Shown here: piece by piece, positions 1 through 64,000 of the stretch
Layout of the letters: the number at the start of each line of letters is the position of its first letter
How positions within the stretch are numbered: the stretch's first letter is position 1
Origin: Eledone cirrhosa
Taxonomy: Eukaryota
Reading direction: 5' to 3'
Length of the DNA stretch: 64,000 nucleotides
NCBI GenBank assembly: GCA_964016885.1
Contig: OZ024740.1
Span: forward strand, 277,822,001 to 277,886,000
Position numbers and translations under genes: made by a program
Notes under the pieces: model-generated
Seen by the model: only the letters and a program-made list of their open reading frames with translations
Told to the model about the DNA's origin: nothing
The model's database searches: none

Positions 1-622
1 AAATAGTTAGAATCAAACAACGGTAAACGGATTAGCATATGAAAAGGAAGGGAAAGCATAAACCTTTTCTTTATATGTAAGGAAAATTAAGCTTCGATTT
101 AGAAGCTAATTACATCAAAGAAAACGGATGTCAATGAAAAAAAAGACAGAAAAGGCCAAAAAGTAATAACCAAATCACAACGGAATTCCAAACGATACTA
201 AAGAAAAAACATTGAGAGAAAAACATTCTATGATCAAAATACCGTACAAATAATCAATAGATGAACAACAACAATAGCACCAAAGATCTAAGCCAGTAGC
301 AGAAAGAGAACGATTGATATTACGTGCACAGTACCAATAACTAGAAACAGAATGGAGTTATTTGAAATATTCCTCACTGACAAAGAGATCAAGAATATCA
401 CACCATATTGATGCTGCTTTATCTATAGCGAGTCTCCAGTGTCCATAAATATAATATAATGTCAAATACTTTTCATAAACCAATCCAAGTCACTGAAAGA
501 ATAGTTTCTATTTCTTTACAGTCTTCTATATATATAATAGCCCTAGTTACGAGTAACTACTCTTTACGTTTCTACATCACGTTCTGGCACTATTTAGTGT
601 CATATGTTTCTACATCACTGCT

Positions 623-1008
623 AGGGCGGTGGATTCACAGTATTGGTAGAGGGTCGGACGCTATGTTATGCAGCATAGAGTTACGTCCCTTTACTGTCTG
701 AGTTCAAATCCCGCCGAGGTTAACTTTGTCCTTCACCCTTACGGGGATCGATAAAATAAAGTACCAATAATTGTTTCTACTTTAGGCACATGGCCAGCAA
801 TTACCCAGTGCATTACTGGTACTTTATTTTATCGACCCCGTAAGGATGAAAGGCAAAGTCAACCTCGGCGGGATTTGAACTCAGATCGTAAAGGGACGTA
901 ACTATGCTGGAAAGCTTGGCGTCCGACCCTCTACCGATACTGCCAATCCACACCAATAATGCACTGGGATAATTGCTGGTCTTGTGCCAAAAAGTAGAAA
1001 CAATTATT
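623..1008 (+). mobile_element. tRNA-derived SINE (Nin-domain-like) with a second copy nested in it in reverse orientation (about 772-951)
   Basis: Degenerate A-box region, B-box GAGTTCAAATCC, core like CTTTCATCCTTACGGGGTCGATAAAATAAAGTACC, tail AGTAGAAACAATTATT. The inner minus copy is flanked by TSD ACCAATAAT (763-771 / 952-960). Confidence 0.85.
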
Positions 1009-1336
1009 AATATTCAGATGAAAACCAATCCACCGTAAAGCATGAATGTACAATTTAATTTCATGTTTTCAAGCTTGCCCTTGCACCTATTTCCGATATG
1101 ACTCTCATGTCAATTCTACTAATACATCCGTGTAGTGTCTAATAGCTTTGTTGCAGCATACAACTTGAAGTCCTCCCTATAAAAAAGACGGTTGATTGAT
1201 AGTAGGACTCCGCTTAGAAGATTATTCTTGAAATACAGATAAGATTAATTTTATAATTTTCCATTTTTCTGAATCTGCAGCATTGTTTCCGATTCATTTA
1301 TGACCTGATAGTCTGCTTATTATTATCGTCACCTTG

Positions 1337-2345
1337 GGGGCGGTGGATTGGCAGGATCATTAGTGCGTCGGACAACATGCTTTGTGGTATAGTGTTATGT
1401 CCCTTTACGTTGTGAGTTCAAATCCCACCGAGATTAGCTTGGCCTTTCATCCTTACAGGGTTGATACAATAAAGCACCAGTAATGCACTAGGTCGATTTA
1501 ATCGACTTTCCCCTACCCAAAAATGTTTGGCCTTATGTTTAAATCAGAAACCCTTATTAGCGTTACTTTGCAGCGGTGGATTAGCAGAATCGTTAGTGCA
1601 CCGGATAAAATGTATTGTAGTACTTTGTTACCATCCTATACGTTCTGGGTTCAAATCCCACTGCAGTCAACTTCCCATTTCCTTCTTCCGAGGTCGATAA
1701 AACACAGTATCAGGCAGGTCCTTGGTCAATAAAATGAAGTATCAGCCCTTATCATCATTAGAGTTAACGTGATCCTGATTAACATTTTAAAAATTCTCGT
1801 TTGACAAACACTTAAAATGTCTCATAGTAGGCAATCCGTGCTATACTGAGACATGTCTGCATCTTTTATCAGTCTTAGTTAAATGACGTTTTTCTTTGGT
1901 AATTAATCGTTACAAATCATGAACCTTTGTAACATCACATCGATGTTTCTAGAAATAGGTTTTTTGGTCATCGATTTATTGGCAATTGTAACTTGTAATA
2001 AGAGAAGCAACGTGTTTGTAGTTTTTAAGGTTTGTCACATGATTGTATTAACAAGATTATATTCGTTGTGGTCTAGTCAGTGTTGTGTCTGGTTCTTTCA
2101 CTATGTTATTAAATATTTTTACCAGCATTTTGTCTCCTGTGAAAGGATTGGTGGTATAATTAAGGTATCGGCCAGTATACTTTGTAGTATAGAGTTACGA
2201 CGATTTACATTCTGAGTTCAAATCCCACCGAGGTTAGGTTTGCCTTTCAACCTTACGGGTCGATAAAATTAAGTACTAAACATGCACTGGGATCAATTTA
2301 CTCGATTTCCCCTCCACCAAATTCTTGGTCTCGAGCATAAACCAA
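1337..2345 (+). mobile_element. Three older, diverged copies of the same SINE family (about 1337-1558, 1571-1730, 2143-2345)
   Basis: Each has a GGATT(G/A)G head, GTTCAAATCCC B-box and a G(G/T)CGATAAAA-like core. Confidence 0.75.
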
Positions 2346-2366
2346 ATCCCATTTTGTGTCCTGTGT

Positions 2367-3180
2367 AAATATTAAGTTGAGTAATTATTCATGAGCGTTT
2401 TTGTTTAATTTAAAAATGCGCAGACCAAAACACTTAAGCAAAAAAACGCTCATGAATTATTACTTAACCTAATATTTCAATAATCAAACACAAACCTGGC
2501 AGTTCCAGATTTAATGAAAACGGACATAGATATAAACATTGTTTGGATAAAGCCATAGCAGTTACAAAAATAGGTACTATCTCTATCTACTCACGTAGGA
2601 ATTTCGATTTTGCTTTTATCATTTCCTAGTTCGTTCAAGTTGAAGTTTGAAATGTGGTTATATTTTGATTTGAAATGACATCCAGTAATGTTTCAGGTGA
2701 TTTGTTTTTCGTGTATTTTCAACAATCTTGAGCAAATTGATTTCTTCGCGGCATATACTCCTCCTCGGGGGTTCGCTACTGATTTTAATGTTGGTAACAC
2801 GTTATTTTCTATTTCATTTTATAAAGTTCTTGATTAAATCGTTTTAGGTCACAGTTGAACTCTATATTTTGTTCAAATAATCTTTCTTGCTTTCCATAAC
2901 ATGGATCCTTTGTGATTTACTGAGAATCTCTTAGGTGTAACGTTCTGTTATTTTGGATGTGTTTTTCTGTAGTGATCGTCCATCCCATGTTTGTATCGTT
3001 TCGCTAGTAATTTCATTAAGAATGTTTGTTTTCTACTTCGCTTGTAAGTAGATATTCCTACACGAGTAAATCAGAGAGAGTACCTATTTTTGTAACTACT
3101 ACAGCTTTCGCCTAACAATGTTTATACCTACGTTAGTTTTTATTAAATCTGGAATGGGCAGGTTTGTGTTTGATTATTGT
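2367..3180. repeat. Two adjacent inverted repeats: short hairpin 2367-2478, and about 125-bp arms 2478-2603 / 3055-3180 (probably a decayed PLE end)
   Basis: CAATAATCAAACACAAACCTG...AAAATAGGTACT matches the reverse complement of AGTACCTATTTTT...CAGGTTTGTGTTTGATTATTG. Confidence 0.65.
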
Positions 3181-3756
3181 TGCTATTTCAGAGTTGTTGT
3201 TATTGCTGTTGTTGTTATTGTTGGCTTTTTCTCTTTGTAGTTACTGTCATTGTTCCGTAAAACATATCTATCGATTTAATTTTTGAACATAAGATTATTT
3301 TCACACTCACAATTTCGGTTTAGAAATCTCTATTCAGAAACATGTTCTATTTTATTTATGTTTTCGTTGGTATTTTATGATTCGGCTTTTGTTCTAGTTT
3401 TGCTTTGTTATTTACTCTGTTCGATAGGTGTTACGTCCAACTTCGTGATTTACATTATCAATGTGTTTATTCGTACAGTTTCTTTTTGTTATATATTATT
3501 TATTTTAAGCAGTTGATATGTCTGTTATGTTATTGGCTTTCAAAGTTTTCATTTAAACATTAACTAGTTTTTAATAAGATTTAAAACTTTTTTCCCTAAA
3601 ATTGTATTTGAAAGTATTTTTCTTGTTTTATGTTCTGTTCTGTTCTGTTGCTGTAAACTATGCGTATGTTATAGTAACTCTCAAGTCTATGTCATTTAGA
3701 TTTTTATTAGCAAGATTATCTCGTAATTTAGATCGTCATTATTATCGTTGGCTGGC

Positions 3757-3903
3757 TGAGTTCAAGTACCGCCGAGGTTAACTTTGCTTTTCATCTTCAC
3801 CGGGTCGATAAAATAAAGTACCACTCTCGCACTGGGGTCGATTTAATCGAATTTCCCCTCCCCCAAAATTGCTGGCCTTGTGCCTATATAAGAAACCAAT
3901 ATT
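3757..3903 (+). mobile_element. 5'-truncated SINE copy
   Basis: CTGAGTTCAAGTACCGCCGAGGTTAACTTTG...GGGTCGATAAAATAAAGTACC...GCTGGCCTTGTGCC. Confidence 0.75.
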
Positions 3904-4028
3904 AGTAGTATTGTTAGAATTGATTTTGCTGTTTTTCCTAAAAAGGGAATCACGATTGTGCATTGCTCTACGCATTTGTGGTTACTACAGCCTATTTGAG
4001 CTATTTGTATTGCCATTAAGCTGATGAA

Positions 4029-4379
4029 CTAGCAGAGTAGTTATAGTGTTGGATTAAATGCCCCAGTATTTGTACCCGCCAATTGCATTCTGTGTTGAAA
4101 CACACATCAGCATACATCTCTATCCACATATAAACACAATGACATACGTAAACACATATGTTCTATGGTGCAACACAAATATACACAAATTTGCATACCT
4201 TTTGATGTCTATAGATACACACGCGTACATTAACATACAAAGAGACATACACACACACACACACACACACTTCTCCGTATAAGACAAGAGCTGAAAAATA
4301 TCTTTTAACATGTTAAAATATCCCCCACACACTTACAGACACATTCCTACTGACCATCCCTCTACCACGAATTACTCTG

Positions 4380-4462
<83 letters not shown>

Positions 4463-7400
4463 TCTTAATAGGCATTTGAACTGTCAACAGGCTGCGGTTC
4501 GCACACACATCCCTGCTGACCATTATAACATCAACGAACCTCTTTGCTACTACTACACACACACACACACATATTTGTTTTGAAAGACTTATTTTTCAGT
4601 GACCTCTCAATCAGCCGACACAAACCTACATTTGGCGCAAAATCAATTTTTAACATTCACATGACCTCTACCGACCAATCAAAATTGTTTTGACTACAAG
4701 AATTTTTGCAACACGAATTGGCGCGAAACTTATTTTAATACCTCTGGAGCCACTTTTTTCACATAAAAACAGGTAGAATTTCTAAAACTAATCAGATTAG
4801 ACCAAACATCACGCAGCTCTATCTCAAAATTATTTTTGAAAAGCATTAGAAATGCGCAACCGGTAAAACTTAAAACCAAAACTGAATACTAACCAATACT
4901 ATTACTAATTTTCACTTATTCCTAATTAAACTATTTTTCACTGTGAACAATTTGTCAGCATATTCTGTTCCGTTTACCACTATATCATAACTCGTGTGTT
5001 ACACCTCTATTCTTTTAAATATATATATATATATATATACATATAGAGTTAAATGGAAAAGTGAAAGACTCTTCCAGAAGCTCAAGATGTATACAATGCT
5101 ATATCAACAATAGTTATTGTAAATATCAATCAAGGATCAAGGTAAGGATAAATGAAATGTATCTGAGAAAGAGAGGAATGGATATGCCATGTATTTATTA
5201 CCAGAACATTTGATATTGTTTTGTAACAGAGAACTTTCGAGATAATCATTAATTTTCCCTAATGATATAATATGATATAATAGATCAAGTATGTCATGGA
5301 TAAGAGGCAAGCAATTCTGTAGATACGAACAAATGAAATAATTATAAAATCGACAGTTATCTTTATTGGAACTAGCATATATAGTCTGTATATTGATATA
5401 GGCAAATATATATGCACAAAGATATGATTCGTAATTTGTCATTATGCACATAAACTGAACAAAGACTGTGTTACACTTACTTCTGTAATCAGTAAAGTAA
5501 TCCATGATACATTTTTAAAAAAGGCGATAATGGAGATGGAAAAGCGATGAAACTGTTGACGGAAAATGTTCATGAATCTTCATTTGATAATGTCTATGGG
5601 AAGCTTCAAGCAGTGAATTTAAAAATAGATGCTGATGATATGAATGAATGAATTACATTTACCAATATGAAGAATTGACCTTCGTTATATTGCTGTTTTA
5701 CTGTATTCACATATAGACTTCTTAAGTTTTTGTAGTGTCCCTTTTCTAGCAGTTAAAAAGAAACTGAAATGCATTTCAACTAAAAGAGAGTGATAGCTGT
5801 TTCACGTCACTGTAGAATTTCTTTGTCAGCAAACAGACCCCTTTCATTTAATATTTTTATATTTTCTTTTTCTTATAACTCGTGATAATGCAACATACAT
5901 CTGACTATGTGAGAAGAATTGTATTGGTAGATATACACCTATCTTTTCAAATGTCTGCCCTTGTGCCTTGTTGCATGTAAGGACAAAGGCTGGTTTGACA
6001 GGAAATTGCTTGCGAGTAAAGGTGAAAGGGAACACAAGCTCTTGAGATACATGTGGTATCCTTGGGATTAGCAACCTTGTTCCAGCATTGGGACACAATG
6101 CCACTTCAGCTTCAATTACATGATTATGTAAACTGATGATGATGAAGCGTGTATCATTACAATGCCCGTTTTAAGGATCCAGATTAGTCAGAAGCATGAT
6201 GCAACTGCCTTTCTTTAGTTTAAGTATGTGGTGTTGGGAAGCCTGATGGGGTAAGTTTATTGATGAACTCAATTGGATATTGCACTTCATTATCTACTAT
6301 ATCAGAGCTTCTGTAGATTATTTCATGACCAGGGAACTTGTTGACCATGAACTCTTTCACCAATCTTGCTGCATCATTTGTTGGAGTGATAATGGCTCTA
6401 TTTGTAAGCCATAGTGGATTTGTGTAGTTTCCTGGAAGATTCGTATACACAAAATCACACAGTCCAGACACATTAACATATTCCAGACAAAGTTCATTTC
6501 GCAGAAGAATTGTGAATGCACCTACAGTTGAAACTTTTGGAATGTTACAATTTCCCACATCTAGAAGGTAGTTTGCAAACTGTTTGTCATAAGAATCCTC
6601 TGCATTAATTAACCGTTGATTGGTTGTCATCTCCATGGTTTCCACATAGTCCCAGTGATAGGATCTCTTGATGGTTGCCTCAACAATTTGTGGTCTAGCA
6701 CCATGACGTACAACTGGAAGAATTTGCTTCCAGTCACCAGATAGTAATACTGTTAAACCACGAAATGGCTTTTTGAAATCTCGAACATCTTTGTAGCTCC
6801 TGTCAAAGCATTCAAAGATATGCTTATGTCCCATACCTATCTCATCAATGATTAGCAGGTCAGCTTGTTTATAGGTTTACCTGTGTCATCCCTCTTTGTG
6901 AAGAAGCAAGTTGATTCATCAGTCACATTGGGAGGAATCTTGCACTTGGAATGAAGAGCTCTACCTTTGTGAAGCAAAGTGGCTGCTATTCCAGATATGG
7001 CAGTGGCAAGTACAATTTATTTTTTATATCTGAGGTAATCCAATAGGATGTTTATGACATAGGTCTTTCCTGTACCCGCACTTGTATTCAAGCAGAAAAT
7101 TCTGCCTTCATTTTCATTTACAGAGGTGATTACTTCGTGAAAAATAACCGGTTGCTCAGGATTCAATGTTGGAAGAAGTTCATTTATGTTTGCTTGCAGT
7201 TGGTGTGTATTGAAATCAGTTTCTGCTATAAGAACCTTGTTGTCTTCTGGTATGGCAACAATAGTTGGGTCTGGCCGAGGAAGTCCATAGTTGTCATGAA
7301 TGTCGCAGTACAATAAAATGGTGCAGAATATCTCATGCAGCTGAGGACCAAATGTAATAGATGAGGCCTCTTCCATAGCTTTGTCTTTTTCTCCATCTTC

Positions 7401-10003
7401 ATCTAACAGACCAAGTTTCCTGCATGCTTCTTGGAATGTTGGAAATTCAACTCCTTCAATTGTTTTCAAATCTTTGTATGAAGTTGACCCAGCCGTGTGA
7501 TGTAGGATTATTCTGAGGTAATATAATTCAGATTGATGTCTACTGAGAGATACTGTTGGAATACGTTTTTGATCACCATTCAGATGTCTCCTTTTTCTTC
7601 TTTGCCACTTTTGTTTGTCCGAGTGAAATATTTAGGAATATCAAAATACAATATGTTTTGTGCCAGTGGGTCTCTAATATTCAGTTGAAAATATTGCGTC
7701 AACTTAGTCATTGGCTGTAGTTATTGATGTACTTATATAAGTACTTAACAGACTTGACACCGTGGTCAACCTCACCATTGATGTGGCACTGATATCTGAA
7801 TGAGAGGAAAGTGTTGTATGGAACAATCCAACGATTATAAACAGCAAATTCTTGACCTTTAAGTTAGATTGTACGGGTGTGACCACCATGCTGTCTATCC
7901 CTTCTTCTATACTCCGGAAAGGAATTTTCAGCAACAAATGTGGTTTGTCTGAATGCCTTGTGATAACATTTTGAGCAATGGCGTTGTTGTCCTAGCCCTT
8001 CCATACATGAGCACATCATATTAAGCCTGTCCACATGGGGCCATGAATGTTGCAGCATGTGATGATCTTATGCAGAATTGGATTGGTCTCTTTATCAGGA
8101 ATCTCACAGTAGACTACCTGATCAATGGCATCAGCAGTTTTGTGCTTGCTATCTTCAGCCATTATCAGCAGAGTGTGAGCATAAGTGAGGCCTCGTGTTT
8201 GCCACTCAGTTATTTTAGCAGAATGAGCCACACTTTTCCTAGGACAGTTCTTTTCAGTATATCATCCATGAGGCTGTCATACTTGATATTTAAGACACTT
8301 GCACAATATCAGGACGATCTCTAGGTTCTTCACCAGGGTGCAAACTATTTTTTATTTCCCCCCAGTTAGGGTTAGTTGTTACCGTGATGAAATAAGATGG
8401 CTTTCCCATGTGTTGAAGCACAGTCATCGAATTCTGAAAGCACTCACTGTAGAAGCGAGGGGAACAATAGATTGATGGAATATGAACAATTCTTCGGCCT
8501 GCATTTACTGAATCTCCTTCAGCCATACTTTTCAAACTTTTCATACTTTTCATCTCGTATCATGGTTTGATTGTGGCGGGCCCATTTGAGGCGACACTGT
8601 TCTATTTTGGTCTGGGCATCTACAGCATATTGCTGCATCAGCCGCCTGCTCTTCGTGATAATGTTACAGTCACCTTGCCTAACCTGAATCCGATGACAGT
8701 AGAAATCAGTGTGTGGTTGTTTTCAATCCTTTTCAAACCGACCTGAAACCCATCATTTCCCCAAGGAAACAGTAGCACATAATGCAGAGGATCATAAGAA
8801 CGGTGCAACTGATGAATCCTCTGAAGACCACCATCTCTTTTATGAATGATGACACCAAAAGAACTAATGCTGTATCAGGTTGAATAACAGCAATCTGAGA
8901 TGCCATGGGAAGATTAAATGTGCGACAATGAAAATCAGTGGGTTTTACTTTTTCAGCATGTATGACAATATTCACATTTAAGAGACTGGCATTTCAATGA
9001 CTGACTGTAAGCTTCTTATATAGGTGTTGCAGTAGTGCAAATCTTCTTGCAGGTCCTGAAGAACAGCAGCATCTAAATTAGCATGATGCAAGCGATTCTG
9101 AAGCTCATGAACTGCGCAAACTTGGATGAAGAATCACTTGGAAGTACTGATCCAATAATATGACACATCTTACCTTGGATCTTAAATGTGGGACTAAATC
9201 TTGGTGCTTTAATCTCTTTGCAACCAATTGAAGCTAAGACAAGCACATTGTTATATGCACGTATCTTATGGAGAAAAGAATTTCCTGCTTGAGTGATATC
9301 GAAATATTTTAGTATATTTGGTGGAGGAGGAAGTTGAGGGATTTTCGCTTTTCTCTGGAAGCAGCACAGAGATTTGAGTTCATGTGGCCAGCGATAAGCT
9401 TTGCAGTGTGGACAAACAAAGGCAAAGAGACTCCTTGCATTATGTTGTGGCATTATGGAAAGAACAGTCTGCTCTTGGAAAGGTTCATCTGTAGGATTCT
9501 TTGCCAGACCTTTAATTGACTTGTTCCTTCCTCTCTGAACGTTTGGTGAATTTGTTGCAAGTTGTTGTTGGTGTGTTAACTGAATTACATTTGTAGAAAT
9601 TTGTTGGGATGTTGCAGAGCGATTATTGTTTGATTGATTTGCCCTCTTCTCTATTTGTCGTTGTGCGTCTGCTGCCATGCGCTGGGATTTAGATGAGAAA
9701 TGTTTTCTGCGCCCCATATTCACTTTCTGTCCAGTATGTATAAATATATGTTATCTCTACGGTGAAATCTTAGAAGTAAATATATGTCAAAACAAAAATA
9801 TAAATATAAATATATATAGCTGACACGGAGAAAAGAAATCTTTGAAATAAATGTATGTTTGAAATAAATGAGAGACGGAATATTATATACTTTATTAGCG
9901 TCTGCTATTCCAAACACCATATATATATATATATATATATAGGGGGGGGGGGCGTAGTATGAGGTATTCATAACAACAGTAGTAGCAGCAAAGCGCGTAT
10001 CAA

Positions 10004-10060
<57 letters not shown>

Positions 10061-10083
10061 TATATATATACATATATACGCAT

Positions 10084-10115
<32 letters not shown>

Positions 10116-10292
10116 CTGTCACTGTCACTCCTCTCTTTATATACTCACAAATACAATCTCTCTTTCTCGCTCTAGCAATTTTATAAAATCAAAGAACAAC
10201 ATACACGCACGCACATCAGCGTATTGAAAAAAATCAAAATCGCTTCATTTTTTTCTTTCAATCGCTCTCTCTCTATATATATATAGTATAGA
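4029..10292 (-). mobile_element. Possible full extent of the autonomous-type Helitron
   Basis: Minus strand reads A|TCTATACTATAT at 10292 (Helitron-like 5' TC end). A CTAG|T at 4029-4032 could be the 3' end, but no clear subterminal hairpin is seen, so that boundary is tentative. Confidence 0.4.
5844..9500 (-). pseudogene. Helitron RepHel transposase (HUH Rep plus PIF1-like helicase), with many frameshifts and stops
   Basis: Ordered motifs across ORF fragments: CPHCKA..CC zinc finger, IRAYNN, YFITVTTNPNW (Rep motif 1), EWQTRGLTYAH (HUH motif), TFQEACRKLGLL, AGTGKT (Walker A), LSGDWKQILPVV, QFPVKPAFVLTCNKAQGQT, FSHSQMYVALSRV. Confidence 0.95.
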
Positions 10293-12189
10293 TATATCGG
10301 AAGTATTGGAATTTGAATCTTTTAAAAGAAGTGAATCTTGAACTGTGCAATAATATTTTTAATATATGTTTAATCATGTGTTACGACATTTAGTAGATAA
10401 ATTATGTAATATTCATTCATTATTTATTCAAATTAATCCAACTTATTTTACAAACGGGATAAAAAATTATATTCTGAACGCTGTCCCGTGCTACTTACTT
10501 TATTATAGTTTAGATATGAATATTCTGAGGAGAACTTCACTCTCCAATTCTATTCTACCTAGCGTTCACAGCTTGAACCAATATGCTGAATCAGAGAGAA
10601 CTCTCATACATTTGCTACAGAAGATAGATAACTGGAAACACTGTCAGTGACTTTACGGGCATTTACTCCGAAATTCTTATGAGATGTGGATTTTAAATTG
10701 ATATGAAATTCTAGTTTAGAAAAAAATTGCTTCAATGCAATATGGAAGTTATACAAATTAACTTTTTTTTTTCAAAGTAATATACTGTTAAATAAAGAAG
10801 CAGAAGAAATAGAAAAAAACTAAACCCACGTTTACAAATGATTAGGAAATAATAACATGGGTCGAGTATAATTACACGTAATTGAGAGAAAATGGAATTT
10901 CTTCAAAGCGAGAGATTAAAATCTAAAACAGACGTAAATGTGAAACATAAAATTATAGTCATTTTAGCTATCCCAGTGTAGGTTATATTTATAATATTCT
11001 CAATTAGATGATAAATGTAGGCAGAAGAACAAGAAAAATAATGGTTTCTAAAAGAAAAATAATGGTAGGTTAACTCACCACTCAAACTCCATAACACGTA
11101 ATATAAGATATATATTATAATAATTACTGTTGAGCTAAAAAAGTATCGATAACAATGGTTACATGAAAAACTGTCTGTTTTTCTCTTCAGAGAATAGCAG
11201 AAATTTAAAAAAAAACTCATTTAGGATGAGAAAGGCGATAGAACAGAAAAACTTTTTTAAATATACAAAAGATAAGCTGAAACTAAAATTTACACAATGT
11301 CATGTATAGACAATATTGAGGCACGTCAATACATGATATACACTTGAAGTATGAAAACGTTCTCAGTAGCTTCAAACTGACAATCCCACCAGTCCTGATA
11401 ATGTTACAGTGTGTTGGACCTCCGTCAGTTCCAGTCATGCTGAAAGACACAATACAACGCCGAGAAGTGAACTCACGAAATTGTAACTGTCAGTGGACAC
11501 GCTAATTACTAAGCCATGTGCTTTCACAATGTAACAATATGATACAAGTAGCACACCTTTTTAATCTAATCAGTGCCTCTACTCTAATCGTTTGAAGCAT
11601 GTTATAATCTAAAAATAGGAAAGTCTATTTGACACTACTAAATATGAAAATTTCATTCTCATGTACAACATGTTATCGATGGTCACATAATCCAACATAA
11701 CGTCGAACTCTAGTCCTCCTGAACTGCTTACGTAGTGTAAAATATATTGGATCATCCATAAATGATGTTTTTTTTTTATTCAATTGCCTACAATAAAAGT
11801 GGAGTGGTGGGGATAAACACTTGCATAAACTTGCTATAAAAGCAGTTATTAAATCCACCTTCTCATTCTTAGTGCAAACTCTTAAAAAATGCAGTTTAGC
11901 TTAATTTTAGAAATAAAAGAAGTGTAAATAACCGTAATATTTATGGAATATCCCAATATATGTACCACCAATTGTTCTAAGCTTTTTGGAAAGATTTCAA
12001 GATTAATGCCGTTGTACCTGACATAACTACAAAACCATGATAAAACTGACAGACAATTAGAGAGACTGCGATTTTGATCTGATTGGAATATAGCATATAT
12101 ACAAATAGAAAAATTTTGAGATTAATGATTACAGTGGGAGTCAGCTGGCATGAGACGGAGAATCCAGGCATTCGAGCACAACTGCTTCA

Positions 12190-12535
12190 GAAGGTTGCTA
12201 CGCATCCTGTACACTGAGCACAAAATAAACAGCTTTATCAGGCTGAAAGTTAACAAATATTCTTGCAGACAGAAAACACACCTTGCGATAGTGAAAAGAG
12301 GGAAGATTGCATAGTGTGGTCATGTATGCCGCCACAACTCCTAATCTAAAACCATCCATCTGGGTACAAACGAGGGAGAGCGAAGAAGAGGCAAAGAAAG
12401 AAAATCTTGGCCTAACAACGTCAAACAGCGAGACCCTTCTACGCATGACGGAGAATAGATACCAGTGGCGACTGACTGCGAAAGCGTCTAAAATAGCACC
12501 ACAACGTCTGTCTGCACCAGCTACGGGAACATGAT
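12190..12535 (+). pseudogene. RTE-clade LINE 3' fragment
   Basis: Degenerate RLLRILYTEHKIN...GHVCRHN...EGERRRGKERKSW, typical of the RTE ORF C-terminus. Confidence 0.6.
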
Positions 12536-12849
12536 GAAATTCGTCAATACCAATTGGCTAATTCAATATTATATCATTTTTCTTAGAGATTAAATAATTG
12601 AGAGACGACAACCGCCAAAGTAATACAATGATATGCAAATGAGTTTTAATTCATGTAATGTATGGGACGATAAAGAGCCAGAAATTAATGTAGGCGCTAA
12701 TATTCCTTCTGTTGTTAAAGAGTTAGCATTGCAACCATGTGGTTCAGAGTTCAATCCTACTGGGCGGCTTCTTGGTTAAGGGACTGTAGCCTCGAGTTGA
12801 CCAATGGCATTCGAGTGATATCTGGTGGAGAGAAACTGCAGACACCCGT

Positions 12850-12936
<87 letters not shown>

Positions 12937-12940
<4 letters not shown>

Positions 12941-13289
12941 GTAAGTATGCATGTATACGTACATACATATATGTATACAGACGTACAGTAGCATGCACAT
13001 ATATATATATATATATACATATATACATACATATGCATACAGGTACACATACATATATGCACGTATCAGTTTAGCGGCGCTAACGTCGCTTTGTTCGTTT
13101 GTAAACAAACTGAACAGCCTGAATTTATGCCATACGGTGTTAAGGCAACCGCTAAACTGATACGTGCATATATGTATGTGTACCTGTATGCATATGTATG
13201 TATATATGTATATATATATATATATATGTGCATGCTACTGTACGTCTGTATACATATATGTATGTACGTATACATGCATACTTACATTT
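12937..13289. repeat. Near-perfect inverted repeat, about 140-bp arms and 72-bp spacer, next to (TA)n
   Basis: AAATGTAAGTATGCATG...CGTATCAGTTTAGCGG / CCGCTAAACTGATACG...CATGCATACTTACATTT. Confidence 0.9.
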
Positions 13290-13359
13290 AAGTAAGTGCC
13301 ATACTAAGAGTGAGAAATGAAATTTCGTTTTCATTTTGTTTCAATTTATATATATATAT

Positions 13360-14028
13360 ATATTGAGATAAGCAGAACAAGCAAAATTCAAACAATTTTT
13401 TTTTTTTTTATTTAAAAAATATAATTTAAATATTTACCCACTCCAGTGCTTTTACTGATCAGTTTCACTTCACAAAACATTAGAAATCCATGGGATCTCC
13501 AATGGAAAAGAGAAGATCTTCGGAAAGCATTTTCCTTTCCTAGGGCAAAAAGTTCCAGGAACGGCAAAATATATTGCCTTCTACTAGCTAGTACAGGATC
13601 GAAAGAGGCCGAAATTTGACCTATACATGAACCAGTCCGTAGCAAAAGCGGAAGTAAACATAGACGTCTTGTCTGTCGCACCACTAAAAATAGCAGCTAA
13701 ATAGAACAACAGATTTGTTCTCTACATAACGGAGAATATTAAATGAAGTTAATATGCCCACAGGTACTAAGTACCCCTGGAAATATATAGGGTGTCTATG
13801 AAACAGGGTTTTGTGAAGTGAAACTGATCAGTAAAAGCACTGGAGTGGGTAAATATTTAAATTATATTTTTTAAATTTAAAAAAAAAATTGTTTGAATTT
13901 TGCTTGTTCTGCTTATCTCAATATTATAGTTCTGGTATGTCAAAGTAATACCATTGAACAACCCTGTTTCATAGACACCCTATATATTTCCAGGGGTACT
14001 TAATACCCGTGGGCATATTAACTTCATT
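13360..14028. repeat. Interlocked inverted repeats A..B A'..B' between (TA)n tracts
   Basis: A = about 13360-13478, inverse at about 13808-13924; B = about 13742-13810, inverse at about 13960-14028. Confidence 0.85.
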
Positions 14029-14161
14029 ATATATATATGGAAAGAGTCAGGACCCCGACGGCTGAGTTCCGGCTATCGAAACGGCCGACTCTACTACCCT
14101 AAGTATTGAATACTCTGGTGCATTATGGTCCACCTGGTATCTTATCACACCCTCTTTGTTG

Positions 14162-14286
<125 letters not shown>

Positions 14287-14363
14287 GGGCTGGGTGATAA
14301 AAAGTAAACACACAGTGCATTAAAAAAATATATTAGTTTAACGCTTGAAATAACAGGAAAATA

Positions 14364-14401
14364 ATCTTAACGTTTCGGACACTAGTCCTTCATCAGAAGA
14401 T
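14364..14401 (-). ncRNA. Minimal type I hammerhead ribozyme
   Basis: Minus strand ATCTT-CTGATGA-A-GGAC-TAGT-GTCC-GAA-ACGT-T-AAGAT. Stem I ATCTT/AAGAT, stem II GGAC/GTCC, palindromic stem III ACGT as in minimal PLE hammerheads. Confidence 0.8.
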
Positions 14402-14669
14402 AGTAGAAATAAAATAGAAAAGTAAAGAGGAAGGAGAGGAAGGAACGGAACAAATATGAGAAAATGTGCGTGTGAAGACTAAAATTCGAAGAGAGGTCGA
14501 TAAGGATAATATATATATGAATATATATAAAAGCCTAGAGCAAATATTTATTAAAATAACAGATTATAGTTTAAGCAAAGAATTGCTGCTGTCACCCTTA
14601 ATGGGATCTTCTGAAACTAAAAAGGGTCAAAGCAGCGATTCTTTGGTTAAACTATAATCTGTTATTTTA

Positions 14670-14790
<121 letters not shown>

Positions 14791-14905
14791 GTAATAATAA
14801 TAAAATTGAAGACTAAAATCCAAACAGGGCTCGATAAGGAAAATATATATCAAATATATAATATCAAATATATAATATATATATCAAATAAATAATATTA
14901 TATTA

Positions 14906-14940
<35 letters not shown>

Positions 14941-15134
14941 GATAAATCTACCAAGAGTTTACGGTAGTGTCCAATCCGTATGAAGAACTCAATGTAATCC
15001 GGATATCATGGAAAGAAGAGATGCATTTAAAAATCACTTTCGGTGAAAGATAAACGGAATACAGAGTCAAGATAAAGTATTAAAAAAATAATGAATAAAA
15101 CAATGAAACAGTTCCTTATATTAAACAAAAAAAG

Positions 15135-15287
15135 TTCATTATTTAACGATCGTTTCTAGGACATATATGTGTTAGAATTGGCATGCACACTCAACAGATC
15201 TATGTACAAAATTATACAAAATTATACAAACTATCAAATTTAATATACATACCAACACATACATATGCCGTCTTCAGAAATAATGAA
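15135..15287 (-). ncRNA. Type I hammerhead with about 110-nt stem II extension
   Basis: TTCATTATTT-CTGAAGA-c-GGCATATG...CATATATGTCC-ta-GAA-ACGATCGT-T-AAATAATGAA. Perfect 10-bp stem I, palindromic stem III, GUU cleavage triplet. Confidence 0.75.
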
Positions 15288-15905
15288 ATATATTTATTGA
15301 TAATAACAACAATTCAAAATTACAGGTCTGTTTGGGAACAGAGTTCAAATTAACCTGTGAAATACACAAAAATATATCAAGAAAATACAGTTAGGTGTGT
15401 GTATATATGTAAGTAACTTCGTTCACAGATATGCATAAAAATATATGTTCACATGCATACGCATGTCGAAAAAATGTATGTAAATACAAACATTCAGGGC
15501 TAATGTCTCTGTATGTTTATAATCTACAGATAAAATACACATACGTATATAAACATATATACATTCATATATACACACATATACATACATTCACACACAC
15601 ACGCGCATATACACATAAACATACACATAACCACGAACATACACACACACACACACCCACACACACACACACACACACACATATGTATATATTATTATTA
15701 TAAGCATATGGACATTAAGGTGCGCACATAAGCACTGCCACATATATTTACATCTAGATGCAGAAAGTAGGTAAGGGGGTCAGTAATTACTACGGGTGTC
15801 AGACAACTGCCCATTTATAAAATGTATCTATAAGTTTAGAAATAAAAAGAAATATATTAAAAAAAATATATAAACAAGTAAAATATAAAATACACATCGA
15901 TATAC

Positions 15906-15940
<35 letters not shown>

Positions 15941-16460
15941 CACATATATATACATATATATACACACACATATATATAGAGACACATACATATACATATA
16001 TAAATACATAGACACATATAGATACACACATATATATATATATACATATATTCATAACACACATATATATATATACACACACATATGTACACACAAATAT
16101 ACACACACATACCCATATATATATATACATACACACACATATATACACACACACATATACATATATATATATATATATATATACATACACACACATATAT
16201 ATATACACACACACACACACATACATATACGTATATATACACACACACACATCCATGTATGCATATACACATACAACCACACGCTCACACAACTCAGACA
16301 TACATAAATAAAGAGATATACATACACACATATACATATACATACACACATATACAGGCGTGGATCTATGTATGTGTATGTAAGTAGGTATGTATGTTTG
16401 GGTGTTTGTATGTGAGTATAAAAATACATATGTGCGCATGTAAATAAGCGTGTATGATTG

Positions 16461-16491
<31 letters not shown>

Positions 16492-16688
16492 GTATGTATA
16501 TGTATATATATATGTGTGTATATGTATGTGTATATATATGTCTATATGTATATGTGTGTATGTATATATGTATGTGTGTGTGTGTATGTGAGTATATATA
16601 TTTGTAGAGATGTGTGTATGTATATATATATGTATATATGTGTGCATAATTGTCTGACTGTGTGTATTTATTTATTTATTTATTTATT

Positions 16689-16747
<59 letters not shown>

Positions 16748-16967
16748 ATGTATATGTGTGTGTGTGTGTGTATATATATTTATGTGTATGTATATATCTA
16801 TATGTATATATATATATGTATATGCGTGTATGTATATCTCTTTATTTATGTATGTCTGAGTTGTGTGAGCGTGTGGTTGTATGTGTATATGCATACATGG
16901 ATGTGTGTGTGTGTGTATATATACGTATATGTATGTGTGTGTGTGTGTGTGTATATATATGTCTGTG

Positions 16968-17003
<36 letters not shown>

Positions 17004-17220
17004 TGTATATGTGTGTGTGTATATATGTGTGTGTATGTATATATATATATGGGTATGTGTGTGTATATGTGTGTACATATGTGTGTGTATATATATATAT
17101 GTGTGTTGTGAATATATGTATATATATATATATATGTGTGTATCTATATGTGTCTATGTATTTATATATGTATATGTATGTGTCTCTATATATATGTGTG
17201 TGTATATATATATGTATATA

Positions 17221-17269
<49 letters not shown>

Positions 17270-17881
17270 GTATATCGATGTGTATTTTATATTTTACTTG
17301 TTTATATATTTTTTTTAATATATTTCTTTTTATTTCTAAACTTATAGATACATTTTATAAATAGGCAGTTCTGAGACCCTTAGTAATTACTGACCCCCTT
17401 TACCTACTTCTGCATCTAGATGTAAATATATGTGGCAGTGCTTATGTGCGCGCCTTAATGTCCATATGCTTATAATAATAATATATACATATGTGTGTGT
17501 GTGTGTGTGTGGGTGTGTGTGTGTGTGTATGTTCGTGGTTACGTGTATGTTTATGTGTATATGCGCGTGTGTGTGTGAATGTATGTATATGTGTGTATAT
17601 ATGAATGTATATATGTTTATATACGTATGTGTATTTTATTTGTAGATTATAAACATACAGAGACATTAGCCCTGAATTTTTGTATTTACATACATTTTTT
17701 CGACATGCGTATGCATGTGAACATATATTTTTATGCATATCTGTGAACGAAGTTATTTACATATATACACACACCTAACTGTATTTTCTTGATATATTTT
17801 TGTGTATTTCATTGGTCAATTTGAACTCTGTTCCCAAACAGACCTGTAATTTTGAATTGTTGTTATTATCAATAAATATAT

Positions 17882-18034
17882 TTCATTATTTCTGAAGACG
17901 GCATATGTATGTGTTGGTATGTATATTAAATTTGATAGTTTGTATAATTTTGTATAATTTTGTACATAGATCTGTTGAGTGTACATGCCAATTCTAACAC
18001 ATATATGTCCTAGAAACGATCGTTACATAATGAA
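17882..18034 (+). ncRNA. Inverted copy of the extended hammerhead
   Basis: CTGAAGA at 17892, GAAACGATCGTT at 18013, one mismatch in stem I (ACATAATGAA). Confidence 0.7.
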
Positions 18035-18228
18035 CTTTCTTTGTTTAATATAAGGAACTGTTTCATTGTTTTATTCATTATTTTTTTAATACTTTATATA
18101 TATATATATATATATATAGTGATGTTGCGAATACGCGGTGATTCCTATATTGTTTACACTTGGAGTAATGATAAATCAAGAAAGAAGAGTGACACGGTTT
18201 GCTATATAATAAGGACTTTAATCACTTT

Positions 18229-18334
18229 GCTGACAATTGTTTCTCTGAACTGGTAGGTCTAGAGATCGCTACCCGCCTGCTTCTGCGTCAGTCGATCACC
18301 AATACATAGTTATAACCAGTCAATTCATCAGAGC
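18229..18334 (-). ncRNA. Type I hammerhead with about 80-nt stem II (3' pLTR copy)
   Basis: Reverse complement of the 19464-19569 motif. Confidence 0.7.
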
Positions 18335-19463
18335 TAGCGAGAATGAAGGGAATACACAGGCATGGCTTCTATATATAGTAGTGGCATTCAATCAGACAAT
18401 AACAACAATAGTAACAGTGCTAGCAATAAATTAGTTGAAATAATCACAACATCAATCTAAGTAAGACATAGAGTATACTTATGACTTAAGCATGTAAAAC
18501 GAGCTGATATGAGGCAGATGTATGAAATTGATATGTAAAAGCTGTCATGGGGTGTATTATATATAGTGTAGAGATAAGCCTGGGCTTTAAACAATGTACC
18601 ATTTCCTTTACCGTAGGTTTGGTGACCGTAAGAATTATTTATTATCTGACAGATAAAATATTTTACATTGTAGTGAGGATAGTAATTTTTGTGGTGTGAA
18701 GTGGATTCAATATTTAAGTGGTCTATATTAGATGAAGGCATTGTTAGTTCGAATCATGGGGTTGTTTAGCTTTCACATCATCAATAACATACATATATAA
18801 GATGACATTAACAGAGTAGCAATATAATAGGTAAGTTAATACAGGGGTTAAGGACGCAATATATTTATAGAGAGAGAAAACATGCTGACTACAATTATAA
18901 CAACAGGAGGAAGGTGTTGTTTTCCTGTGGTAGTATTCTAATAATGTACTTGGATTTAGATTCATCTGTTGAGAATCAAGGGTGAGGAAGTTGTGTTGAC
19001 AGCAGCTGAGAAGAGATATATTTATGGATTGATACGATATTTGCAGACATTACTGTGGTATAGAATTTGCTTAATTAATATTATAGTTCTGTGGTGGTCT
19101 GTGTAATAGTGTGGGTTTCATATGTTGAATGCTAAGTTATGTTGGTTCGATTCACGGTGGCTTAAATCTTGTGAATTTAGTGGCGATCCTGTGCCTGCAG
19201 AAAATTGATCTTTCTATCTTGTTATTGAGTAGCCTTTTTTCATTCCTAAAGATATACAGTAATTCAAGATCACAGAGCCTACAATAGGACATACCGGTAC
19301 TATATGCCCTTGTGGCCGACAACCTCTATGTCTTACTTAGATTGATGTTGTCATTATTTCAACTAATTTATTGCTAGCACTGTTAGTATTGTTGTTATTG
19401 TTCTGATTGAATGCCACTACTATATATAGAAGCCATGCCTGTGTATTCCCTTCATTCTCGCTA

Positions 19464-19569
19464 GCTCTGATGAATTGACTGGTTATAACTATGTATTGGT
19501 GATCGATTGTCGCAGAAACAGGCGGGTAGCGATCTCTAGACCTACCAGTTCAGAGAAACAATTGTCAGC
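19464..19569 (+). ncRNA. Type I hammerhead with about 80-nt stem II
   Basis: GCT-CTGATGA-at-TGACTGGT...ACCAGTTCA-ga-GAA-ACAATTGT-C-AGC. Palindromic stem III, GUC site, short stem I. Confidence 0.7.
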
Positions 19570-19621
19570 AAAGTGATTAAAGCCCTTATTATATAGCAAA
19601 CCGTGTCACTCTTCTTTCTTG

Positions 19622-19683
<62 letters not shown>

Positions 19684-19989
19684 GTATATATGTTCACATA
19701 TATACTTACCTTTTTACCTTTGTTTATATTCCATAAACTAGCGGTTCCACAAAAAGAGATCAATAAAATAATTACCAAGTATCAAAATGGTTGACTAAAT
19801 TTAGGTAATAACGGAGCATGTCCGCAATCCAGTGAATAAAACCCGTAAAACTATAAACGAATAAATGTAAATGACGGAAACAGAAACAATATCGCTATTT
19901 TTCTACCAAATAAGATTAACAATTTCCGAAAGGTTTCCAGATTATCCTGACCTCCCTTATTCATGAACCTAAAATAAACAAATACCGGG

Positions 19990-20390
19990 GTTTGTCCGGC
20001 CACTTCCTCAGAGCACCGGTTGCCGTCGAGACCTCAGGCGTACTTGGACCTCCATACTGTCCAGCTTCTCCGCAAGATCAGAGCGTCGGCGGCCCTTCTG
20101 GGGAAGGATCCCCGCGAGGTTGGGTGGTTGTTGCAGCGGGTGTCACTGGCCAACGTCCGGGAGAATGCTTTTGCCGTCTTGTCAGCGGGGCGCAGCACTT
20201 CTGCCCTCTTGCCCTAGTCCCAAAGCCCAATCACCCTCCTCCTTCACCCCTCCCCTCTCTACTGAGACACCAGAGCTCTGGCCATCCATTCCCCCTTCCC
20301 GTTCTTTTTCTTCTCTCTTTCTCTCTTTTGTTTTCTATATTTTCCTATTCTTTCTTTCCTTTCGTTTCCCCCTTTTTGTCATTATTTCTA
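19990..20390 (+). pseudogene. CRE-like (REL endonuclease) non-LTR retrotransposon 3' end
   Basis: PVAVETSGVLGP...LLQRVSLANVRENAFAVL* followed by a pyrimidine-rich tail. Confidence 0.65.
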
Positions 20391-20394
20391 TATT

Positions 20395-20541
20395 GAAGCA
20401 TAGTTACGTCCCTTTACGATCTGAGTTCAAATCCCGCCGAGGTTGACTTTGCCTTTCATCCTTACGGGGTCGATAAAATAAAAGTACCAGTAATGCACTG
20501 GGTATTTTCTGGCCTTGTGCCTAAAATTAGAAACAATTATT
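20395..20541 (+). mobile_element. 5'-truncated SINE copy with TSD ATTATTTCTATATTGAAG
   Basis: Same B-box, core and tail; duplicated flank at about 20381-20398 and 20536-20553. Confidence 0.8.
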
Positions 20542-21239
20542 TCTATATTGAAGGAAGTGAGATAGTTCTTCGAATAAAACAAACAACTTTCTTCATAAAT
20601 AAAAAAAATATATATTTGTTATCGACTTCTTATTTATGAACAATGTTATCCATAATAACAGTATAGTTTGAGTAATTATATGTCTTTAGATAATGATAGT
20701 GTAGACTAATATCGTTTTTATGTATTGCATATTGATTTCTACTTAACCGTTTTATGGCCCATTAAATATGTTAGCACTAATTTATCTATTGTTTTTCTTT
20801 TCTTGCGGAAACTGTCTCTGTTGAATTTAATCTTTAAATAATTTTTCTTTTCTACGCTAGCCAATATGAATTCTTGTGCATGTAATAAGTGATTTTCTTA
20901 TCACTACTTTGTCAGTTTAAAATCTGTTTCAATTATGGAGGTTCATGCAACTTGACCCTTGAGTAATTGAGAGTACACTCCGTTGTAAGACTGACATTTC
21001 AGCTATTGTTGTTACTCATTCTATTTCAGCTGAGTGGTATGTAGCAAGAGGAAACGAAGTGCTCTCCTAAAGTATATAGCCAGCCACCTGGTCCGGTGAT
21101 CAAAACCTCGATATTACGGTCGAGCGATTAACACTTTAACCAATAGGCCGCGCCCCGTCATATGAAAGCGCAATGCTTAGTGCTTAGGTAGTTGATCTTA
21201 CGATTAAGTCTAAGTCTAAAGGACATACAAATATATATA

Positions 21240-21335
21240 CAGGGTGACCCTAAAAATATATACGCACTTTGAATACCTGTACAGGCAGTATTAATTCAAA
21301 TGCTGTTGCAGTGTGTACATTTTGGGGGCATCCTG
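21240..21335. mobile_element. Tc1/mariner-type MITE
   Basis: TA-CAGGGTGACCCTAAAA...TTTTGGGGGCATCCTG-TA imperfect TIRs. Confidence 0.65.
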
Positions 21336-21675
21336 TATATATATATATATATATATATACAATTGGTGTTGGATGCTTAAAGCGTCCGTATGCGGTAGGC
21401 CGTATGAGCAGTCGATGTTCTCATAGAGCAGAGTATGATATCACAGAAAAAAGAGAATCAGTGTTGCGACGAATGTTGTCAAATAAATTTCTTTCGTCAT
21501 ATATATATGTCATTTATTTTCTCTATGTATATATATATATCATAAATCATGTCCTTAGAATTATTAGATAAAATATATACTATTTCCTCTTCTAATTAGC
21601 ATTAATTCTTCATAGAGCTTAAAAGTGACCGGTTGCAACATATATATATATATATAACTTTATGTATGTGTAAAC

Positions 21676-21712
<37 letters not shown>

Positions 21713-21714
<2 letters not shown>

Positions 21715-22422
21715 TATGTCATTTATTTTGTCTAACCTGTTTAGCTTGACTTGTTTTTTTGCTTAGGTGGTTAATGGCTTCTTGACCGCCGTCTCAGTTT
21801 GTATGGCCTTTATAACCTATGTTTATTGCTCTGGTCTTTTAGCCCATGGAGCGCTTGCCAGCATCACTCGGAATTTGCCGTACGTTTCGCTTTTTCTACC
21901 CGCCGAAATGCGATTCTCGCTGAATTTATACTTGTATTAAACTCCCGAGACTTACAATTAACCTGTTAATAATTCTATTGACAGATTAATTGCATAAGTT
22001 TATTTTAAAAACTACCCGGCCGAGAGCTTATTCGATTTGTGCTATTTATGCAATTTTTACATGGATTTACACATACTGAATTCATTTACCAAAATCTGGG
22101 GGTTTCCCCTGTGAGTTACAAATATGCTTTTACAAAACACTGTGTCCTGCACAACACTGGCGCAGAACAAAATACCTGTTGATAACGTGATATTCCTCGT
22201 TCGATCATTATACCAAAAGCTTATTGTTTTAAGCAGACAGTATTATTGATTTAGGTGTCGCAGAAACCCTGTACTGGATTTTACCATCAATTGCAAGGGT
22301 CCAGGTTAGTTATATATATATATATATGTATATGTATATATATATATATGACTATGTCATTTATTTGCGTTACGTTTCGCTTTTTCTACCCGCCGAAATG
22401 CGATTCTCGCTGAATTTATACT
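21713..22422 (+). mobile_element. Non-coding hammerhead-bearing repeat (family B), order X-Y-HHR-(X restart), between (TA)n tracts
   Basis: Homologous to 35155-35710 (-) and 54050-54745 (+). The X start TATGTCATTTATTT and CGTTTCGCTTTTTCTACCCGCCGAAATGCGATTCTCGCTGAATTT recur at about 22353-22422. Confidence 0.75.
22174..22306 (+). ncRNA. Type I hammerhead, U3-A8 core, extended stems II and III
   Basis: ACCTG-TTGATAA-c-GTGATA...TGTCGC-a-GAA-ACCCTGTA...TGCAAGGGT-C-CAGGT. Perfect 5-bp stem I, GUC site. Confidence 0.75.
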
Positions 22423-22527
<105 letters not shown>

Positions 22528-22613
22528 GTAGGTCCCGGGTTGAGTCGGGGATAACCACAGTAAGTAAGGTACTCAATACATGGCAGAGTAAAAATTGTTT
22601 ATTTTATAGAAGG

Positions 22614-22664
22614 AGATTCTACAGGACTAGTACTGTTTCATTCAGATGAAATCTTCAGGAAGCT
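22614..22664 (-). ncRNA. Type I hammerhead in pLTR family A (22527-22720)
   Basis: AGCTTC-CTGAAGA-tTTCATCTGAAt-GAA-ACAG-tactagtc-CTGT-A-GAATCT. Confidence 0.7.
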
Positions 22665-22894
22665 GGGTGTCATATTAAGTTCTGGTATTTATACATTTAG
22701 GTAGTGGTAAGGGAGGGGGGGTAGGATGGTATTTAGATACACAGGACCACAACATGGCACAGGCCGTTTTTTCTTTGGGGAGTGGTCAATTAGCCAGAGT
22801 GCTTTTTTGAAATAAATGAATGAATGAATGAATGAATGAATGAATGAATGAATGAATGAATAAATAAATATATATATATATATAAAAAGTCTAA

Positions 22895-23150
22895 AGTATG
22901 TCTTAAGCCAGAAGGCTCATTTGGCCGCTGCTTATCCCGCTTTCATGGCGTGAAGCGACTGAGAGTACAAGACAGGACGCCAATCCATCACAGGTTAAAC
23001 CCCCAGCTATTGCTGGTTCTCATTTCCAGCTGAGTATACTGGAGCAACATAAAATGAAGTGTTTTGATCAAGAACATAACACGCAATCCAGGAATCGGAC
23101 CCACGACATTATGATCCAACACCCTTACCACTAGGCCACATGCCTCCACG
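22895..23150 (-). mobile_element. Second tRNA-derived SINE family (a related copy at about 20995-21158)
   Basis: Minus strand GTGGCCTAGTGGTAAGG A-box, GGTCCGATTCC B-box-like, body TTGCTCCAGTATACTCAGCTGGAAATGAG. Confidence 0.65.
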
Positions 23151-24429
23151 TACTTACGATTAAATGGTTGTGAATTCGATATCCGGACAGTTATGACTAA
23201 CATTGCTTTGCTAAACATGGTAATTATTTTAGTTACGTTTTTAAAATATGTTGACACTAACATAGTACATCAGTCTGTTAGTCAAAATACTGATTATTCC
23301 TATATTGTTCCCCACGTTAGATAATGTGCATTTGAATAAAGTCTATTCCCCACTGAATCCCTCCAGTTGTAAATGACTATGATTTATTACTGCTGTTTAA
23401 ACGAGTATCACGTAGTTAGTGGATTTTGCGATAATTTTCAGAGCTGTTTCAAAACCGTTAACTGGACTGATCAAGATAAATGGAAGTCACACCAAACTAA
23501 ACGTGACACCAGAGTCATATTTATCAAGATTATCCTTATCATTGTTATTGGATTCGAGATCCACAAGGATTACATGTTTTGTGTGATGGCTTGTGTGTAC
23601 AATATATTCTGTTTAAAAGTATTATGTGCAGTTATTCATTATCATGTGGTTACGTTACTTTCTTACTTGACAGTTCACGGTGACAGCTACAGTATCAAAT
23701 ACTAACGGCAAATGCCGTTTCTATATATTAATTATTCTACAGATTCTATTTAGTCAACATTGAAATGTTGTGCAATAATATCGATTGTAATACAGGGAAT
23801 ACACACGTCTTTAGCGAATGTATTTAAATTATCACATCATTGTATTAAGAATGTTTTCTTTCAAATGAATTCACATGTTTTCTCCTCCCCTTTATGGATG
23901 TAAATTTGCACGTGATTATATGTGTTTGTGATGGTTTATCGAAGCATTATCAGAATTATCAGGTCGGAACAAATGAATGTCAAGTGATTGGTGGAATGGT
24001 AATTTGTTGTCTTGAAATACTAAGTTCAAGTTCTATTATGACCTGAAATTATTTGCAATTTGTACAACGCCTCATATCCTCTTTTTCTTCGAAGAAAAAT
24101 AAAACAGGATTTCTCAATGCTCACTGCCAATCAACACGCAGAATTGTTTTCGTCTCCTGAAGGAGGGCAAATGAATGCTGTTTCAATATTCAACCTGTGT
24201 TGTTGTTTTTTAATATATAAAGGAGTTTTATTATCCATAGTTATATAGATAACATTACACATGTAAAAGGAGTTATAAAACGATGGGAATATTAAGAAGA
24301 AAGATAAAAACAAAATTAAGTAATGAAAAAAGGGGGAAGGCGTAAAGAAGGGCAGATCTAGCTGTATGGAAAAGTAGAGGAAAGGACTATAAATGCCACA
24401 AATGACAGGACTCTTGGGCTACATAAAAA

Positions 24430-24890
24430 AGAAAGGGGGTGGGGGAGAGGTCAATGAGCTCTATACCTAGGGCGGGGCTGTGTTTTGGCTGCGCCCCACG
24501 GAGAAAACTGTAAAGGTATTTCCGGGGACAATAACCAGTGACACACGCTGAAACAGCCACACCACTTCCTCAGACGGGCTGCTGACGTTCCGATTGTGGA
24601 GCTCGGCAGGACGGGACCCGAAGATATCTGAGGTTTCGACAGTGACCGCTGCAAGGAGGATGTTGTCGGATAAGCCCCCGGTATTTGCTTCTCATCCTAC
24701 CCTCTGCATTGTGGCCGAAGCGACTAAGTTGTAGGCGGAGAACGCAGGCGGACGCATGTGGCGTTCCGGTGGGTGCAGGACAAACTTGTCAATGACAGCC
24801 TCACAACGTAATTTGTGTGGTTCACACACGCAGAAGCCGAGGCGTTGGGCAATTCCGATGCGAGTGCACATCATCAAAAAAGGTACTAGT
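24430..24890 (-). pseudogene. CRE-like non-LTR retrotransposon 3' fragment (same type as 19990)
   Basis: Degenerate AEGRMRSKYRG...AVTVETSDIFG...LFQRVSLVIVPGN. Confidence 0.55.
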
Positions 24891-24949
24891 TGATGAAGAT
24901 TGTCTCTCAATCTTGTCACTAATTACTGTTGTTATTTGCCCCCGTGGCG

Positions 24950-25480
24950 TCGACTTCCCCTCCCCAAAATTGCTAGCCTTATGCCAAAATCAGAAAACAT
25001 TATTTTCCCCCATACATTGGACAACATGCTTTGTGACATAGAGTTACGGCCTTATATGTTCTGAGTTCAAATCCCGCCGAGGTTAGCTTTACCTTTCATC
25101 ATTACGTGATCGAAAAACATAAAGCACTAATAACATTGTTGTGCCTAAATCAGAAAGCATTATTTGAATCCTTACGGGGTCGATAAAATAAAGTACCAGT
25201 AATGCACTGGGTAAAATTGCTGGCCTTGTGCTTAAAGTAGAAACAATTATTTGACCCTATAAGGGCATTGGATTGGCACTATCGGTAGACCGATGGATAA
25301 CATACTTTGAGGTATAGTTATAGCCCTTTATGTTCTGAGTTCAACTCCTACTAAGGTTAGCTGTTTCTTTCATCGTTTCATATTTACGCGATCGATAAAA
25401 TAGAATACCAGTACCGCATTGGAATCAATTTAGTCGATCTTTCTCGTCCCTGCAAATTGTGTTAAAAGTAGAAACAAATA
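24950..25480 (+). mobile_element. Cluster of SINE fragments and copies
   Basis: Repeated GAGTTCAAATCCCGCCGAGG, GGGGTCGATAAAATAAAGTACCAG and AGTAGAAACAA blocks. Confidence 0.7.
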
Positions 25481-28400
25481 TTTTCCCCCATGTCAGTCTT
25501 GATCAAGCAAATATATGATCAAATCCATTCTACCCATAACTATATTTGAATGCTTTGCCACAGAAATACAATAATAAATATAGAGTAAAGTAAATGTTAA
25601 AGGGTAACTGACGCTGCACACCAGGTCCAAACACACAAGAGCTGAACTTCCTCTGTCATCACCGCCATCTCTCTCACCCTCCCCATCTCTTTGTATTATG
25701 AGCAAACGGAATTCCGTGTGCTCTCTGCCCCACCGCTCCGGCGGACAGAATGGAGAAAGGGTTTCCCCGGAGGATGGTAAGGGAGGATTGCTGGAAGAGT
25801 CATTCCATCTCGCGAGGCTCACACCTGCGGCTAGCTAGCTCAGTGCCTATGATAGTAAGTAGGGAGGTAGTCCTAGGGACAAGGACACCAGGAGTCTCCA
25901 CTGCTAGGGGCTCGACCGCAAACCTGTTGGAGAGCGACCGATATGTTTGTATATAAGAGAGTACATTGTTGAATATATCCTTCGTTTAAAGCCGTTATAT
26001 AATCTAAAGGTAGTTTGCTAATATTGTCAAGCATCTGTAGTTAGTCTTAGCTGTGACATGTTGATTTTGATCCATGCTGTTTTAGAAACCCTTTCGTGTT
26101 ATATTCATCTAGAAAAACTAAGTTATCGATTTCGATAGAACCAAGAAGATTGTTTCTAAATAAATCATACCACGAGTTTATATTGTTGTTAACCATTATT
26201 GGATACAAACAAACAGAATCTGATCAAATTATTCCATCTAAGTTCACCCAGTTCTCTTTTATATCTAAAGCTACAGTGTCCAATATTTCGTTTGAAGTCG
26301 GTATGTTATTTCTAGCTTGTCGATAGACAGCTCGAACGTATCGTATTCCATTGAAGGTATATATGAAAACATTTCTATGGAAAAGATATATGCCATTCAA
26401 CCATTGCTGATATTTTGTTTGTGTTTATTATATTGACTCAAAAGTTATACGATTCCCGCTTGAATTGAACGTAGAGACGAAACTCTTACTACAAAACAAT
26501 TAATCCTGCATTCATTTTATAAGGATTACGACTCTTTATCTGAATTTTCAGGGTATATTTGTGTGTGTATAATGTAAATGTGCATATATTTCTAAATAAA
26601 TATATCCAGTGATGATATATAAACATTGACTTTAAAGCAAAAACATGTAGACATCGGATAGATCAGTTTAACGATGTTCGTCCTTATTCAAGTCATATCT
26701 GAGCCATGTTTTATATCTTTATTATTAAAGAGAATCGTTCATTATTTCTACATGTTTATTTCTGTTCTGTATAATTACACTGCAATATTTTGTTAGTGTT
26801 GGCTAGAGTGTCAGTTGAGAGTTAAATGTCGTGGTCATTATCCGTTAGTTTGTAAATTGGCTTTTTTTGTGTGCCTTATTGAGACGTCCAAATGGACATG
26901 TACACGCATGAAAAGGAAATCCACCATAAATTATGATGTGCTGTCTGAACAGTACCAAATGTTTCGCTATCAAGGTTTTTGTGGAGAGCAGATCACAAAA
27001 TTCAGAGAAACTGCTATATTTTTACCGGAAATAGCAATTACAAAATATAACAAAAGAATAATGAGTTATAAGGAATTGAAACCGTGGTGTTTGAATATGC
27101 CTATGAAATATGTATCACAGGGATCATTAAATGTCTTTAATCACTAGATTTCAGTGGATGGGAGTCAAATCATACCTGGCTAGAGCGATGTTCCTCTGCA
27201 GTCAGTTTTCTTTGCAGAGGAAATTCAACTTGCTTCGGTTACCCAGTGAAATTCCCATCAACTTTACAATGCCATTCCCTCTGTTTACAACATATCACTG
27301 TTTCAAAGGTACCACATATGTGTTTCGAAATATTAATCTATAACTAGGGTAAAATAAGGTCTGCATGTAGCTTGTACTTTGTAATGAAAAGTAAATATTT
27401 CTTTAAGTCATTTAACCAAGTAAATAATATATTTTAGACATGAGTTCTCTCCAATGTTTTCATTTTATTCCTGCAATGAGTTCTAAAGACATCAAACGCA
27501 ATATTATCCTTAGATTTTTTATTTCACTACAACTCTCAATATATCAAAGCTAAGGCACATTTAGCTTTTTCTTATGAAAGGTATATAATTGATATGTTAT
27601 AGTATACGATAGTTACTTATTCTATAAAGCCCAGAGGAAAGAACAGAAAAATCGCTGGTTGTTATGAACATGCTATGTGGTATTCATAGCAACAAACGAC
27701 CTTTTATGGAGAAATGATTTCAGATCTATCATTTTGGATTTCCTGGTATAGAACTCGTAAAATCCATAATGTTAAACATGGAATGGTTTAATAATAACAG
27801 ATTCTCATTAAAAGAAATATGATTTATATATAGTATCGTAAGCAATCATAAATTCTCATTAAAAGGAATAAAATTGATATATAGTATCGTAAGCAACAAG
27901 GTTTAAAATCTTACTGTTTTATTCATTAACTGTAGAATCTGTATATATCTCATTGGGATACGATTGCCATCGCTTTTATTATGATTAAATTGAATGAACG
28001 TTAATATCCTGTAGATATAATTATATCCTTAAGAGAAGAGCTGTATATTTTGCAAGCAGAAGAGCTCAATAATTATTGAGCTCTTAAAGCAATGCATATA
28101 TTATAATATATGCATTGCTTTTGAGACATAGAGCCAGTATTTATATCTAAGTATCGCTACGTTTTAACCACTTTATATTTCAATATAAAATGGGTCTAAC
28201 CATAAAGTTTCATATAATAGTATATTCGTTTCTTTTTATTCCTTTCAATTTGAAATAACCTGTCTTAGAACTGCGGCATATATGAAAGTAGTATCAGTGC
28301 TAAATATAGATATTCTTCGATAATTGAAAACTATAAACTTAAACTTAAGACTGGCTATTAACTATGTGTTAATTTTTATATGAATTTCCTTTGTATTTCT

Positions 28401-29335
28401 GTATTATATAATGTACAATTTGTTTGTATCTCTCTTTTATTCTGTCCTACACCATATTGTATGTGTGCATGTTATCCACTTTGTCGATTATCTCTCTGCT
28501 GACAACTGGTCACTGGTCACTGGTCAATGTCCTCTGAGGCATTTTTCTGCATCACCGTCTTTGACACTAAAGCAACATAGTGTAGGACCGAAGAAAGGAG
28601 AAACGCAAAACAACAAATCAGTCACTGCGGAGGTCACAGAATCTGTGACGAAAGAGCTTTGACAAAAAATATATTAACAACCATTCGGTTATTAAACCAA
28701 CCAACGGGAAATTTATAATAAATTGAAGTGAAAATCAAAACCAGCGAGTGGGTTTCTTTTCTATTGGCAGCATGACCCTCCCAAAGTATAACTTTATCTG
28801 TTTCATCACACATTTTTAGATAAGTAATCTTGCAAAATAAAAAAAAAAGATACAGCAGACAACTGGTGAAGAAAACTTCTCCCATCCATGCTTTCTTCTT
28901 ATTTTTAAGTATACCTTATCTAGCAACTACGCAGTCACTTCTCTTCTTCATATATATATATATATATATACAAGTTAATATATATTAATATATGATAAAC
29001 ACATACGTGTTTGTATTGCAAAAGACGAAGTTAGCTAGAATGAAATAAACTAATTAAAATGAATATATTTTGTCTGTCTCGATATAAGTCAATAAAGACA
29101 AGCTTATATTGGCAAAAGCCGTGATTCCTGGACAAATTTAAATTTCAAAAACTCTAAATATAATATAATATTCAGGCTCCTTAATTGTAGAGCTAATTTT
29201 TAATCCCATATAAACGGCTGTTATTTCTAGCACTGTGAGTATGGGATGGCTAGTATAGCTGATTGTACTTCGTGCGTTTGTACTTGTGAATCAGTCCTAC
29301 AAAATTTTTGGAGGTGAAATGTACTAATTTTACTG

Positions 29336-29485
29336 GATTCCTGTTGATAAGCACAGAAAATTTGAATATTTCACTTTTTATATTTCACTTTTTATATCAT
29401 CGTTGCGAAACATATTTGGGTTTCGAAGTTCAAATTCATCTACGGAGCAGGTTTGGATTTTGAAATTTAAATTTGTCCAGGAATC
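29336..29485 (+). ncRNA. Type I hammerhead, U3-A8 core, 27-bp stem III
   Basis: GATTCCTG-TTGATAA-GCA...TGC-GAA-ACA...TGT-C-CAGGAATC. Perfect 8-bp stem I; stem III 29410-29436 pairs with 29450-29476. Confidence 0.8.
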
Positions 29486-29619
29486 ACGGCTTTTGCCAAT
29501 GTAAGCTTGTCTTTATTGACTTATATCGAGACAGACAAAATATATTCATTTTAATTAGTTTATTTCATTCTAGCTAACTTCGTCTTTTGCAATACAAACA
29601 CGTATGTGTTTATCATATA

Positions 29620-30570
29620 CTAGCAGTAAAGCCCGGCGTTGCTCGGGGTCGCTCAGTAGCTGTGTTAAAGTTACAATGTTAAGTTTCTTTCTTGGCTTAA
29701 AAACTGTAGTGTCTACTGTGCAGACTTGCATGTGGTGTTTTTGATTAATATTCCCTCAACCAACAATATGCCTTATGAAGTTAAGAAAACATAACGATAA
29801 CCCGAATGTTATAACAAAAGAGGATGCTGGGGATAGAAACTGCACTGGTTATTTATTAACAAAGATCGAAAATGTAAACACTGCAACGCAGAGAAAAACA
29901 TTAGCGTAACCAAATTATCAGTTATGTCTGTCTGCACGCCTATATCACCTCTCTGCACGACTGTCTGTCTGCACGCCTATATCACCTCTCTGCACGACTG
30001 TCTGTCTGCACGCCTATATCACCTCTCTGCACGACTGTCTGTCTGCACGCCTATATCACCTCTCTGCACGACTATCTGTCTGCACGCGTATATCACCTCT
30101 CTGCACGACTGTCTGTCTGCACGACTGTCTGTCTGCACGCCTAACGACGAAATATTTGCTTGTTTTACGTAGTCTTTAAATAGACTTGTTTTCAAGTAAA
30201 AATATTGTTTTAAAATGCTTTTAAATGGAAATGAAGCAAAACGGAAGCTTAGTGTTCGAACTGATGAATTTTGCAGGTCAATATTTTGCTGGCTCGACAA
30301 CTGTTAAAGCCAGCGTAATTTTTTACGTAAGACGCTCAATGTAAACAGAACAAAGGGAAATAACTGATAACTTACGCTCAAAAATCGATACATTATATTC
30401 GATTTCGTCACATAGGGTGGGTCAATTTGAAATTTTTTTTTTCCGATGTCTTCGCTAGGGCTCAATGTACAAGTATAGCAATTTCGGTGCAATTCCGTGA
30501 GAGATTCTAAGAGGAGATGTGTGCCAAAAATCGATAGACAGACAGACAACCACAGTTTTATATATATAGA
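29620..30570 (-). mobile_element. Non-autonomous Helitron
   Basis: Minus strand starts TC(TATATA) and ends with hairpin CCCGAGCAACGCCGGG then CTAG; inserted between A and T with no TSD. Confidence 0.9.
29925..30142 (+). repeat. 37-bp minisatellite (about 5.5 units) inside the Helitron
   Basis: Unit GTCTGTCTGCACGCCTATATCACCTCTCTGCACGACT. Confidence 0.95.
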
Positions 30571-30664
30571 TTAATATATATTAACTTGTATTTCACGGCT
30601 CAGAAATGCTTCTTTCTTTGAGCTAATTAATTGTAAATGACTTTGAGTTTAAACTCTAAATATA

Positions 30665-30789
<125 letters not shown>

Positions 30790-31152
30790 ATAATAATAAA
30801 TTTGAAGACTAAAATCCAAAGAGGGCTCGATAAGCATAAATATATATCAAATATATAAGAACCGTAGAGCAAATATTTATTAATAAATATATATATATAT
30901 ATATATGTATGTATGATTATGTATAAGCAAGAGGTATAAGTCAACATTTCATAATTTACTTCTTTTATTATCGTTATACATATTTCGGTGATAGCCACAA
31001 TTCAAAACCTATGACCTCTTCAGACAGTTTGAAGCAACAATTAGAAAACATAAAAAATATAAAGCTTTTCTTGGAGAAAAGATAATATCAGAGAAAACTA
31101 AAGTTTTAACTGAAATGTTGCTGTTAAACGAACGCGTAGTCTGATTAATTAT

Positions 31153-31225
<73 letters not shown>

Positions 31226-31271
31226 GCAAGTAAGTATGTTTTGAAACAGTGAGCGAGTTTGAAATTAGAAA

Positions 31272-31469
31272 ATATATAGCTTTCACCGTATTTTTGACTA
31301 AAGGAATTTTAGCTTGATAACGGGGTTTAGAACCCTCAGATAAATGGAAAAAGATGATTATTGACGTACATGTACGTCAATACTCATCTTTTTCCATTTA
31401 TCTGAGGGTTCTAAACCCCGTTATCCAGCTAAAATTCCTTTAGTCAAAAATACGGTGAAAGCTATATAT
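31272..31469. repeat. Spacerless near-perfect palindrome, about 97-bp arms
   Basis: Centre TTGACGTACA|TGTACGTCAA at 31370/31371; arms differ at only a few positions. Confidence 0.9.
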
Positions 31470-31489
31470 ATATATATATATATACCTTT

Positions 31490-31550
<61 letters not shown>

Positions 31551-31892
31551 CTGACATACATTTATATATATATATATCAACAAACATCATGTATACATAA
31601 CTGATCTCAGAACCATTTTGCTGGTTTGAGAACTATTGAGGGTGAAGATGTGCATGTGTAAACTTGTCTGCATGTATAAAAATCGCCTTTCTTTATATCC
31701 TTTTCCCAGGCCCTTCTATACACCACCACCCATCTTGTCTTCCTCTTTCAATCTTTTCTATATTTCATCTGCCCGTCATCCACCTTGTGGATTGTTTCTC
31801 TGTTGACCGCTGGTCTCTGCACACTGAGGCACTCTTGCACATCGTTGACTTTAACAGTATTTAGCTGTTTTAACGGCTGTTCTAATGATGAA

Positions 31893-32741
<849 letters not shown>

Positions 32742-33127
32742 ATAATTGGGGAAATATATTATTCAACTTTATTTATATATCTGTTGCTATATTCATACAT
32801 TCAGTTTACAGGGTGCAGGCAGATTTTGGCATGAAATTTAGAGGTACTTACAGCATTTATCAAAGTTAAGTGGTCAAAAATTTTGATCGATATATTTTGA
32901 ACGACGCATTAAAGCTGTCACATGATAACCGAAATAAGTGTTTTAAGCTTGACAAATAAATGCATATACAAATGTATAATGTGTCAAATTCACTGAACCA
33001 TAACTAATCCTAACAACAAAATAAATAACCATTCAGAAAAACAAGACAGATGTGGTCAACATGCGCACACATACACACACATATAAACATATATATACAG
33101 ATATACAATTCATTAATACAATCACTT

Positions 33128-33520
33128 GGATTGGCAGTATCGGTAGAGGGTCTGATGCCATGCTTTGCAACGAAGAGTTACGGCCCTTTATGGTCTGAGT
33201 TCAAATCCCGCCGAGGTTAACTTTGGAGGTTAACTTTGCCTTTCATCCTTACGGGGTCGATAAAATAAAGTACCAGTAATACACTGGGATAATTGCTGGC
33301 CTTGTGCCAAAAGTAGAAACAATTATTAATAATTGTTTCTACTTTTGGGACAAGGCCAGCAAATTACTCAGTGTATTACTGGTACTTTATTTTATCGACC
33401 CCGTAAGGATGAAAGGCAAAGTTAACCTCGGCGGGATTTGAACTCAAATCATACAGGGAGGTAACTCTATGCTTCAAAGCATGGCGTCCGACCCTCTACC
33501 TATACTGCTAATAATACCCA
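33128..33520. mobile_element. Tail-to-tail pair of young SINEs forming a hairpin
   Basis: Plus copy ends AGTAGAAACAATTATT directly against the minus copy AATAATTGTTTCTACT. Confidence 0.85.
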
Positions 33521-33747
33521 CTCAATCCGTCTCTCTTGTCAAATATCTACTAATTTATGACATTCAAATTTTCTATAAACGTGACAGTAAGCTATTTGTA
33601 AACACTAATGGTCTCCTAATCTCTCAGGTGTGGACAGAGAGATACTTCACTTGCTCTAACCAGTGGGTAAAGGGTGATGCAATTTCTCTCTCTATCTATC
33701 TATCTATCTATCTATCTCTCGCTCGCTCGCTTTCTCTCTCTCTATCA

Positions 33748-33778
<31 letters not shown>

Positions 33779-34061
33779 CACAGTTCAAGAGTAACCAAAC
33801 TTAAAGAGAGAGATAGAGATAGTAGAGGAGATATGAGAGGAGAGATTAGTGAGTTAGTTAGAAGCCAAAGCGTAAAGGCATGTGCTCAATGTGCAATATG
33901 CAGTAGAAAGCAACTAGGTGGCTGGGTTCATGCAAAAGTTAGGTGCGCAGAGCTGGAAATATTAATCAGTTAAGCAAAACAAGGCCACAAACACATTATT
34001 AAAAGATTGTCAACATATTTTAGTTTGATGTAAGGAATGTAGAGAATAATAATAATAATAT

Positions 34062-34460
34062 TAATTGTTTCTACTTTTGGCACCAGGCCAGCAATCACTC
34101 CAGTTCATTACTGGTACTTTATTTTATCGAGCCAGTAAGGATGAAAGGCAAAGTTAACCTCGGCGGGATTTGAACTCAGATCATAAAGGGAGGTACCTCT
34201 ATGCTTCAAAGCATGGCGCCCGACCTTCTACCAATACTGCCAATCCACCGCCCTCATAATAATATTAATAATAATAATTGTTTCTACGTTTGGCACAAGG
34301 CCAGCAATTACCCAGTGCATTACTGGTACTTTATTTTATCGACCCCGTAAGGATGAAAGGCAAAGTTAACCTCGACAGGATTTGAACTCAGATCGTAAAG
34401 GGACGTAACTATGCTGGAAAGCATGGCGTCCGACCCTCTACTGATACTGCCAAATCACCG
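34062..34460 (-). mobile_element. Two tandem SINE copies in an (AAT)n tract
   Basis: Full reverse-complement consensus twice, flanked by ATAATAAT. Confidence 0.85.
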
Positions 34461-34571
34461 ATAATAATGTCCGTTTACAATTGTTTCGCTACTCCATATA
34501 ATATTTCTGGATCAGATGATTATATATCATAATTGATCTGGTTCAGTTGAAAATAAGTTTTGCTTAACTAA

Positions 34572-34649
<78 letters not shown>

Positions 34650-34650
<1 letters not shown>

Positions 34651-35030
34651 AGATCCCGGGTTAAATCGGGGATAACCACAGTAAGTGAGGTACTCAATAC
34701 ATAGCAGAGTAAAAGTAATTTAATATAGAAATGGCTTCTACAGGACTAGACATGTTTCATTCAGAGAAAATCATCTCAAAGCCGATTGTCAATGTAAATT
34801 TCTGGTATTTATACATTGTGTACGGTAAGGGGAGGGTATCGGTAGGGGGGGGGGTAGAGGTCAGGATGGGGATTCTTAGAAAAAACAAAATTTATTTACA
34901 GAAAGATTTACAGCAAGTTGCAATTGAAATAAACATTTCCTTATTCTATAGTACAATTTTGAATAAAAAGTATATCAAGTAGTTGATCGAACATCTGTGG
35001 AAATGGTAGGTTAGTACAAGGTGACAAGCA
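34650..35030 (-). mobile_element. pLTR family A copy (hammerhead core damaged)
   Basis: AGATCCCGGGTTAAATCGGGGATAACCACAGTAAGT shared with 48904 and similar to 22527; homologous to 55690-56000 (+). Confidence 0.75.
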
Positions 35031-35154
35031 GACACACAAAGGCACACGCGCCCACGCGCGCGCTCACACACACACGCACACACATACACACATATATATA
35101 AATACATATATACACATACATATACATATATATATATACACATACACATACATA

Positions 35155-35710
35155 AATTTAGCGAGAATCGTATTTCGGCGGGTAGAAATTAGCGAAACGC
35201 AACTTCCATATTGTGCAGACAAGCGCTCCATGGATATGAAGATACCAGAGCTATAAAGATAAGTAAAAAAGGTCATACAAACTGACACGATGGTTAAGAA
35301 GCCATTAACCACCTAAGCCAAAAAAGCGAACAAGCTAAACGGGTCAAACAAAATAAGATATGATTGAAATAGTTACCCGGACCCTCGGGGAAGATGGAAT
35401 ACTCCGAATTTGGGTTTCTTCAACACTTAAATCAATAATTGTTTCTACTATTGGCATAAGGCCAGCAATTACCAGTACATTACTGGTACTTTATGTTATC
35501 GATCCCGTAAGGATGAAAGGCAAAGTTAATCTCGGCGGGATTTGAACTCAGAATGGCAAGGGCCGTAAGTCTATGCGTGACAGCATGGTGTCCGACCCTA
35601 TACCGATACTGCCAATTCACCGCCCTTCAATAATACTGTGTGCTTATAAAAATTAAGCTTTTGGTATAATGATCGAACAAGGCATCACTTTCTCAAAAGG
35701 CATTTTGTTC
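35155..35710 (-). mobile_element. Family B copy (HHR-X) with a SINE (about 35440-35626) inserted in the hammerhead stem II loop
   Basis: Minus strand TTGAGAA-aGTGATG...[SINE, TSD TCAATAAT 35432-35439 / 35627-35634]...GAAACCC...GGGTC-CGGG. Confidence 0.75.
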
Positions 35711-35750
35711 TTCTACGTGGGCCAGAATCTCACAGGTTATATATAGATGA

Positions 35751-35799
35751 GATTCTACATAACTAAAACTGTTTCATTCTTTAGAAATCATCAGGAATC
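35751..35799 (-). ncRNA. Type I hammerhead (diverged family A)
   Basis: GATTC-CTGATGA-tTTCtaaaGAAt-GAA-ACA-gttttagtta-TGT-A-GAATC; perfect 5-bp stem I. Confidence 0.7.
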
Positions 35800-36087
35800 G
35801 GGGTATCAAAAAATAAATATGGTATTTATAGGCCTCTTCAGGTGCTAGAAGAGGGTGAGGAGTGGGATGGGTAGAGGTCATTGCTTGATAGAAAAGGAAA
35901 TTCATTAAAAGCTAATTCCTTAAGGTTCTACTTAGAGTGACAAAGGCCAAGAGAATTCTATAGACCAGTTCAAAATATTGAAGGCCTATCCTACCATTAT
36001 CTTCAAGTTTCTCTTAAGCTATATTCCAGGTGTTAACAGATACATTCACAAACACACACGCGCGCGCGCGCGCCCACCCGCACACAG

Positions 36088-36120
<33 letters not shown>

Positions 36121-36166
36121 CACACATACACACATATATATATATATATATATACATATACATATG

Positions 36167-36212
<46 letters not shown>

Positions 36213-36401
36213 CTTACACACACACACATACACACATATATATATATACACATACACATACATACATATATATATATATATACATACATACACACACATA
36301 TACACACATATACATATATATATATACACACACACACATATATACACATACATACACACATATATATACACTTACATATACATATATACATATATATATA
36401 A

Positions 36402-36458
<57 letters not shown>

Positions 36459-36526
36459 CATACACGCATACATATACATACATATACACACACATATAAA
36501 TACACGCACATATATATATACATATT

Positions 36527-36560
<34 letters not shown>

Positions 36561-36595
36561 CACATACATATACACATATACACACATATACATAT

Positions 36596-36694
<99 letters not shown>

Positions 36695-36832
36695 CATACA
36701 CACACATATATATATATACATACACATACACACACACATACACACATACACACATACATATATATACATACATATACACACATACACACACACATACATA
36801 TATATATATACATATATATATTTATATATATA

Positions 36833-38475
36833 AAATATGTAGTTTAGAAAGCCACAACAATGCAGATGGGAAATTTCGAGGTAGGAAGTGAATGAGAAAT
36901 AGGAGAAAAGTGAAAATTGAGAGAAACGAAAAAACGAAAACAAAACAAAGGTAGAAGGGTGACCGTAGTGGAGATTTAATCCCAATATTTCGGGTTCACG
37001 CCCATCAACGGGGGGAAATTTCCAAAAGGGGGGGAACGGGCTAAGCCGGAGAAAGAGGGAGACATAAACACCACCTTCTACCGCAAGGCAGCGTGCAAGG
37101 ACTTATTTGTGCATTACAACTCAGCCCTCCCCAACAACGCTAAGAGAGGCTATGTCCTAAATGAACTTACACGGATCACTAATAGATGCAGCGACCCGAT
37201 GGGTGGTCTCACCCATACCACGCAATTCCGTAATCTACTCAAGTCTAATGGATATCCCAAGCGACTGATTAACGGAATTAGAGACCCCAGACCCAATAGA
37301 CAGCCACCCACTAGTAACTTAGATTAATACAAGTGCTTCTTTAAAATCCCTCACCTGAGTGAATATACCACGAACGCCATCCGCAGGGCCATACGGAGGG
37401 AGGGACTTGACATACATTTGGCCCACACAGGACCTTCGCTCCGAAGATGCATCTCCACCAAACCCGACGAGTCAGATGGGACGTGTTCCCTCAGCAACTG
37501 CCCGATACGGGGGGCAGATTGCCTACGCACCTATGTCGTATATAAGATTCAATGCGATAAATGTAACAAGTTTTACATAGGTAGCACCATCCGACCCCTA
37601 CATGTTCGTATCAAGGAACATGTCAACACCAACGCATCTTCCTTCCGTAAACACATCCTTAAATGCGGAAACCCACAGGGCAGACCCTTGGTCACAGTCC
37701 TAGCGACTGAACGTAGCATCGGACCCTTAAGGATAAAGGAAGCACTTGTTATTAAGAACCTCAGACCCCCACTTAACAACCGGGCTGAGAGAAATGAGCT
37801 GACATGGCTAATCTAACCATAGTGACCAGTAACAGCCCCTACGGCCTACTATCTTTCACACACACGCACTTATATGTATACCCATACACATACACACACA
37901 CACACATCTATATTTATACACGCACACATGTTTATACAACCTACCACCTTTCACACCCTTTGAATTCCAGCTTCTACGGCCCACTATCTTTCACACACAC
38001 ACACTCACATACATACACACATACACATATACACACACAGTTACACACACATATATGTTTACACACACATATTTTACGGCTTTCACACGCTAGCGCACCC
38101 TATTGATTTAACCCAATTGGTCAGTAGCTTTTGCCACAGCCTATCACGCGCACGCGCATTCTCTCCCTCGTTTGAATTTTTCCCCATAACGGCATTCCTA
38201 TGTTTTAACGACAATACAACTTTCTCCGGCTTAACCCGTTCCCCCCCTTTTGGAACTTTCCCCCCGTTGATGGGCGTGATCCTGAAATATTGGGATTAAA
38301 TCTCCACTACGGTAACCCTTCTACCTTTGTTTTGTTTTCGTTTTTTCGTTTCTCTCAATTTTCACTTTTCTCCTATTTCTCATTCACTTCCTACCTCGAG
38401 ATTTCCCATCTGCATTGTTGTGGCTTTCTAAACAACATATTTTACATATTTTACAATGCTTCAAGCAAACTTGAA
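36833..38475 (+). mobile_element. 5'-truncated PLE (RT thumb plus GIY-YIG) with inverted pLTR (36833-37054 / 38221-38446), in (TA)/(CA) repeats
   Basis: FYRK..HYNSALP..NGYP..IPHLS..CSLSNCP..VVYKIQCDKCNKFYIGSTIRPLHVRIKEH..EALVIKNLRPPLN; one internal stop near 37325. Confidence 0.9.
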
Positions 38476-38477
38476 CA

Positions 38478-38514
<37 letters not shown>

Positions 38515-38739
38515 CACACACATATATATATATATAAATAAATATATACACATATATATATACATACATACACATACACACACATACATACACATACATA
38601 TATATATATATACACATATACACACATATACATACATATACATGTATATATATATATAGACCCACCCACACACATACACACACACACATATATATATATA
38701 CATACACATACACATATATACATATATATATACAAATAA

Positions 38740-40395
38740 GTGCTCATAGATATACGCAGATACACAGGCACATAAAAACAGCTCTACAAGCAGAAAATGC
38801 AGATAGGTAAGAGGTACTCACATAACCATAGTGGCCGGATTTCAGGTTGAGGAGGGGTGGGGTGGGAAGGGGGTAGAGGGGCTAAAAGAGGGAAGTCGTT
38901 TTTAGCCATCGGGCTTTAACACTGACTTAAGGTATTTGAAAGTTGCAACGTTCTTGTGCATGCAGTTCGGGCAGTGCTCAGAGAGTTTGTTCAGTAGCGA
39001 GCCCTTGGCGAATAAAATTTCGTAGCTCTCTGAGATACAAAGGTTGCAGCCCTTCCGTCCTCCGTTATAAGAGCGCTTTCTGGAGTATTTTCCATTTAAG
39101 CGTGAAGGGGGTGGAGTTCTTTTTGAGGTCCCAAACATAGGAGGCGAGTGTTGTCTGGTTTGATTTGTCCGGTCTTCTGAAGGAGTGGGTATGGGCACAC
39201 CAACTGGTCTTAAAGTTATTGGAAGTCATGCCGATGTAAGTCTTTTTGTTATTGCACTCATCGGTGCCTGAGATGACATCGCATTTCTATACGATATCAT
39301 TTGTCAGGCATTTGTTTTCAAGTGGGCAGGCTTCCTTATTTAGGCAATTACACAAGGCCCCAGTCCGGGCATTGGGTTCGGAGGTGGTTGGCTTATTTAA
39401 TTTTTTAGAATCGTGGTTGGCTATATTCTTAGCTAGGTTAGGTGTGGTGGAGTAGGAGAGTCTTATTGTGTTCTTATTAAAGATGGTGCAGTACCTATGT
39501 TGTATGAGGAAGTGTGTTTTCAGCAAAGTGAAGAAAATCCTAGCTATTGGTTTAGAGACCTCTCTATTGAAGGGGGGGTTGTACCAGCTAATTTGCCTAT
39601 GCCTATTCCTCCTCTGCCATCTTGCGGTGGTTTTAGGTAGGTTATCTTTTCTTTAAATCCGCTGCGGACGAGGGCGTCATTGTAGTAGGGGGCAGAAGCG
39701 TTAAAAATATCTTCGTTGGCAGAGAGGCCAGAGATTCTAATAGAGACGCTTTTTACTAAGTTATCAGTGATGTTTTTGGGGTGGTTAGAATTAACATCAA
39801 TATATCTAAGGGACTCGTTAGGTTTGTGGTACGGGTAATAGAGGGAAGTATCTAGGTCGAGAGTGACATCTAAGAAGTTGGCCCTAGTCATATTAGATTC
39901 TATAGTTATACTAAATCCTAGATTAGAGAAGAACGAGCTTAAGTTTCTCCGAAACCCATCGGTGGTTCTGTGGTTAACCTGGTGCAGTGCGAAGAGGCTG
40001 TCGTCTCGGTATAAACCTCCGGTTAGGCCAGTAAAGAGGTTCTTCAGGGATGTAAAATGTACAAGCCCAAAAGGTCGCTAATTTCAGCCGAGGCACTGGC
40101 TCCCATACTGACGTCATATGGGGTCTGAGACTTCTTGTTGATCCAGTAAGATCCATCGTGGTATAGAAAGGTCTTACGGGCGTTGAGGATAACAACTTGC
40201 TCAGCATCGGTAATGATGGTAAAATTACTGGCAAAGGTAATTTCGTCCTTCAGGAGGGGCTCCGAGATAGAAGCATAGTAGTTTTCTATGTCGAGTTGCA
40301 CGAAGCTAGTGTGGCGGTTGTCGGGTAATTCTTGGAACCAGGATATTGCCTCAGATATTCTACTCCAGAGGGGGAGTGGTTAGGCAACCCGCAAT
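38740..40395 (-). pseudogene. Naiad-like PLE, 5'-truncated and frameshifted (same family as 46709-48854)
   Basis: LDIENYY, SMGASASAEISDL, NFLDVTLDL, CNCLNKEACPL (CxCx5C), YIGMT, CNLCISE..CMH. Confidence 0.9.
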
Positions 40396-40405
40396 GATGG
40401 TAGAA

Positions 40406-40440
<35 letters not shown>

Positions 40441-40554
40441 CATATATATACATATACATATATACATATACATACACACATATATACACATACCTACACA
40501 TACGCATACACACATACAAACACACATATATATATATATACATACACTCTTACA

Positions 40555-40663
<109 letters not shown>

Positions 40664-40744
40664 CAAAGGAAATGTGGTAAGGAACCAGATGGACCATAAC
40701 GCATCAGCGTTCTCCATACTTAGGGTAGTAGAGTGGGAAATATG

Positions 40745-42630
40745 AAAAAGTATGACCCGACGGCAGAACTCAAGCCGTTTCGATGGCTATTTCTGGACTA
40801 AATTAGAATTTTTAGCCTGGTGAATAAATAGCCGAACTTGTCAACTTATATGGGAAGATTGTAGTTGTCAAGAGGATTGGTTAAAATTTGTTGTAAACAC
40901 AAATAAGTCTATCTTGGCATTTGGTGGAAGGTAGGGGTGGCTGAACTTGCCTGTAGAACAATAGGGGCAACACCTATCGGGAAAATCTTCTTTAGACTCC
41001 TCGAAAAACACTTCCCACTACAACACCGCTACCACAACATAATCAACAAAAACTCCATCAAACTCTCCTACATCACCACACCTAACTTCGCACAAAACAT
41101 CGTCTCCTCAAACGACAAAAAACTCAACCCCTATGGAAGAAATATCCTAGGCATCAGTGGAGAGCCGACCAGGAGGTGTAACTGCCCTGATAGATCTACG
41201 TGCCCCCTTTACAACAAATTCCAAGAACGTAACGTGATCTATCAGTGCAACGTTCGGACGCACACCTCCAACAAAACTTATATAGGATTAACCGCGTGTG
41301 ACTTCAAGAGCCGGCTCTACCAACACCGACATACTTTCCGAAACTCAGATTGGAAAGGGACGTAACTATGCTGGAAAGCATAGCATCCGACCCTCTACCG
41401 ATACTGCCAATCCACCGCCCTAACAATTGTTTCTACTTTAGGCACAAGGCCAGCAATACCCAGTGCATTACTGGTACTTTATTTTATCTACCCCGTAAGG
41501 ATGGAAGGCAAAGTCAACCTCGGTGGGATTTGAACTCAGTTCGTAAAGGGACGTAACTATGCTGGAAAGCATGGCGTCCGACCCTCTACCGATACTGCCA
41601 ATCCACCGACCTCCAAGATAATAATATAACCTACAATCTCACTTGGAGCTTACTGTCAAGAACTAATTCTTGCACGGGAGGACGCCGTCCGTGTAACTCA
41701 TGCTCGCAGGAATTATTACAAATGCTGTTTTCGAAGGACCACCTCCCAAACAAGAAAGACGAACTGGTAACCGCATGCAAACACAGAATGCGTAGGACTT
41801 ACCTCGCCTTCAAACCCCATAACGACCCGGGTGGGTAGACAAGGGATGATACCCTCACACACACACACACACACACTTGCCGAATAGGTTAGAGGAAACC
41901 CCAGCTTACATAGGTAGATGTATCTCTTTTCATTTCTTTTCCTCATTGTCTGCTTTTTCCCCCTGTTTTATCCTATCACTTCCTTCCACCCCCTATTTTC
42001 TTCCTCGTCTGTTTTTCCCCTTTCGCCTACCCCGATGCAGCCCATCAGGCCTCTGTAGCATCAGTTCCCCCACACCTGTAATTTTAAGATATAATTTGCC
42101 GAATACGTTTTACTAACTACTTATAGCAGACGTGTTAAACCCCTTTTATTTTTGTATCAGTTTTGGTACTACTCAATTTCTACAAGTGTTTCTATTCTCA
42201 ACTTATTAACCTGTAATTGTAAGATAGCATTGTGATTTTTTTTTTATTCATTTCTAACTTTATTTTTAATTTCTTTCTATTAACTTTTATTGTCTCCTAC
42301 TCTCATTCGATTTACCTATTCTATAAGCTCCCTCTTCCACTTCATATACTATCCTTAGAATCTGCTGCATACATATCACTTTCAACGCTTGACCGCACCA
42401 CTCACTCCCTATTGTTCTACAGCCACCCTACCTCCCACCAAATTCCATGATAGACTTATTTGTGTTTACAACAAATTTTAACCAATCCTCTTGACAACTA
42501 CAATCTTCCCATATGAGGAAGTACCCCCTTGACAAGTTCAGCTATTTATTCACCAGGATAAAAATTCTAATTTAGTCGAGAAATAGCCGTCGAAACGGCT
42601 TGCGCTCTACCGTCGGGGTCATACATTTTC
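40745..42630 (+). mobile_element. 5'-truncated Naiad-like PLE with inverted pLTR (40745-40930 / 42430-42630); GIY-YIG interrupted by SINEs (about 41352-41610, minus)
   Basis: IGKIFF..HFP..LSY..CNCPDRSTCPL..IYQC..YIGLT..FKSRLYQH, resuming after the SINE with CNSCSQE..CKH. Confidence 0.85.
42525..42618 (+). ncRNA. Type I hammerhead, U3-A8 core, extended stem II
   Basis: CCCC-TTGACAA-G..GCTATTT...AAATAGC..C-GAA-ACGG-cttgcgctcta-CCGT-C-GGGG. The inverted copy at about 40755-40844 lacks the 5' arm of stem I. Confidence 0.75.
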
Positions 42631-42740
42631 CTATATATATATATATATATATATACATATTTACATACACACACATACATACAGTCACACACATACATAA
42701 AGTCACACACATATATATATACATATATACATACACATAT

Positions 42741-42816
<76 letters not shown>

Positions 42817-42942
42817 ATACATACATATACATACATATTCTTACACATATACACACACATATATACATATATAGATATATAGATATAGATATATATACAC
42901 ACACACATACATTTATATATATATACATATACATATACATAG

Positions 42943-43012
<70 letters not shown>

Positions 43013-43019
43013 AGAGCAA

Positions 43020-44290
43020 AAGATGGTTAAAGGAGTTCCATGTATTTTATTATGCGCATTTCAAAAACAAATATCATCATGCAATAATATTTGTGTTTTC
43101 ATCAGATAAAACAGGAGGACATGATATGAAGGCTAAAAAACACTTGTGGATAGTTCAGTTTTAAATCAACATATGAGAAGTAGTTTTAGATTGATGTGTG
43201 ATATTGGGAAACAAATTTTATTTAGAGGGGGGGTGAAAAAAAGAGGAGGAGATGAGAGTGAAGGTGGAGAGGGAGGAGTATAATGAGGAAGGATGAGATA
43301 GGAGGAGAGATGGGTGATAGAGAGAGAGGGGTAGTTTTTATAACTGAGAAAGATATATTGTTTTACATAGAGAGGTTGAAAACCGTTGGAAGATAATGTA
43401 TAAGTTAGAAGAATTTGAAAATTAACGAAGGGAAAAAATATTTGCGAAGAAGGAGAGGGAGTTAATATGTATTGAGAATAATGAGTTTGATGATAGAGAG
43501 AAGAGAATAATGAATTGCGGATGAATATTCTAACGTCAAAAAAAAATGTATATGTTTACGAAGGATTTTTATAAGGTGATTTAGAGTAAGAATGAGTTGT
43601 ATTATGTAATAATTGATTCTATGTTAGGCAAGAGTGAGAAAAGGTACAGATTAGGGGTTAGATATTAGAAGAGAGGAAAAGGAAGTGATAAATATGGGTG
43701 GTGTAGAAAGAGTCAACAAGTATTATGGAAATTTGAAAATTAACGAAGAGAGAAAAAAAATGTAAAGTTAAGGTTTGTATATTGAAGGATTTGAGAAAAA
43801 TAATGTGAAGTTAAGGTTTGTATATTGAAGGAATTGATAATATGTGCGAAGAAAAAGAAAATGTTAATATGTATTGAGAATGAGTTAGATGATAGGGAGA
43901 AAAAAATAATGAATTAAGGATGAATAATCTAGCGTCAAAACAAATGTATATGTTTACGAAGGATTTTACAAGGTGATATAGAGTAAGGGTAATGAGTAAA
44001 CAAGTATTATAGAATGTATAATACCCTTTGAAATAAGGTAGGAAGATGGGTATATTTTTAAAAGAGGTGTATTTATATGTGCCTTTGAGAAAAAGATTCT
44101 AAATTGATAAAGAATTGAATATTAGCTGTATACTTTGTGAAATGTTTTATGGAATTTATGCAAGCAGATAGAAAACAAGTCAGTGCGTCTATTTATTATA
44201 GAATCTAGATTAGAGATAATGGTAAATTTTTCATTTAGGCAGAGATTGCAGATTTTAGATAGAGAACTGTTCAAGTATGATATATGCATA
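43020..44290 (-). mobile_element. Decayed PLE 3' end: GIY-YIG tail (about 44130-44290), 3' UTR with internal duplication, degenerate hammerhead at about 43050-43109
   Basis: Minus strand CNLCLNE..IINRRTDLFSICLHK; TTAT-CTGATGA-AAACACAAATATT...GATATTTGTTTTT-GAAATGCGC-ATAA (NUH lost). Confidence 0.6.
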
Positions 44291-44354
44291 TACTTGTATG
44301 TAGCTGTATGTTAACGGAACCCTGCCCAACTGTGAGTGATAACATTTCTTATTT

Positions 44355-44522
44355 TTCATTTTTATTTTTATTTTTATTTTTATTTTTATTTTTATTTTTA
44401 TTTTTATTTTTATTTTTATTTTTATTTTTATTTTTATTTTTATTTTTATTTTTATTTTTATTTTTATTTTTATTTTTATTTTTATTTTTATTTTTATTCT
44501 TATTTTTATGTTTATTTTTATT
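44355..44522 (+). repeat. (TTTTTA)n hexanucleotide microsatellite
   Basis: Direct inspection. Confidence 0.95.
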
Positions 44523-44646
44523 TTACTCTTTTCTTATTTTACACCTTTTACTTTACTCTTTAAACTCCTCCCAACTTATGGTATCCCCACATATATTCTT
44601 CTGCCTTGGCTTTGTCAATGCTTGTATACTATGTATTTACTATTTA

Positions 44647-44692
44647 TGCTCTGAAGAGTCCCACTTCTACTGTGGACGAAACACTGTTAGCA
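44647..44692 (+). ncRNA. Compact type I hammerhead
   Basis: TGCT-CTGAAGA-GTCC..GGAC-GAA-AC-act-GT-T-AGCA. Confidence 0.75.
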
Positions 44693-44822
44693 ATTAAAGA
44701 TATACCTATGTTCTAAGCGCTCTTTGTTGTTAATTGTATTACGGCTCTGTCCCCTGACATTGAGCTAACCATATACTGCCTATTTAATAAGTGGAGTGTT
44801 ACACACTCCCAATTCTCTGCCT

Positions 44823-44869
<47 letters not shown>

Positions 44870-44874
<5 letters not shown>

Positions 44875-45280
44875 TATTAAAGTTTGCTTGAAGCATTGTG
44901 GAATAATAAGTAAATATCTTTAAGTCGTTTGGAAGCCTCTACAATACAAATGGGTAAATCTCCGAGTAACAGGATCCGGTGGTGGAGAGAGAGATGTAAG
45001 TGGGTGTACGTTGAGATGCGTGGCGTGTATAAGACTGTAACGTGTAGAGGAATGAAGCAAAGAGTATAAAGGATAGAATAAAAATAACAACACGAGAGAG
45101 AGTTACCTTGGGAGAGATTTAATAGTCCCTTTATATTTCGGATTCACATCCATCAACTGGGGGTTTTCCGGGGTGGGGGAAAGGTTGCTGTCGGACAGGT
45201 GCGAAACGCGTCCTCCGCTGTTTGTTGTTTTGAATATCTCTTTTTTAACGCGTCCTCCGCTGTTTGTTGTTTTGAATATC
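44870..45280 (-). mobile_element. pLTR of a sister family of the 36.8-38.5 kb PLE, ending in a 34-bp tandem duplication
   Basis: AAGTTTGCTTGAAGCATTGT (44880) is the reverse complement of 38453-38472; AACGCGTCCTCCGCTGTTTGTTGTTTTGAATATC occurs twice. Confidence 0.6.
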
Positions 45281-45384
45281 ATACATACATATATATATAC
45301 ATATATATATATGCATATATATATATACATATACATATATATATACATATATATATATACATATACATACATATATATATATAC

Positions 45385-45483
<99 letters not shown>

Positions 45484-45602
45484 CATCTACATATATACAT
45501 ATATATATACACATACACACATATATACATATACATATATATATATACAGACACACACACACACATACATGCACATGCACATACATATGCATAGACATAA
45601 AT

Positions 45603-45682
<80 letters not shown>

Positions 45683-45704
45683 ACATTCATACATATACAC
45701 ACAT

Positions 45705-45751
<47 letters not shown>

Positions 45752-45928
45752 ATACATTAACAGAGAAAACTTTAAGCAATACTCCGACCGGCTTCCGTCT
45801 CATTCAACAAACATTAGGATATACCTTAGTATAATCCCAATTATATGTTTGGGGTGCTAACTAGACGTATTTTGCGGATAGCCAGTTGTATTATTTTATA
45901 TGAGACATAATTAAAATACATCTCTCTT

Positions 45929-46050
45929 TCCAAACGATCGTTTCATTATAAGTTTTCTACAAATTGGGAAAATAATGTCCTGGTTATGTAGAAGCCTACA
46001 CATAGTCCGTAGGAATATATGTAGGTGGACACTTATAAATCATCAGTGGA
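45929..46050 (-). ncRNA. Type I hammerhead with about 95-nt stem II, downstream of the Naiad-like ORF
   Basis: TCCA-CTGATGA-t-TTATAAGT...ACTTATAA-t-GAA-ACGATCGT-T-TGGA. Confidence 0.75.
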
Positions 46051-46708
46051 TGCCCGATAAATATCAATATAAAAAAACCTTACCGATATTAATGTCCAGC
46101 GATGGTATCCACCGTGCTAGAATGACCGCCAAATTTGAAATTCCAGCAGTGTCACAATGAGAAATCTCACACTGCCATCAAGCGGAAAGGGGATGTCATC
46201 ACAAAACATAAAATAATAAAATAATATGCACGCGGGTCAATTAATTCTTTCAATAATCTTAACCATGCGTGAAGAACTCAATCGGATATAAAAGAATAAA
46301 TATATGCATGTATTATTTATACACGCATATAGGTATTTTCTAAGACTAAAAACAGAGATAAGATACCGGAAGAACAATCAATATTTCATACAAAGGATAA
46401 ATACGGAAAGTCATACCTAAAAAGTATCTGGAAATATTCATCCCTGGCGAAATCAAGAGTATAATATTTAATACATTAACAGAGAAATATACATATAAAC
46501 ACATATAAAAATATACAATGGGGAAAAAATTAAGGAGACAATCAAGATATGAAAAACCATCAGATAACATAAATTAAAATTCAGTAACATAAATACAAGT
46601 AGTGAAAAGGTAAAGTATAAGTTATAAGTTTGAAAGGTAACAAAACGAAGGTAGGGTTGAGGATGGAGTGTGTTTAGCGTTTAATGTCGATTCCGTTGTC
46701 TTATGGGA

Positions 46709-48854
46709 TCATCGTTCAGGGGGAAGAACTGGACTATATGACTTGTAAGTTGCATAGTTTTTGTGCATGCAATTCGGGCAGTGTTCTGAGAGTCTATTGA
46801 GTAAGGGTCCTTTGGCGAATAGTATTTCGTAACTCTCGGAAATACAAAGGTCACAACTATTATGGCCTCCTGTGTAAGACCGCGCTCCCTGGAGTAGTTT
46901 CCATTTGAGCGTAAAGGGGATAGAGTTCCTGTTTAGGTCCCAGACATGGGCGGCGAGTGTTGTTTGGTTGGACTTGTCCGGGCGTCGAAAAGAATGGGTG
47001 TGTGCGTACCAACGGGTCTTAAAGTTGTTGGAGGTCATCCCGATATACGTCTTTCTCTCTTCATAAGGGCCTGAGATGACATCACATTTGTATACAATAT
47101 GCTTTGTAAGGCATCTATTGCTGAAGGGGCATGCAGCCTTATAGTGGCAGTTGCACAGGACCTCAGTACCGGGTTAGGTTTCGGAGGTAGTAGACTTATT
47201 TAACTTAGTAATATTAATATTGGCTAAGTTCCTAGCTAGATTTTGTGTAGTGGAGTAAGAGAGTCTGATTGTGTTCTTATTAAAGGTGGTGTAGTACCTA
47301 TGTTGGGTGGAGAAGTGTTTGTGCAATAGAGTAAAGAAATTTTTTGCTATAGGTGTAGATACCTCGCGGTTGAAAGGGGGGGAGTTGTACCAGCTAATTT
47401 GCCTCTTCCTATTCCTCCTGGGCGGGCGTGGGGCTATTCTGAGATAAGATATCTTATCTTTAAAACCGCTACGGGCTAGGGCTTCGTTGTAATAGGGGGC
47501 CGCGGCCCTAAATATATCCTCATTGGCGGAGAGGCCAGAGATCCTAAGGCAGACACTTTTAACTAAATTAGCTGTAATGTTCTTGGGGTGATTCGAGTTA
47601 ACGTCTATATATCTAAGGGGTTCGTTAGGTTTGTGGTACGGATAATAAAGGGAGGTTTCTAAATCGAGAGTTACATCTAAGAAGTTGGCTTTAGTTAAAC
47701 TCGAATCTATAGGTATTCTGAGGCCTAGGTTATTGAAGAAAGCGTTAAGGTTTTTCTGAAACCCATCGGTAGTCCTGGGGTTAATTTTATGCAGGGCAAC
47801 GAGGCCGACATCTCGGTATAATCCGCCTGTAAAGCCTGTAAAGAGGGTTTTCATCCGGTTAAGGATAGACAGGCCCACCAGATCACTAATCTCAGCAGAG
47901 TCACTAGCACCCATGCTGACATCGCCGGGTGTCTCCGATTTTCTGTTGATCCAGTAGGACCCATTATGGTACAAAAAGGTCTTACGTGCATGGAGGATCA
48001 CATCCTGCTCGGCGTCGGTTATGGTGGTTAGGTTTCTTGCGAAAGTAATTGCATCCTTCAGTAGGGACTCAGAAATGGAGGCGTAGTAATCCTCAATGTC
48101 AAGTTGCAGGAAACGGGTGTTGTGTTTGTCAGGCAGTTCTTGGATCCATGAGATTGCTTCGGATGTTCTACTCCAGAGTGGGAGAGGTGAGGCTGCACGC
48201 AGTGTCGGTAGTATCCTGTTCAGGATCTTCTTGCTAACAGATCCTATGTCGGATTTTGTGGGGTTTATTAGCCGGACCGATGGTTTATTGGTGAAATTTC
48301 CCTTGTGGTCCTTAAGGGTAAAATGCGGGGCCTTTACCCTCAAAGGTTCAGTCCTATCTTCCAGTTTAAGGGAAATGGCGATGTTTTTTCCGGCTAAGTT
48401 GGTGCCAGTCAGTAGTTTTTCATCCACTTTTTTTGTAATTTGCTGTAATCGCATTGTTAACCAGCTTCCTTAGGTATCCTGGTTAACCTCATAGACGTTT
48501 TTTGTTTTGTCGGAAGGGACGTGGAGATTCGGGGAACTCTTCACTTTCTGTACTTTGTCCCTTAAGTCAGTCTGGAATGGAATGTTGACTGCGGAATTTA
48601 ATATTTTTGATCATTTTGAAGAGATCTTCCTCAAAAGGTTCAAATAAACTGTTGGTGGGTGGTGTCTTATTTGATTTAAAGCCGAACTTCTCATTGTTGG
48701 TTGATGCTACATCAGGGTGGTCGAAGAAAAAGGATCTCCATCTAATGCGTTTGATGAACTCATCGGTCCTTCTAATAAGAGATTTTAAGTACAATTTCCT
48801 TGGTGGGATCGGTATGATTTTCATGGAGGTATCGAGGTCAAGTTTGGTCAGCAT
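46709..48854 (-). pseudogene. Near full-length Naiad-like PLE ORF (N-terminus, RT, CxCx5C linker, GIY-YIG); frameshifted, catalytic YRDD changed to YRDV
   Basis: IKRIRWR..FGFKS, TLKDHK..PSVRLINPTKS, LDIEDYY, SMGASDSAEISDLVG, GLYRDVGL, NFLDVTLDL, CNCHYKAACP, YIGMT..FKTRW..H, CDLCISE..CMH. An inverted copy of the 3' UTR lies at 49076-49240 (versus 46488-46653). Confidence 0.95.
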
Positions 48855-48987
48855 CGTTTCTTGGTGATGGTTATTAGGGGCAGGTTGGTGTGCTAGATAT
48901 ATGTAGATCCCGGGTTAAATCGGGGATAACCACAGTAAGTAGGGTACTCAATACATAGCATAGTAAAAGTAATTTAATATAGAAATC

Positions 48988-49036
48988 GCTTCTACAGGAC
49001 TAGAACTGTTTCATTCAGAGGAAATCATCAGAAAGC
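48988..49036 (-). ncRNA. Intact type I hammerhead (family A) about 130 nt upstream of the PLE start codon
   Basis: GCTTT-CTGATGA-tTTCctctGAAt-GAA-ACAG-ttctagtc-CTGT-A-GAAGC. Confidence 0.85.
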
Positions 49037-49235
49037 CGACTGTCAATGTAAATTTCTGGTATTTATACATATTTATACCTTTGTTTTGTTACCTTTCAAA
49101 CTTATAACTTATACTTTAACTTTTCTCTACTTGTATTTATGTTACTTAATTTTAATTTATGTTATCTGATGGCTTTTCATATCTTGATTGGTTCCTTAAT
49201 TTTTTCCCCTTTGTGTATTTTTATGTGTTTATATG

Positions 49236-49295
<60 letters not shown>

Positions 49296-49382
49296 AAAGT
49301 TCTATGTAAATTGTTGGGATACAACAAGCAAATATTTTTATAACTGATATAAAGCACTCAACAAATAATTGGAGTAAAAATA

Positions 49383-50229
<847 letters not shown>

Positions 50230-50924
50230 TGTGTGTGCGTGTGTGTGCGTGTGTGTGCGTACGTATGTATATGTATGTTTATATATATGTATATGTATAT
50301 ATATATATAATGTATAATAAACAATACAATATAATTACCTCATTACCAGAGGTTTACCAAATAAGACGAATACAAGAAACGTCTGCATTCGTTCGTCAGA
50401 CAAGGCAATTTAAAACATAGTTAAATATTTGAAAAATCTCCTCAAGAAAGGCAAAAGTTTAACGGGCAAAAAATATATATTATAAATAAAGTGATATATA
50501 AAAATAAAATAAAGAATTATAGTAAGGGAATGTGTATAAATGTGTGTATATGGATCTACAAATGCACATATGTGTGTATGTACAACTGCATCTGTATAGT
50601 GAAAAAATGTGTGCGTAAGTACATGCATGAGGACAAGCATATCAGTGTATGTGTGACCACAAATACGTATATAATATATGTTGAAAAAAGAAATTGTAAG
50701 ATAATATAGTTAGTGTACACACATACTCAGGGACTAAGAAATGAAATATATACACATATAAGGATGAAAGGACGCACGCGTATAAACATACACACACGCG
50801 CAACCACATACATGTATGTGATATATATAGGGAAGGGAGTGTATCAGTCAAAGCAGTGTCAGACTAAAGGTCGATGCAGGTATTAAAATTTAAAATATAT
50901 ATATATATCCACACACATATATAT

Positions 50925-51029
<105 letters not shown>

Positions 51030-51589
51030 TATATACATACACATACACATACACACACATATGTATATATATATATAAGTATGTAAAAAAATACAGACGT
51101 AAAAGCACACGTACACACACACATATACATATACGGGCACACACACGAATGTATTCGCACACATATACAAAAACGTATACACATATATGCACACGCATAC
51201 ATTCATATAAAAAAGCCAGCCGTATGAATAAATGGGTACAAGATATACGCAAGTAAACATACATAAAAGCGGCTGAGGAACAACATAATACATCTGGAGT
51301 TAAAAACACAAGTGACATGTTATATCAGGTAGTGAAAGAAAAGGAGGAAGTAAAATATGTAAAATTGTGAAGATATAAAGTAAGTGAATCAAAAAGCAGC
51401 CGGGTGGGGGGGGGCTCCCTAGTGGATGTGAAGTAAAAATAAAAATAAAAATAAAAATAAAAATAAAAATAAAAATAAAAATAAATCAGAAAGAGAAGTC
51501 TGTAAAGAAGGTAAGTTAAGGAAAGTGAAAAACAAAAGTTTATGGAGGATAAGTATCTGAAAGTGAGTTAAGTTTATATGAGCGGGAAA

Positions 51590-53100
51590 GCAAGTGTGAT
51601 TTCATGTGTGGGCAACTGGTGAATATTTCTGTTTTTGCGTTTAGGCAGGTTTTTTGTGATTTAAAGTTCTGTAAAATCTAATATTTTTCACTTATGCAGA
51701 GTGCGCATCTTCTTGTTCCTCTTGCATAATATTTAGATTGGTTCAAAATTGACCAATCTAATTTATATTGGATACCTTGGTATTTCAAATCCCATATTCT
51801 GCTAGCCAGAACTGTTGTAAATCTTTTTTCAAGATGTCGGAAAGATGCGACATGTGAGTAATAACGCGTTTTGAATTTGTCTTGTGTCATACCCACATAT
51901 CGTTCGCTGGTGGCTGGTAGGTTGTTGCTGGTAGTTTTCACTTTAGCCTCATATACAATGGCTTTGGTGTTGCATTTACTTTGTAATGGGCACTCACGTT
52001 TGACTCTACAGGAGCAATTTTGATGTTCTCTGGGTATCTTCTTATTGAGGATATAAGATTTAATAGAGGGACCGCAGGAGTAGCTGATTTTGACACAGTT
52101 TCTATTGAAGATTTTATAGTATCTATGTGTTCTAGGGAAATGTTTATCTAAGAACTCTAGGAATGTTTTGCCTACATTAGTTTTAACTGCTAACGAGTAG
52201 GAGGGTGTGAACCAGATTATTTTTCTTTTCCTATTTTTATTTAAAGGAGCTAGTATTGTTGGGTATGTACTTAATCGGTTCGCTAATCCGTTATTTCGAA
52301 GGGCTTTATTGTAGTAGAGGATGCCTTATTGAAAATAGCTTCTGAGGAAGAGAGGGTGGAGATCCTACTGCTAATATTAGGGATAATATTTTTAAAAACT
52401 ATAGGAGGATGGCAAGAGCCTTTATTTATATATTTTTAATTTTCATTTGGTTTATGATACGGTTTATAAGAAGCAGTAGGCAGATCTAGATTTATATCTA
52501 GAAAATTAACAGTAGAAAGTTTAGTGCCAATGATAATTTTAAGATTAAAACTAGCGAAGATTTTATTAAGTCTTTCCTGAATCTATCTAAGTTATGGCCT
52601 ATAGTGGTATGGCAAAGTATTAGACCATCGTCACGATAAAGCCCAAAGGTATGGTTAGGGAATTTCTCTTTAAGTGTGTGTAGGAGGAATAGGCCGACTA
52701 AATCACACGCGTCAGCACTGTCAGAAGAACCCATTGAGACGTCGAATGGGTTCTCTGGCTTAGATTTTTTTATCCAAGTGTTATTATTAGTAAAAAGTAA
52801 GGTGTTTCTAGCAGGCACAATGACATTCTCTTCAATATCAGAAATATTGATGAACTTTTTAGCGAAATTTAATGCTTTCGTTAAAAGAGGGTGAGTAATA
52901 GAGGTAAAAGTCTACAATGTCAAATTGGGTGAATCTAGAACTATTTTTATCTTTATTATTTTTAAACCAATATACTACAGAAGAGCTATTTATCCATTGG
53001 AGTAATTCAGACTTACTTCTAATAAGTTTGATTATATTATTTAATATTTTGTTGCTAGTAAGGCCGATTTTAGTCTTAGCAGGGTTGTCTAATCTAGAAA

Positions 53101-53103
<3 letters not shown>
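51590..53103 (-). pseudogene. Naiad-like PLE of a second family, 5'-truncated at (TA)n
   Basis: [73 protein letters not shown]. Confidence 0.9.
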
Positions 53104-53193
<90 letters not shown>

Positions 53194-53207
53194 AATGTAT
53201 GAATATA

Positions 53208-53298
<91 letters not shown>

Positions 53299-53323
53299 GT
53301 ATATGTATGTATGTATGTGTACA

Positions 53324-53367
<44 letters not shown>

Positions 53368-53575
53368 AATGTATGAATATATGAATATATATATATATAT
53401 ATGTGTGTGTGTATGTGTATGTATGTGTGTATATATATTTATGTGTGTCTCTGTGTGTGTATGTATATATATATATGTGCATGTGTGTGTATATATATAT
53501 GTGTATGTATATATGTATATATATATGTATATATATATGTATATGTATATTATGTATATGTATATGTATATATCT

Positions 53576-53720
53576 CTAAGGCGGGTTAAATTCCCTAGAT
53601 CCATGGACGAGTTCTCTCCAGCGGTCTCTGTCCCTCATTATCGCTGCCATGTCCTGCGTCTCCAACAGACCAGTGTCTGTCCTTAGGGCATCAACGTACG
53701 TTAACCTTGGTCTTCCTCTT
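53576..53720 (-). pseudogene. RTE/RTEX-type LINE extreme 3' fragment
   Basis: [30 protein letters not shown]. Confidence 0.65.
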
Positions 53721-53817
53721 CTCTCTCTCTCTCTATATATATATATATGTATATATATATACATATATATATATGTATATATGTGTGTGTATATGTGTAA
53801 GAATATGTATGTATATG

Positions 53818-53906
<89 letters not shown>

Positions 53907-53993
53907 GTTTATATGTATATATGTATATATGTATATATGTGTATGTATGTATATATGTATATATGTGTATATATATATATATGTGTCTGTATG

Positions 53994-54049
<56 letters not shown>

Positions 54050-54744
54050 GAACTTAATTCGTTTTGTGATATTTTGCAATTTTGCAATAATAATATACTT
54101 ACTGAATTCATCCACCAAAATAAGGGTTGCCTCCCTTGTCGAGCCCCATGTGGGTATTGGTAACGGTCAATCCTTGGCCTGGCACTTGAACTAAAATCCT
54201 GTTGAGAAAGTGACGTCCTTGTTCAATCATCTTACCAAAAGCTTAACATTATTTGTCTCGGTGGATTGGCGGTATCGGTAGAAGGTCGGACGCCATGCTT
54301 TCCAGCATTGTTCTGTTCCTTTACGATCTGAGTTCAAATCCCGCCGAGGTTGACTTTGCCTTTCATCCTTACGGGGGTCGATAAAATCAAAGTACCAGTA
54401 ATGCACTGTGTAATTGCTGGCCTTGTGCCTAAAGTAGAAACAATTATTTGTCTAAGCGGACAGTACTTGATTTAGGAGTCGCAGAAACCCAAATGCTGGA
54501 TTTTAACCAACCATCCAGGGGTCCGGGTAAAGTTTTCAATCATACTTTTTTATTTTGTTTGACCCGAATTACTTGGTTGTTTCTATGGCTGTGCGATAAT
54601 GGTTTAACCATCGTCTCAGTGTGTTTGGCCTTTTAACGTATGTTGTAGCTCTGGTTCGTTAGAATTGATTGAGCGGTTGCCACACATCTCGGAAGTTGTT
54701 TTTCGCTAATTTCTAATAGCCGAAATACGATTCTCGCTAATTTA

Positions 54745-54745
<1 letters not shown>
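54050..54745 (+). mobile_element. Family B copy (Y-HHR-X); hammerhead 54198-54527 interrupted by a SINE (54259-54442)
   Basis: CCTG-TTGAGAA-a-GTGAC-g-TCCT...AGGA-GTCGC-a-GAA-ACCC...GGGT-C-CGGG; SINE TSD ATTATTTGTCT 54248-54258 / 54443-54453. Confidence 0.8.
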
Positions 54746-54796
<51 letters not shown>

Positions 54797-54946
54797 TGTG
54801 TGTGTGTGTGTGTGTGTATATATGTGTATATATATTTATATATATTTATGTAAGAGTGTATGTATATAAATATATATGTGTGTGTGTTTGTATGTGTGTG
54901 TATGTAGGTGCATATATGTGTGTATGTATATGTATATATGTAAATG

Positions 54947-54982
<36 letters not shown>

Positions 54983-55247
54983 CTTGGAACACTAAAATAT
55001 AGGAGAACAGACCGTTAAAATATGTTTATTTAAAACAGCACCTACGTACGTTTCGGCCGAATGGGCTTCTCAAATGCATAAATAACTAACGTTAACTTAT
55101 CTCTAAAAACACTTTTCTGGCCATGTAAGGAACACTTTTTAGTTATTTATGCCCTTGAGAAGCCTATTCGGGCGAAACGTACGTAGGTGCTGTTTTAAAT
55201 AGACATGTATTAACGATCTGTTCTCCTATATTTTACTTTTCCACGTG
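54983..55247. repeat. About 105-bp inverted repeat with a U3-A8 minimal hammerhead motif in each arm (55038-55077 minus, 55151-55190 plus)
   Basis: TTGAGAA-GCCT-attc-GGGC-GAA-ACGTACGT-A-GGTGC; stem I imperfect. Confidence 0.65.
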
Positions 55248-55404
55248 CTTACGCTCTGCTAATTCTCTCGCCCACTAGATATTAAAACCTCTAATATTTA
55301 ACACTGCCGGCACTAGTATTGAGCACCCTCTGCATACGCTATTTGGCAAATAACTACATGTATCACCTACCCCTCCTTTTTTCTCTCTCGATACGCAAAT
55401 ATTC

Positions 55405-55468
<64 letters not shown>

Positions 55469-55689
55469 ATGTGTGTGTATGCATGTGTATGTGTATGTGT
55501 ATATATATATATATATGCATATGCATATGTGTATATGTATGTGTATATATGCATATATATATATATATATATATACACATGTGTGTATGTGTGTCTGTAT
55601 ATATGTATATGTATGTGTATATATGTATTTATAAGAGTGTGTGTGTGAGCGCGGTCGTGGGCGCGTGTGCGTTGGCGTGTCTGCTTTTG

Positions 55690-56000
55690 ACCTTGTACTA
55701 ACCTACCATTTCCACAGATGTCCGATAAACTACTTGATATACCTTTTGTTAAAAATTGTACTATAGAATAAGGAAATGTTTATTTCCTTGCCACTAAACT
55801 TCTTTCTCTAAATAAATTTTATTTTTTCTAAGAATGCCCATCCTTTAATCCCACCATGACCTCTCCCCCCTCCAACCACTACCCTTCCCTTACCATACAA
55901 AATGTATAAGTACCAGAAATTTACATTGACAGTCGGTTTTCTGATGATTTCCTCTGAATGAAACAGTTCTAGTCCCTAGAAGCCATTTCTATATTAAATT
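55690..56000 (+). mobile_element. pLTR family A copy; hammerhead 55935-55984 with damaged stem III
   Basis: CTGATGATTTCCTCTGAATGAAACAGTTCTAGTCCCTAGAAGCC; reverse complement of the 34.7 and 49.0 kb copies. Confidence 0.75.
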
Positions 56001-56477
56001 ATATATATATATACACACACATTTATGCATAAGTGTGTGTATGTGCACCTATTTGTGTGTGCAAGTATTTTAAGGCTATTGTTGTCAGGGGTTAGTCTTG
56101 TGCTCCCCATGAAAAGCGTCATGCTTATCATGACGTTCTTTTTAAAGTAAATGCTAAAACCAATCTTTTAACTCGTCTGCCAGGATAAACAGTGGTGCAG
56201 CATACATATTCTAAATATCATATAAGCAGCATATATAAATATTCAGATATCTCTAAATATTTCGAACAGATAATTCCTCGATTGATTGGCATAGGTTTTT
56301 AATAGTTTATTATATGCTACAAATATCAGTCAAAATCGCTTAAAACCTTCAAATGTGAAGAGAACGTTAGATAAAAAATTATGAAATGTGTGTTACCCAT
56401 TATAAAGCTGATAAGAACTTATTCATATTTCCTATAATTGGCAAAGTAGTAGAAAATGATTGAGGACATGTTGTATA

Positions 56478-56646
56478 CGAGGACAGGCTGAAAATGTCAT
56501 AGGCTGACCAATATACTTTCATGAAATGACAACCAAATGAGATTTATTTTTCATATTATCCCTGGGCCGAAACAATGCATACAGGATTTCACTGCTCTAG
56601 CATCACACTTTCATATTCAGCCTATGAACTTTTCAGTCAACCCTTC
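56478..56646. mobile_element. mariner-type MITE
   Basis: TA-CGAGGACAGGCTGAAAATGTCATAGGCTGA...TCAGCCTATGAACTTTTCAGTCAACCCTTC-TA. Confidence 0.65.
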
Positions 56647-56706
56647 TACTTAATGTTATTGTCGTATCACAGATAGATTTGGTAGCATACATTATTAAAG
56701 TGAGTA

Positions 56707-57004
56707 AATCCCGCCGAGGTTAACTTTGCTTTTCATCCTTACGGGGTCAATCAAATAAAGTACCAGTAATACACTGGGATAATTTCTGGCCTTGTGCCAA
56801 AAAGTAGAAACAATTATTAATGTGAGTAAATAGGGCGGCGGGTTGGCAGTATCGGTAGAGGGTCGGAGGCCATGCATTGCAGCATAGAGTTACGGCCCTT
56901 TGTGATCTGAGTTCAAATCCGGCCAAGGTTCACTTACAGGGTCGATAAAATAAAGTACCAGTCACAAAATCGCTGGCCTTGTGCCTATATAAGAAACCAT
57001 TATT
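56707..57004 (+). mobile_element. Two tandem SINE copies with repeated flank ATTA(T)TAA(A/T)GTGAGTAA
   Basis: Consensus matches; the flank is seen three times. Confidence 0.8.
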
Positions 57005-58099
57005 AATGTGAGTAATAGTAGGTAAATAAATGAAAATAAATATATTGATGAAAACAAATAAATTCAACACGCCTTCAACATTCTAAATATACGATAAATA
57101 CATACCTTTACATTATACCAATCATAAATATCATAACTTGTCAAATTTACGTATTTCATCGTAGAATAAAAAAAATATCAATTTAATATACACTTCAAAT
57201 ATAGTATTAAATTTAAGTAGCTATTTGAGAATAAACTGCCGAAATAAATTGATAAAAGAAATCTAAGTTTTCATATATGTCTATTCCATTCATGAAAAAC
57301 AAGGAAGAAAAATGTAATTGTGTACAAATGATATACGTATTTACCGTTAACTCATCAGAAAATTGGTCGTGTATGTAAGTGTGTATATCCGTGTGAGAGA
57401 ATATGTCTGCGTGTGCCACTCTAACTCTTTGCATGTCATACAGTATGTTTCAGCTCCGTAAAGCCATGTTAATTATCTTTATTTGTTCTCTTTCCCCCTC
57501 CCTATAGGAAGTATTATTTATAATCTGGACACAAAACCAAAAATCAATTGGTGGAATTGGTTGATTAAATAATCCCCGATACATGACTAGTAATTTTTTT
57601 TATTAAAGTCTAAAGAACAGATGATGAAAATTGAACTCAGAACAGAAAGTGTCAGAGTCAATAATAGTCCTGCATTCTATGGGCTATGAGAGCTCAAGAC
57701 GTTAGACAGAAAGACGAAGAAGAAAACCTCAACTATCGAAACCTAGAATGTTGTAAACAAGGAATGGATTATTTTATTAAACACCTCGTCATTTTTGACG
57801 AGCAATATACTAGTGAATATATATATAGATATAAATATAAAGAAGAGATATGTATCATATGAAAGGAGGAGAGAGAGAAAAGTGTGGTACAGTATACTAG
57901 ACGCCAATAGCCGAAGCGAGGTGTGCTCAATGCTTAGGCATGCAGTGTTAAACATTATAGAAGGTTAATATTTAATGAAGATTAAGCTCAGAAGGTAAGC
58001 AGAGCAAGTATAACTAGTATAAATGGAGGAGAAGGCAATACGTAGCAGCAGGAATAACACCCATTATGGAAGTAATGACTGCACTAACATAAAAGCGCC

Positions 58100-58510
58100 A
58101 CATGGAAGACGCTGCCGTCATGTTTCATGGTATCTGCCTCCGTACAAGAGCATTGCATTTAATATACCTAAAATATTCTTTGCTATCTTGCAGAAAAAAC
58201 TTCCCGCCTAACCATAAATACTATAAAATCCTCAACAAAATAATTGTTTCTACTTTTAGCACAAGGCCAGCAATTATCCCAGTGCATTACTGGTGCTTTA
58301 TTTTATCGATCCCGTAAGGATGTAAGACAAACTTAACCTCGGCGGGATTTGATTCAGACTGTAAAGGGCCGTAACTCTTTGCTGCAATCTATGGTGTCAG
58401 GCCTTCAATCGATATTTCCAATAAAATAAAGTGAAAATATCATACTCCACAACCCCGAACTTAGCTGATCACATAGCCCCCAGTAACTACAGGAAGCTCT
58501 CTAAAATTAA
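58100..58510 (+). pseudogene. PLE linker-region fragment interrupted by a SINE (about 58244-58418, minus)
   Basis: RHVSWYLPPY..KIFF..KNFPPNHKYYKILNK|NKVKISYSTTPNL; TSD-like CAA(C/T)AAAATAA. Confidence 0.7.
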
Positions 58511-58752
58511 ACCTTTCTGTGATACTAACAATATAATGCCCAGTAATCTTACTTCTAGTAATTACAGATAGTTACAATAACACTAATAATTATCATAACA
58601 ATTACAATATTAACAACAGTAATCGTAGTATTGATAATAACAACAATAGCAATGGTAGTATTAATAACAACGGTAGAATTAATAACAACGGTAGTAACTA
58701 CAACAACAGCAACAACAGCAACAACAGCAACAACAACAACAACAACACCAAC

Positions 58753-58793
<41 letters not shown>

Positions 58794-58795
<2 letters not shown>

Positions 58796-59592
58796 GTTGA
58801 GAAGAGGAGACCTCAAAAAGGCTACAGAAGGAATGCTAATGGCTGCGCAGGAGCAGGCCCTCAAAACGAAGTGGTTGAAGCACCATATCTACAAGGAGGA
58901 GGCTAGCCCACTGTGCAGGATCTGTGGAGAGAGAGAGGAGACTGTGGCCCACATTGTGTCCGAGTGTAAACACCTAGCCCAGACCCACTATAAGGGCTGG
59001 AGACACGATGTGATGGGCAGGGTGATCCACTGGCACCTGTGCAAAGTAAACAATCTACCACATTCTGAGAAATGGTATGAGCATAGGCCAGAGGCGGTGA
59101 TGGAGAACAGTCAGGTGAAGGTGCTGTGGGATTTTAGGATACAGACGGACAAAAAACTGGAACACAATAGACCTGACCTGGTGGTTGTGGACAAAGAAAA
59201 ATGATCGTGCCTGATTGTGGATGTGGCCTGCCCGTTCGACACGAGAGTGCAAGAGAAGGAGAGGGAGAAAATTAACCGATACCAGGACCTAAAGTGGGAG
59301 GTGAAAAGGATTTGGAACTGCCATGAAGTCAAAGTGATCCCGATTGTCATAGGCGCACTGGGGACTATCTCCAAAGGTTTCCAGGGATGGTTAAAGAAAA
59401 TCGGCCCCTTCACGCTTTTTGGAACGCTTCAAAAGGCATGCTTGCTTGGAACGGCAAGAACCCTCCGATACGTCCTGAATATCTGAGGCTGCAGGTAGTG
59501 GCTTGATATTCAATCCAACGGACTTTCCAGTTAACCAACATCAATGACTGAGATTCAAGGAATAACAATAACAATAATAATAATAATAATAA
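58794..59592 (+). mobile_element. Dong/R4-like non-LTR retrotransposon 3' fragment in (AAT)n
   Basis: AAQEQAL, CRICGEREETVAHIVSEC (CCHC), RHD, LWDFRIQTD..RPDLVV..DVACP..EK..RY (REL endonuclease); one internal TGA; (AAT)n on both sides. Confidence 0.9.
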
Positions 59593-59631
59593 CCGCTTTT
59601 ATTCTGCATCGCACTTATACCATTAAGTAAA

Positions 59632-61242
59632 ATGCTCAATGAAACAAAACATGGATATAAAGTCTATGACAAAACCATTAATCACCTGTTCTACATGGAT
59701 GACCTGAAACTATTTGCAAAAAATGATGAACAATTGCAAGGGCTATTATCCACTGTGGAGCAGTTCAGTGATGACATTAAAATGGAGTTTGGACTAGATA
59801 AATGCGCCAAAGCAACGTTCACCAGAGGAAAGCTGCTGAAGAGTTCAGACATTAATCTTGATCGGAGGAATGTGATAAGAGAACTTGATCAAGAAAAAAC
59901 TTACAAATATCTAGGTGTTTGTGAAGGAGACCGAATCAAGCACTCGACAATGAGGGAAAGGATAAGGAAGGAATGTTACCGCAGAGTAAGAGCAATCTTA
60001 AGAACGGAATTGAATGCAAGGAATAGGATCGATGCTATAAACACGCTTGCCATACCAGTAGTAACCTACAGTTACAATGTCATCAACTGGTCAAGCACAG
60101 AGATCCGTAGGCTCGATACAAAAATTCGAAAATTCTTAACCATGCACAGAATGCATCACCCTAAGGCAGATATAGATAGAATATATCTCCCTAGGAAAGA
60201 AGGAGGACGTGGGTTAATTCAGTTAGACATTGCGTTGAAAACTGCAACAATTGGATTATCTACATATCTAAGGGAATCACATGATTGGATGATCAAACTC
60301 GTTTTGAAACACGAAAGCATCAAAAGATCATATTCCATTACAAAAGATGCACAAAGATACAGTAATGGACTACAAATTTCAGAAGTCCCATTTACTGCTG
60401 AAATGGAAAACACAGAAAAAGCAAAGCAGGTAAAAGTAACTGCAAAGAAAGAACTGCTACAGAAACTGGCTAAGAAATGGCAAGAAAAGCCTCTGTATGG
60501 AAAATACCCAGAGCGAGCTAACAATCCTGATGTTGACAAAACTTTAACCCAACAGTGGTTGGCATCCTCTGGACTGAAATCGGAGACTGAAGTACTGATT
60601 ATATCAGCACAAGATCAGTGTCTGCCAACAAAAAATTACCAAGCCAACATAATAAAAAATGGATGCAGCCCATTATGCCGTGTATGCAAAAAACAACCAG
60701 AGACCATTGACCATATAATTTCAATGTGCAGTCCTATAGCTCCAACCGAATACCTAAACAGGCATAACAGAGCTGCACAATACATACATTGGATAATGTG
60801 TAAGCATTTTGACCTGCCCCATCAAAAGAATTGGTGGGAGCATCAACCACCTCCCATACTTGAAAAAGATCACATCTCAATCTTGTGGAACTTTAGCATC
60901 CAAACAGACCGAAAAATAGATGCAAATAGACCTGATATAATATTGAAGGACTTTAAAAAGAGGGTATGCCTGCTAATTGATATGTCAGTTCCAATAGACA
61001 AGAATGTATCTATAAAAACATTTGAAAAATTGAGCAAGTATAAGGACCTGGAGATAGAAATTGGAAAAATGTGGAAATTGAGAACTAAAACAATACCAGT
61101 GGTTGTAGGCGCTCTGGGAATGATACCTAAGGGGTCTAATGATTACTTATCGCAGATCCCAGGAAACCCGCGTATAGGAGAAATACAAAAGATAGTACTA
61201 ATGGGAACTGCCCATATACTAAGGAAGATTCTGTCAATATAA
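59632..61242 (+). CDS. 5'-truncated Dong/R4-like ORF (RT domains 5-7, CCHC finger, REL endonuclease), open over 536 aa
   Basis: HLFYMDDLKLFA, FGLDKC, YKYLG, LPRKEGGRGL, CRVCKKQPETIDHIISMC, RHN, RPDIIL..IDMSVP..EKLSKYKDL; 3' UTR ends in (TAA)n at about 61383-61400. Confidence 0.9.
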   Translation: MLNETKHGYKVYDKTINHLFYMDDLKLFAKNDEQLQGLLSTVEQFSDDIKMEFGLDKCAKATFTRGKLLKSSDINLDRRNVIRELDQEKTYKYLGVCEGDRIKHSTMRERIRKECYRRVRAILRTELNARNRIDAINTLAIPVVTYSYNVINWSSTEIRRLDTKIRKFLTMHRMHHPKADIDRIYLPRKEGGRGLIQLDIALKTATIGLSTYLRESHDWMIKLVLKHESIKRSYSITKDAQRYSNGLQISEVPFTAEMENTEKAKQVKVTAKKELLQKLAKKWQEKPLYGKYPERANNPDVDKTLTQQWLASSGLKSETEVLIISAQDQCLPTKNYQANIIKNGCSPLCRVCKKQPETIDHIISMCSPIAPTEYLNRHNRAAQYIHWIMCKHFDLPHQKNWWEHQPPPILEKDHISILWNFSIQTDRKIDANRPDIILKDFKKRVCLLIDMSVPIDKNVSIKTFEKLSKYKDLEIEIGKMWKLRTKTIPVVVGALGMIPKGSNDYLSQIPGNPRIGEIQKIVLMGTAHILRKILSI

Positions 61243-62249
61243 GTACATCACAAGTCTAAACACTAAAGATGCATGTGTATGTATGTTCTTCCTTGAACAT
61301 GGCGGACCTTGTTGTCTCTTGAGGTCACTGGTTGTGACTTGGTGATAACTCGTATGAACATAAAGCAAGATAAATGCAACTGTAATAATAATAATAATAA
61401 TGTTCTTGTGATGCCTTCCTCATTTAGTGGGAATACTATGATGTCTGTCTTAGCAGGAGGTAGTGGGAGAGAATAGCGGCGGTAGCGATAATGAGGCAGT
61501 GGTGGTGGTGATGTGATCGTAGTACTGTAGTGATGGTGTTGAAGTTGAAGTAGAAATAGAAGTTGAGGTAACTTGACTAGAGTTTTTGGCGTGGTAGTGG
61601 TGATGGTGGCGGTGGTGGTGTTGGTGGTGAAATTATTTGCCGGTCTGTCCACTTAGCCATTTTTCTCTTTTTCGACTATAACATTTCTGATCCAAAATTA
61701 AATATTAAATATTGGGGCCCTATGCCGTAATGGGATGCGTTGTCGCCTGCTGAGGGTTAAAACTGTAATCTTATACTTCATTTGTAATAAGAATTATTCT
61801 ATCACAGTTGTTTTAAATAAGTAAAAATCAAAAACTTACGGGAGCGATTCCATAACGATATATATCCACCATGTGCGTTTTCTTCCCTTAGATATAAATA
61901 GACTGATTTGATGACACGGTCAAAAAATTAAAAAAAATAAAAAATAAAAATAAAAACAGCACAGCAGCAACGACAAACGTAAAGAAAAGAAAAAAGAAAG
62001 AAAAAACAAACAGACAGACAGTCAAGCAAAAAAAACTAAGTCAGACATTCAAACATTACATTACAATGAAACTTATGATTATTTTGGTTTTTTTTTACCT
62101 ATTTGTTTGTTTGTTTATTTATGTTCGTCTACAGCGTGATAGTGCCACGCTAAAATCACCGAGGGTGATCAAATCACCGGAGGTTATGTAACCATACATT
62201 CACCAATCCTCGATAAGAGTGTTTCAATGTTGAAACTAAACAGTTCGAA

Positions 62250-64000
62250 TATGGTGAAGTGGAGACTGGAATGTCATGTGACAGACTCTCACCCAGCAGG
62301 TGCTCCCTGGCTCAGCAGCAGGGACCTGGCTGTCAACCAAATACTGCTGGTATCGGAGGAAGAAGAAGGAAAGGAACAAGAACCAACTGGACGAAAGAAT
62401 TGAATAGAACTGTTATGCAACGTTACCTGAAGAGTAACCCCAAGGAAAAAGGCTATAGGAAACGGATCCATAACATCTGGAACGAGATTGGTCTATTTAA
62501 ATTAGATGAACAAAAATTGGCCGGGCAGGCTCGGGTAATAAGAACTAATGGGTGGATAAGCGAACTGGAACTGGAGGAACTGAGCAGAGAGATTAGGTTG
62601 GAAATGGAGAGTGGAGTATGTCAGGCAAACGAGCCAGTGGGAAATGAAGGTGAAGAGGTTGAGAGAACGGAGGACCCATCCGAAGCAGACAATGATCTGA
62701 ATGCTGAAATAAATAATTGTTTCTACTTTAGGCACAAGGCCAGCAAATATCCAGTGCATTACTGGTACTTTATTTTATCGACCCCGTAAGGATGAAAGGC
62801 AAAGTTAACCTCGGCGGGATTTGAACTCAGATCATAAAGGGAGGTAACTCTATGCTTCAAAGCATGGCGCCCGACCCTCTACCAATACTGCCAATCCACA
62901 AATAATACCCGGAACAAAGATACGGTCATTGAGGATATGAATGCTGACGGGCTAGGACAAATATTTGGTTGATATCCTAAACTTAGTAGTAGATGAAATG
63001 AACAATGATAGTGGGAAATCTATGAACCTAAGATTTGTAGACAGGAAAAAGTTAAAAGAAACAGCTAAGGTAAACAAAGTCATCCCATACCTTGAGGCGA
63101 AGAGCCTTCACCAGTGCAACAATTACTTGGCATAAAAGCGAGAGGAAACAAAATACAAGAAAGATCAGAACCTTGGTGGAAGAAACGACTGAATGGTCAA
63201 ATCAGAGAAATGAGAAATGACATTGGAAAGCTTGAGTCCCTACTGAATGGGACACTAAAAAACATAGACACTAAAAATAGACTGGAAATAAAGTACAAAA
63301 CTAGGAGGAAAAAGCTAAATATTATCATAGAGGAACTGAAGCAACGCATTGTAGCAAAGAGTGCAAAAATTAGGCGTATTAAATTAGGCGTATTAAAGTC
63401 ACATCTGAACAGTAGGAATGCCATAAGTGCAGTAAATTCACGAGCTGTGCCTATTATTATGTACAGTGCGGGAATTCTGAGATGGAATGTTGCTGAACAA
63501 AAAGAAATGGATAGGAAGACTAGGAATCTATTGACTAGCTACAACATGTTCCACAAGAGGAGTGATGTCTATAGACTCTACTTAAGGAGATCTGAAGGTC
63601 GAAGAGGTCTTATCAGCATAGAGGACTGTGTTCAGATGGAGAAAAACAACCTACACAAATACGTTACTGATAGTAAGGAGCCAATGCTCAGAATTGTACT
63701 GAAGGAGAGGACCAGGGGATGTCCAAAGAGGAAATAACAACGAGGAGAAAGAGAAGCCTTCATTAAAAATCCCTTCATAGTACCTTCTTTGAGAAACCTG
63801 AATTCAGAGATCCACTGACATGGAACTGGTTGAAAAGAGGAGACCTTAAAAAGGCTACAGCAGGCCCTCAAAACGAAGTGGCTGAAAAACCATATTTACA
63901 AGGAGAAGGCTAGCCTACTGTGCAGGATCTGTGGAGACAGAGAGGCGACTGTGGCTGACATTGTATCCGAGTGTAAACACCTAGCCCAGACTCACTATAA
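62250..64000 (+). pseudogene. Dong/R4-like element with N-terminus, SINE insertion (about 62712-62898, minus) and internal loss of the RT core; runs off the window
   Basis: WTKELN..GYRKRIHNIW, PWWKKRL..EELKQRI fused to LNSRNAISAVNSRAVP..YSAG..LYLRRSEGRRGL; 63830-64000 is highly similar to 58795-58995. Confidence 0.85.

Follow-up and report, generated by a model that had tools for sequence, protein, structure and literature searches.

The locus at 21.7 kb raises the question of how three homologous sequences within a single window (the 64,000-nucleotide stretch of Eledone cirrhosa DNA that was analyzed) come to display the same blocks in different orders. The earlier note on this DNA took the differing orders to mean circular permutation of a hammerhead-bearing element, and the copies on which this claim was based are real: they are homologous, occupy 21712-22421 (+), 54049-54742 (+) and about 35735-35155 (-), and read X-Y-HHR-X', Y(part)-HHR-X and HHR-X, respectively, where HHR is the hammerhead. 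We conclude that they belong to a non-coding repeat of ~610 nt, with the order Y-ribozyme-X and thousands of copies, that probably represents a non-autonomous Penelope-like retroelement, a large non-LTR retrozyme. The features of the three copies are as follows.

21680..21711, no strand: (TA)n tract at the 5' junction, either the target tract or the internal TA tract that belongs to the unit
21712..21926, plus strand: block X belonging to the partial unit upstream; its last bases are the fixed-end motif of the family, GATTCTCGCTGAATT
21927..22174, plus strand: block Y, connected to block X by the conserved X-to-Y junction
22175..22305, plus strand: predicted type I hammerhead, cut predicted after 22301 (GGGTC ends at 22301)
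22311..22349, plus strand: internal (TA)n tract between the ribozyme and X, typical of the subfamily of the 21.7-kb copy and absent from others
22350..22421, plus strand: terminal block X', with ~140 nt missing internally, stopping at the fixed 3' end
22422..22526, no strand: (TA)n tract at the 3' junction, the likely target
54049..54742, plus strand: second copy, of another subfamily, 5'-truncated Y-HHR-X, predicted cut after 54523
about 54259-54448: insert, presumably SINE-like, in stem II of the second copy
35155..35735, minus strand: third copy, of another subfamily, HHR-X preceded by the end of Y; one pair of stem I is broken
about 35436-35626: insert, presumably SINE-like, in stem II of the third copy

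All three copies finish at one point, the end of X, and the 21.7-kb copy carries one ribozyme; the TA tract at 22311-22349 belongs to the unit of its subfamily. The block orders originally proposed stand, but the maps overlooked the ~190-nt repeat inside stem II of the 54-kb and 35-kb copies; the 35-kb copy, drawn as HHR-X, begins with a few bases of Y, and the restart of X at 21.7 kb, which is indeed present at 22350, is internally deleted by ~140 nt. A descriptor scan of the window places the hammerhead counterpart in the second copy at 54198-54527; in the 35-kb copy, the broken stem I pair reads CCTT/CGGG.

The complete unit is about 570-630 nt long, with the order Y-ribozyme-X, a GC content of 32-38% and no ORFs. 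Exact genomic matches number 3,583 for the X-end motif and 582 for the X-to-Y junction, which puts the genomic ends of the family at 3,583 or more, and the linkage of X to Y recurs in other copies, a point that had been named beforehand as one on which the proposal depended. Several subfamilies are apparent, with 72-98% identity among ten compared. The impression that the element carries no recognisable ORF was confirmed on 18 units: read as circles, they contained no ATG-initiated ORF longer than 94 aa, and a blastx comparison with the 7 Penelope-type proteins of the window yielded nothing better than E 0.1.

The descriptor scan identified, at 22175-22305, the pattern CCTG-UUGAUAA-C-[stem II]-A-GAAA-CCC...GGG-UC-CAGG, in which stem I is CCTG/CAGG, the core reads U3-U4-G5-A6-U7-A8-A9, and the arms of stems II and III span 77 nt and 33 nt, respectively. 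An unpaired C and A, one base on each side, form the foot of stem II, and the usual G10.1-C11.1 pair next to the core is missing. A search of the 3.0-Gb genome with a core pattern yields 1,148 exact matches, against 0 with the reversed control, so the hammerhead pattern is not due to chance. Position 7 takes all four bases among 96 distinct copies (T 59, G 22, A 11, C 4). Across 19 diverse copies, pairing is found in 97.5% of 393 cells, against at most 46% in slid controls, and two-sided changes affect 4 of the 8 stem II pairs; when this set was picked, stems I and III were partly selected for, whereas stem II was not selected for pairing. The core and the stems are conserved across subfamilies as far apart as about 70%, and the stem variants previously quoted for the window copies are present in the sequence as given. 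The covariation across subfamilies thus supports the prediction of a type I hammerhead at 22175-22305 that would cut after 22301. The minimum-energy fold of 22164-22312 is the hammerhead; with longer flanks (22160-22315), the fold contains no stem I and is no more stable than shuffles (z -0.56), and in the RNAalifold result stems I and III appear but the base of stem II does not. Rfam returned no hammerhead match for 21900-22320, nor any among 150 of the 174 matches listed for the window, which contain TA-repeat noise. The core is U3-A8 here and mostly U3-G8 in the young subfamily described below. Elsewhere in the window, an inverted pair at 55035-55195 includes a minimal hammerhead with a UUGAGAA core and a palindromic stem III, so U3-A8 is common to more than one window family.

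The repeat that interrupts stem II in the 54-kb and 35-kb copies, which we take to be SINE-like, is abundant in the window and shows short target duplications; a comparable insert occupies the same arm at 7 of 90 other loci. Entry into this arm appears to be repeated, near ATTATT motifs, at L045, L054, L066, L069, L096, L101 and L108 as well as in both window copies.

The ends of the insertions reveal where the differing block orders come from. In the older subfamilies, for which the first part of contig C1 was sampled, the ribozyme-anchored loci extend to the X-end region in 83 of 90 cases, with scattered 5' ends. Anchoring on the X end gave 90 loci; once the 9 internal junctions had been removed, 81 terminal ends were left for counting, and 73 of these 81 have (TA)n within 30 nt, a raw count, without a background rate, on which the insertion bias to microsatellites was scored. 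The fixed end lies ~230-250 nt 3' of the predicted cut and leads into (TA)n after an extension of 0-9 nt into Y; no 30-40 nt tail was seen at these loci. In the 5' direction, 36 of the 81 terminal loci extend beyond the cut site, 16 continue into a second unit and 2 go past the second cut site, that is, copies traverse the X-to-Y junction and a second ribozyme; inverted 5' pieces occur at L011 and L058/L059. The fixed 3' end, the 5' truncation and the partial tandems by which Penelope-like elements are recognized are all present. Plotting the starts and ends of copies on the monomer, as the earlier note had suggested, shows that the 3' ends coincide and only the 5' ends vary, so a circular or tandem template remains the appropriate reading of the permutation but random opening does not. 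The differing block orders are accordingly explained by a fixed end combined with variable truncation of a repeating template. Given that Penelope-like reverse transcriptase (RT) starts inside its RNA (PMC11167929, accessible sections), a fixed end is compatible with a circle; a circle is not, however, the sole conceivable template, because an uncut tandem transcript or jumps between cut monomers would give identical maps.

In the mechanism that we propose, a copy longer than one unit would be transcribed, and the hammerhead would cut part of the RNA. A Penelope-type RT-endonuclease made elsewhere would nick a (TA)n tract, and reverse transcription would begin inside the RNA, at the single site where X ends, and proceed leftwards, halting at a variable point. 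The stop would often fall just short of the 5' end of the cut RNA; otherwise, the RT would pass the ribozyme and go round the unit, producing partial tandems of up to several units. The 21.7-kb copy could be such a product, of about 1.35 units, with its start just 3' of the upstream cut site. As for the template of more than unit length, we tentatively favor a ligated circle; an uncut tandem transcript appears less probable, and jumps between cut linear monomers less probable still.

In a divergent relative, first found in L230, the unit measures 616 nt and the copies are 98-99% identical. The terminal pattern of this young subfamily is matched by 186 ends, and the 3' junctions inspected, picked with a query that included the end, share the same last base followed by A(TA)n. 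The counts cover 95 independent young insertions (the junction locus L293 and the duplicate L269 are left out): one unit or more is present in 39, two or more in 11 and three or more in 4; two or more ribozymes, arranged head-to-tail, occur in 13 of the 95, and the longest insertion comprises 8.7 units. Divergence between units is 0.61% within an insertion vs 1.77% between insertions, and rare variants are shared within an insertion in 41 of 82 comparisons, with L253, L257, L260 and L269 left out of the within/between comparison as duplicates. Such similarity fits repeated copying of one molecule but would also fit a homogeneous tandem donor. The 8.7-unit array displays a 4-unit higher-order pattern, so later DNA duplication likely contributed part of it.

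Whether the ribozyme takes part in this process can be judged from the 5' ends. In the older subfamilies, the 18 nt at or 3' of the cut contain the 5' ends of 20 of the 56 copies at risk, vs 1.9 expected (P about 1e-15), and the pile-up includes subfamilies without an internal TA tract. Shared upstream sequence was considered as its cause and ruled out, the flanks being (TA)n or unrelated. In the young subfamily, the 36-nt window with the highest rate of 5' ends (5.8 vs 1.4 per 1000 nt) begins at the base after the cut, with an odds ratio of 3.75 (p 2e-5) after adjustment for AT content and TA microhomology; the start of this window is fixed by the predicted cut, and its width was chosen after the data had been seen. 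The 36 nt before the cut contain eight young 5' ends (odds ratio 2.25, p 0.056), so the boundary at the cut is not sharp. In our reading, the pile-up is probably the trace of RNA ends that were generated by the cut and then shortened to the nearest TA microhomology. The same mobility could, conceivably, be achieved with no ribozyme cutting in the cell, if the template was an uncut tandem transcript and the pile-up arose because the RT stalled at stem I or because AT-rich cDNA annealed to the (TA)n target. Consistent with such a scheme, the young excess, 4-36 nt downstream of the cut, falls where the young unit is richest in AT, the base of stem II is non-canonical, and only 1 of 9 Xenopus retrozymes was cleaved in vitro (bioRxiv 10.64898/2026.07.22.740005, accessible part). 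Furthermore, a 5' end exactly at the cut had to be rejected as the rule, with none among the young copies and 0 in 100 (the first 100 listed of the 459 copies that hold the bases just 3' of stem I). Nevertheless, we consider mobility without cutting by the ribozyme unlikely: the enrichment persists after the adjustment, the TA-rich loop of stem II, which served as the control, is not enriched in young 5' ends, and the core and stems have been kept across subfamilies ~70% apart. Moreover, a few older copies (L180, L185 and L186) start at the cut or within 3 nt of it, and one internal deletion, a single case genome-wide with none at the control position, ends precisely at the cut base without microhomology.

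Taking cleavage as the preferred reading, the fullest version of the scenario is that of a recently active retrozyme, in which an oversized, non-canonical hammerhead cuts in the germ line and a Penelope RT starts at a fixed internal site on a circle or a cut monomer, rolls or jumps across the cut, and writes up to several identical units into TA repeats; we put this version forward tentatively, as one that has a substantial chance of being correct, somewhat short of even. If it is true, the insertions would constitute direct genomic evidence for the proposed route of retrozyme mobilization, with several unrelated families behaving alike in one genome.

The scenario calls for an enzyme made elsewhere, and the genome is rich in RT-GIY-YIG elements, several of which have open frames of ~760 aa. 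Beside the loci examined, we found no coding element that has X, Y or a ribozyme of the 22175-22305 type in common with the unit, no ORF for RT plus GIY-YIG was found inside the unit in these loci and the 18 units, and a search for pseudo-LTR sharing within one endonuclease family, at 30 loci (150 of the 59,478 candidates having been scored), was negative. The sense ORFs upstream of L169, L183, L256 and L365 were ruled out as a partner, being separated by unrelated sequence and TA tracts. Loci L228-L240 represent a young Penelope-like family with near-identical endonuclease regions, in which the 3' regions are TA/TG microsatellite of more than 1 kb; this family is a candidate source of the enzyme. 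It is from the anatomy of the insertions and their target that we infer a Penelope-type partner, and, judged by its DNA, the family appears to behave as a non-autonomous Penelope-like element with the attributes of non-LTR retrozymes. That a coding Penelope-like element, instead, left the copies as truncated ends (pseudo-LTR fragments), with no independent mobility, seems quite improbable. Coding Penelope-like elements, too, typically show a fixed 3' end, truncation at the 5' end, partial tandems and inverted 5' pieces (PMC8557442, accessible sections), and the copies read here are a few hundred out of several thousand; however, what lies 5' of X is the ribozyme, Y and X again, never an ORF (90 + 90 + 96 loci), complete dimers and longer arrays without an ORF exist, and the 582 exact X-to-Y junctions also speak against this explanation. 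The earlier note would have abandoned its proposal had the copies been fixed-end fragments of a coding element; the fixed ends are there, but no copy examined is continuous with a coding ORF. A satellite-like repeat spread by duplication at the DNA level, with no RNA step, could be read into the higher-order pattern of the 8.7-unit array and the flanks common to L267/L269 and to L014/L017/L018, but is extremely unlikely and largely refuted by the polar ends, one precise and one ragged, in unrelated flanks on many chromosomes, and by the covariation of the RNA structure.

The window contains other elements of related kinds. A second non-coding hammerhead unit, of ~720 nt, at 46487-45747 (-), has a CUGAUGA core, a 95-nt stem II arm and a short palindromic stem III, with the hammerhead at 46050-45929; it likewise shows a fixed end and partial tandems, with 3,498 first-look candidates and copies 93-96% identical. 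Assignment of this hammerhead to the neighbouring coding element was rejected, the 3' end of the latter being near 46490. That neighbour is a broken RT plus GIY-YIG Penelope-like element at 46709-48914 (-), which, by its cysteine motif, we take to be Neptune-type; an inverted piece of its 3' end is located at 49076-49238, and a small hammerhead, at about 49035-48980, lies upstream of its ORF. Short copies of the segment with this small hammerhead are found at 22527-22700 (-), 34648-35148 (-), 35742-35830 (-) and 55582-56001 (+), one adjoining the 21.7-kb copy and another directly upstream of the 35-kb copy; both of those checked end in GGGA(T/C)CTAC followed by microsatellite. ORF pieces at 5844-9750 (-) presumably resemble Helitron Rep/helicase, by their motifs, and further fragments of Penelope-like and non-LTR RTs are scattered at 36980-37816 (+), 38902-40379 (-), 40907-41838 (+), 51678-52911 (-), 58794-61242 (+) and 62217-63737 (+).

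Among known systems, the closest are the metazoan non-LTR retrozymes (Cervera and de la Pena 2020, PMC7229834), which, in the accessible text, are alike in having a non-coding unit, one type I hammerhead, GC below 45% and head-to-tail copies, and for which Penelope-like elements are likewise the proposed mobilizer. The Eledone cirrhosa family differs from these in its unit of about 610 nt, compared to about 300 nt, in the 77-nt stem II arm, the 33-nt stem III arm, the U3-A8 or U3-G8 core and the unpaired foot of stem II, and in that most copies are dispersed and under two units. The monomer had been described as larger than typical and as having a U3-A8 core, and both traits are present but neither is new: retrozyme units of 51-972 bp have been reported (bioRxiv 10.64898/2026.07.22.740005, accessible part), as has U3-A8, in the hammerheads of Schistosoma Cercyon Penelope-like elements (PMC4209133, in part). 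The vertebrate retrozymes of the former study (Li et al. 2026), with a size range that includes the unit described here, also combine monomers, dimers and multimers with coding Penelope-like elements in the same genome; homology to pseudo-LTRs was noted for 24 of 57 Xenopus families, in contrast to none found here, and the accessible part of that paper contains no mapping of insertion ends on the unit that we could find. With the hammerheads of Penelope-like elements (PMC4209133, PMC8557442 and PMC11167929, each in its accessible sections), the family shares U3-A8, an extra base between 9 and 10.1, that is, after A9, and a longer helix II, the last two described in PMC4209133, and with the elements themselves, partial tandems, inverted 5' pieces, AT-rich or (TA)n targets and an internal start of reverse transcription, which has been demonstrated for a Penelope-like element in vitro (PMC11167929). 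Unlike these elements, it has no ORF and no clear 30-40 nt tail, and its stem III is long and stable as a monomer, in contrast to the minimal, dimer-type motifs; arms of 77 nt in stem II and 33 nt in stem III are not described in the accessible text of PMC4209133. For the anole element, cleavage by the ribozyme was dispensable for insertion in vitro, and no RNA reads ended at the cut (PMC11167929, accessible sections).

Our literature searches turned up no account of such hammerhead elements in cephalopods; repeat libraries or supplements may carry the sequence under another label. The words 'ribozyme' and 'hammerhead' are absent from the accessible main text of the 2026 octopus repeat annotation (PMC13282606). 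The insertion of animal retrozymes (PMC7229834) and the role of the hammerhead in Penelope-like elements (PMC11167929) are, as far as the accessible parts of these papers go, open questions, and the value of the family lies in the genomic record that it provides of how such elements are copied; because the RT start base, the target and the predicted cut are all specified by the near-identical young subfamily, every step is open to testing. Thus, the class, the U3-A8 core and the size range were known from other systems, and what the present family adds to them is an oversized ribozyme, a base-precise start and a pile-up of 5' ends at the cut.
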